This document shows, in pieces, positions 1 to 64,000 of a stretch of DNA of 64,000 nucleotides; the first letter of the stretch is position 1, and each line of letters starts with the position of its first letter. Below the pieces are notes generated by a model. The model worked only from the letters and a program-made list of their open reading frames with translations. It ran no database searches and was not told where the DNA came from. Source of the DNA: Takakia lepidozioides (Eukaryota; Plantae; Bryophyta); the NCBI GenBank assembly GCA_030704615.1, contig CM060731.1, forward strand, positions 90,768,001 through 90,832,000. Direction: 5' to 3'. A program made the position numbers and the translations under genes.

Positions 1-652
1 AGTCAAATGACAACCCTAAGTCATACCCTTTTTCTTGACTATGTCAAGAAGGGGAAGAGATCCACATGGGCAGTGTGCTCTTAAAGGCTATGCCTTGTGT
101 TCAGTAAATCCACTGCTGGTTGTTGCAACTCTGTGGATTGCAAATGATGAAGGCCGCTCCTATAACCAAAGCCCTCACTCTGAGGGGCTGGGTTGTGGGG
201 CTTGTGTAGGGTACCTCTCTCTGATAAGATCATAAGCTCTTTGAGCATCCAATGGATGTTAGAATGCTCCTTCTATCTCTCTCTCACAGATAATACTCCA
301 TGGCCACAAAGATGCAGAATGAAAAGTATAATTCAGCATCGGAAAATGACAGCCGCACTCCATGTTCATGAACCTTGCACACAATATCCACTGATGTTTT
401 AAGGTTCTTTCTCACACATACTCCATAGCCTGAAAGATACAGTAACAAAAGTCTCATTCAGCATTGTCAAATGACAGCCAGAATCAAAGTTCATGAGCTT
501 CTGCACACAATGCCCACGACGTTTTAGGTTCCTTGTCTATACTCTACGAGAAACAGTAAAACTCCCAAGTTCATTAACTTCATCATACGCAATGCTTTAT
601 CTGCTGGACAAAAAGGAGACAAGGAAATAAACATAGGATCCAACAAACACAC

Positions 653-3775
<3,123 letters not shown>

Positions 3776-4087
3776 TGCCACAATAAACAACTTACACGAA
3801 CGGGTAAAGAGAGAGACAGGGGGATCTGCACAGGAGAAAGGAAATTGAAAGACTTGGAGGCTGAAAGAATGCCGAATGTGGAAGTGGAAGAACTTGAGAG
3901 CGAGCGGCGAGTCGCTCTTGGTTTGTTTAGGGTTTCCGTATCTGTACATCAAACCAGACGGCGGCCTTACGGGCTACACAGCTTTTTTTCTCATTTTTCA
4001 AAAGTAGAGCGAGCGGCCACCTACGGTGTATTCTACCCAGCGCCCTTAGGTGGCGAAAAAACGAGCTACAACCTTTAGATAGGTCGC

Positions 4088-4251
4088 TATATGTCAGGGG
4101 CACGTTTTAAAGATCGACGATGGGAGTACATACGGATTTATTGACGACAACCTTAGGCCAACTTCCATCTATATGCCAGGTGGCACTTTTTAAAGATCCA
4201 CGATGGGAGTCATACGGATTTATTGACAACAACCTTAGGGCCAACTTCCAT
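4088..4251. repeat. Tandem duplication of about 82 bp upstream of PRMT10
   Basis: tatatg...gatgggagt(a)catacggatttattgac.acaaccttagg(g)ccaacttccat occurs twice in a row. Confidence 0.85.
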
Positions 4252-4844
4252 GTCCCGGGCGTCTTGGCCAAGTTATCCTAACTTGGCCAACGTTGGAGCG
4301 TTGCCCACCGACGCTAGGGCATGTCATTTTTATGTGAGGAGGTTCCAGGTCACTTGGAGGTGGTAGGTCCCAGCGAATGCTTTGATATAGGTATGGAGTT
4401 GTTCGGGCTTCAAATCTAGCTACAATTCATCATTAGGGATGGTGTCTTGTGTGTGTGCCTATGGCTAACATACAAGGGGTTTTATAATTCCCTCCTCTCT
4501 TGAATGTGAGTACTCTGTAGAGCCTAAGATCTGCCCTGTACGATATATGCCATCCTATGGACGTGGCTAAACCTGCAACGCATGATCTAGGAGGCCCAAT
4601 GCGTCACAAGGATGGCATCGTCGTCTGATCTAATTAAATTCCGACCCAAATACAAGGGGCCGTTCTTAGTTGTCCAAAAAGTTCCAGGAAGGAAAATTCA
4701 AGTTGGAATCTCAATCTTCTATTGTCACTGCCCCCTCTTATGCTATACCTGGTAGTGATCTTGTTCACTATAAACTCGAATTCGATTTTTCTTGGTTAGA
4801 AAACGTAAGGCTCGCTCCGCACCTTTTGTCACAACAATTCTAGT

Positions 4845-7800
4845 CAGGGATGCCTCGGCGTGAGCGCGTGAGCGCAACTACGCTCACGCCACGTCACCTT
4901 GCGCCAACGCCACATCACGGGGCTCACTCCACGTCATCGCGCTTGAAGGCCCCGTCACCACGCGCCAAGGAAGAAGTGGAGTGTATTCCCGCGGAAGAGC
5001 ATCCTTCACCGCGGAAACAAGCTGGACGACATAATAAAAGGACCTGGTCATTCCCACCTGGAAGCAATAGATGAATGAAGGATGGATGAATGTAGAGTGG
5101 ATGATAAACAGATGGATGAGTGCGAAAAATGAACGTAGATGGATGAATGTGGGATGGGTAATAGTAAAATGGATGAATGTATAATGGATGTTGAATAATG
5201 GAAAACATTCATGACTGGAGGATGCATGAATACAATGTAGATGAATGCACAATGTATATGACATGAGTGTGGTAGGTTTGTGGGGTGGATTACAGAGTAC
5301 AGTGGATGAATGTATAATGGATGTTTAATAAAGGAAAACATTCATGAATGGAACACGCATGAATGCACAGTAGATGAATGCACAATGGATATGACAAGAG
5401 TGAGTGGGGTTTGTGGGATGGATTCATACATATTGCCATTTTAATGAAAGTGGATTCTTTGATTTTCTTTTTTTTCTGCCGGAACAACTACAGTGGAGTA
5501 AGGGGATTCAATGTTTTCCGAAGAGGATGAAACGGAACATTAAAAGAACAAAGTTCAGTCTGACTCAGAGTCAGTACAATGTATCCCCGCGTCCTCTGCA
5601 TCTAAGTCTAAGTATTTAAGAACTCCGGATCTACGCTGGCTACACCTGCGGCCGGGCAATAAAAAGTCAGGGGATATAGACTCGGCCGCATGAAGTGCCA
5701 TTGCTTCGGCATACACAGGAAGCAGAAAATTGGAAAGGGGGCTGTCGAAAACAGACTCGTCACGAATGGGGGTATCTCCTGAAGATCCATCGCTGTCTTT
5801 CCTAAAAGTCACAGCCCGAAAAAAGTTATTACTATAAATTTGATGTCCGAGAAATTGAGTATGGCTCCCAAAATGGGTTTAGGACTTACTCACATGAAAA
5901 GTCGTTGTCGACCTGCTTATCCTCGGGATCGTCATCATTTCGGATTTGAATCCTCTCAGTGTCTGTGCCTGAAGTGGAGCCAGACAAAAGGGGGAGGAGA
6001 ACTGTCTTGTAAAGGTCAGAATCACCCTCCATGCCAAAAAGGCTTCTTCCGCCTGCCTTGCATGCATGGTAAATTGCTCCTGCACCAGACATGAGGACAT
6101 GAACAGGTTGGTGGGGGGGGGGGGGGGATTTAAGAAGATGAAACTGGTGAAAGAAAATCAATTTGGAAGGGAGAGAACGAACCTGTGGACACAGAAAGAT
6201 CGACCACCCGTGCAGAATGGTGGCTGCATGACTCTAGCAGTATCTGCATGAACGTTGGGGTTTTTTTCTTTGCACCTCTCCAGGGAGTGCCATCTGGTCT
6301 CTTGAGAGTCTGACTAGACTGCATGAAGTTGTACAAAATGTCATCGACATGCGGCTCATACGGGGGGTTGACGAAACAACCCTGGTCAGAAATCTCAAAG
6401 CTACGGACGGAGGATGGTGTCTTTGAGGTGCGAATCCTCCGCAGGCAGATCGCCTCGAACATCCTCGTCTGCCAAAGACTGCAGGTTAGGGTGGTAAATA
6501 CAAACTAAAGTGGAAGTTTGTACACTAGAAATTCAAAACAAAGGCATACAACAATCTGTTTTGTCACGAATCTGTCATGATCAGTGTCGATCATTACAGA
6601 TTCTTTTATAGTGGAGCTGCAGAGAACATTGAAACGCAGCATGAAAGCACAAGCAGAAGGGAGACGGCATACCAGCTGACCAGGACAACCTCCTTTCACA
6701 AGGTAGAGGCTGTTCACACAATTTTATGTGCGCAAAACTTCAAACCTAGAGGACTTAAGGTATGATGCCAAGGCTCGACGACTATCTTTGTCACATGATT
6801 GGAACAGCAGAAGTGTCTCTGCATCAGAGAAGAAATTATTACAGAACCCGAACACCCAACTCTAGTAGTTGTCATCGAATTTGTTCCAGCTTGGCGTCTT
6901 GCCCTTCGGAAGAACTTCTGGCACAGCCTGGCCGTCCGGGATGTCGAGAATGTCCATGTCAGCCGCAAATGTTTTCTGCACACCGCACACGAAGGTGGGA
7001 CCGGTGCTCACCTGCAACAGACATGTCAAATTTTAGAACAAAGACAATAATGTTTTCAAAGAACCAAACTTTAACACTGCAAATGACACTTACAGATGCA
7101 AAGGAAAGAAAATCAAATTCTCACCAGATTAAGGAATGAGATCATGTTGTCCCAGGTAGGCGAAGGCACCCCAGTGTATCATCTCTTTCGACTCTGCATC
7201 ATCACCAACCAACCCTCATTGACAATCTTAATCTCGCCTGCCGAATCGGCACGGGAAGGGTGTGGCCTGGCATCGAACACGCACTAAATTGTGCGGGTAT
7301 ACCTTCCAGCAGCGAAGTCCTTCTCACTCTCATTTTCCTTCTCCCTCTCATTTTCTTTCTCCTTCCCCTTGTCCTTTTCCTTCCCCTTGTCTTTTTCCTT
7401 CTCCTTGTCCTTGGACTTGTCTTTGTCCTTTGGCTTTGCTGGTAGCATGGCTATGACATCAAGAGCCTTGTCTTTTGGTTTGCGCCCCGCCTTCTTGCCC
7501 TTCTGCGTCGTATCCTGAGCATCAGGCTCCTTGGCAGCCAATGTTGCTCTGTTTCTTTGGTACTCCTCGTCATTCAGAGGCGCCAACATCTCAGCATTAT
7601 TGTTCAAATATTTCATGTGCTGCTCTTGAAAGGTCGTTGACTCAGGTGGGCAGTCTAGGTACCAACCACAGTCTCTGAAGTGAGAAGGACTCCAGTCCTT
7701 CAATATCCCTGCAGTGTACATGGTGGGATCGTTTGCAGGGTCCGACCACATGTCAAGATAGTCTGGAATACCGCTGAGGTGATTTCCATCCATAAGCACA

Positions 7801-8000
7801 TATTTCGTGTACCTGTGAAACACGAGACAAAACCCAACCCACCAAATCGCGAAGTGAGTAAGCTGCCAGTAGCATAGAATGAAAAAAACGAGGAAGGAAA
7901 TGGAGCTCAGAACAGCTCTAAGGAGCTCTCAGGAGCTCACAACAGCTCTGGATGTGAATGTCGTCAACGACATTCACAAAATTCCATTCAAGGACACTGT
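4845..8000. mobile_element. Truncated copy (A1) of Mutator-like family A: left terminus plus the methyltransferase half of the cargo gene
   Basis: Starts cagggatgcctcggcgtgagc exactly like 51802; colinear with about 51802-54890; homology ends near 8000 where CACTA coding sequence begins. Confidence 0.88.
5555..7812 (-). pseudogene. 3' exons of the ParB-methyltransferase fusion gene (beta-class N4/N6 MTase part), copy A1, 5'-truncated
   Basis: YTKYVLMDGNHL..., ADMDILDIPDG (motif IV-like), KTPTFMQILLESCSHHSARVVDLSVSTG (motif X/I), GAIYHACKAGGRSLFGMEGD. Confidence 0.75.
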
Positions 8001-9506
8001 GAACCCAAATCGCCGTGTATGAGGTCGCGAATTGAGAGGGGCCCCTTGCAATGTCTTGCACCAAATCTGAAATCACCTCTCCTTGAGCAACGACGTCATA
8101 AACTGAAGTCCAAAGCCACTGTTGGAATGAACTTAGAGGCTACAATTCCATGGGCAAATTTGTGAAGGAACATTCCTGCGGCCCACTCCTCGTCATGGGC
8201 GTCTAGTAACCGGCCTTGGATGGTTCCGCCTCCATGCAAGCGTCTCCTCCTCTCGTTGTTGAACAAGATTATTGTATCTTGCATCCCACTCATGTATGGA
8301 TGGGGTGTTCTTCAGTATGAAGTCATGCGCTTGCTCAATCACCAAGGTCGGCAATTTTACCCTCTTCGATTTTTTGGGCAAAACGATGTCCTGGTTCGTG
8401 CATCCTCCTCTTCCTTCGACATCCGAGGGGCTTCCTCATCCACCCTTGTCATGTACTCCGTGCAATAGAACATAGCTTCTTGCAACGTATACCCCTCCGC
8501 CATGCTACCCTCCGGATGCGCCATTTGTCTTACAAATCCTTTCAAAATCTTCATATAACGCTCAAGGAAGTACATTCACCGAGAATGAACGGGGCCGACA
8601 ATCGAAGCCTCTTCCACTAAGTGCACTACCAAGTGCACTTGGATGTCAAAGAAGGAGGGAGGAAGGTGCATCTCCAACATATATATTACCTCCGCCACCT
8701 CCTTCTTCATGCGTGGAAAATCCGCTTCCTCCAACTCTTTGGAGCAAATCCACCGAAACAAGCCTCCCAATCTATAGATTGTCTCACGAACCTCGGGAGT
8801 CAATGTCCCACGTACTGCAATGGGCAAGATGTATCGCAATAGATTGTGGTAGTCGTGAGACTTCAAACCATGGACCCCATCTTCTTCGCTGAACTTCGTA
8901 CGAAGGGATGACCCATAACCAGTTGGTGTTCGGACAGCACTTATGGTGGCTATCACTTTCTTGTATTCCTCCTTTGTCCATTGCCAAGGTGCGCGCCTAT
9001 ACTTCCACCGTACAACACCCTTTGGGTCCACACCATTTTGTTCAACCTATAGATGGCGCATGTGACCCTGCTCCTCAAGCTCATTTCTAACACCGAGAGA
9101 ATCTCCTTTTGCAGCCACTCCCTTCTTTGTCAGCGTGCCATGAAGAACCCGAAAAAAGGGACGCGCGGACATTTTTCTCAATATGCATGGGATCTAGAAG
9201 ATGACGAATCTTCAGGTCCTACATATATCCTCACCCACAAATACCTACACAAATTTTTTTACGTGAAAGTGACAATGCAACGCATACCAAATGTGCAATA
9301 TCACATGCATGCATAGGGATATTGACGGTGTTTTTGTGGAATATGTACCGCCCAATATGACAACTCGTAGAAGATTGAAAGTCGTTTCATGCCGGGCATG
9401 TCCACTTCACCGTCCGTGCCCGCATGGGCCTCCTTCCATTAATCCTCCCAAAACTGCCCGGATGGTGTCATAGGGGGGGGACGTACTTCCTCTTTGCCAT
9501 CAAACA
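8000..9506 (-). pseudogene. CACTA/EnSpm transposase of element CACTA-1, 3' part (DUF4218-like region)
   Basis: PTGYGSSL, GLKSHDYH, LPPSFFDIQVHLVVHL, MYFLERYMKILKG, PEGSMAEGY. Confidence 0.9.
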
Positions 9507-9874
9507 TGTCATGGTTTTAGTCATGGTTAACTAGAATTACCTACGTCTAGTTAACTAGGACATTTTGGATATTTATATTTGTATTTTGTGTGTTGGGACT
9601 TCATTTGGTCTCACATGCCAAGTGAGGTGTCAAACTTCACTTGGGACATGGGGATGGGTTTTTCCCTTGTGAGTGTTGAGGAGGGCTCATCTTCTTGTAG
9701 TTGAGCCTCCGTGAGCCTCTCCCACCTCCATAGCTCTAGGTATTGAGAGGGAGTGTGGTGAGGGCTTTGTAGGGTGGATTCCTTTAGCAAAGGTGCCCTT
9801 GGCTTGACTTAGTTTATGTGATTGAGTGGATTCATGAGTGGAGTGTTTCCATTGTGTGTTCACTTCCATTATCA
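9507..9874 (+). repeat. Left terminal direct repeat A1 of the gypsy element
   Basis: Near-identical to 44798-45165. Confidence 0.92.
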
Positions 9875-11656
9875 CTACAAGAAGATCTCCTTATGCTTGT
9901 GAGTGCGGAGTGTAAGGGTTAGTTTAGCACTTGTGTGTTGGAGAGAGTTTGGTAGAGAGCTCTTGTGTTGCAAGGTGTTGCAGGTGTTGCAAAGGAAAAT
10001 CCTTGTGGCGTGGAGAACATGGATGTTAGGGTTTGAGAAGCATTACTTTGCTCTATAGAGGTGGAGAGCTTTTGAAAAGAGCTCTTGCATCACAAGAGAA
10101 GCGTCTTGTGTGTGGAGAAGATAGACACTAGGGTCTCAAGAGCAAGCTTTAGTTGTTCATGGTGTGAAAGAGAAGCCAAAGAGCGGCACATGCTTGGGTT
10201 GGAAACACCATAGAAGGAGTACAACAAGGGTAGCTTGAGGAGCATTGAGTAGCTCAAGAGAAGCTAAGAAGTGGTTGTTCTATCCATGGTGAAATGAAGC
10301 CAAGTGGGGTTTCATTTGGTTGACAAACAAACAAGCGAAGGCGGCGCTAGAAGGGAGTGCTTTTGCTAGTTCTTTGAGTTCTTGGATTGCTCTTGGTGAA
10401 GCAAGTGATTGACCAAGCAAGTGACGCATGTGTGGAGCATGCTTTCCAAGTGTGGCTTCCAATTCAAGCTTGAGGAGAACTAGAAGGTGAAGTGAGCAAG
10501 TTCATTCCTTGTGTATGAGGTGGTGCATGTTGTGGAAGAAAAGCCAAGGAGCTACATAGGCTAGGGCTTGAAAACAACAAAAGCAACCACTTGGAGAGCA
10601 TCAAGAAGCTCAAGATGACTCCAAAGGGAAGCATGTGGTTGAGAATTCTATCCATGATGATGTGAAACCAAGCCTAGGGTCACTACTACAGAAACCGATT
10701 TTTCCAACACCACCCATAGTTCACACCTGGCACTTTGAACGGCTCTTCTTACACCCATGTGAGACGAGGCAAGGTGTGATTTGGATCATTGTAGGAAAAG
10801 CCACATGGTGTTACAAATTTCACACTCGAATGACACCCATACGGTCAACAGATGTTGACCAAGATAATTCATATGGGGCATTTGACATGAGTGTCAAATG
10901 AGTCATGGAGTGTGAGGTGAGTGTCAGATGTCCTACAGGAATTTGGGGCAACTATATGGCGTGGCACATTGACCATCAAGGTGGATATGACTTGGCCCAT
11001 TGACCATCCAGGTGGAAGATGGATGGATAAAATGACTTCCACCTCTATTCAACATGCCCTGGACGACATAGCACATAGACTTTTGTTTAGAGAATTTAAA
11101 AAGTTCAAAAAGGTTATTAGGGTTATGGGGACCAACAATCCAAAAAGATGCACTGCTCATGCAGCTGACGACAATATCGTTATGAGAATGTCACACTATA
11201 ATGAACAATGTAAAACAATTGCTTTGAGAAGCTATAGATAAAACTACCACATGTCGTCTCAGAGATTTGGGAGCCCGGAAATGTCAATCCCATTTCTGTC
11301 CAGTCAACCGTGACCCTTCACAATGAGACAGTCTGAAGCTGAGCTGAGCACGGATTTCAATCTCTACTAGTCCAACCGTACTAGAGAAATATCCAGTGAT
11401 CCTCAGACAAGGTTTTCTTCGCCACCTTACATAAATTGTTCCCAATGACTCAATCCCTGTCCACATTGTTGCTAGATTCGAGAAGCTTGGACAAAGTGCC
11501 TTGCTCTTTGTGACTGCCTCCTTTTTTGAGACAGCAGGGTTTTTTTGCTACGGGTGTCCTTCACTCACAACCGTCTTTTTTACATTGCGTCCGGGATATC
11601 AATGATCACCCCAGCCTGAATTTTGCCCCACCCTATCAAGCGCCAGTGCTTTTTAA

Positions 11657-12090
11657 CTAGTGCTTTTCAACTCGTCTACTGAGGGCCCCACTTTCTCCCC
11701 TTCGCTGGTACATGTCAAAATCACTCCAAGAGCCATAGTGTTGGAAAACTGCCTTCGCATCCTTGATGCTCCCACATTTGGCATACATGTCCACGAGGGC
11801 ATTGTTCAGAATCACATCAGGTAGAATTCCAGCTTTGACAATGAAGCCATGGACCTCTTCCCTTTTTCCAGAGCTGCCAGGTTTGCCCTTGATGCTCCCA
11901 CATTTGGCATACGAGGCATTTGGCATACCCTTGATGCTCCCCACATTTGGATCGCATTTGTTACAATTCCAACTTTGGTGATGCATCCAAAGCTGCCAGA
12001 CTTGCACACGCACTGCAAACGCACAATCTCGTTCAGCCATAGTGTTGAACACGCATCCTCAGTGCTCCCACATTTGCTATACATGTGTCC
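11657..12090 (-). pseudogene. Captured, degenerate PLS-class pentatricopeptide repeat (PPR) gene fragments
   Basis: EVHGFIVKAGILPDVILNNALVDMYAKCGSIKDAKAVF and MYSKCGSTEDACS; several short KCGSI repeats. Confidence 0.8.
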
Positions 12091-12619
12091 ACCACCAGCT
12101 AACTTGCAGAATTCAACATGGAAATTTAGGGCCGATTCTAATAAGAGGGAAAAACAGGGTGAAATGTGTTGAAGAAGGTGCCCTCATTGCCTGATTTTAC
12201 CAATTGTGTCGCTGCTGCTGCGGCTTCCAGTTGACTATCTACCCATGCAGGTTTCTTGTAGCTATTCTCCCACAAGGAATCATATGCAATGTTGTGCTTG
12301 AAATGTGGCCCTCACCAATGAATCTGGACCCACACTCTATCCCTGCTCCTTCAGCTATCCATGCCTCTGCACAAATCATGCATACATCCTTGCCTTGCTG
12401 GTAGCAGCTGACAATAACAGCCTACATTTGTTCTAGGAAACACCCAACTCAACTTCTCACACTAGTTCATATGCTCAATTGCATCTGCTACTCTCTGTAA
12501 TCCAACAGACATTCACCTTTTTGCCACAATTGGGCCACCATTGATTAGGGTCAGAAAAGTATTCATGCCACAGCTTCATGACTATTTAGGGTTCACTGTC
12601 ACAAATGAAAGTGTGTTTG

Positions 12620-14262
12620 TCAAAATTCTGCCCACCCCAACAGCTCAGTCACTCCCACCCATGTAAGGTACCATGTTGTATCAAGTCTAAACCCTGGAAA
12701 AGTACATGCAATAGCAGAAACCAACTCTACACCATAGCACAAACTGGCTTGGTACCTCCCATGTGGAGCTTGCCTCCGCCTTCTACCATTTCGCCTCTGC
12801 CTTGCAGGTGCATTCAAGTTGGCAATGGCCAATTCATCTGCCTCACTCAAAGGAACACAAACAGTAAGCTCAGTCATGATGTTATGAGGAATTTCAGGAG
12901 GCACCATGCCTACATAAATGTCTCCCTCACCCAGTGCCACTTCTGTAATATCGTGAACCACTCGTCGGGATCGAGGGTCCTTGTGAAGGACCACCTTCCA
13001 GTTCCCTCGTGAACTTTTTTCATCCGAGAAAAAAACTTGCTCCACCTGACTAGGGAATGTCCAGGGCTGCTCCATCCTAGGCAACATGTGCGACTGAAGT
13101 CAACCAAGAGAAAGCCATAATCATCTCGTTTCATGGTGGCATTCCGGCCCACCATGTGTGACCTCACCCATGTACACAAGAACAGAATTGGGTGAAGAAT
13201 TCCGTAATCCAGTTGAATTATTTCTCTTACAACACCCACATATTCCAATTGGGATAACACTCGTTTGGACATACCTGCTCTGTTTTCGCTTTCCTGATGG
13301 AATACTTGAGCAACTCCAGAATCAAATGTCACCCTGTCTCTGGCGCCAGTCCCATCACTTATTGCTCGAAAGTGATTGCCGTAAGCATACATGGACTTGA
13401 AGCCCAATGACTGTACTGCTGGTGGTATACATAAATGGCATATGTCCAAATCATAGGACTCACCTGAACTCACCTTGCGTTGGACAGCACCTTCAATCCA
13501 TTCATGGAATGGAGCCAGTAAGCGCATATCTGTTGGGTATGGAATTTCTCCATTGTGGTGGTCTTGGTCTTGTCCACAAAGGTATGCTGTTCTGAACTCA
13601 GTGCGGGATGCTTCTATGAGTGCCATCTCCTCTTCATAGGCCCTGTCCAAATGAGAATTGCAAATTAGGATTACAGCTTATACCATTGGCAGAAATGAAA
13701 CACACAAGATATGATAAGCAACATACTTACTCAAGGAATGGTTTCATGCAATCTGTGTTGTGCAAAATATACTCGTGTGCACTGTCTCGTTCTTGAATGG
13801 TGAGGACTCGTACAGTTCCCAATCCTTCAACCACCTTCCCACTAACTGAGTCTTCTTCATTGGAGTCCCACACCCTTCGGCTTGTAGCATGAAATTCAGC
13901 CATATACTCAGTTAGAAACCCTAGGGCCTCATCCAAAGCATACCCTTCCGCCATGCTCCCTTCAGGTCGGCTCATATTCCTTACATAGCCTTTTAATGTC
14001 TTCATATACCGTTCCATAGGATACATCCAACGGCTAGACACGGGACCACACACCTCCAATTCGTCCACAAGGTGTACAAGCAAGTGAGTCATGATATCAA
14101 AAAATGACGGAGGGAATTCTTTCTCCAGCAGCCACATAGTCATTGCAACATCTTCTTTTAAGGCCGGTACCTCAGCTGGATTAATGATCTTTGCACACAC
14201 TTTTTGGAAGACTCGAGAAAGCCTCATAATTGCCATCCGTGGACCCTTTCCCAATACCCCTC
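12620..14262 (-). pseudogene. CACTA-2 transposase, 3' exons (DUF4218- and DUF4216-like)
   Basis: FPPSFFDIMTHLLVHL, WMYPMERYMKTLKGYV, PEGSMAEGY; YGNHFR, EYVGVVREII, DDYGF, EQPWTFPSQVEQVFF. Confidence 0.9.
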
Positions 14263-14320
14263 GGCAACAACTCCTTTTTGTGGTGTTTGGCGCTTACGAA
14301 TATGCTGGGTGGTTGGACAG

Positions 14321-17300
14321 ACCCGGTGGCTCCAAATCTGGAATGGTTCCCAAAGTACCAGGGACATGTGGAGCTTCCCCAAACCGGACAAACTCTCTGA
14401 CCCCACATTCGACATGTGGATGAACCGCATGACATGGTGGTTTCAGGTACTTCCCCACGCTTCGTTTGGGGCTTCTACTCTAGTAGGGGGTGGATTCATT
14501 GTATTTTTTGAGGAAAGCGATCTGATGGACAATCTCCACAGGTGACGACGAATGTGCAAGAGCAGCTGGACACACAAGCACATCAGTTCAAGATGGAGAT
14601 ATCTCCTGCAGCAGAGAGCCTACGTGACTATGTGACGAGGTACTTTCTGCTCTACAAAACCAACCTATTCTTTCGGGAGATAGCAGATGCTCGCCGGAGC
14701 CACGAGTTCACCGACCAGCCGAACGCGGACAAAGCAGCAATGCGCCTTCTGTACAGGTACATACGCGCTGCCTTTCTTTCAAGTCCTGGCATTTCAGGAT
14801 GTTAGAGGCCTCAAGTGGTGTTAGGGAAATTGGCGCCGAATTTCCAGTCAGGGCTCCGAAAATGGCTAAGTCCCTAGACTGGCTGGCCCTGAACTGGAAA
14901 TTCGGCGCCATTTTCCAGTTCCAGGCCCTATTGCCGTTCAGGGACTTAGCCATTTTCGGCCTAAGTCCCTAGACTGGCTGGCCCTGAAGTGGAAATTCGG
15001 CACCATATTCCAGTTTTAGGCCCTATTGCCGTTCAGGGACTTAGCCATTTTCGGCCTAAGTCCCTAGTGTGGCTGGCCCGGAACTGGAAATTTGGCGCCG
15101 TTTTCCAGTTCTAGGCCCTATTGCCGTCCAGGGACAGCCATTTTCGGGCTAAGTCCCTAGACTGGCTGGCCCTGAACTGGAAATTCGGCGCCATTTTCCA
15201 GTTCCAGGCCCTATTGCCGTTCAAGGACTTAGCCATTTTCGGCCTAAGTCCCTAGACTGGCTGGCCCTGAAGTGGAAATTCGGCGCCATATTCCAGTTTT
15301 AGGCCCTATTGCCGTTCAGGGACTTAGCCATTTTCGGCCTAAGTCCCTAGTGTGGCTGGCCCGGAACTGGAAATTCGGCGCCGTTTTCCAGTTCTAGGCC
15401 CTATTGCCGTCCAGGGACTTAGCCATTTTCGGGCTAAGTCCCTAGACTGGCTGGCCCTGAACTGGAAATTCGGCGCCATTTTCCAGTTCCAGGCCCTATT
15501 GCCGTTCAGGGACTTAGCCATTTTCGGGCTAAGTCCCTAGACTGGCTGGCCCTGAAGTGGAAATTCGGCGCCATATTCCAGTTTTAGGCCCTATTGCCGT
15601 TCAGGGACTTAGCCATTTTCGGGCTAAGTCCCTAGACTGGGTGGCCCTGAACTGGAAATTCGGCGCCATTTTCCAGTTCCAGGCCGTATTGCCGTTCAGG
15701 GACTTAGCCATTTTCGGGCTAAGTCCCTAGACTGGGTGGCCCTGAAGTGGAAATTCGGCGCCATATTCCAGTTGTAGGCCCTATTGCCGTTCAGGGACTT
15801 AGCCATTTTCGGACCTCATTGTGTTTTTCATGAATGCAGGTACTGTAAGTTCTCCCTTTTGGAGAAAGGTCATCTGTCTTTCGAGCCACCATTCTTCCTG
15901 GCATGGAGGAACCCTGGGGCTGACTCCATGTACACTGACGATATTGTGAAGGAGTGGCATCTGGAACATTTGCGTGATTGCCCTTGGTATGTGGACCTTC
16001 CGCCCGGCTCGCTCGACCCATCTGAGTTTCAATTGAAGCTGGATGCTGAATTCCGACGAAACCAGGCTCCGCTGCCTCCGTTGGGTGCAAAAGAGGCAAA
16101 AGCGCTTGCGAACTCCAGGAAAGCGGCAGAGCTTGCTCAGGCAGGAATTCAGGAGAAATTGCATGAGAAGAGTAAAGGTCAAAGGAAAAGGACAAGGAAA
16201 CAGGTGACTGCAGTAACACCCAAAAAGAAGAAAACCATCGGGGCATCGGAGGAGGCGCAGGAGGGGACCCAAGAGAGTGACTCCGACGCCGATTTTGTTC
16301 AAGGTCCTGCGACTGCTGTTGCTCCTACCCAGTCACCGGTCGTCCGGGTTCCCAAGTCAGTTCGGAGTGGGACTGGCTCTGCCAAGAAGTTGGCATTTGA
16401 GGGCGAGCCTACATGGCGGTATTTGGCGGTGACGTTTACGCACAGGCCAAAGCTAGAACCTCCAACCATCATCCAATGCGTCAATGAGAGCTTCCTTGAC
16501 GCTCTCGCTGCCAGGGCGAAGAAGGTGGCACACAACAAGTCTCTGGCGGAGCAGAAGGGGAAAGCCAAGAAGAGGGCTGCCGGTACAGAGCCTAAAGACA
16601 CCCCTGGTTTTGAAGCCATGATGGAATTCTTCACGGCTGTGAGCACGAATTGCAAGAGCACTCGGGGGGGGGTTGAGGTGGAGAGAGCTTGCGACATGAT
16701 TCTCCTCGACATTCCAGATGGGGAGCTGCTGGAGGGCCTGGATGGTGTGCCCACCTGGAACAGGTTTACTGAGGACTACTGGAAAGCCGGGTTTGGGCTG
16801 GCGGGGATGCTTCTGGATGACGGTGGATGTGTGGTTGTCCTTGCCACGAGAGGGAAGACCACAGAGAATGCGGTGGCAAGGTGGACACCGAAAAGTGTCA
16901 CCCCAGTCCTCCTCAGAAAATGGTTCTGCATCAGTACGCAGGGGTTGCGAACAGAGGGCCAAAGTGTAAGTTATCAATCTATTGCATTCACTTCATATTG
17001 TGGTGTATGTTAAGTAGACCCTGGAATTGATCCCTTCTTTGTTGGATGTGCAGACATTGGTGTTTGAGGCATATTGCTTTGTGAAGAGAGGGTCTACGTT
17101 CAAATTCCGCAACGACGGTCGTCTTGTTGATGCCGCTGTGGACCCTGTAACCTACGATGTCCTCTACAACTATGTGCCCCACTCTAGTATGCCGAAGGAC
17201 ACAAAGACAGGCAAACCGTGGCGGTACAGCCGGACCCGGAGCCCTGCTTTCATCCAAACCCTCATGGAGACGTGCTCGGATGTCCAAGGGCGGATTCTGG

Positions 17301-17499
17301 ACCTCACATGCGGCACGGGTAAGCCTTCACGTGCTCAGTTTGTCCCCTGGCCCCATTGCAATTGCATGCCGCAAGCTATTAACTGCCCGCTTTGTTCCTC
17401 AGGTGCTTCAATGTGGGCAGGGACGTTGTCCGACAGGCATGTGTTCGCCTTCGAGCCAGATACTGCCCTCCACAACTCGGAACTTGCAGCGGCTTTGTT
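14321..17499 (+). pseudogene. Family B ParB-MTase gene, 3' exons in an inverted block (14321-14446, 14542-14756, 15840-~16964, ~17054-17318, ~17403-17499)
   Basis: TRWLQIWNG..., LFFRE, RYCKFSLLEKGHL...RDCPWYVDLPP, ACDMILLDIPDG, RSPAFIQTLMETCSDVQGRILDLTCGTG, GASMWAGTLSDRHVFAFEPD; each is homologous to a family A exon. Confidence 0.75.
14861..15810. repeat. Tandem array of about 10 x 95-bp units inside an intron, each with the near-palindrome actggaaattcggcgccattttccagt
   Basis: ggaaatt recurs at about 14896, 14991, 15086, 15179, 15274, 15369, 15464, 15559, 15654, 15749. Confidence 0.92.
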
Positions 17500-17512
17500 A
17501 AGAATGTATCAC

Positions 17513-19650
17513 CTTTTCTGTTGCATCCACACAGGATGTGGCTAGACGATGGAGCTTCTCCAATATCATCGTGGGCTTCAGAGCGCGAGAGTAGTGCTTC
17601 CCCACCTCCACCAGAAAGTCGGCACCAAGGGCGGGATCAGCTATGGCCACGTACTTTACCATCCGCGACTTGTACTTTATGCGGGCCCTCACCTCTGCAG
17701 CTTTGACATACGATTCGAGTTCCGGGAGGGTTGGATTCTTCTCCTCTGACTCCATGTAGAACCTCCGCGCATGTGCCAAATCCTGGTGTATTTTCGTCTG
17801 TCAAGAATGCGCACATAAGATTAGAGATCCTGCTCAACACAATTTCTTCTATTGGGGGAGGAGAGACAGATTAGCTCAACAAAACTGTCAGGAGCTTTAC
17901 CCGAAATATGTAGTCCACCATGGCGTCGACGCTCAGCCTATACCACGTTCTGTCTGCCTTTGCCTCCGACTTGCGCAGGAGGTCGGCACTGAGGGAATTG
18001 GCAAACTCTTGCACCCCCTGCTTCCCGACATCCTTCACTCGGAAGAGCATATGGGTCAAGTTGGTGGCAATGAAGGCATTCTCAGTCACCCTGCAGTGCC
18101 ACATTTCCATCAAACAATACTGAAATGGGAATTTTCATCATATATGAGGATTCGCAATGAAATGACTTCCAAATTCAAAGTCCAAAAGCGAGAGGGGTTG
18201 TAGCTTACGAGTTGATGTCGGCCATTGCAGCTTTGAGAAGACTGCGATCTTTGGGCCCCGCAACCTTCAGCACAACACAATCGACGGCGAAATGCCAATC
18301 GAGATCGTTGGGGTGGGCTTGGGCAATGTGCTCCATCCATGCCAGGAGGCGATGATTGCCGTCCCACACGTAGAACATCTTACCGGACATGTGCTGGAAA
18401 AGAGGATCACTAGCAATCGATCTCTCGAACTCCTCATTTCGCGTTTGCCAATGGGGACCCCATTTGTCCACCTCATCGGAAGTGTGGGCACGGGAAGCTC
18501 CGTGGTCGTTCTCAATGGAAACGTAAAAGGCGGCAGACCCCATTCGATATCCATCCCGGAGAGAGAATTTCAGCTTGTCGATATCGCCTGGGAGGGCAGG
18601 TCTCACCACCTGCAATGACACCAAGCGGCAAAGGGGAATTCGAAGCTTGGCCGGGTACACCATGCCCCCAACACCCTGCCAATGTTGCTGTGGGTTGCCT
18701 CCAACATCTTGGCAGCGGCCAACTTCATATCCGCCTCAGACATGACGTCTGCTGCATAGGGGTTTTCCGGTAGCCCACCAGGACCGCCAAATCCAGCCTG
18801 TATGCTCCGGGTTTGGGGCTTGGGGATGTCCGGGAGGATGTCATCCTGGTCAGAAACCTCCATGTCGTCCTCCTCAACAGGGTCAGCCACCTGCGAAACC
18901 ACCTCCAGCACTCTCGTCGTCTCTACTGCCCTCTCCCTGGCTTCACCTCGAACTTGCACAATCCGTGCTCTTTCAGGTGTTCTTTCCTCTCCTCCACTCT
19001 CCACCGTATGGGTAATTGCGGGGGCTGCTCTTGCCCGCGATGGTCTAACCGGTGTGCTACTGCCTCTCTGTGGTGTCTTGTAGGGATCCACTGTCTCTGT
19101 GGGTCCCTCGCTTACATTGACATCTGTCATTTGGGCACCCCTGGCCTCTTCAGCTGCCTTTTGTCTTTCCTCCTGGCTAGCATTCTGTCTCGTCTGTTCT
19201 TTTGCCCTCTCTTTTGCCCTCTCACGGGCTTTCTGTTTCTTACTAGGGCTAGCAGCAGGGGAGCCCTCCAGGACGACCACCTTTGATTGAGGCGAACTGA
19301 CACCCTCGCGCGCACTGCTCACTCCCCCCTCCGCAGCCCGTGACTGCTCTCTCGCCGGGATTGCATGTGCTTAGCTTTCTTCTTTTTCTTTGCGTGGGCG
19401 GGCCCTACTGCATGTGCATGAACAACCTCCATTGCCGGATCTGCTGTCCTCATGTCCTCACGCCCTTCACCTGCCATGCCGCCTGCACCAACCTCCCCAA
19501 TGCCTACTCTGTCGTAATCTCGTTGCAAGTCCTCCCGTCCACCAACAAAAGGTTTAAGTTTGCCCTCTCGCCCCAAGTTGGGCGATTCAAACATGCGATG
19601 AGTTGGAGCTGTCGATGATACCACCAGCGTGCCGGGCTCGTCGTCACTCT
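17513..19650 (-). pseudogene. Family B ParB-MTase gene, 5' part with the ParB/Srx-like domain (frameshifts near 19320 and 18663)
   Basis: LRIPLCRLVSLQVVRP...FYVWDGNHRLLAW; exons end at INS|gtaag, IFR|gtaaag and TEK|gtgata; a possible first exon lies near 20075. Confidence 0.72.
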
Positions 19651-20429
19651 GTCATTGACAAAAATCGTGAAACCAACATCGGTGCAAAAAGCAGCATCGC
19701 AACGAGCAGCGCAACCACCATAGCAACAATCATGTAGCAAAAATGAAAACATAACAAGTTTAGGAAGTATGGAGAGCCATGCAACAACAATGAAAACAAA
19801 TGCAACCATTGCCTAAGAATGACATGCACAAGCAGCCTTCTCCAGAGCTGCCGGATTTGCACAATCTAAGGTTCACTCAACTATCTAAAGTTCACTCATA
19901 CAGCAAAGCCAGGATGAAGATGCAAAAACAAAGCGAGGTCGGGTAACAAGCGAAAGCAAAAAATAAATCGAACAAACCGAAAGCAGAAGTGGCTTGCCTG
20001 AGAGTACTCGGCTTCAGTTGGCGCAGGTTGTGAGCAAGACACTGGAATCTCCTGCTGGAGCTTCAGTTTGGCCATAGCGATGCGCGATTGGCCGTCGTCC
20101 GTAGTACAGAGCTTTCAACTTCCGCCGCAGGTCTGGATGTGAGGTCTCTCTAAGGGAGGCCAAGCCCTTCAGGCGGCCTAGTAGTCCCAGCCAAAAAAGA
20201 TCTCTTTTTTGGGGTACATGCCTGGAATACCATGTTAAGCCAAGTTTAGCATGAGATTTAGGGTACGTGTCCAGGAAGCCATGCGTCGCCAGCCGAATAA
20301 TAACCGACGGCCGTCGACATTTATTGCCCAACTGCGCAATTAAATGTCGGATGAAGCCCTCCATGTCGGATGAAAATCGACGTAAACAGTCCCGGAATTT
20401 CCAACGTAGAGGTAATTCAGAGCGCTGCA

Positions 20430-21935
20430 CGATGGAATTCCGGCGCCGGATTTCCATCCTGCAAGTAATTCGGAGCGCAGCAGGATGGATATCCGGCGCC
20501 GAATTTCCATCCGCGGAGGAAGGGCGGCGCTGGAAATTTCCCTCACCCTCACGCAGGTAATTCGGAAGCGCGCGGATGGAAATCCGGCGACGAATTCTCC
20601 AGCCAGGTAGGGCGGCGATGGAAATGGAAATTCCCTCACGCAGGTAATTCGGAAGCGCGCGGATGGAAATCCGGCGACGAATTTCCATCCAGCCAGGTAG
20701 GGCGGCGCTGGAAATTTCCCTCACGCAGGTAATTCGGAAGCGCGCGGATGGAAATCCGGCGCCGAATTTCCATCCAGCCTGGTAGGGCGGCGCTGATGAA
20801 ATTTCCCTCAAGCAGGTAATTCGGAAGCGCTCGGATGGAAATCCGGCGCCGAATTTCCATCCGCGGAGATAGGGCGGCGCGCCGAATTTCCCTCACGCAG
20901 GTAATTCGGAAGCGCGCGGATGGAAATCCGGCGCCGAATTTCCATCAGCCAGGTAGGGCGGCGCTGGAAATTTCCATCACGCAGGTAATTCGGAAGCGCG
21001 CGGATGGAAATCCGGCGCCGAATTTCCATCCAGCCAGGTAGGGCGGCGCTGGAAATTTCCCTCAAGCAGGTAATTCGGAAGCGCTCGGATGGAAATCCGG
21101 CGCCGAATTTCCATCCGCGGAGGTAGGGCGGCGCGCCGAATTTCCCTCACGCAGGTAATTCGGCACCGAATTTCCATCATGCAGGTAATTCGAATACCGG
21201 AAGAATGGAAATTCGGCGCCGAATTTCCATCCTGCAGGTAATCGAATACCGGATGAATGGAAATTCGGCGCCGAATTTCCATCCAGCAGGTAAGTCGGAT
21301 CGGTGCCGTATGGATATTCGGCGCCGAATTTCCATTCGCCAAGTATTCTGAGCGAGGAATTACCTTCGTGCAGGTAATTCCCAGATGAGAATTACATTCC
21401 TGCAGGTAATTCGTCGATCAGAATTACCTTCGTGCAGGTAATTCTGGACGAGGAATTAACATCCTACCGGCATCGATTGGAATTACCTGCAGGAAGGTAA
21501 TTCTCATCTGGAAATTACCTGCACGAAGGTAATTCTTATCTGGGAATTACCTGCAGGAAGGTAATTCTGAGCGATGAAATACATGGCGAATGGAAATTCG
21601 GCGCCGAATATCCATACGCCACCGATCCGACTTACCTGCTGGATGGAAATTCGGCGCCGAATTTCCATTTATCCGGGATTCCACTTACTTGCTGGATGGA
21701 AATTCGGCGCCGAATTTCCATTCATCCGGGATTCGAATTACCTGCAGCATGGAAATTCGGCGCCGAATCTCCATCCATCCGAGATTCCACTTACCTGCTG
21801 GATGGAAATTCGACGCCGAATTTCCATTCATCCGGTATTCCACTTACCTGCAGGATGGAAATTCGGCGCCGAATCTCCATCCATCCGGGATTCCACTTAC
21901 CTGCTGGATGGAAATTCGGCGCCGAATTTCCATCC
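20430..21935. repeat. Two oppositely oriented arrays of the palindrome GGAAATTCGGCGCCGAATTTCC around an aattacct/aggtaatt-rich centre, between the divergent genes
   Basis: Perfect copy at 21259-21280; about 21255-21341 is the reverse complement of about 21584-21670. Confidence 0.9.
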
Positions 21936-22599
21936 GGGGATGGTCTCTGTCGGAGAGGTGCCGCCTCTCCGCCGCTCTGTTGGATATTCGGTGCCGAATT
22001 TCCGTCCCGGGGGTTGAAATATGACGGCCAGGTGCCGACCTCTCCCTTCTCCCCGACTGCATTGGAACGGCCCCGAATTGAAATTCGGCGCCGTTTTCCC
22101 ATCTGGGGAGGTTTTTATGTCGGCCAGTTTTCGGTCTGACCCCCCGACAAGACTTCCTTTGAGGGGGCCCGGATGGAAATTCGGCGCCGAATCTCCATCC
22201 AGGGGATGTTCTCTGTCGCACACTCACCGGCCTCTGCGCCCGAGGCGACTTCATCCGGGCTTCCTCTGTTGGATATTGGGTGCCGAATTTCCATTCGGGG
22301 GGGGTAGTAATGTGACGGCACGGTGCCGGCTTCTCCCCTTCAGCCGTCATCATCCGGACGGCCCCCCACTTTCTGACTGCATACCGTTGGCAGTTATTGC
22401 GCAAAGACCAGGGCCGCATTCCGGAGACAAGGTTCATTAACACTCTGACTGTGGATTTTTGAGATAGTTGGCTCCCTGGATTTGGATCAGGCTTCGTCGC
22501 TCGGACAAATCGGCATCGCATTCATTCCCATCGCTGCACCCCCTTCTACCAGGGAGCTTCCCCGCACGCCATCTTGGCAGTCTTGTGTGCACATCTCCC

Positions 22600-25500
22600 A
22601 TGGCGGAAAACCCGAGCGCTACAGTGTACTGCCTTCCTCACGAGCATAGAGCTTCATTTCCGTGCAGAGAGGACACCTGCCGGGTGATGGAGAAATATCT
22701 GTGCGTTCGATACCACCTGAAACCGGGGTCGGTTTTTTTGGAGGAGGAAAGGAAGGACTCAAACGGCCTTGTTGTCGAGAGTATTGTTGTGCTCCACGAT
22801 GATTTCGGCGATGGCAGGGAATGGCGAGTTCCACCATCGGACAGCGTCATATACAGGGCTGTTGGGGACTTCATTTGCCCGCCAAATGCACCGTCTATCC
22901 TGGCGCCTTCCACGAAACAATCCGCGAATCAGAGAGTGGGTACCTCAAAGAGAGAAGTCTGCAACGAAGTAAATCCAGAGCCGAACCCATCCATGAAGAC
23001 GACCGAGAACCGGGTTGTTCACAACCTGTCCGACTCAGACGAGGTCATCGAAGTTCCGAGGTCGTCCTGGAGATCAGGCAAGTCCTCAATGGACGTCAGT
23101 GGAGGAGGGAGTCATATTCCCAGCACGAGCACCGCAGTTCGATCTATTCTAGAAATTCTGCGAGGGCTTCACCTGGAAGGACACCGGTCGGAGCTGGCCG
23201 GGCTGGACTACAGCAAGTTCGCAATTAAATCGGTTACATGCCTTCCCGCCGACGTCGACGGTAATATCTTCTTTGAGTTCCCTCCTCGGGCGGACTACTC
23301 GAGGGCGTCCGGAATGTTGACAGATATGGATAGAAAACATGACGGTCATCCTTGGTGCGTTACCAAAACCACCAGCACGAAGATGCTTGATGGTGTGCGG
23401 GTGCGCTACGTTGTTTGAGCGAGCGCGTTGCGGTGTTTCTCCCCAACTTGCTTCCACTTTCAATCCAGAGGTCACAGGAACGAGACCGATTGGACAGGCA
23501 CAGCTCACCAACCATTTCGAGCTCAGGAGAAGGTTCCGAACTCCACATTTAAGTGTGCGCATTGCAAAGAACCACCACACTGCATGTCTGTTTGTAATGC
23601 CAAGCAGTTCTATGTGTTGCACCGTTTCCTTGACCTCACCCGAGCTTGCATACACGTTGGTTCCCATTGTCACAAATTGGCAAGGGGGAACTCGCGGGAG
23701 GCTGCCCACGAAGCAGAGCAGCTCGTTCAGGAGGAGGTTAAGTTGAGACCGGGTGCCAAACCCAAACAGATACAGCTCCAAGCCGCCCATAAGATGGCAT
23801 TGGCCAGAATTATGTCGGAAGACGGCTCCGATAGAGTTCTTCTCGACGAGAAGGAAATGGAGGCATTGCTGGAGTCGGTGTCCCACGTATGTTCACCGAA
23901 TGTCCGAAACCACATTGTCTCATGCAAACAGAAAATTGGGCGTGGCTCGGATATGCACTCCATTCTGGAGGTGAAGCGACGATGTGGATATGACTACATT
24001 CATGGAAGTAGGTTTCCAGGACAAGGGACTGAGGTAGATCGTTGTTTCGTATTCAAAATGTCCACGTGTGGACCTAGCAGTGGCGTCGAACTGGTCGACA
24101 GGATGACGAGTGGGAACTTGTCAAACAGTTGGGTCATGTTCGACCATATCAAGCGAATTACAAATCACCAGTGGGTGACAATGGGTGCACATGTCTACGA
24201 CACCCACTGCAGGATGCTAATGACAATTGCTATTTGTGAGATGAAAGGAGAGGACACACAATCGGAGATGCTTCTTTGGCAGGGAATAAACAAACAGATG
24301 GCCAAGGCGGGATTGCCCCCTCCCAATTTCCGTGGTTTCATGGCGGACAACGCACAAGCAAATTGGGCTGCCATCCAAAGGGTGTACGGGCAAGACCCCA
24401 ATGTTCCCATGGAAGGCAAGGAGAGATCTTGTGGGTTCCATTTTCTGCAGAGCCTTTCGCAGTACACAACCAGGCTCGTGGCGCCAGATTTCAGAGAGGA
24501 GCACCGTTCCATGTGCTTTGCGTGGAAGCGCGCTCCCACCTTGGATGATGCAGAGACACAGTTTGCATGCATACGGGCTTGGTGGACATCGTCAGGTGCT
24601 GTAAGGAAATCAGACGAAGGAGCAATGGTCAGTTGGCTAGCATGGTGGCATTATCGTTTCCTCCAGTTCGGCGACTATATGCGGGAGGTGAGTTGCACGA
24701 ATTCGCGTCCCGTTGGATATTATTCTTGGCCATATTTGTAACTTGCTTGTAACCTGAACATGTGCTTGTGCAGGAAATGTGTCTCGACTCCGACACCGAC
24801 ATGCCCACGACAAACATGGCCGAATCAGTGCACTCTTCCTGGCGTGCCTCCTCTGCGGCGCATCTGGTGGACATCCTCACTGCCACAACGGAGGACATTG
24901 TGAGGTCAATTATGCAGCAATGCAGGTACAACGAGTTCTTGAAAGGGAAACAGTGGGGCTTGGGGCCGGACAGGCGGGAAATGCTGATGCGGACTGCCTC
25001 CAGATCGAAGAATCCTCGGAAGTGGGCGGCGGCCTTGCGAGAGGGCCTTCGGGACACGCCATTGCTGCGAAGAGGCCAACATTTGGAAGGAGATGTTCAT
25101 ACCCGTCCAGTGAGACGAAGACTTGACGAGGCACCTGGCGGAGAAGAGGATTCATGGCGAGCTGACAAGAATATTCGCACGCTCCCTCGTGGTCCGGTGA
25201 TGTTGTCCGAGGAGGTCTCGTCGAGCACCGGAAGTCCTGCACGTTCAAGATCGCCATCTCCTTTGAGCACAGGGCGCGTGCCCCGGCAACATAACGAGCC
25301 ATCTGTAGTAAAGCAATACAACATTCCCATTGTGGAGACAAGAGTGTCGGAGTCACAGTGGAGAATTGCGAGGACATTGCCGGCATTTCGAGGGAAGTGT
25401 TGCGCCATCCGGGTGGATACGAGAGCACGCTGTGGTGAGATGATTCGGAGGAACCCACACGGTGCTGTACCTGCACCTTGTTTCAGCGGCAGATTTTTGA

Positions 25501-26192
25501 CTCCCACATTTGCTCACGCCACAACGCAGACATTTTGGTTCTGTAGGCACGACATAATGACCTGTGTATTTGGCAACCCCAAGTACGGGATTCAGGGAAT
25601 GCCGGAGCCTCCGGGCGTCTGGCCTGTTGCACCGGGTTGCAGCCTCTCTCAGAATGAGGCGGATGCTCTATCTGCAGCAGGATTTCGAATGGTGCAACGC
25701 ACAGACATCCCGGCCCACGCATTTCCGGTTCCTCAGACCCAGCCATTGCAAACTGCTCGGTCCAGTAGAGACGGATTGGACAATTCTGCACATCCCACAA
25801 TGCGATTCGGAAGAGTGAAGAGACGACACCCTCCCAACAAGTTGAATGAGACTCGGATTGCCAATGCTCTTGGGATGGCTTGCACTATTCAGAGCTCCGT
25901 GGACGTACCCCCACCCGGCCTTGGGCGTGTGTATCGGATGGCAACGGCCGGCTCGGCTGTACGCGACGATGTATACACAATTACGATTGGAGTGGAGCCG
26001 ACTTGCAACTGTACGGACTTCTCGTTGATGGAAGCAAAGAAGGGTTCGAAGTATTATCCGTGCAAGCATCTGTATTACATTTACCTGAAGAGGTTGAGGA
26101 TGAACGTGACTATTGATGACTTTATTCATGCACCGGCGTTGAGCGTGAACGAGCTGCACAAACTCCTCCTTAGGGATTCCAGAAATCATTGA
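22600..26192 (+). pseudogene. Mutator-like DDE transposase with C-terminal SWIM zinc finger, family B (stop/frameshift near 23418; intron about 24688-24773)
   Basis: VMFDHIKR (D1), GFMADNAQAN (D2), CGFH (CxxH), TNMAESVH (E), SWIM CNC...CKH. Confidence 0.8.
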
Positions 26193-26339
26193 TGGGGCAA
26201 ACGGAATCCTCCATATGGATATTTTCAAATGCATTTTGCTGTATCAGACTTTTTTTTTTGCAGTGTAATGAAATGCACCCCAAAACTCCTGGAATGAGGC
26301 AATATTCCATTCAAACTGAGATCCAACAGAAGCAGTTGT

Positions 26340-26943
26340 GGGGCCATTTCTGGAAAAATGGCGCCGAATTTCTCTTGTTGGGGCCGAAAACTCGCTAAGT
26401 CCCAACATGCACTGGTACCGTGTCTGGAAAAATGGTGCCGAATTTCTCTTTTTTGGGCCGAAAACTGGCTAAGTCCCAACATGCACTGGTACAGTGTCTG
26501 GAAAAATGGCGCCGAATTTCCCTATTTTGCGCCGAAAACTGGCTAAGTCCGAACATGCACTGGAAAAATGGCGCCGAATTACCTGTCATGAGGGGACCTA
26601 TAGCCGCGGAATTCGGCACCATTTTTCGCCAGAGAGACCTATTGCCGCGAAATACGTCGCCGTTACGGACCCTATTACCGCGAAATTCGGCGCCATATTT
26701 GCACATGTCGCTGGGAATTGGCATGAGCGGAAGACGAAATATCATGAGCACAACTGTCAAAAGTGCAATTTTCCCTTCAAGGGGCCGAATAATATATTTG
26801 TTTTTCCTGACACATTGCATTAAATTATTGTTTTTTTTTGTTTTTTATTTTCGAAATTTGTACTTCTGCTCATGAAAACCGATTGTGTTACTACTCTGCT
26901 CATGCCGCTCATGCCGCTCATGCTCATGAAATAGCAAACCTCC
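26340..26943. repeat. Family B right subterminal region: palindrome variants and gctcatg repeats
   Basis: ggaaaaatggYgccgaattt several times at 26352-26580; gctcatgccgctcatgccgctcatgctcatg near 26900. Confidence 0.8.
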
Positions 26944-29041
26944 AAAGGCTTGACCAACTTGTTCGGGTGAGAGGGATGGGGTCTCAACCACAAGTGTTCA
27001 CGAATGACATTGAGTTCCATATCCTTCCTAGATGTGGCTATGTCCTTCTCCCCAAGAATGGTTCTCAGCACAATCTCACACAAATTTTTTTCACAATGCA
27101 TCACATCCAGTGTGTATCGGATGAGTAAGTCTTTCCAGTATGGCAATTGGTTCAAAACAGTGACCCGTTTCATGCCATGTTCCTTTGAAGGGTCCAGTTT
27201 TCCCCCCTCAGCCCCTCCCATTGCGAGATACAACTCTCTGGTTGTAGCCCGGTCAAATTGCTCACTTGTAGTGACCACCATAGGAGCTGCTCTATGTTCC
27301 ACATGTCCATTAAAATGGGACGAGTTATTCCTATAGGGATGAATAGCAGGCAAGTATCTCCTATGACCAAGATACAAAACTTTTTTGCATGCCTTGGAGT
27401 ACCTGGAATCAACATTAGGGCCGCAAGCTGGGCAGGCCTTGTATCCCCCGTGTGCGCATCCTGCTAGCAACCCATAAGCTGGAAAGTAGTGGATTGACCA
27501 CATCAAGATGGCCCTCATGCAAAATGACTGCTGCCCCACTAGGCTACTTCCATCCAATGCCTCCACACCAACTTCCCACAACAATTTCAGCTCATCCACA
27601 AGGGGCTGCAGATAAACATCTGCATTGTCATTTCCCACAGATTGTGGTCCAGGAATCAATAAAGCCAACATCGTGAAAAATGGCTTAGTACACAGCCATG
27701 GTGGAAGATTATAGTTTACCAACATGACAGGCCAAGTTGACCATTTGTTTGATTTATCACTGTAAGGATTGACACCATCCCATGCGAGACCCAATCGCAG
27801 ATTTCTGGGGTCCGCTGCAAACTCAGGCCATTTTTGGTCAATGTGGGCCCAAGCCTTGCTGTCTGCTGGGTGCCTAACCAAGCCATCCAAACTTCGATTC
27901 TTAAAGTGCCATGACAATAACTCTGAGATGGATTTGGCTTTATACATTCAAAGCAGCCTTGGAATGATAGGGAAATGTCGAAGGACCTTACGAGGTACTG
28001 GTGTCTTCGTACCCACCACATAACGACATGCCTGACATTTTGGACAAACCTCCAGATTTTGAAGCTCCCTTCTGAACAACACACAACCTTTTGGACATGC
28101 ATGTATACTCTCGTAATGAAGCCCGAGTTCCATTATGAGTTGTTTTGCCTCATAGTGGGACTTTGGCAGGCAATTGTCTGCTGGCAACAGTTGTCTTCCT
28201 AACAATGTAAGGAGTTCATCGACAAAGGTGTTTGACACACCATGGGTTTGACAAGCATTTAACAGCAGTAAGGTAGCAGACAATCGAGAGAAGAACTCCC
28301 TACATACAAAGCCCTGGATGCCTCCTGCTCAAAACGTAAGGCACTCGCTGCACCACGATCACCATCGCTCTTCAGTCCACCATCAGTCTGCTCTGGCACT
28401 CCATCTGTGTCCCATTGGCCCTGTGTTCCATCTCCCGGTTCCTCATGTGCATCACCAGTTTGCACCCCATTATCTGTAGTTGCGAATGTCTCCCGGAGCA
28501 TTCTAAGCATGTCAAGATTACGATCCAAGGTATCAGGACCACCTGCAGGGCTGGTTTCCGTTCTAAACCCCTCATGTTCGTCTCCAGAGTTTTCCTGCTT
28601 ATAAGCATATCAGTCCACATGTCAATCCACAATAAGATGGGGAGTTTAGGGTTGGAAATGGTGGATGTGGAACGTGCCATAATACAGGCACGTGGCAATA
28701 GGAAAACGGGCATGTACAATACTCTACACCTTACAACAATCCCGCTACCAGGAATTTGAACTGTTTCTTATAATTTCAAAGTATGCATCAGGGTTAAGGG
28801 AAGAGAATCCACAGATATGCACCGGGAGTTCTCGCAAGTTAGGATCTCGCAAGTTCAAAAGCAGATGACGCTTAGCCCGGCCAATGGTTTGCCAGTTCCC
28901 ACCATGACAGGCATTGCATGGACATAGAATTTTCCGAAGACCCAGTCTTCTTGCTCGCGCTTCCTCTAGTTTCCACAATCTGTCATCGTCATGTTCTGCT
29001 TGTGTCCGCCTTTGCAATCGATGGGCAGTAGGAGGGATCAT
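26944..29041 (-). pseudogene. CACTA-2 transposase, 5' part (transposase-associated domain plus Tnp2/Transposase_21-like)
   Basis: ILCPCNAC; IHACPKGCVLF...CPKC; RHFPIIPRL; LGLAWDGVNP; STWPV...YNLPPWLC; GYKACPAC; LDVMHCEKN. Confidence 0.92.
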
Positions 29042-29350
29042 CTTGGCGACTGAGTGAGACTCGTCAGGAAATGGAGACAGACATAGAGTGTCCAGAAGTT
29101 ACACCAGGGCGCAAGCCTACAGCGAGGGAGGTAGAACGAGCAAAGCGTCAAGCGGAGAACAAGGCATTCTTCGCACGACTGAAGATCTACGACATTGCAA
29201 AGAGGTCCGAACTTGCGTTTTTTCATATGCCCTACCTAGCCCTAGCCATGAAACCGCATTAAAAGCTCCAAACCTGCAGAGAGGATATGTTAGGGTTTTG
29301 CTGCTGCTGACATTGTCTTTCTTCTTCTTCTTTGCAGCGCCGAAGCGAGA

Positions 29351-32300
29351 TTGAGTCGCCCTAAACGCCTCGTTGAGGAAATCCTCAAACACACAGGTCC
29401 TCCTCGCCGAAGTCACAGAGTTCAACTCCTGCACTCTGCAATGTCACAACGGGAGAAAGAGGTAGAGCAAGAGGAGGAAGCGCAGGTGGTAGCGGAGTCA
29501 GACACAAAGGAGGCACGAGAGCAAGAATTGCAGCGAGACCAAGATTATGCCGCACATGAAGACTTGAATGAGACCAGCTCGGAGTCAGAGATGGAAACGA
29601 TGAAAGAAGCCCCAACAAAGAGAAAGCGCGCAAAGCACCCTGCAAACTCCCCAACCCATCAGCAGGTTTGCGATCTGCACCAAAGTTCCGAGTTTCAAAC
29701 ACTATATAACTTGTCCCAGTATAATTTAGGGTTCTGAGACCTAACAAGCTGATTGATATCTTTACGGAGCTGGTAGTACCTCGCCCACAATTCTCTGTTG
29801 GTTTCCAAATTGCAGCACTCTTTATAGAGGGCTCGTCTCTCAGCTATCTTGAGTTTAATCTCATTGGTCCACCAATTAACAGCTCTAGCACAGACAATTA
29901 GTTTCATCCCAATGATCTTGTCAACCACGGAGGAAACAAAACTCTCCCAAGAGTCCCCTGCTCTTTCGACTTCATTTCTTGCGTTATCAGAGCGAGACTG
30001 AAGTTCTTGGAGCGATTGCATCGAGAGGGAGAGCCTCTTGCAAGGCCTGGACATACTCAACCTTGACCTCCTCATTATGAAGTTTTTCTATGCGCCACTT
30101 CCGAATCGAATGTTTCACATATCTCTTGGTGTTGGGAAAACACCTTTTGATCTCATTCCAAACCAGGAACTGGTCAGAGGTAGCAATATCAGTTCTGTCG
30201 ATCAACACATTCGCACACTGGGGGAACAAATTTTTGTCCATTATGATATAATCCACAATGGAGCGTTCCCCAGTTTGGGATTTCTCACGAGTCCACTGCA
30301 CTTGGTCACCTCTTGTCCTGATATTCAAGGTGAAAAGCTGAAGATCTTCTAGACAGTTAATTAACTGTCTGCCATTAGAATGAGGGGCTCACTCCATTAG
30401 TAGGACTTACCGTGTTATAAACATTAGTTCAGGCTTTCCAGATTCCTTTTAGAAAGCCCTTCACACGTTCATCAGTTTTGTTGTATGTGGGCTACCAAGC
30501 AATGAGACCCCAACAGGGCCCACCGCTTTAGACTCAGCCTTGAGATATTGATAGTTGGTGAACAGAGGTGCAGGGACTATGTTCTTGATGGTCCTGAAGA
30601 GGGTCGCTCTCTGATGAGAATACCCCAGACTTGTATCACAAAATGGACATTGTCTTCAGGCCACCCACACCAGTGAGCATCGACAATCTCCCTTTCCTCT
30701 CTGCATCTGTTTATTGTTCAAAGGTAGACTCCCCATCCGGAGGTTAAATTTTCAGTCTAGTGCCAAGGGTAGGTCTGCCCTTCAGATCATCCTCAAAGTC
30801 CTCACCCATGTCACAAACTGGAAACGAGTTCAGGGAAGTTTATGCCTAACATTGTTTTGTTCGGACATTCTTCATGCTTTTGACATGGCCTTAGACACTT
30901 CAGCCTCCACGTCAGATTCATCTAGCAGGGTGAGTTCTTCCTTCCTAATATTCAGGTATTTATCATAGGGTCGCTGGTATGAGGCATGCGATTCAGCTGA
31001 CTGTACCATAGGTCTGACTGACAGGGTCTTCTTGCATAGGCCTTTGGGCTTGGCTTACCCACGTGGTTTGCCATCCCTAGTAGTATGGTCGTATTGTTTC
31101 ACATGTTTCTGTTGAGCAATGTGTGCAGAGTTCAGTCAAAAAAAGGAAGGGAATTGCAGGGAAGGATGCGAACGAGCATAAGTCTCTTACTCCAGCAAAG
31201 TGTGCACCAACTATTGCGCCAACTGCTGTGATGAGTGGCGCGGTTGTTCCCCCTTACGAAAAACCAGCCCCGCCCACTCCACAGACTGACGTTCCAGCTC
31301 CCTTGTATCCACCAGTATCGGCTCCTCCCTCGTATCCGCTTATGTACCCACAGTATCCTGCCATGTCAGGGTATAATCTGCATGGGCACATGCCGTATCC
31401 TCACTATCAACCTCCAAACAATGATTCTCAGTGCCAGAATTACAATTCTTTTGCTCCACCTGCAGGCGCTCCAATGCATGATCCTAGTCAAGGTGGGTAT
31501 TCCATTTACCACCATTATGGAATGCATCCCCATAGTATGTATCCTCCTCGGCCTATGTACAACCAACCTACTTCCTCCCTCTATCCTACCAGCCCTGCAA
31601 GACCACACCAGGGGCAGGTCCAGTATGGTGGCCACCAACCTTCAGGATCCAACTACAGTGGAGTACAACTGCCGGCACCTTCGAGCTTCACTGCACCGCG
31701 GCCACCTCTTTATCCAACATCTCCAGGTACACCTAATACCCTGAAAGGGAAAGGCATTCTGAAATAGACCGAGGATGCATTTGCTCCGCATCATCCTGTG
31801 GGGTGGGAGACAGCAGTCCAGCCCCAACAGAGTGAAGGTGGTAACATGCATGGTACTGCTGAAACCTTGCAGGATTCCAGCCTTAGTCCTGGGGGGACAT
31901 CAGGTGTGACTCCTATAGAACGCAAAAATGCTTTAAGGAGGGAAAGAAGGGCACTTGCAAAAGATCTGAGAGACCAGGCTGCTCAGAATGTGGCTGTAGG
32001 GAGGAGGAAATTTTTCATTTCTTGTGATGAACTTGGAAACCCTGAAGGTCCTGCTCGGAACCAGTGGATGACAGCTCTGCGAGGGCAGTGTCAACGTTTG
32101 TTGGACTGGTCATTGTATGCTCAGGATCAACCATTACACTTAATTGAAAAGATCATGGAGATCCTGGCTTCAGATTGGGAATACGGACCTCCTGGTCTTA
32201 ACATAAAGGCTATTACAAAAACAATTTGCGGGCAGCTCAAGTACCAACGAAATAAGCTGTTCAAAAATTACTATAGTGTGGGGCTGCCCAAACCCCATCA

Positions 32301-35077
32301 TGTGCCAGACAAGACATGGGCACAACTAGTTGTTAGTTGGGGTTCCACTGATTTCAAGAAATTTCAGGCAAATGGTGTCAAGGCGCGGGGATGTGTGAAG
32401 AATACATCTCGATCAGGTCGCAGTGGAATCAGCGGTGTTGTAGCACGACTGGTATACTTCTCTTACAACATAGGAAGTTCCCACATTGTTTTGCATTGAC
32501 AAACTTTATGTGTTGGGTTTTTTTGGCTGGAGCTCAGAGTCTATTCCTATCACCATTGAATTAGTACACATTGCTACTACTTGGGGGCCTTCTCAGAGTT
32601 GGGCGCCAGCAAGAAACTAAGCACTCTTATTGAGGGGGAGTCATTGACGCTATCCTAGATAATTCTTTACTGTTGGCAGTGTGCTATGCTAGTCATTAAC
32701 ACTTGCAAGTTTGTTGCAATCACAGAGAAGGAGACTGGACGTACACCAAGTTTGCAGGAGATCGCCGGTAGCGCCAGGAGTGACAAAGGCTACGGCTCGG
32801 GGTGTACAGGCAGTGCAGCCACAACGGTATATAAACTCAGTACCAATTCTGGTGTGAATTACATATTCGTGATTTCCATGCCATTGCTAGTTGCCGTTTG
32901 GTTCTGTTTTCTTACTAGTTCATCAGTCAGTGTAGTGAATTGTTACTTTGGAGGTGTTCTATGTGATGGGGCAGGGAATTGGTTCACTAGCAGCTCGCCT
33001 CGATGCTATGGAAAACAAACAAGTGCAGATGGAAGCCAGCTCCAAGGCAGCTTTGGAAGCAGTCCAAGGCCAACTGGAGGCAGCAGCTGCATTCAACATT
33101 GCGCTCGCAGCTAAACTTGGCATGAATGTGCCAGATTCGGAACCTACAGGTCCACCATGCACCACCTTTGCGCCACACACAACAAATGAGACTATTTCTC
33201 ATGTTATGGGCTCACCACTCAACCTGTTCAAGGCAGTTTCTTCACCGCCACCAAAGCCAAACACAATAGGCTCATTGTTTGGGCTTTCAGAAATGGAGGG
33301 GGATGATGACATGGAGGGTTGGTCTGAAGGTGAACTCAATCCATCCCCCCATATTGTTGAGGCAACTGCAAAGTGTTCATCCGTTTTGTTGTCCCCTACA
33401 CCAGTAGCACTTCCGGCATATGTACTACCCTCTCAATATGCCTGTGAGGTCTCCATGAATTTGCAGAGTGCCCCACAGAAAGGTGTGTCTTTTGTACATG
33501 ATAATCATGTACAAGTTGTTGGTAATTGCCCTTCGGCAACTGAGAGGCAGAAACACATCCTTATACTTGACTTGAATGGATTGTTATGTGAGAGCAGACT
33601 ACGAACAAGGGAACACCTAGAGCCCACTGTCACCTCCAGACCTGGGTGTCAGGAGTTTCTGGACCGATGCCTTCAGATTTTTGATGTAGGTGTATGGTCT
33701 TCCATGTCATTGAGTAATGTCCTTCCAGTTGTGAAAGCATTGTTTCCTGGGAAGCAACCAAAGATGGTGCTTCACCAAGACTATTGTGACCAACCTGTGG
33801 GAATGGTGGACCCTCTCAATCCTTCTAAAACTGTCATGTACAAGAACTTATGTAAGTTTTGGAAGGACTACAGCCATTACAATCCAACCAATACTTTGCT
33901 GGTGGACGATTCCCCACTCACTTGCTTACCCAACCCTGCAAATAATTGCATCTTCCCGTATCCATGGAAGTTGAGGGATCAGCCAAACTGCAAGAGGCTT
34001 ATGAAAGAATTACTGCCTTGGTTAGAGGGTGTATCCAAGGCTGCACACATCCCTGAGTATGTGTCAGGGCACCCATACAGATATGGGCAGCCCAACTACT
34101 TGTTCAATACTGCAGCCATGGGTAGTGGATCACAACAATCTGCAAAGGCATCCGAACCAGGGCTTCCTGCTGCCAGAGTTCCAACGACTTTGCCTCCCGA
34201 TGCAACAACAAAGCATAATCAAAGAAAGGTGAGAGCAAAAGATTCAATGCTTGGGCGCGTGGGTGGATTTGTATTGTTAATGCTACTTCACAATGTGTGT
34301 CATTCGTGCTATTCTCATTTTTTGATCATGTGTCATTCAATATGCAGATGGTGAAACCAGTGAAGCGTTCAATGGGCAGGGAAAGCACAATATGTGCTAT
34401 CAATCAGACTACAACCACAGTGGATGTAACTGAACCATGGGGTGACCAACAAAATCCGCACAGTGTAAGTACTTCCTTTGTCCTCTTTTGTTTCCTTGTC
34501 TGATGCTGGATCAATACACCCCCTATGTATCGCTGTGTAGCTGCAGGATTGACAACCTACAAAGGTAGTTTTGTGACATCGTCCTACCACATCCATGTTG
34601 ACCATGCAGAACCTGCTATCAACTAGGTATGGCACCGTTCCACCTTTGATCATGTCAGCATGGAGTATAGAGACAGGCAAATGCAATTCAGAATTGGAAG
34701 TACTGCAATAGGTAGGGTTGGGGTGTTTGCTGGAAGAACGAGGATGCATTTTGCAGGAGTGCCAAGCTGTCAGTCTCTGTTCTCCAGGGTTCATTTCTGA
34801 TATAGGAATCTGGTTTTTGTTGCAGTTTCAGATCGGCGACAAGGTGTTATTGTTTGATCCTTGTGCACCAAAAAGAAGGGCAGGTGTGGGATATATTGCT
34901 GGATTTCCGAAAGCAAATGTGCCAGACAACTATTACCGTATCCATGTGAAATCGGTCATGATTTCAGAGGTTGTGTTGCCGTACCCGGACTACTCTGTTA
35001 CCCCTAATCATACCACATTGGGTGACACGCAGGGAAGTGCCACCTTATGGTCTGAAAAGTTTATTAAACACGCGTGA
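29351..35077 (+). CDS. CACTA-2 second (TnpA-like) multi-exon gene containing an FCP1/NIF-like HAD phosphatase domain; may be a pseudogene
   Basis: Pro-rich exon 31123-31767; PKPHHVPDKTWAQLV; HILILDLNGLL...RPGCQEFL...VWSS...LLVDDSP (33550-33960); final exon YYRIHVKSV...LPYPD...TLGD...TLW. Confidence 0.6.
29735..31050 (-). mobile_element. Degenerate LINE fragments (endonuclease C-terminus and ORF2 3' end) in an intron
   Basis: WTRE...SIVDYIIM...TSDQFLVW, NWWTNEIK; 30600-31050 is similar to the LINE fragments at 48874-49953. Confidence 0.7.
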
Positions 35078-37413
35078 TATTGAAGATGCTACAAGTTTAG
35101 TTTAGTTTTCTTTATGGATTGAAGGTTGCTGAGACAGGTGAACAAAACTGCTCTTCTGACATGAACAATATTTTTTGAATTGATGCTCTTGCTATTCTCA
35201 TGTATGATCACAAGATCCCCTTGTTCAAAGGCAACTTCATTTTCCCACATCAAGCCAAATTAAACTTGTGTAGACATGAATGTGGTATTTTGCTGGTTGT
35301 TTGCTATATTTAATATTAATAACATTACTACTGGTCAATGTGGTTCATAATACAATTATTATCCATGTTTTAAATAAGCTTTTGTTTAAATGAAACAAAA
35401 CAAATCAAAATTCTAAAACAATAATATATTACATATTAAATCAAGCAGCCAATGGCTTTTGGGGTGCTATCCCATTTATTATAAGAATAATAATAATAAT
35501 AATATGACTATTCATTTTGGCATTTGTCAACAAATAATAATTGTTTACTTTTCATCCAATAGGAACAAAACAGTGGATGTGACAGTATTCACACTAGTGT
35601 CATTGCGATCACACCACGACTTGAACCTGGTGTTAAATCTGTGTGAGAGAGTCCGTAAGAAGAGCCCTTAATATCTATTATTTATTTAATAATTCTGATG
35701 GACTCTATTACATGGCATTCCCTATGACATACATGTGGCAAACATGGTGGCGCCGAGGTGTAATAAGTACCGTAGAAAGACCATTAAGATTACTTAATCA
35801 AAATAGTAGTTGAACTAACCAGTCAAAACGACCGTCAAAATATCCGTCAAAAGAGCCACCTAAGCCTACTGCCACATCAGGTGCAAGTTTGGTGTGAGAT
35901 GGTTTTTTTCACAGGACCAAGAAAGTTCACATGTGGTGCAAAGGACTAGGTTAACCTAACACCAAGGGGGGGTGTGAACTTGCGCTTTTTTCACACCAAA
36001 ATGTGTGAGAAGAGCCGTTAAAAAAACCAGTTTCTGTACGAGTAGGTATGGAAGAGCTTGGAGCACATGTGGGAGATCATTGGAGGTGGTCTTCATGAAG
36101 AAAGGAGATTGTGGCTCACGGCATGCATAACAACTTCAACCATACATTAGCATGTGACAAGACAAGGAAGGGGAAGGTGAAGCTCATGTATTCATTCCTT
36201 TTTTTGCTTAAGTTTTGTGGTGGATGGTTGATCAAGCAAGTGATGCTTATGTGGAGCATGTTCTTTGGGGCTTGTGACCTCAAGTTTGAGAAGATGAGCT
36301 CTTGAATAGAGGTGTAGATACAGAATATTATGATGAATGAAGACAACACCTAGGTCAAGAGGTGGAAGTGTATGTGACTAGCCCATGCAAGGGAAAGCAT
36401 ATGGAAGATGGCATACAAAATTCAAATTCAAGCAAGGCTTGGCGCTTGTCATTGGGCACATTAGCTTGCTATGAGATCCAAGGAGATCAAGAGGAACTTG
36501 TCAATTTGGGATGAATGCATTGCAAAGTAAGATAATGCAATCTTGCATGCATGTTAGGGGGGAAGATACCATAAAGAAGGTGTTTCTTACTATACTCTAC
36601 AAACCCTAGTCTCCATACTCTTCAAGAAACTGGGTATGGGCTCCCTCTACCCCACCATACATTTTTTTAAACAATGTATGGAACCCCTCTGCCCAACATA
36701 CACTTTTTTGAAAAGAGTATGGGCCCCCTTGCCCTACATACGTTTTTTGAACAGTGTATGGGTTCCCTCTGCCTCACCATACCCTTTTGTTTACAATGTA
36801 TGGATACAAGTGGAGAGGCTTTGCCTTCCATACGTTTTCATTAAAAGTGTATGACATCTAGGGTGTATCTGGAGGAGTATTGCCTTTGGAGGAGTATTTT
36901 CTTGTGTTTGGATCCCCCGCACACCTGCATGCTTGACTGTGCGCCATGTCAGTTTTGTGTGCGCGCTTGTTTTCATAGGAGGTTGGTCCGGATTTGATCA
37001 CCGACCAATCCTAGATCATGCTGTCGGTGGTGAGGCTGGGGTGATGACCAGTCAGACCACCATTGTTTCTCTTATGGCTGGGTTGATGACCAGCAGACCA
37101 TATGAGTGCTTGCGGTGGATGCAGGTGCAGGTTTATGTTACGAACCTAGTAGTCTAACAAGCCGCAACAGGTTCTCTACCCGGTTACCTTGTGGAAAGGG
37201 GGATTAGAGATAGGTTTACAACAGGTGTGGTTGTGAGTTTTCATTACGGAGGTGCCACCAGTTGCTGAGGAGAGTGCCGGTACGAGCACCAGCGATACTA
37301 GTGGGTATACAAGACGAGGTGTGCGGTTTAGGCCACCTTCACCTTCAGTGTCTTCTGAGGAAGGTTCAGACTCAGAGTTAGGAGGATTCTCGCCGAGGGT
37401 GTAAGCCATTTCC

Positions 37414-38493
37414 GTGCCATTGTTGTGGGATACGATGGAGGAAATGTATAGAGCTACCAAGGGGCCACGTCGGTACTTTGGAGCTGTGGGCACCATCGAG
37501 CTTGATGATTTCATACAGGAGTTTGATAGTTGGTGTGATTTGCAGCAGATGTGCAATCCACAACTGTTTACGCCTTTTATGGCGTGGAAGGGGCTGTTTC
37601 AGCACCTTGAGGGGCCGCCCATGGATGACTACCATGAGTTTAGGTGGGGACATGAGGTGGAGATTGAGGAATGGCGGGTGTATTGGTCACCTGACTATGT
37701 CTCCATCACTAGAGGCACAAGGGCAGTGGTGACACCGGTAGCTTCTGCAAGCAGCAGTGGGACGTCAAGTGGAACAGGAGCTGGGAAGTCCACCCAAGCT
37801 CCTGCTGCAACACCAACACCCGTGCCTGCCTTTAACCCAGTTGTGGAGTTCTTCGAGGAATTAAGGAGAAACTACCAGGGGATAAAGACGGAGAAATTGC
37901 GGAGTTTGCAAGAATTCCAACGAAAGCCTGCCGAGAGTTTGAGGGAGGCTTACACTCACATGAGGCGCTTGATAAACGTAACCCAAGGGATTACAGAAGC
38001 TCAGGTAGTCCAGTTCTGGTATGGGATCCTGGACAAGGAGCTGAGGAGAAGGGTGCGGGATGCAACTCTCCTACAACTGGACCAACCCACCTTAGCAAAT
38101 GTGTTTTTGCTGGCAGAGCAGATAGAGCTCAATATGGTGGAGGAGCGAGTGGTCATGGTGGGGTTTGGTCAGGAGACACAACGAAGTGGGGCTCCTAGCC
38201 AACAACAACCACTACCCCAACGTGCTCAAGGCAACAAGGGGGCTCAGGCAAAGCCCAAGGAAGGGCCGAGAGGATCTCAATTGCAGAGGTCACTTCCTTC
38301 ATTCTCAGGCCAACAACAGTCGGGTGTGACATCTTGGGATTGTGGAGGACCCCATGTTAAGAGAGATTGCCCAGAAAGAGGCAAAGGGTCGGCACAGGCA
38401 CAGCCTACACAACTGCAATGTGGGCATTGTGACAAGTATGGGCATGAAGAGGCCCATTGTTATGACTTGCATCCTGAGCTACGGCTAGGCTAG
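37414..38493 (+). pseudogene. Gypsy gag with zinc knuckles
   Basis: ELDDFIQEFDSWCD, FQRKPAESLREAY, WDCGGPHVKRDC, CGHCDKYGHEEAHC. Confidence 0.82.
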
Positions 38494-39356
38494 TTCCAAG
38501 GGAACAATGGTGGCCGAGGACAAGGCAATGTAGTCCAGAGAGGTAGAGGAGGCAGAGGTTGGGGTGGAGGACGTAACCAAAACCAAGGAGCACAGGGTCA
38601 GGGTCAAGGTCATGACCAAGGCATGGTGGATAGACTTGCCCAGCTAGAGCAACGTCTTGCTGCCATGGCCACTACTCATGTTGTGCCAGCTCCAAGGCTT
38701 GAGGATCAAGCCCCACCTGCACAACCTCCTATGCCTAGGGAAGACCAGATTGGTATGGGCTTCATGTGTGGAGCCGCACTTGTAGGACCATTGCATGTGG
38801 ACTCTGCAGCTGCTGTCACTCGAGCAGCAACCCGTGCTCCTGAGCCAAGAGGAGCGGATGTGGATTTTGATCCACAAAGAGGGGAAGCAAGTCGGCAGAC
38901 AAGGCTTCCACAATCTTTCACATTGGTTGAGACAGTGTCAACTGTGCCATCGATGGCACTGGCTCGCCCAAGTGTGTCAGAAGTAGAGCCATGAGTGTCA
39001 TTGGGGAAAGTTGGTGTGGCTCGGGAAATGCCAGTGGGTGGTGCAGCAAAGCAAGGTGCAGCCAGTACATTGTTGGGGGCAGCTACAGCAATTTGCCAAG
39101 CTCCATGCCACGACAATTGCAATGCCGGGGATGCTGCCAGCTGCAGTGTTTAGACTGGCAGCTAGACTCTGTGAGAGTGGTGATGCATTGGCACTATCTA
39201 CGGGGATAGAGGATCAGGTGCAGTGCATGGATGCCCTAGATTCAAGGGTGAAGACAGCCACAGCTGTGCCATGGCAAGCGGCAGCTGCAAGGTTGCAAGA
39301 GTTGTCATCTAGACCAGCCATTGAGCGTAGTATGGTGACTCCTTGGGGTAGTCCTG

Positions 39357-42300
39357 GTGGACAATCAGGATGGTGTGTTTCAGTTGGGTGGCCTAGCCGG
39401 GAGGAGGTATAGGCCACTACGGGTCTTGTTGGACTCGAGAGCACAGCCATTGATGTTGGGGAGAGCAGCAATTGCAGGCTTGGGCCTTACAGAGGCGGAT
39501 TTGGAGCCTTGTCATTTCCAAATTCAAACATCTTTGGGTGGTTCAGAGAAGGCACAAGGGATTACACGCCATGAGCTCTTCATTCGATTGCAGCCAGATC
39601 ATCCTACAGATGGCTCTGTCATGAGAGCTAAAGCCATTGTTACGGACGCGATGTCTTATGATGTACTTGTTGGTGGGGCTGTGTTATACCCGATGGGCTT
39701 TACTTTGGACTTTTGGGAGGAAATGACATCCTACAGGCCGGATTGGCAGTCAGGGGATGGTCGGCGTGCACTGCTCCTTGTGCGGTTTATTGGGAATGTA
39801 GCGGTGGATCATAGGAACATGATGCCCACGTTGGTTGCATTCTCAGGGGTGGTGGCTTGGGGTGGTGAGCTCTTGGAGGGAAATAGCCATGCAGATGATA
39901 GGCCACCACCTGATGAAGACAAACAATTGGCATACAAGGCTTATTTGCTTCCTCATGTGTCAGTGCATATTCCACTGTGGGGTACGGTTGGGAATTTGCA
40001 ACGAGTAGCAGGCGAGAGTGTGTACCAAGCATGGCAGGGGGCCTTTCCATTGATGAGTGAGGGGAGTTCAGTGACATCACCTGGACCTCCTCAGTTAGCT
40101 CCTTTGGACATAGTGCCTATTATCTGGCAACCACCTGACTCAGGTATTTGTTTGCTAGACCTGTTTGGAGGCATGAGCACTGGGCTTGCAGGAGGGTTGC
40201 AAGATGGGATTAAAGTACGCAAGTATTTATATGTGGAGAAGGATGAGATAGCTCGGCGTATTTCTATGCGCCACATCGCCTTGCTCACACACCGGTATCC
40301 TGAGTAGTTGCCTCTCTCAGCAATGCAAGGGTATCAAAAGGCCTTGCCAACAGACATTATCTTGCTGGGGGCGGATGATTTGGACCAGCATGGTGCCATT
40401 GACTTGGTGATAGCTGGATGGCCTTGCCAAGGACACTCTCCCGCAGGTCATGGGAACGGCTTGCATGATGCACGATCGCATTTGTTTTGGGAGATGTTGA
40501 GAGTGTTGCGTGACTTGTAGACGAGGCAAGTGCAACCTCTAGCCTATATCTTGGAGAATGTTCCTCTTATGGGGGACTCTCAGGCCAGGGTTATGGATTG
40601 GATTGGGTGCGGTCTTGGATTGGATCGGCGGTGCTATTGGATGCAGCAGCGGTGGGATCACAAGCGCATCAACCTCGATTGTGGTGGACCAATCTTGCAC
40701 CACCAGAGCTGCTCAAGAGAGCATACGATTCCATTCAACGGCCACCCAATCTCAAAGTTGAGGGCATTTTGGACCAAGGGAGGCAACCACAGAGGGTGCG
40801 ACATGATGACCGTCCACCTCTAGCAGTGGTAAATCGAGTGGGGCAGCCACATGCGGCCTTGCCTATGCTCATGAGCTTTCCCTCATCTCATGCTTTTCGA
40901 GACAATGGTCCTGGGTTGATTTGGGACAGTGTGCTACAGCAATTGGTGGAGCCCAATGCAGATGAGCGAGAGCAGGCAATGGGATTTGCCACGGGCACTA
41001 CAGCTGTGCCAGCTCTGTCAGAGACATCACGCCGACATGTGTTGGGTCAAGCAATGGATCTAAATTGCTTGACATGGGTCATTGGCTTGTGCATGGCTGA
41101 GCAACGGAGGTTGCAGATAGTGGTGGCTACTTCTACACTCCCATTTGGTATTGTATCCCCTCTGCCAACCGGGACGGTTGAGGCAGTGAGTGGGGGCGAG
41201 CACAGGATCATGGGGTGCAAACACCCATGGCAGATGTGGGATGAGATGCGGAAAGAGAGAGTCTTTGGATCTCTCAAGTAGCAGTATGAGGAGTGGGGAG
41301 AGCCATACACTGAGGATCAGTTGGAGGCCAAGGTGGCCAATGTTTTTGAAGAGGTTGAGAATGTTTCTTCCCCAGAGGATGTTCTCAAGGTGGTTATGGC
41401 AGAGCAAGTGGAGGCTACACCACAGTCAGATTGGGTGGACAAGGCTCAAGAGGTTGCTATCTAGCAACCAAAGGATGCGTCTCCTACCCCCAAGGTTGCA
41501 GTCACTGAGGACAATTGGGAACCAGATGTTGGACCTACAGTCACCGGTGGAGAGAGATGGAGGATCCAGCAATTTCTAAGGGCTTATAGAAATTGCTTTG
41601 CCTTCGGTTTGAAGGATTTGGGGAGTTTGAAAGGCCAGGAGATTCGTATTGATTTGGCAAGTGACACGCCAATCTTTCGAAGGCCCTACCGGTATAGTGA
41701 CATGGAGAGGTCATTGATCTAGTCACGGACTATGGAGTTGTTCGAAGCTGGATTGGTGGAGTTGTCAGGCGGGGAGTATGCCTAGGCAACGGTGATGCCA
41801 GCTAAGAAGGATATCTATGGCAATTGGACAGAAAGAAGGATGTGTGGGGACTATCGTCCTGTGAACCGTCAGACTAAGTCCGATAGATATGCCATGCCAA
41901 CTTCAGAGGAAATCTTTGATGCCATTGGGCATGCAAAGGTGTTTAGCACATTGGACTTGCGATCCGGTTACCACCAGTTGCCAATCAAAGAGGCTGACAA
42001 GCAAAAGACGACATTCTGGGGGATTGACCAACGTGGGAAGGATTGCTTGTACCAATGGCGCTTCCTACCGTTTGGGTTGAAGAATGCTCCTGCAGAGTTT
42101 CAGAGGGTTATGGATAGGATTCTCGCGGGGCTAGACTTTGTCCGGTGTTACATTGACGACATCATCGTCTTTAGTGCTACGGTTGAGGAGCATGAGAGAC
42201 ACCTTCAGGTGGTGTTTGAGCGCTTGAGAGCGCATAGGTTGAAATTGCACCCTGGGAAGTGCAGGTTCTTCCACAACCAGATTGAGTATCTGGGCCACAT

Positions 42301-44453
42301 GATATACCCTGGAGGATTGGGTGTTCAAAAGACGAAGGTGGAGGCCATTGCACGCATTCCACGCCCCATAGATGTTAGCAAAGTTTGTGTTTTCATGGGG
42401 TTGGCAAACTACTATCGACGGTTTGTCAAGGGATTTAGCAGCATTGCAAAGGCTCTTACTAAGTTGACCAAGGTGGGTCAAGAGTGGCAGTGGGAGGAGG
42501 AGCAGGAGGAAGCCTTTGAGGAACTCAAGGCTCGATTGACTTCTGCACCTATTCTGAGGCGGCCTATTCGGGGGCGGCCTTTCCAGCTACATACGGATTG
42601 GAGTATGTTGGGGATTGGAGCAGTGCTCACACAGATGGATGATGAGGGAAGAGAGTTTGTAGTGGCATATGCTAGCCACTCAAACAATGATGCCGAGGCA
42701 AAGTATAGTTCCTATGAAGGGGAGTGTCTAGCTGCGGTATGGGCATTTCAGATGTTACCTCTACGGCAATCTCTTCACCCTTGTCACGGATCACCAACCA
42801 TTGAAGTGGTTGATGGAGTCAGACAAGCTTACAGGGAAGCTTGCACGGTGGGCACTTATGCTTCAAGAATACGACTTTCGGGGGGTGCATCGAGCCGGTA
42901 TTGTCAATCGGGATGCAGATGGATTGAGTCGTAATCCATGCACGAGCAAGCATGATGATACTGGAGCTCGGTGGCATGGTGAGACGGATGAGGAGATGGT
43001 GCCAGGATGGCATGCATCTGCCTTTTTGTGCATCCTAGCAATGGGAGCTCAAGCTGGTCCATCCCATAGCATTGGTCATGTAGATGGTGTGCATGACGAT
43101 CCGGAGATCAGTGAGGAGCTTGGTGGTGCTAAGGATGTGCATGAAGATGCAACAGTGTTGGCCTACCTTTGTACTAGAGAGATAGCAGCCAGTGTGACTG
43201 CTAAGGAGAGAGATCGGATCCTACAATGAGCCAAGAGGTTCAAGTGGGAGGGGATTCACCTACTCCGAGTATGGGAGGATGGACGAGTGAGGATTGTGCC
43301 TCATCCAACACAACAAGCGCGATTGGTACGCCATGTCCATGAGGAGTTGGGACATTTTGGGGTGCGGCGCACTCATAGTTTGCTGCAAGGACAGTACTGG
43401 TGGTGGGGCATGTACACGGATGTGCAACAGTTAGTGGCAAGGTGCATGGTGTGTGATAGAGTGCAAACTTTTTTAAATGCACCTACTCCACAATTGCATC
43501 ATTTACCCATTATGGGTTTGGGCTATCGTTGGAGTCTTGACTTCGCAGGCCCATTGCCACTAACGATTCGCCATAACAAGTATGTGCTGGTGATGGTGGA
43601 ACATTTCTCCAAGTGGATTGAACTGGTGGCATTGCCTGACAAGGCAAGTGAGGGGGCTGCGTATGCATTCTTAGATCGAGTGCTTAGCCAATTTGGTGCT
43701 CCAGCCGAGGTACTCACGGTCCAGGGGAGACAGTTCTTGGGGGAGTTTCAGGCTTTGTGTGAGCAAGCCTTGATAGATCACCGCACTACTTCTCGGGATC
43801 ATCCCGAGGCTCATGGTCTGGCAGAGAGGGTTGTACAAAGAGTTAAGTGAGGCTTGCAAAAGTATAGCTTGCAGAAGGGACAGCCTCGTTCTCGCCTTAT
43901 TTCCTTCTCTTTGGCCGAGAGCCAAATTTGCCTGCATCTATTCGCAGGGAGACTGCAGTAGTTCTCAACCTTGATGATCCGGATGTGTGGACACAAGCAT
44001 GTGCCCAGCGGGCAGAGTTGTTCAAGAGAGTCATGCCTATGGCTTTTGATAACCTTGCTATTGCCCAACACCGAGACACATTGAGGTACGCCACTATACG
44101 TGGAGGGGGATATCGGTCAGGTGTTCGGCATTTCCACCCTGGGGACTATGTGTATCTGCAGCGGACAGCGCCTACGACTTTGGATGTCACAGCTGAGCGT
44201 GTGATTCTAAGGGTCCGGGAGGTGTTGCCTTCAGGAGTGTTGATTGTGGAGGGTCGAGATGGCATGGTATGGAAGGACCATGTGCGCAATTGTGCGCCGT
44301 GTCACCTTCCACATGTGGATGGGAGGATAGATCCCAACCTTGCAGGTGTGTGACAAATGCTCAAGGGGATGGCACATGGGATGCTTGACACCGCCACTTG
44401 AGGAGGTTCATACTGGAGAATGGTTGTGTCCGCGATGCCTTGGACATAGGTAG
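39357..44453 (+). pseudogene. Gypsy pol: protease, DNMT, RT, RNase H, integrase and partial PHD finger; multiple stops and frameshifts
   Basis: RVLLDSRAQP; LDLRSGYHQ, LPFGLKNAPA, YIDD; LHTDWS; HEELGH...CMVC, WSLDFAGP, GLAER; CDKCSRGWHMGCL...WLCPRC. Confidence 0.9.
40145..41080 (+). pseudogene. DNMT3-like C5 cytosine methyltransferase domain inside pol
   Basis: Motif I LLDLFGGMSTG, II YVEKD, IV AGWPCQ, VI YILENV, VIII QPRLWWTN, IX/X EREQAMGF...RRHVLGQAMD. Confidence 0.85.
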
Positions 44454-44708
44454 TGGGCATGACAATGGTGGAATTGACAAGTGATCCAAGGTCTAGCTGA
44501 TTGGAGCTCAACGCCATGGATACTTAATTGAAGATCATGGATTGCAGGAAGGCGAGTAACGATGGGGCTACTTTTGCACCCGGCCTCTTGATCTATTGAC
44601 TTTAGATATTGGGACATGTGCGATTGAAGACCAAGCGATGATTTTATTGAGATGGATACTTGTCAGCTATCCGGTGTTAGAGGGACCTAATCACCAGCTA
44701 GGGAGGCG

Positions 44709-45251
44709 ATTGTGGCATAGCTTTCTAGGATTGTGTGCTTAGAATGTATGGTGGACAACGATGTATGTTGTGGGACGATGCTTAGGTGCACGACAGCTGT
44801 CATGGTTTTAGTCATGGTTAAATAGAATTACCTACTTCTAGTTAACTAGGACATTTTGGATATTTATATTTGTGTTTTGTGTGTTGGGACTTCATTTGGT
44901 CTCACATGCCAAGTGAGGTGTCAAACCTCACTTGGGACATGGGGATGGGTTTTCCCCTTGTGAGTGTTGAGGAGGGCTCATCTTCTTGTAGTTGAGCCTC
45001 CATGAGCCTTTCCCACCTCCATAGCTCTAGGTATTGAGAGGGAGTGTGGTGAGGGCTTTGTAGGGTGGATTCCTTTAGCAAAGGTGCCCTTGGCTTGACT
45101 TAGTTTATGTGATTGAGTGGATTCATGAGTGGAGTGTTTCCATTGTGTGTTCACTTCCATTATCATTGTGGCATAGCTTTCTAGGATTGTGTGCTTAGAA
45201 TGTATGGTGGACAGCGATGTATGTTGTGGCACGATGCTTAGGTGCACGACA
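44709..45251 (+). repeat. Right terminal repeats B1 (44709-44795), gc, A2 (44798-45165), B2 (45165-45251)
   Basis: The 87-bp attgtggcatagc...gtgcacgaca unit occurs on both sides of A2. Confidence 0.9.
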
Positions 45252-46283
45252 AACAAGTGTTTCTCTCTTCTTCTCCATCGATGGCTCATAGGAAGAAATT
45301 TGCGGTAGTTGGGATACACCATCTTGTGAAGATGGCCGGAGCTATATGCATCAAGATCATCGCCACAATGCAAGCATGCATGGTACCCTTTGGTGCTTAG
45401 CCCCGAGCAAACAGTTAGTCATGTACTACACATCCCGCCACATTAGCAAAGACAAAAAGTTTCATATGCATGGCCCATAATGTCATCTACCCCACTATGG
45501 TGCACAAGACTGTCGCCGCTACTTCAATCAATCCCAATCCTCATCGATATTATCCGGCATTGACAAGTGAATGTACGCGGGTTGTTCATGGGAAACATAA
45601 TATACCTGGATAATCATGCATTGTCCAAAGCAAGATGTCTCTCATCTGAAAAGATTGTCCGGCCATAGGGTCAAGTGAAGCATCCAATGTCGGGACCCCC
45701 CTCCATAGCTCCTTAAGTTCATCAACAAGTACGTATCCATGTTTGCCACTTGTTTTTTCCATATGAGACATTCACATCATTGTTTCAATGCTCCACCAAT
45801 ATGCAAATTATACTACAAAATGAATTACACGTCTTACTCCATGATTATGTCACTCATCAATCTTGCATCCGAATTGCGTCAGAGATCATAGGTTTAATAT
45901 AAAGTCCAAGGCAATAATAAACATGAAATGAGTACACTCACCTGACACGATGGCAGCCAACATGATATGGCTTTTTTTAATTGAAAGATACGGAGGGATG
46001 TTGTAATTCACCATGGTCACCGGCCAAGTGGAATGACTACATGACTGGACAGAGAATGGGTTGACCCCATCCGAGGATAAGCCGAGGTGGACATGTCGTG
46101 GGTCGTCCAAGAGAAAAGGCCACATCTCTTCAATATGCCTCCATACTTGTGAATCTTGTGGCCCGCACACCTTTCCCGGGGGGCTCCGATGCGAGGCGTG
46201 CCATCTCATGAGTCTGGCCAATTCGGGGCTTCGGTACTGTGCCCTCAAACGCGGGATAATCGGAAAGTAATGCATTTTCTAGG
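45252..46283 (-). pseudogene. CACTA-1 transposase, 5' exons
   Basis: MHYFPIIPRL, LGLSSDGVNPF, STWPV..NYNIPP, LLWTMHDYPG, GYHACLHC. Confidence 0.9.
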
Positions 46284-47613
46284 ATGAAATACCCCACGTC
46301 CCCCACATGTAATCATCCCATTAGCACACATAATACAACACCCTTATGTCTTTCCCTTTATGCAGCCTCTCTCTCATTTGGGCGTGAATGGTCAAAACCA
46401 AACATCGCTCCTTCCACTCCTCACTCACTCCTTCCAATTCACAATCAGATCTTGCATGAGTACTACTCTCTAAACCCTAAATTTTGTGGAATACACTTTA
46501 CATGCATTGAGAAGATTAAAGAAGTAATTTCTATGCGAGGGGGAACGGCGCTCTCGCCCACGGCTCCCGCCTGATGTACTTGGGTTGTTTTCGGATGGGG
46601 TGCCAAGAGAAAGGACCGTGAAGGGATGGACAAAGTCCTAATATGAACAAATGAACATAGGGACATATATTATAATGTGTCTTTGCAACCATACAACTCA
46701 TTATAAGCGAAATGCAAACAACAACCTTCAATGTATGTGTGCATCAAATATGTTATTCAATAATTACATGTATGTGCGCAACGTACACGCATGCAAAGTT
46801 TCAAACCCAAACAAAATCATTTGCCCCCCCAAGGATGCATTCACCCTATCAACTTTGTTTATTAATGTGAGAGAAAATCCTCTCATGCCATTGCACCCAT
46901 CAAACGGATGTGGCTCAAGCTTCACTTTTTCCTACATGTGCTTAAATATGTGTGAAACACCTGTACAAAGATCCAGCAGAAGAAAAAAACATTTGCCTCC
47001 CCAACGACGCACTCACCCTTGCACCAATTTTGAATTAAATCGAATTTAAAATAAATATTTGCATTTAGAAAATATATTATTGCAGTTTTGAGGGGCGTAA
47101 TGATTTTATTTTTAGCTCTATTTTGTTTTGTGACATCGGGCTTTGCACCACTACATCCATGCAAAAACTTGGACAAAAAAAAAATGGAAAAAAAAAAATG
47201 TGTTTCTAGGGTCACTTTTGCAGAACTCTCTATGAAGAGTGCATGAAATTGAAGATAACTCGACTTTGGAATGCAAATGAGAGAACAAAATCTGGTTATG
47301 GGTCCAAATGACTTTTGTTTACTCCCAAATTTTGCATGCACATTGCACATGCTATCATTAAGCATATGGCTTGAAAATGGAATAAAAAAAAAATCATGTG
47401 CAGGCGAAACACAATTTTCCGTCTCTACGACACGTAGTTGCGTTCAATACTAGAATAACCCATTGAATCAACTTGGTTCAAGCTCATATTTGGTCCACAT
47501 GTGCACAAGTATGTTTAGATCACATATGCATAGTTGCAACCCACATGAGCAACAAGAAAAATATTGACATCAATCGATTAATCGGATGTATACAAAGTAC
47601 ATCATGAGAATAT

Positions 47614-48564
47614 CTACAATGTCCCTCTACGTCTCAAAGGAATCCTATTTCTATCATACACATCCCACTCACGCTGTAATCGGAGGTCCCAATCATCCCG
47701 AGAGAACTCGTATGATGCAAATAGTTCGCTGCCAGCCCTAATAGTCCTACTAGCACATATCATTACAAACATGTGCATCCCCTCACAGTATACCGATGTA
47801 TGACCACAAAAGCTCTCATGCCCATCGCTTCGCTCGTCCCATACTACATTGGTTCTCCTAGGATGACCAAAAGAACTGTTGACCAGCCCAACAACATTGC
47901 CAAAGATGTCGGGGTCACCATCACAAAATCTAATCTCAATGGGAGACAACCCCCGTCTACGTACATCCTGTCCGTTGACACACAAAATGTAGGGTAGGAT
48001 GTATGGGGCTTCGAGGCATAATGTAGGGAACTACGCGGAGGTGTAGTATGGACCGTAGTAGAGAAACAAGTCCACCATGCTGTTGCTCCGGGGATGAACC
48101 ACAATATCATTGACCGTGAATAAACCCCGACCCATAGTAGGGTCTGTAGCGGCTTTCACAACATACCGTCTCCCCCAATACTCGAACTCCACATTCTCTT
48201 GGATGGGGGTGGGAGGGTCGAGATGATTCCCCCAACAACAAGGCTGGACGGTCCCAAGTAACATAGTCTTATTCGCTTCCCATCGGGGGCGAGGATCCGG
48301 CTAAGGCCGCCCAAGCCAAAGGGGAGGAAACCTAGGGCGAAGCCGACCCCTCCTAGGGGTTCGGGGGGCACATGCACGAGGAGGTGGTACTGCTGGCGGA
48401 GGAGATAAAAGTAGAGGTGGTTGACGATGTAATGTCGGAGGTGCAGCCGGGGGTACAACGTCGGGATCAGGCAAAGAAACAGATGGGGGGGGGGGGGGGG
48501 GCTGCTCGTCGCCAGCCATAACGCCTACGACATCTACGATACCCCTCGACCCTACGCATCTCAT
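47614..48564 (-). pseudogene. Intronless SET-domain gene with two in-frame stops
   Basis: ORFs 48564-48301, 48264-48031 and 47985-47614 share one frame: MGRGLFT...GLVNSS...ICASRTIRAGSELFASY. Confidence 0.68.
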
Positions 48565-48873
48565 CTACGTACTGCTGGGGGAACCAACTGGTCACATCGG
48601 GCACATGCTCTGGCACAAATTCTGCAAGTAGACCGGTGCAAAATGCCTCCTGTGCAATGTGATTGCGAGCTTGGGCATCAAGTCGTGGCTGCAATATGCG
48701 TAGTGAACGATGCATCAATACTTATGTCGTAATTTGGATTCATGTATGCTTACCAATCATACTATATTATTAGATAAACCTAAATGTACCTTAAATGAAT
48801 GTTAATGAGAGGGGTGGGAAAACACTCACCTTTGCCGTATCCGCAATCCTGTTCTTCTTGTAATGTTTTCGAC

Positions 48874-49953
48874 CAGGTTGCCCACACAACGGGCAATTGC
48901 ACTCTCCCTTTCCTCTCTGCTTCTGTTTACTGTTCAAAGGTAGGCTTCCTGCCCCGAGTTTAAATTTCAGTCTGGTGCCAAGAGTGGAATAGACCCTTGA
49001 GCACATCCATGATGTCCTCTCCCATGTCACAGACTGGAAACAGGTTCAGGGAAGTTTTCTTCCTAACTTCATTTTCATCGGACAATTTTCTGGTAACAGA
49101 CATGGCTTTGGACACTACACTCTCTAAGTCAGGTTTATTCAGCAAGGTCAAGACTTGCGGGTCCAGATTCAGATCCTTGAGAATCTCTTCTACTCTCTTC
49201 TCCCAGGGCTTAGCCTGTTTGACAGGGCGGTCTTATTTCCAAGATATAGAGTCGATTAACTTAGGATATCTGGTGTTGGACATATGCTGCAGCTGAACCC
49301 ACCAGCTATCCTCTACAAATCCCTTCACACAAGCATCAATCTGCTATGTGTGAGTTGCCCAAAAACTAGGCCTCAGAAGGGGCTGGGCTTTTGGCTCAGC
49401 CTCGAGACTTTCAAAGTTAATAAACAGAGGTACATGCACAATTCCCTTGATAGATTTGAAGAGAGCGTCTCTTTGGTGAGAGAACCCCGGACAATGTATC
49501 AGAAAATGAATAATATCTTCAGGTTGCCCACACAACGGGCAATTGCACTCTCCCTTTCCTCTCTGCTTCTGTTTGCTTATCAAAGGTAGGCTTCCTGCCC
49601 CGAGTTTAAATTTCAGTCTAGTGCCGAGAGTGGGTAGACCCTTGAGGTCATCCAAGATGTCCTCCCCCATGTCATAGACTCAAAACAAGTTCAGAGAAGT
49701 TTTTTGCCTAACTTCATTTTCATCAGACAATCTCATGGCAACAGACACGGTTGGACACTACAGCCTCTAAGTCAGATTTATCCAGCAAGGTGAAGACTTG
49801 CGGTTCCAGGTCCAGGTCCTTGAGAATCTCTTCTACTGTATTCTGCCAGGACTTAGCCTGTTTGACAGGGTGGTGGGCGGTCCTGTTTCCAAGATATAGA
49901 ATCGATTAACTTAGGATATCTGGTGTTGGACATATGCTGCAGCTGACCCCACC
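48874..49953 (-). mobile_element. Partially duplicated LINE ORF2 3' end (zinc-knuckle region)
   Basis: RLKFKLGAGSLPL...CPLCGQPEDIIHFLIHCP; 48874-49303 is repeated at 49520-49953. Confidence 0.75.
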
Positions 49954-49988
49954 ATATGACCTTAAACTCATCTTGTCGGGAGCTTAAA

Positions 49989-50067
49989 AGAGAGGGAGAG
50001 AGAGGGAGAGAGAGGGAGAGGGGGAGAGGAAGAGAGAGGGACAGAGAGAGGGAGTGAGAGGGAGAGA
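49989..50067. repeat. GA-rich microsatellite
   Basis: agagagggagagagaggg... Confidence 0.9.
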
Positions 50068-50259
50068 TCAGGAAACAAAAAAATAAAAATAAAAAAATGT
50101 GGGGGGGGGGGGTGACTGACCAGCTATTGCTCAGCAGTTGCAGTTGCTCGGTCACTCCCCCCCCCCACCTTTTTTTCTTTCTTTGTTCCCCCTCTCTCCC
50201 TCTGTCTCCCTCTCTCATGGGAACCAGCAGGTTGTTATCAGTGTTGATTTCCTGTTTTT

Positions 50260-50810
50260 TCACCCATACCGGATGAAGTTTTGACAGAGTTTCATCCATC
50301 CTCTATCGGTTTTTCATCCATACCGGATGAGCCACCAGGATGGACACTGAATTACCGTTAGGATGTTTTATTTGGTTTTTTCATTTCTCTTTTATTGACT
50401 CTCATCCATACCGGATGAGTCACCAAGGAATGAAAAATTACCTCTATGAGGGTTGCGTTTTTCTTCCATACCGGTTGAAAAACTACCAGGATAATAATTT
50501 TTCATTCCTCTTTCACTGACTCTTTTTTATCCATACCGGGTGGTCTGGTGAGGAATGATGAATTACCTAGGAAGAGGTAAACCGCTGCCACGGATGATAT
50601 TCCCTACTTTTCATCTTGACAAGTGATTTGTTTATGGATGACGAGTACAGATGATTATGGCTTGGAATTGATCTTAACTACCCCTAATTATGATTATTTA
50701 CGGGGTGAAACCCTAACCCCTACCCTAAAACCTATTTTTAACTCTGCTACGGATGAAATCCGTCAAGGTAGAAAGGTATTTTTTACTGTTTTCATCCACG
50801 GATGAAAAAT
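50260..50810. repeat. Cluster of short quasi-palindromic repeats TCATCC(ATAC)CGGATGA, probably subterminal repeats of a DNA transposon
   Basis: Copies at about 50262, 50314, 50402, 50465, 50529 and 50791. Confidence 0.6.
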
Positions 50811-52497
50811 CGGGCCAAAAAACCCTATGTTGTCTCTCCCGCTGTCAGAATCACGAGATGTGCTTCTGAGCTCGCGGCGAGAGTGTTACGGCGGACGTGC
50901 TTTGGTGGATGCCCCTTTTGTGGTGTCGTATCCTTGCTGGGCGAGCCCCTGGGGATGCGCGAAGGCGGCGCCTTGTCTCTCTAGCAGCGGGAAACACTGC
51001 TGTGAATGCAGTGGCATCTTCCCTCCTCTGGCTTCTAATTTTAGCAGTGGCATTTATGCTGGGAAGTCTCTCTCCCTCCCTTCTATTGCCTTGCGAGTTT
51101 GCCTGCTTTGCTTCATTGCTCATGTGCTTTGTGGAGGCGACTTGCCGCGGGTGGTGATGGCGCATAACCCTCTTCCCCAATCGCTTAAGGTGCCTTTGGA
51201 GTTTAGGGATCATTGTGTTCTTATCTTCTTCTCTTGCTTTTGAGATTCTTAGTTGACATCGATGACAAGTGTGAGGGTTTGTGATTCACCTGGGGTTCCA
51301 CAATCCTCACTAATCTGTTGATTTTGTGGGGGCTTGTGATGGGACCAGGTGAGGATCCTCACTTACTTTGAAATTTCTTGAGCATACAGTTGGGGATATG
51401 GGCTGAGAAGACCTGTAAGTTATCGCGCCTTGACGTGGTTGCTGTTTGCAGCCCCGAATTCAACCCGACTGCTCCTGGTTTGGCAGGCTACAACCTATGT
51501 TTTGGCTTTTGTTGTTCTGCCGTCGATGGGGCAGATCGACCTGTATGGCCTGTCTCCTGAGGCCTGCATACAGACCATACCCTATCTTTTGATCATTGAC
51601 AGCAGGGCCTGTGGATTATCGAGCTAGGTTGTAACTTCTTTGGGCCATAGAGGATCTGGTTTTATGGGGGCTACCTCGGTGGTTTGGGACTCTAAGGACG
51701 TGGTGGCCTTGAATGTTATGGCGGCAGCCTGATAAGGCACCGACCTGCTCCTTTTCGGGCCTGTTTATGGTGTGTGATGGATCATAGTGAGGTGTGCTTT
51801 GCAGGGATGCCTCGGCGTGAGCCTGGTCACGTGAGCGCGTGAGCGCGACTGCGCTCACGCCACGTCACCTTGCGCAAATGCCACGTCACGGGTCTCAGTC
51901 CACGTCATCACACGTGGAGGCCGAGTCACCACGCACCCAGAAAGAAGTGGAGTGTATTCCCGCGGATTGGCACCCTTTACCGCGGAAACAAGCTGGACGA
52001 CATAATAAAAGGCATTGAATAAATGATGGATGAATGTACAGTTGGATGATAAACAGATGGATGAGTTTGAAAAATCTATGTAGATGGATGAATGACGGAT
52101 GGATAAGAGTAAAATGGATGAATGTATAATGGATATTGAGCAATGACAAAAATTCATGACAGGAAGATGCATGACCAAATCTTTTGACGAATGCACAAAG
52201 TATATGAAATGAGTGTGGAAGGTTTGTGGGGTGGATTAAAGAGTACAGAGGATGAATGTACAATGGATGTTGTACAAAGGAAGCTTTCATGAATGGAGCA
52301 CGCATGAATACGGTGTAGATGAATGCACAATGGATATGAGAAGAGTCAGGAAGGTTTGTGAGATGGATTCATACATATAGCAATGTAAACGAAAGTTGAT
52401 TCTGTGATTATTATTTGTTCTAAAGGAACAACTACGGTAGAGTAAGGGGATTCAACGTTTCCAGATAATATGAAAATGAATATTAAAAGAATACAGT

Positions 52498-55400
52498 TCA
52501 GTCTGACTCAGAGTCAGTACAATGTATCCCCTCTTCCTCTGCATCTAAGTCTAAGTATTTTAGAACACCGGATCCACGCGGAATACACCTACGACTGGCC
52601 ACTAAAAAGTCAGGGGATAGGGACTCGGACGCGTGAAGTGCCATTGCTTCGGCATAAACAGGGAGCAGAAAATTGGAAAGGGGGCTGTCGAAAACAGACT
52701 CGCCAGAAATGACTGTATCTCCTGAAGATCCACCGCTGGCTTTCCTGAAAGACAGCCTGAAAAAGTTATTACTGTAACTTTGATGTTATCGAGAAATTGA
52801 GTATGACTCCCAAAGAGGGTTTAGCACTTACTCACATGAAAAGTCGTTGTCGACCTGCTTATCTTCGGGATCGTCATCATTTCGAATATGAATCCGATCA
52901 GTCTGTGTGCCTGAAGTGGAGCCAGACAAAAGGGGGAGGAGCACTGTGTTGTAGAGGTCAGAATCACCCTCCATACCAAAAAGGCTTCTTCCGCCTGCCT
53001 TGCATGCGTGGTAAGTTGCTCCTGCACCAGACAGGAGAACATAAACAGTTTGGAGGAGGGGATTTAAGCAGATGAAACTGTTGAAAGGAAACCAATTCGG
53101 AAGGGAGAAAACGAACCTGTGGACACAGAAAGATCGACAACCCGTGCAGAGCGGTGGCTGCATGACTCCAGCAGTATTTGCATGAATGCTGGTGACTTTT
53201 CCTTTGCACCTCTCCAGGGAGTGCCATCTGGTCTCTTCAGAGTCTGACTGGACTGTATGAAGTTGTACAAAATGTCATCGACATGGGGCTTATAGGGGGG
53301 GTTGACGAAACAACCCTGGTCAGAAATCTCAAAGCTGCGGATGGAGGATGGTGTCTTTGATGTGCGAATCCTCCGCAGGCAGATCGCCTCGAACATCCTC
53401 GTCTGCCAAAGATAGCAGGTTAGTGTGGTAAACACAATCTAAAGTGGAAGTGTGTACATCGGCTATTCAGAACTCTGACACCAAAAAACCATGAATCGTT
53501 GATGATCGGTGTCGATCATAAAACATTCTACTAGAGTGGATCTGCAGAGAAAATTGAAACTCATGATCAAAGCATAAGCAGAAGGCAGACGGCATACCAG
53601 CTGACCAGGGAAACCGCCTTTCACAAGGTAGAGGCTGTTCACACAATTCCATGTGCGCAAAACTTCAAACCCTGAAGACTTGAGGTATGATGCCAATGCC
53701 CGACGACTATCATTGTCACATGACTGAAAAAGCAGAAGTGTCCCTGCATCAGAGAGGAAATTATTACAGAACCCGAATACCCAACTCCAGTAGTTGTCCT
53801 CGAATTTGTTCCACCCTGGCGTCTTGCCCTTTGGAAGAACTTCTGGCACAGCCTGGCCATCCGGGATGTCGAGAATGACAATGTCGGCCGCATAAGTTTT
53901 CTGCACACCGCACACGAAGGTGGGACCTGTGCTCACCTGCAACAGACATGTTTTTTATAAGAACGATGGCAAGAATGTTTTCAAAGAACGAGACTGAAAT
54001 ACTGCCAACGAAACATTCAGAGAAAAGGAAAGAAAATGGAATTCTCACCAGATTGAGGAATGAGATTATATTGTCCCAGGTAGGGGATGGCACCCCAGTG
54101 TATCCTCTCTTTCGACTCTGCATCATCGAAAGCCAACCCTCATTAACAATTTTCATCTCTCCTGCTGAATCAGAACGGGAAGGGTGTGGCTTGGCATCGA
54201 ACACGCACTGAAGAGTGCGGGTATATCTTCCAGCAGTAAAGTCCTGCCCACTCTCCATCTCCTTTTCATTCTCCTTCCCCTTGTCCTTTTCCTTCTCTTT
54301 GGACTTGTCTTTGTCCTTTGGCTTTGCTGGTGAGATGGCTATGACATCAACAGCCTTGTCTTTTGGTTTGCGGCCCGCCTTCTTTCCCTTCTGCGGCGTT
54401 CCCTGAGCATCAGGCTCCTTGGCAGCCAAGGTTGCTATGTTTCGTTGATACTCTTCGTCAGTCAAAGGCGCCAGCATCTCAGCGTTATTGTTCAAGTATT
54501 TCATATGCTGTTCTTGAAAGGTCGTGTGCTCAGGTGGGCAGTCAAGGTACCACCCACAGTCTCTGAAGTGAGAAGGACTCCAGTCCTTCAATATCCCTGC
54601 AGTATACATGGTTGGATCGTTTGCAGGGTCCGACCACATGTCAAGATAGTCGGGAATTCCGCTCAGGTGATTTCCTTCCATAAGCACATATTTCGTGTAC
54701 CTGAAAAAAGGAGATGAATCCCAACCCACAAAAGCGCTCAGTGAGTAAGATGCAAGTAGAACAGAAAGAATAAAACATGGATTGAAATGGCTCTGACAAC
54801 TGCTCCAAGGACCTTTCAGGACCACACTACTGCTCCAGATATGAATGTCGTCAACGCCATTCAGAACATTCCATTCCATGACACTGTAAATACATCCTAA
54901 TCCAGGTGAATGCAAATAAGCGATTAGAAATGACACAGACATAGAAGTGAATGTCGTCAACGACATTCAAGAATGAAGCCAAATTATTACTGAAATGAAG
55001 CAAAAGCACAGGATGGAAATAAAAAAATTGTGTAAGGAACCATCCAGGAAAACTCAATGCACATTCATAACGAACCTATCACTGAGGACCTCACAACATC
55101 ATTGTATGTGAATGGCGTCAACGCCATTCACAAAAATACAAAAAAGAAACCAATTACTTAGCTCCCCAATCCATGAAAATTGAATTTGTCGTTTTTGAAT
55201 AATACAGACACAGCTGTGAATGTCGTCAACGACATTCACTTTGGATTTCTTAAAACAGAGCTTATCAAGCCTCCATATTCATCGCAAGAGGAGAAAACAA
55301 TGCAGAACAACTGAATGTCTGCATTGACATTCAGCAAAATGAAGTGATCAACCCTCATTGTAACCTCTATGGACATTACAAAAATTTAAATAACCTTGAG

Positions 55401-58134
55401 GACCACACAACAACTCCGTATGTGAATGTCGTCAACGCCATTCAAGGACATTATCAATTCTAATCAGGGACAATATAATTGCACCCTTAGATCCTAACCA
55501 GGTGAATTCATATACTCGCTTAAGAATGACTCAGACAAAGAAGTGAATGTCGTCAACGACATTCAATCTGGATCTAAGATTGCAATCCATATGAAGCCAC
55601 AATTTTTCCCAAAAAAACAGTAGAGTTTCAAGTATGACATTTCACCTGTACACAACTCGCATCATGGCCCACTCTCCTCCAACCTGACTGTCAAAGTCGT
55701 TGGACCGTAAAATGTTACCATCTTTGGAGAACTCCCGGAAAAAACAGTATCTCCAGGTGAGACCTCTCCACTTCCTTATGTATGCCTCCAATGACATTTG
55801 GGGAGGGGAAACAATCGCAATGTTCAGGTCCTTCAAAGTCTGATCCAGCACAATGACGGCGCGCTTTTCGAGCTGCAAATAGTATATTTGTCAGAATTGC
55901 AAAAAAGAAACACATCACATACTTGAAGAGAAGAAACAGCATGTTCGAATACACACCTGACTCCAAAATGTAGCCTTGTGGAGCCAGTTATCAAACACCA
56001 AATCACTGATTCCTTCCACCTTTGTGCCAGGCTGTATGGTGCTCTTTGGGAACTGATTCAAGTCCTTTACTGTTTGATCTGAGTTCCATATCTCCAGCCA
56101 CCTTATTTTTGTTTGTGGGTCGACCATCGATATGGCCAGCCGGTGCAATTTCTCCTGCTGCATCTCCGGATGCACATGCTTGTCATAGTGTGTTTTGATC
56201 TGCTGAAGGAACTCAGGACCAAGTCCAGGATCTACTATTCTAAGCTGCTTTCTGAAGGCTGACATCAATTTGGTTCTTCGCATCTCAAACTCCTTCTTTA
56301 TTGCAGCTTCCACACCCTTTGATGTCATTAGTTCCTCTGGTGTAGTGCGGTAATATTCGGATTTTCCCTTCTCAGCTGCCTCTGCCAGTTCTTGCTGCAT
56401 TCATTCAAGTAGTGATTAGCTCCGAAGGGACTCTAAACATGTATTCGAAAAGTAAACAGATTACAGACTCGGGCTTATCGCATACATGTACTCCAGAAAC
56501 GCCTCTCGTGTCAAAGAATACCAAGTGCCTGCAGCTCTTCCTGTTTCGCACTTCTTGATGATATTGGGTGGTAGTACTGTCCGAAAATCATCCAGCTTCA
56601 TCAGACCAATCCTCTGAATTCGGAATAGTGTGTGAACCAAGCTTGTTGTCACATGCGATTTCTCTGTCGATCTGCAAAAACATTGAAAACATTGCATTCC
56701 TTAACACTGTTTTTTGAGGATCAACAAGACACTACAGAGGGAATCAAATCTCCTGGATGACTTACTTGTTCACGTCGTGCATAGCTGTAAGAAGCCTAGC
56801 GATGTCGTTTCCTGGATCCAAAACCATTGCCTCCACAGCAACATGCTTGTCTTTGTCTTTCGAATGGTGTTTCTGAATGTATCCCATCCATGCCAGCAAT
56901 CGGTGGTTGCCGTCCCAGACGTAGAACATGTGGTTGCAAAATTGCTGGGTGTTCTTTCCCATCATGAGGCCCAGCTCGAACTCCTCATTGGCATCTTTCC
57001 AGCACTCATCCCAGTTATCACTGATCTCTGGAGAAACTAATGTGCTTTTCCCATTTATATCCGTCAGGGACACATAAAAAACTTGTGCACCAAGTCTATA
57101 TCCATGCACAAAATCACTCTCCAATTTTGTTATGTCATGGGAAAGAGGTGGACGCACAACAGGCATTGATATCATCCGGCACAGAGGTATGTCCAGACGC
57201 CCTCCAGATACGAGCATGTCCCTTATAACCTCCTGAGAGTTTACCTTCTGGAATGACATGAGTTCTTTCACCTTGTCAAGGTAGTGCACTTCGGATTCAT
57301 CTGCTTCATCTGTATTCTCTGAGCTTTTTGCGGACTCGTCCCCATCTCCAGATCCTTTCCCCTCTGATCCTGTAGGCTTCGACCTCACAGTTTTCTGCAC
57401 GATGCCATTCAGTTCTGACTAAGTCATTTGCAAATAGTGAATGGCGGTAACGACAATCACTCTGTATCAAGGAAACTCACCATGAATGGTGTGAAAGAAT
57501 TCAGCACAATCTACAGATGCAAAGCCGAGACTGCCGTATTCAAAACAAAAGTGAGAGCGATAGCGAACGGCGTTAACGACAATCACAAAAGATAACAACC
57601 TGCCGGATCGGTGTTGTGAAATGACATATATGTGCAACTGATTGGCGGCAACGACATTCAGTATAGTTTAGGGAGAATAGTAAGTGCAGACTCTCTCTTC
57701 AAACACATAGGTACATAAATCTCATGAGCAGAATCGAATGGCGTTAATGACGCTCGCGATTCAGTAGTTCCTGCTAAAGAATGGAAGAGGAAGGACTCCT
57801 TGAAAGGCAATCACATAGACTATATGATAAAACTTACTGGCACCTTCTTAGGTTTTGAACTTTGATCCCCTTCTGCAGCTTTCCTCTTCCCTCTCACATC
57901 TGCTGGAGTTTCTGTCTGCGCAAGGGTTTCTTGACCTTCTTCAGGTTCGGCGTTCCGCGTGCTTCCACCTTCTTCAGTGTCCCTGCGATTCATCTCTGCC
58001 TCCACAGGCTGGCGCACTCTTATCGCCGGCTGTGTCGCAGCCGCTGCCTCAGTCTCCGTCTGCTCTTGTGAATCAGTCTCCGCGTTCACCTGCTGCCTTG
58101 GCCCTGTGTTCTCCAACAAACGACGCCTCGTCAT
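52498..58134 (-). CDS. Predicted ParB/Srx-like domain - beta-class N4/N6 DNA methyltransferase fusion (about 10 exons; one donor site near 56478 appears mutated)
   Basis: VWDGNHRLLAW (about 56900); intron 55645-54701 joins VVY-R-YTKY in frame; ADIVILDIPDG; EKSPAFMQILLESCSHRSARVVDLSVSTG; GATYHACKAGGRSLFGMEGD. Confidence 0.72.
54842..55565. repeat. Seven intronic copies of the 22-bp palindrome TGAATGTCGT-CA-ACGACATTCA
   Basis: Starts at 54842, 54948, 55109, 55217, 55312, 55423 and 55544; another copy at 7955. Confidence 0.9.
57438..57756. repeat. Four degenerate copies of the same palindrome in intron 1
   Basis: Starts at 57438, 57564, 57639 and 57735. Confidence 0.7.
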
Positions 58135-58989
58135 TTTCTCTCTTGCTCTGCGTCTCTCTCTAAGGGAAGTAAAATAAAGAGACTTTCTTCTCTTTCGTAT
58201 TCTAGAAGGAACCCTCTCCAGCTTGACTACCACTCTCCCTCTAAGCGCGAAAAGTAGAAAAACGCAGTGACTCCCGATTTCTTGCGGGATTGCCTGTGTT
58301 CTTGCGTGTCTCTAGAAGCATCGGATTCCCTCCCGCGTGACCGTTACACATAGTCGTTTCGATATTAGTGCACATGCCAGCAATTGGTGTACAGCTGTTC
58401 GTATTCAGTTATGGATGTCTGACGTGTGCCGCCCAAAACAAAACGGCGTGTTCTAAATTATAACTGGTTCAATATTTAAAAAGAACAGCGAATCCCAGAA
58501 ATTGATGCGCAGTCTTAAACAAATAAATATAAATGAACGAGAGTTTGATGACAAATTTTGGAATATCATACACGGTCATCCTTGTTATCCAAACCCCACA
58601 TTCGTTGCACATTTGGAACTTTCCAGGTGCGCATGATCATTGGTAGTAGTATATAGATACATTTACTTAATCTGCAATCCCATTCTCGGATCCTGTGGCA
58701 TGCTTCCAGGAAGTCGGCTTTGTTATTGGGTTTATTGATGAGGTTCTGATTAACGGTTTAACAGTTGCCGACACTGCCCCTATGGATTCTCTGACCACTG
58801 GGCCCACAAGAAAAGTAATTAAAATGGACGGCTGCATATCTGGAATGAATAACAGAATATGCACAGTCGTTATCTGAGCTTCCTCCGCCATATGCTCTGC
58901 TCATTCTTCAACTGTGTTCTGGAGACAGCAGTAAACCGATTTACACTAGATCTGCGATAGCAAGGTACAAACATACTCGAGGAAGGAAG

Positions 58990-61900
58990 ATGGCTTCCTC
59001 TGAAGCGGAGTTCTTCTCAGACGACAAACCAGTGCCGTTCTCCCAGGAAGTCCTTGACAATGGATTTGCAATTGTTCTGGAACATGTCTTGGCTACCCGT
59101 TTTCAGCTGCAGAATGGCTCCATCTTTTTGGAGAAAGAGGTTTACGATCTGAAAGGAAGAAGTTGGTGAAATATTCTTTCCAAAACCGTGATGAGACGGC
59201 TCATATCAGCCAGTGGAGAGTGCGTCCTGGTCGATACAGAGTACTTGGAGAGCCTCGGCGAAAGTCCCTTGGGTCATATGTGACGCCCGGGACTGCTGCT
59301 TCGGTCGTTGAAGACAAGAGGGAGGTGGTGGTGAAAAAAGAACAGACGTCCTCCACTCCAATCGTTGAGCTTTCGGATTCATCCGATGATGACATAAGTG
59401 AAATTCCAAATCCAGTCCTTCCTACTGTGGTTGCAGAAGCTGATGAAGAAGAGATTTGTAGTGTCATTCCAAAATTGCGGGCGATGAGAGGAATGGCTGG
59501 ATTCAAAAGCGAGTTGCGGGGAATTGATTGGGAATCTTTGAAGCAGGTGCCTGTGAAGTTCTTGCCGGAGACTTTTGATGGCGATATCCTATTCGAGCTG
59601 CCTCCTCCTCCGCGAGTTGGAGGTGTAACAATCATGATGCATGGAATGGACAAGAAACACGACGGGCACCCGTGGTGCAGAACAAAAACATCCAATATTC
59701 AGAATGATGACAAGCTTGTTTTCAGGAGGACAGTTTGCAATGGACACCTTAGGTGTGATAATTTGAATTGCAGACACTTTCTTCAGTCTGGAGTTCATAA
59801 TCAAAGCGAATGGGAGGGTCTGGCAGAGAATCCATTTCAGCCTGGGACTGCCCCTCCACCGGCAAACACTTTCGTCTGCAAATTCTGCAAACTTGTGCCA
59901 TCCTGCTTGGCGCTCTGCGGAGCAAGAATGTACTATGTTGTCCACCGTTTGAATACAATGACGAGAGCTTGTGTGCATTTTGGATTCCATAACCATCCTG
60001 TCTCGAAGGGGGATTACAGGGAGAGTGTTGAGACAGTATCGAGGTTGATCAAACAGGAGTTCGGGAGAAACCCATCCGCAACAACATCTGCAATTGCTCT
60101 TGGCGCAAGCAAGTCCTTCTTGGAAAGCCATATTTTGAGTGAAGGAGATTCTGTGGGGACTAAACTTGACGGTGCAGCATTGGACCTGGTCATGGATCAT
60201 TTCTCCACTTTAAGTTCACCTAACATTCGGCATCAGATCAATGCATTGAGAATGGGCTCTGGGATCAGAGGCTACATAGACAATATTTTGGAATTGAAAC
60301 GACTGAGCAAGTACGATTACATCCAGGACAATGTATTCCCAGGTCAAGGTGCCATCAAAGTTTTTCTTTTCAAAATGTCGACTGTTGGGGAGGGCAGTGG
60401 GGTTAGCCTCGTGAAGCGGATGCAGAAGACTGGGGACTTGCAGAACTGTTTTCTTATGTTTGATCATGTGAAACGAGTGAAGGATTGGACGACGAATGGC
60501 TTGTCATGTCTACGATCCAGTGTACCAACGAGTTATGACAATTGCAGTTTGTGACATGCAATCCGAGGATACGGAATCCCAGAAGCTCATGTGGAATTCC
60601 CTGATACGTGTCATGGGCTGCCATCTCCAAATTTCGCAGGTTTCATGGCGGATAGTGCTCAAGCAAATTTCAATGCTATTCGTATTGTCTTCGGATCGGG
60701 CGACCCAAAAGTGCTTATGCCAGGAAGAGAGCGTACATGTCTATTCCATTGGACACAATCTCTGGAAAAACATACAAAGTCGGACATCAAACCAGAGATG
60801 CAGACTCAGCACCGTAAATTGTGCAAAGAGTACAAAGATGCTAGAACAATGAAGGAGGCGGACACTTTGTTCCAGACAATTCGTGCCTGGTGGTTCTCTT
60901 CTGGAGCTGCATCACTTGAGAGTATGAGAGCATTGGAAGATTGGCTGGCGTTTTGGCACTTCCGGTATAGACAGTGGGGAGCAGCCATGACAATGGTACG
61001 AGGCTTCTATTTCATGCTTTATTCATACATTTGCTTTCCATATTTTTGTTGCTTTCTTTATGTTGTTTCCTGTGCACTATTCTGAAGTGTGGTTATCCTC
61101 TTTGCAGAACATGTCCATTGAGGAAATGGCAGACATGCCATCTTGCAATTTGGCAGAAACTGTGCACAATGCATGGTTGCAGCAGTCTGGGAAAAGAGGT
61201 CGGGATTTGTATGTGGCAACAACAGATGATTTGATACGTGCCTTGCAACAACAAACCCGATACCGTGATTTCTTACGAGGTGGGGTTGGTGGCAAGGGTC
61301 CGGACAAATCGGAGTTGATGTTGCGTGCTACAAACAGATCTGGGGATCCAATCAAGATAGCACGGGCGGTGAGCATGTATGCCCAGGGAACGCCACTTGT
61401 TTCTAGAGTTCCACATCTTGAAGGGAGGAGAGATTCGGCTCCTGTAAGAGGAAATTGAACACTCCACCTGGTTCGGATTCAGATTCCCACAGGGCAGACC
61501 GTGATAACTTCTCGAAGCCTCGTGTTCCCCTGCATGACAGCTCCGTGTCCGGAACCTCCATTGTGGAGGAACCTCCAACACGACGGCAAGCTCCAGCATC
61601 AAACCGTGCCACTGAAATGGTGCAGGAGAGAAACAACCCCCTTGATGTGCTTGAGTCCGCATGCCCCGACCACGTTTGGCACATAGAACGCACAAGTGTC
61701 GGGTCTCGTGTGAAATGTACAGCGATCAGGGCAACTAATTTCGAGAAGTGCACTTCATCTATATCCAGAGGTGGTGCCCGAACTCCTGCTCCGACTTTCA
61801 CGGGCTTGATGCGTCCATACGGTCAACCAGAAGCCAAGAACCACAAGTTCTGGTTCTGCGCAGATGATTGTGCCAGATGTGTGCATGGAACTGTGCGTCC

Positions 61901-62492
61901 TTCCGTAGTGATGAAGCCATCTCCTCCAACCGTTTGGCCCGTGAAGGTGGGAACACATCTCAGCTTTCAGGAGATTGAAATGCTGGAGGAGGCAGGTTTT
62001 TCCCTTGCGAGACAACCCCAACTCCATGCATGTGCTACTACTCCTGCGTCCTCCCGGGTCCCCCCGGCAAATCCTGACTTGTGGCCAACCAAACGAGATG
62101 GAAAGCTCGTTCGGCGTTTCCCTCCAACCGCTGAACACTTTGGCAAAGTGGAGTCCGCAAGAATGCTCCAAGCTCGTGTTGGAAGCACCACGGAAGTACC
62201 CGATCCAGGATATGGTCGGGTATTCACAATCATCACTTCCACATCTGCTGTTCATGACAGGACCTACGACATCACGGTTTCCAATTTCCCCAATTGCACA
62301 TGTCCTGATTTTGTGAATATGCTATCAACCAGTTTGGGCAAGAGAGGTAAATTCATACCCTGCAAACATTTGTATTTCATATTTTTGAGGAGGATGGTTT
62401 GCGATCCCAAACGTGACAACTTCATTCACCAGGCCACTATGAGTTTCAACGAGGTCGATACTCTTTTGCAGCGGGATACAACACATGGGTAG
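58990..62492 (+). pseudogene. Mutator-like DDE transposase with SWIM finger, family A (several frameshifts; intron about 60996-61107)
   Basis: HDGHPWC, FLMFDHVKR, GFMADSAQAN, CLFH, CNLAETVH, SWIM CTC...CKH; homologous throughout to 22600-26192. Confidence 0.82.
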
Positions 62493-64000
62493 CATGAACT
62501 ATGTAATGTGGTATGTGGATGACCATGATTTGAAATGTGTAATTCACATCAATTCGTCGGCTGTGCAATGATATGGCCTCCAACTATACGGAGTGAGGTC
62601 TGAGTGACAACTTTTAGGTAGTGCACATTTGTCATTGCACCGTTCGAAGTCTACATGTCTTGCTGTCGCTATGCACTACAATCATCTTTTGAAGATGATC
62701 ATAACTCTCATTGTTATTTGAGGAGGGAGGAAGTCTTCTCGTGGCAGCCTTTATGGCGCACACTTTGTGAGGATATTTTGTCGTCTTCGTAATTGTAAAA
62801 GTGAAACAAACATTTGTAATTGCACAATGTTGGATGCTGCAATTGTAGGCCTCAACGCTCGTCTTGATTCTATTTAGGCAAGATTCCCTGCATTAATTCC
62901 ACGGTCATAGGACCATCCACGGTTATAGGCGGCGCATGTTAATGCTGACGTGGCAGTTGACGGACAGTGCCACGTCATCATTTACCGCCACATCAGCATG
63001 CTGACATGACGCTCACGCCACGTCAGCATGTGTGCAGGCTCACGCCACGTCAGCTGGCGTGAGCGTACGCTCACGCCACGTCACTCCTGCGTGAGCGTAC
63101 GCTCGCGCGCTCACGTGCAACGCTCACGCCATTGCGTCGTTGCTTTCTTTGCAAGCTTTAGCATGGACCTCTTGAAGGATGAGGATGGTAAGCTGTAATG
63201 GAATCCTACCTATAGTTTTGGCCTTGTCATGACATCAGGCCTATGACCTGCAATCTGAGTTTTTTTATGTGCCAAAGAGGCTGGATCTCGGTTGTTCAAG
63301 TTGCTTGTGCGTACAAGTCTTGAAGTTGCAATTTGACAGGCTGAATTCACATTCCCTTGACACCTTGTATGATTACATGTCGCGGGATGAGTGCAAATGG
63401 TATGGAATCTATTTCATCATGCCCAAGTAGGATTGCTTGGAGACACGTTTTGATTATGAAAAATTGCAGGCTGGTCCTTATGCCTTGGTTGATGCATGAC
63501 CTGCTGTAATGAAAGGCTGATAAGGTAAGATGTTGCAACCTGTGTGTCATGCCCAAGATGTATGTTTGAAAACGTGTCTTGAAATGGTAATAGGGCAGGC
63601 TGGACCATGGTACCTTGCCCTTTGCATGACCTCAGCATTTTGTGCTCCTTCAATACATGACCTTGCTGGTAAGGCATGTGGGCAGGCTGAACCAAGATGC
63701 CTTGCAGCTTGCATATAGGCGACAATATCTTATCTTGTCCCACACAAGAGCAAACCCCGCCCTCCCTGTTTTGTCTTGGATGATTGGGTGGTATCATTTG
63801 GGATGATTTGACAAGAATGGAAGTGTGAGATAGTGCCCTGTCTAGGGCTGTTTATGTCTTTAATGCTAGAGGAAAACTTAAATCTTTCACGGTCTGTAGA
63901 GGTAAATTCCTGGATGACACCTATTGAGACAGACCTTGCACTTCGAATTGGTGACTTAGGCATGGATATTGTGAACTTGGAGGCCAAACTCAAAGAGTTG

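Follow-up and report, generated by a model that had tools for sequence, protein, structure and literature searches.

A Mutator-like transposon of Takakia lepidozioides encodes a fused ParB-type and beta-class methyltransferase-like protein: a candidate transposon-borne epigenetic system

RESULTS

Organisation of element A

The window analysed here is a stretch of 64,000 nucleotides of Takakia lepidozioides (assembly GCA_030704615.1, contig CM060731.1, positions 90,768,001 to 90,832,000, forward strand). It carries an element, here called A, in which a Mutator-like (MULE) transposase gene lies head-to-head with, and divergent from, a multi-exon cargo gene with ParB-type and methyltransferase (MTase)-like parts:

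51814..63130, no strand: element A (family A), ending in imperfect terminal inverted repeats
59163..62492, plus: transposase of A, MULE-like core and C-terminal SWIM-like CxC...CxH
57838..58134, minus: exon 0, basic, low-complexity N-terminus in an open frame, donor CCA/GTAAGT
56766..57394, minus: exon 1, ParB/Srx N-domain, 211 codons
55646..56671, minus: exons 2-4 (56671-56469, 56390-55957, 55872-55646), conserved middle region
54701..55645, minus: intron 4, 945 nt, phase 2, GT-AG, between the ParB and MTase halves
54842..55565, no strand: family A palindromes, six 22-nt copies of TGAATGTCGT-CA-ACGACATTCA, inside intron 4
54049..54700, minus: exon 5, conserved segment, then a low-complexity linker rich in lysine
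52828..53900, minus: exons 6-8 (53900-53598, 53402-53117, 53021-52828), beta-class amino-MTase-like domain

The left arm of the element (51814-51860) has its reverse-complement partner at 63089-63130, and the sub-terminal repeats GCGTGAGCG / CGCTCACGC occur at both ends; a target-site duplication was looked for at these ends and was not found. The transposase is broken: set against that of family B, its tblastx frames show three or more frame breaks, and its SWIM match reaches 16.9 bits, below the Pfam cut-off of 19.6. The cargo gene is open: its nine exons on the minus strand, separated by eight introns that are all GT-AG, form a frame of 1,074 codons (product ~1,075 residues) with zero internal stops, in a model that takes the first ATG as the inferred start codon of exon 0 and whose exon 2/3 junction is uncertain. 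A Pfam search of the exons taken separately gave no match because the introns split the motifs. The middle region (exons 2-4) has collinear tblastn matches in contigs L002, L004, L005, and L006, and a search for Pfam and PDB matches to it found none. A dimer check of the protein gave no clear support for a dimer.

Further copies in the window

A partial copy of family A and a diverged second family, B, lie elsewhere in the window:

4859..8003, minus: copy A2, partial and decayed, family A 3' half (exons 5-8 and one palindrome)
17498..19322, minus: family B cargo, 5' part (from the N-terminus through the ParB exon and exon 2 to mid-exon 3)
14263..17545, plus: family B cargo, 3' part (from mid-exon 3 through exon 8), inverted
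20434..22292, no strand: family B palindrome arrays, GGAAATTCGGCGCCGAATTTCC, between cargo gene and transposase
22468..26192, plus: transposase of B, in-frame stop at 23416-23418, SWIM-like C-terminus

A2 matches A in register at 78-92% identity and has in-frame stops within exon 6, the motif IV exon. The proposal that both families share one architecture holds for the motifs, the exon junction and the divergent transposase, but not for gene order, as B is rearranged: its cargo gene is discontinuous, the 3' half being inverted relative to the 5' part with the breakpoint at one point in exon 3. More specifically, A 56103-55954 matches B 14324-14449 (plus), whereas A 56355-56104 matches B 17761-17510 (minus). 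Both A and B carry damage in at least one gene each.

The two halves form one spliced protein

The sequence-only reading had placed the ParB-like and MTase-like motifs in a single protein. The joining intron is phase 2 and lies at the identical codon position in both families, with junctions of TAC AG, gtgaaa...ttcag, G TAC ACG in A (VVY-R-YTK) and TAC AG, gtacat...tgcag, G TAC TGT in B (LLY-R-YCK). A contig from run X1 skips exactly 54701-55645 at GT-AG; the RNA nature of this run is a guess, and the contig stems from a copy ~97% identical, a paralogue in which intron 7 is retained and 20 nt are deleted from exon 7. An X1 contig also skips 53901-54048 at GT-AG. In colinear runs, the low edge of intron 4 (54700/54701) is crossed unbroken by X2 and X3 contigs and the high edge (55645/55646) by X2. 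These data demonstrate that the two halves are one spliced protein of ~1,075 residues, with X1 counted as a probable RNA run. The motifs that had been listed, their order, the joining intron and the partial copy at 4859-8003 are likewise all present in the sequence.

The cargo gene is linked to a transposase in other lineages

The two-gene divergent layout recurs in the liverwort Riccia sorocarpa (L001) and in environmental eukaryotic contigs (L002 and L005), and the cargo gene is also found at a locus of the fern Adiantum and in further contigs. The B transposase is 31% identical to that of Riccia L001 (E 3e-54), and the best ten family-bearing Atlas neighbours of its homologue carry PF10551 (MULE). 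At the level of sequence comparison, these loci show that the cargo gene and the transposase stay together, head-to-head, in lineages that diverged deeply, and the cargo gene is best explained as the accessory (second) gene of a land-plant Mutator-like transposon lineage. The linkage elsewhere that had been predicted was thus borne out, and none of the three outcomes named beforehand as counting against the reading (no fold match, separate transcripts, unlinked homologues) occurred.

The N-terminal part is a predicted ParB-type domain

Exon 1 contains a box I-like stretch, IPLCRM...VRP, and the box II-like or P-motif-like VWDGNHR, the latter also present in family B (exon 18663-18205, minus). 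The ParB exons of A and B are 45% identical over 132 aa, 31 sequences show no variation at the box I-like and box II-like residues, and a representative library holds 1,286 homologues of exon 1. The AF2 model of this exon (pLDDT 85) found only ParB/Noc/KorB/Srx/SerK proteins as top Foldseek matches, and it superposes on Caulobacter ParB (ParB-CTPgS, 7bm8) with a VIA Z of 9.1 and an rmsd of 2.1 A over 94 aa. The predicted fold therefore demonstrates, as anticipated, a bacterial-type, ParB-CTPase-type nucleotide-binding domain with a P-motif arginine (DGNHR). A helix-turn-helix (HTH) or other DNA-binding domain was searched for downstream of it and none was detected; likewise, no ParA-like partner or dimerisation domain was found.

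Each family carries private palindromes

The family A palindrome gives 14 strand-matches at ≤3 mismatches versus 0 expected, and outside intron 4 it occurs only at 7955 (copy A2) and as a degenerate copy at 57639. The B palindrome gives 24 matches at ≤3 mismatches versus 0 expected, all within B; its arrays at 20434..22292 have periods of 53 and 85 nt, and intron 4 of B holds a further 95-nt x 10 array with palindromes (14864-15812). Private arrays are present in A, B, Riccia, L002, the fern L007, and L010, with palindromes of 14-30 nt per lineage that adjoin the gene or sit in the intron between the halves. They lend circumstantial support to the idea that the protein may load on its own element's DNA and mark or shield it.

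Such arrays might also serve a role other than an epigenetic one, in which ParB, bound to the internal palindromes, would help to build the transposition complex or would tether this complex or the excised element, with the MTase part secondary, much as for MURB of MuDR or in plasmid partition. The gene does occupy the second-gene position of a two-gene MULE, the arrays sit either within an intron or in the stretch that separates the two promoters, and palindromes are where ParB proteins load as DNA clamps (PMC12704722). However, neither a ParA-like partner nor an HTH or dimerisation domain was found, and the retention of a PF01555 domain in every lineage would be left unexplained; we regard this cofactor role as improbable.

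The C-terminal part is a beta-class MTase-like domain with an altered catalytic loop

The C-terminal motifs run ILDIPDG, KSPAF...VVDLSVSTG/ATYHAC...FGMEGD in A and LLDIPDG...SPAF...ILDLTCGTG...FAFEPD in B; within exons 6-8 of A, DIPDG is IV-like, KSPAFMQILLE X-like, VVDLSVSTG/AT I-like, and FGMEGD II-like. An HMM built from window-type sequences only matches Riccia PF01555 domains (E 1.6e-13, Z = 1e6), a profile matches DpnA/M1.HpyAVI (E 4.8e-8), and Foldseek returns DNA MTases as structural neighbours (E 5.5e-10), including the rotifer N4CMT structures 8s9m/8s9n, for a low-confidence model (pLDDT 57.7) of a liverwort relative rather than of the window protein. The beta-class assignment comes via these liverwort relatives, which match M1.HpyAVI, CcrM, and RsrI in profile and in fold. 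Taken in this way, sequence profiles and predicted fold demonstrate that the C-terminal 230 residues are a bacterial-type, beta-class (PF01555-type), circularly permuted SAM-methyltransferase domain, in keeping with the homology that had been proposed. The alternative that the protein methylates RNA or protein, or is a functionless captured host gene fragment (Pack-MULE-like), is very improbable: some Riccia members bear the automatic UniRef name 'trimethylguanosine synthase' and motif IV, being non-canonical, does not point to one substrate, but the cap-methylase families gave no Pfam match, PF01555 is the sole one, and the structural neighbours are DNA MTases, while a dead fragment is at odds with the intact ORF, the conserved intron positions and the co-conservation with the transposase across lineages.

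ILDIPDG had been taken for a canonical motif IV, which it is not. Ten lineages (only 25-45% identical) share a tetrad D-[ILMV]-P-[DETSF], followed by G, and the canonical (D/S/N)PP(Y/F/W) is absent; on this feature the domain falls outside the active amino-MTases. The aromatic residue of the canonical motif stacks on the flipped base, and in 9/10 lineages D, E, T, or S replaces it. The catalytic activity is therefore uncertain. We consider it possible, if rather doubtful, that the domain is a pseudo-enzyme, of which METTL14 is an example, that binds DNA and perhaps SAM while architecture and self-recognition are as in the explanation favoured below; with the same doubtful standing, and by analogy with VANC, it would then shield its own element in a sequence-specific way or counter the silencing of that element. 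Consistent with this, motif IV lacks both the second proline position and, the fern apart, the aromatic; most window-type copies have S/A/G-T-G in motif I in place of G-x-G, the first glycine often being S or A; most members score under the Pfam gathering cut-off; and inactive transposon-borne MTase domains occur in DIRS1 (Iyer et al., PMC4738411). Motifs X, I, and II are kept across the ten lineages. Against a pseudo-enzyme, conservation of the loop D, P, and G, the motif II glutamate and K-x-P in liverwort, fern, and several unplaced lineages exceeds what a decaying active site usually retains; the one fern copy (DVPFG) has an aromatic at the canonical position.

DISCUSSION

Our best explanation, held tentatively and at somewhat less than an even chance, is a self-recognising ParB-MTase: an active SAM-dependent N-methyltransferase whose catalytic loop is altered (D-x-P-x-G) and which marks its own element. 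The protein would recognise the element's parS-like palindromes through the ParB module and the middle region, which would confine the methyltransferase-like action to the element's own DNA, as in phage ParB-methylase and ParB-dioxygenase pairs. The mark (6mA, 4mC, or similar) might counteract host silencing or time transposition. We favour this explanation because of the ParB fold, the MTase homology and the motif conservation across ten lineages, together with the intact ORF in A, the spliced X1 contigs, the linked transposase and the private palindromes, and because of precedents in phage fusions, the phage ParB-like activator and red-algal PAG3. Counted against it were the non-canonical motifs IV and I, the HTH-less protein, the lack of clear support for a dimer, the low-confidence MTase model, the damaged window copies, and the guessed RNA status and paralogous source of X1. 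If true, the transposon would itself encode a means to recognise its DNA and perhaps to mark it.

A functional parallel may be VANC of Arabidopsis VANDAL MULEs, anti-silencing proteins that reportedly act on family-specific short repeated motifs, and whose function is reported to be experimentally demonstrated. Like VANC, the Takakia gene is a MULE accessory gene with family-specific repeated motifs; unlike VANC, which is unrelated and has neither a ParB nor an MTase fold, its function is a prediction. The bdelloid N4CMT is a horizontally acquired PF01555 4mC MTase, a chromodomain-fused host gene that helps silence transposons (PMC8885841). Both are bacterial-type beta-class amino-MTases in a eukaryotic genome with a connection to transposons, but the Takakia gene is transposon-borne and its catalytic motif is non-canonical. 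The KDZ/Plavaka transposons of basidiomycetes, which carry TET/JBP dioxygenase genes (Iyer et al. 2014, cited in the Bostrychia preprint, bioRxiv 10.1101/2025.02.11.637652), are likewise a DNA transposon lineage co-travelling with a DNA-base-modifying enzyme, whereas the enzyme and transposase superfamily differ and, in that description, the ParB module is absent.

Fusions of ParB-CTPase and N6_N4 MTase (PF01555) have been surveyed in phages and prophages (PMC12704722), ParB-Tls loci have been described (PMC4738411), and a phage thymine dioxygenase needs a ParB-like activator on dsDNA (PMC13229309). The Takakia gene, whose module may be of prokaryotic origin, shares with the phage fusions the two domains in identical order, the mobile-element location and the P-motif arginine in ParB; in contrast, it is eukaryotic, has 8 introns, ~1,075 aa and a conserved inter-domain region of ~500 aa, and shows D-x-P-x-G rather than DPPY, a MULE transposase partner and element-private palindrome arrays. 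In red algae, a 2025 preprint describes Plavaka accessory genes (PAGs), of which PAG2 joins PF01555 to SET and PAG3 a ParB-like domain to a 2OG oxygenase; PAGs also occur on Mutator, Zisupton, and Fanzor elements, the ParB gene adjoins tandem inverted-repeat arrays, and the authors propose that element DNA is bound and modified by its own cargo (bioRxiv 10.1101/2025.02.11.637652). The supposition that the combination was undescribed thus stands for the fused land-plant form, on which our literature search found no paper, but not for its parts, which red algae carry as separate ParB and PF01555 genes. Compared by description, both systems are DNA-transposon cargo with ParB-like and PF01555 modules and inverted-repeat arrays; the PAGs are two proteins with other enzymatic partners in red algae, whereas the form described here is one fused protein without SET or 2OG domains in land plants (liverwort, fern, and Takakia).

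Gene structure and transcript evidence

The cargo gene of element A encodes a ParB half (ParB domain in exon 1) followed by a methyltransferase (MTase)-like half (exons 6 to 8). We modeled it on the minus strand as nine exons (0 to 8) comprising 1,074 codons and zero internal stops, with all eight introns bounded by GT-AG. The two halves are fused by splicing: the intron between them (intron 4, 54701-55645 in A, 945 nt) is a phase 2 intron that interrupts the same codon in A and in B, the second family of the window. Logan contigs from four runs of the same organism were compared with positions 52700-57500. Contigs of run X1, which we can only guess to be an RNA run, lack 54701-55645 and 53901-54048, with GT-AG borders on the gene's strand, and also lack 53403-53597. 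Runs X2 and X3 gave joint-free contigs that run colinear with the genome; at the 945-base intron, the low edge is bridged without a break by contigs of both runs and the high edge by contigs of X2. The intron 4 interior (54954-55436) had zero depth in every run examined. As the contigs are 95-97% identical to the window, they derive from paralogous copies; they are transcript evidence for the family, short of proof that copy A is expressed. In one contig, intron 7 (95 nt) is retained and exon 7 lacks 20 nt.

The gene model is weakest at the exon 2/3 junction. A paralogue transcript contig begins exon 3 four bases upstream of the modeled A acceptor, and an in-frame GT donor fitting that start was not found in copy A. 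Moreover, the X1 contig carries, upstream of exon 3, a loose end of 30 nt that is absent from the window; therefore, the expressed paralogue differs at exon 2 and the junction in A is uncertain, and comparison with a relative's contig carrying all cargo exons (L006) did not settle it. Separately, an X1 contig of 1,642 nt (depth 468) overlaps only 54247-54298, a 52-nt low-complexity stretch in the lysine-rich linker of exon 5, and is probably an unrelated abundant transcript sharing a simple repeat.

The N-terminal half has a predicted ParB fold

Pfam searches of the single exons of A and of the transposase ORFs returned nothing meaningful, because the exons split motifs. For exon 1 (57394-56766), phmmer and profile searches against PDB sequences yielded chance matches only, so that a fold search was needed; likewise, up to E = 1 the Pfam ParB_N model PF02195 matched neither the ParB exon nor full-length proteins of the liverwort Riccia sorocarpa. 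A word-indexed search found 51 relatives of exon 1 and an HMM search 1,286 representative clusters; the majority are ORFs of exon size from environmental eukaryotic contigs. In a 31-sequence alignment, D163, G164, H166 and R167 were at least 90% conserved and N165 was invariant (DGNHR..AW being nearly invariant), as were IPLCR (71-75) and R83. On this pattern, box I and the G-x-x-R arginine of box II/P-motif are both present in the exon. We equate DGNHR with GERR and IPLCR..R with IPxxxI..R on the basis of motif pattern and fold match, not of residue-level superposition.

An AlphaFold (AF2) model of 56762-57400 (minus strand), built with the relatives' alignment, reached a pLDDT of 85. Nearly all of its first 38 Foldseek matches were ParB, Noc, PadC, KorB, Srx, SbnI or SerK, albeit with weak E values (0.01). 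More specifically, VIA-align superposed the model on Caulobacter ParB with CTPgS (7bm8) with Z 9.1 and an rmsd of 2.1 Å over 94 aa, and Z was higher for ParB clamps (7.3-9.1) than for Srx/SerK (5-6.3). The modeled exon 1 thus has a predicted ParB/Srx fold of the ParB-CTPase N-domain type. Of the further parts of a canonical ParABS-type clamp, neither the central HTH parS-binding domain nor the C-terminal dimerization domain was matched after this N-domain among Pfam or PDB sequences. The predicted homodimer of two N-domain copies scored 0.00 in a run without controls, and counts neither way.

In the Atlas (language-model) comparison, the nearest neighbors of the ParB exon (56762-57400, minus strand) were fungal DUF3723 (PF12520) clusters (0.95, 178 shared features), and PF02195 and DUF6551 clusters appeared only from rank 24 downward. 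HMM support for kinship with DUF3723 was not found, and we keep it as a lead only. Should the N-domain of DUF3723 prove ParB-like, a fold could be assigned to this functionally uncharacterized fungal family.

The C-terminal half is a permuted beta-class methyltransferase-like domain

Full-length annotated relatives occur in Riccia sorocarpa, e.g., P0198 (1,207 aa, KAL3677308.1), and shorter gene models in the ferns Adiantum nelumboides and A. capillus-veneris. The MTase exons of the window had zero Pfam matches. The C-termini of Riccia P0196, P0198 and P0199 scored 23.7-26.2 bits against PF01555, just below the cut-off of 26.7, and a precomputed table assigns PF01555 to four Riccia paralogues, the Atlas neighbors of Riccia members being phage PF01555 enzymes. 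Contig L005, with exons 7 and 8 in one contiguous stretch, matches PF01555 directly (8.6e-4, 19.7 bits versus the cut-off of 26.7). A profile including the window exons matched DpnA/M1.HpyAVI (E 4.8e-8) and CcrM (1.8e-3). Similarly, an HMM from window-type sequences alone (A, B and five environmental relatives) found the Riccia domains with an E value of 1.6e-13, computed for a nominal database of a million. The structure model is that of Riccia P0199, not of the window protein, and its pLDDT is only 57.7; its first 41 Foldseek matches were all beta-class amino-MTases (best E 5.5e-10), including M1.HpyAVI, CcrM, M.BceJIV, RsrI, MboIIA, rotifer N4CMT and PvuII. The sequence-only reading had described the order of motif IV followed by X-I-II, and we recovered this order in A, B and eight other lineages. 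The MTase half accordingly has the IV...X-I-II arrangement on a Rossmann-like fold, of the beta-class PF01555 type.

The canonical tetrad (D/S/N)-P-P-(Y/F/W/H) is absent. Ten lineages instead read D-[ILMV]-P-[DETSF] followed by G, and this tetrad falls on the DPPY of CcrM by profile alignment and by our own reading.

Tetrads at the motif IV position, by copy or relative
DIPD: A; A2 (the partial copy of A); B (16690-16725); contig L004
DLPE: contig L006
DMPE: contigs L010 and L011
DLPT, DLPS, DMPS and DMPT: Riccia
DVPF (then G): fern (Adiantum) locus L007, the only copy with an aromatic residue

Motif I reads DFAGGWG in Riccia and D-L/C/I-x-x-[SGA]-T-G in the window types, the reference pattern being F-x-G-x-G; every lineage compared has the motif II glutamate. 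Conservation across lineages extends to the loop aspartate, proline and glycine, to the K-x-P motif and to the motif II glutamate, and on our reading of these sequences the D-x-P-x-G loop appears to be under constraint, methyl transfer being putative. The invariant loop would represent either a new beta-class catalytic variant or a conserved pseudo-enzyme. That the cargo protein is an active self-marking methylase is a real possibility, though short of probable; that the MTase-like domain is a pseudo-enzyme and the protein acts as a shield, a reading that the missing canonical tetrad speaks for and the retained motif residues speak against, we regard as somewhat doubtful.

An NPPY in exon 7 of A was rejected as the true motif IV, because B has DAAV there, other lineages differ and its position does not fit the PF01555 order. 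A homologue search with the 101-aa exon that carries motif IV yielded zero candidates, an outcome due to the word and length limits of the method that says nothing against the existence of relatives. The region between the ParB and MTase domains resembled no Pfam or PDB entry, so that a DNA-binding domain could not be demonstrated.

Among the Riccia proteins (P0196, P0198, P0199, P0212-P0214 and others), UniRef labels several "Trimethylguanosine synthase" and one "Profilin" or "peroxidase"; Riccia gene models often split the gene into ParB and MTase parts or merge it with neighbors. We discarded the trimethylguanosine synthase identity, as a cap-methylase Pfam match is absent and the only match is PF01555. 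Public liverwort annotation of this family is unreliable, and current annotation of the family is wrong or missing ("hypothetical protein," "trimethylguanosine synthase," split gene models).

The cargo gene is linked to a Mutator-like transposase

Features of the window (G+C, 42-54%) that bear on this linkage are as follows.

~51814-63130: element A, with an imperfect inverted repeat of ~47 nt at its ends and two divergent genes inside
59163-62492, plus strand: A transposase, divergent from the cargo gene
26820-27947, minus strand: ORF of 375 aa just beyond the right end of family B

Both ends of element A are dense in GCGTGAGCG units. No convincing target-site duplication was seen, the flanks of the terminal inverted repeats having no 9-11-mer in common. 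The pattern FD...MAD...C-x-x-H...E is visible by eye in the transposase, and its C-terminus is SWIM-like (CxC...CxH), with PF04434 scores of 16.9 bits (A) and 17.2 bits (B) against a cut-off of 19.6. With an E limit of 1, the Pfam MULE model PF10551 had no match in the window transposases; among the family-bearing Atlas neighbors of the B transposase homologue, the ten best all carry PF10551, a lead without alignment. Copy A combines an intact cargo ORF with a broken transposase, which has at least three frame changes relative to that of B. The B transposase has an in-frame stop (nonsense codon) at 23416-23418, and A2 (4859-8003) contains stops. In B, the cargo halves lie on opposite strands because the segment from mid-exon 3 to the cargo 3' end is inverted.

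The linkage extends to other lineages. At the Riccia locus L001, the P0198 gene (10001-13843, plus strand) is divergent from minus-strand ORFs (7632-4146) that match the window B transposase (31% identity, E 3e-54), and contigs L002 and L005 show the same divergent layout. All cargo exons lie in order on one strand in L006, and MTase exons lie downstream of the ParB exon in L007, L010 and L011. The cargo protein might instead be a transposition or tethering cofactor, a reading which we consider unlikely.

As to neighboring repeats, the ORF at 26820-27947 by eye presumably resembles the TNP2-type region conserved in plant CACTA/EnSpm transposases. Two 300-nt direct repeats 35 kb apart (9507-9806 and 44798-45097, 98% identical) are possible LTRs or solo LTRs from a single retrotransposon family.

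Family-private palindrome arrays lie in or beside the cargo gene

Each family carries its own palindromes. Six copies of TGAATGTCGT-CA-ACGACATTCA lie within intron 4 of A, with one further copy at the matching place in A2. Family B has ~24 copies of GGAAATTCGGCGCCGAATTTCC between the cargo gene and the transposase, and its intron 4 contains a 95-nt x 10 array carrying a variant of GGAAATTCGGCGCCGAATTTCC. Neither palindrome was found outside its own family; zero are expected by chance. Own palindrome arrays also adjoin the ParB gene in Riccia L001, L002, fern L007 and L010. The core TCGGCGCCGA is common to B (20434-22292), L002 (17250-18051) and L010 (1918-2301), and the outer arms differ, the pattern expected if the recognition core is conserved and the positions that set specificity vary by lineage.

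On our main reading, the cargo protein would bind its own element's arrays and act in cis. In a bolder scheme, land-plant MULEs may encode a self-recognition epigenetic device: a ParB-type NTP-gated clamp would load on the family-private, parS-like palindromes and spread over the element, and a non-canonical amino-methyltransferase would write a bacterial-type mark (6mA, 4mC or new) on the element's DNA only. Such a mark could permit escape from host silencing or couple transposition to replication. Taken as a whole, with clamp spreading, self-only marking and silencing escape or replication coupling all included, we consider this scheme unlikely.

Significance and comparison with known systems

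To our knowledge, very few eukaryotic transposons encode proteins acting on their own chromatin, VANDAL/VANC being the only demonstrated case. The ParB-MTase family is widespread in plants, occurring in a liverwort, in ferns, in the Takakia genome and on many environmental eukaryotic contigs. It unites DNA-clamp and DNA-methylase modules of bacterial type with family-private palindromes. Whether transposons write DNA marks in plants can thus be tested on a concrete candidate, one that also bears on the debate over where the 6mA/4mC signals of plant genomes originate.

Our literature search found no paper on a land-plant ParB-MTase fusion. In their survey of eukaryotic adenine methylases, Iyer and colleagues described ParB-HTH-Dam fusions in chlorophytes and chytrids and did not list the land-plant family (PMC4738411). 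Phage ParB-N6_N4 MTase fusions, among the nearest descriptions to the land-plant fusion, set a precedent for DNA-modifying enzymes guided by a ParB module (PMC12704722), as does a phage thymine dioxygenase that depends on a ParB-like activator when the substrate is double-stranded DNA (PMC13229309). In the cassette of red-algal Plavaka accessory genes (PAG), ParB and PF01555 reside in separate proteins with other partner domains (10.1101/2025.02.11.637652), whereas the land-plant form is fused; in parallel with the land-plant palindrome arrays, inverted-repeat arrays adjoin the accessory gene PAG3 in red-algal Plavaka (10.1101/2025.02.11.637652).
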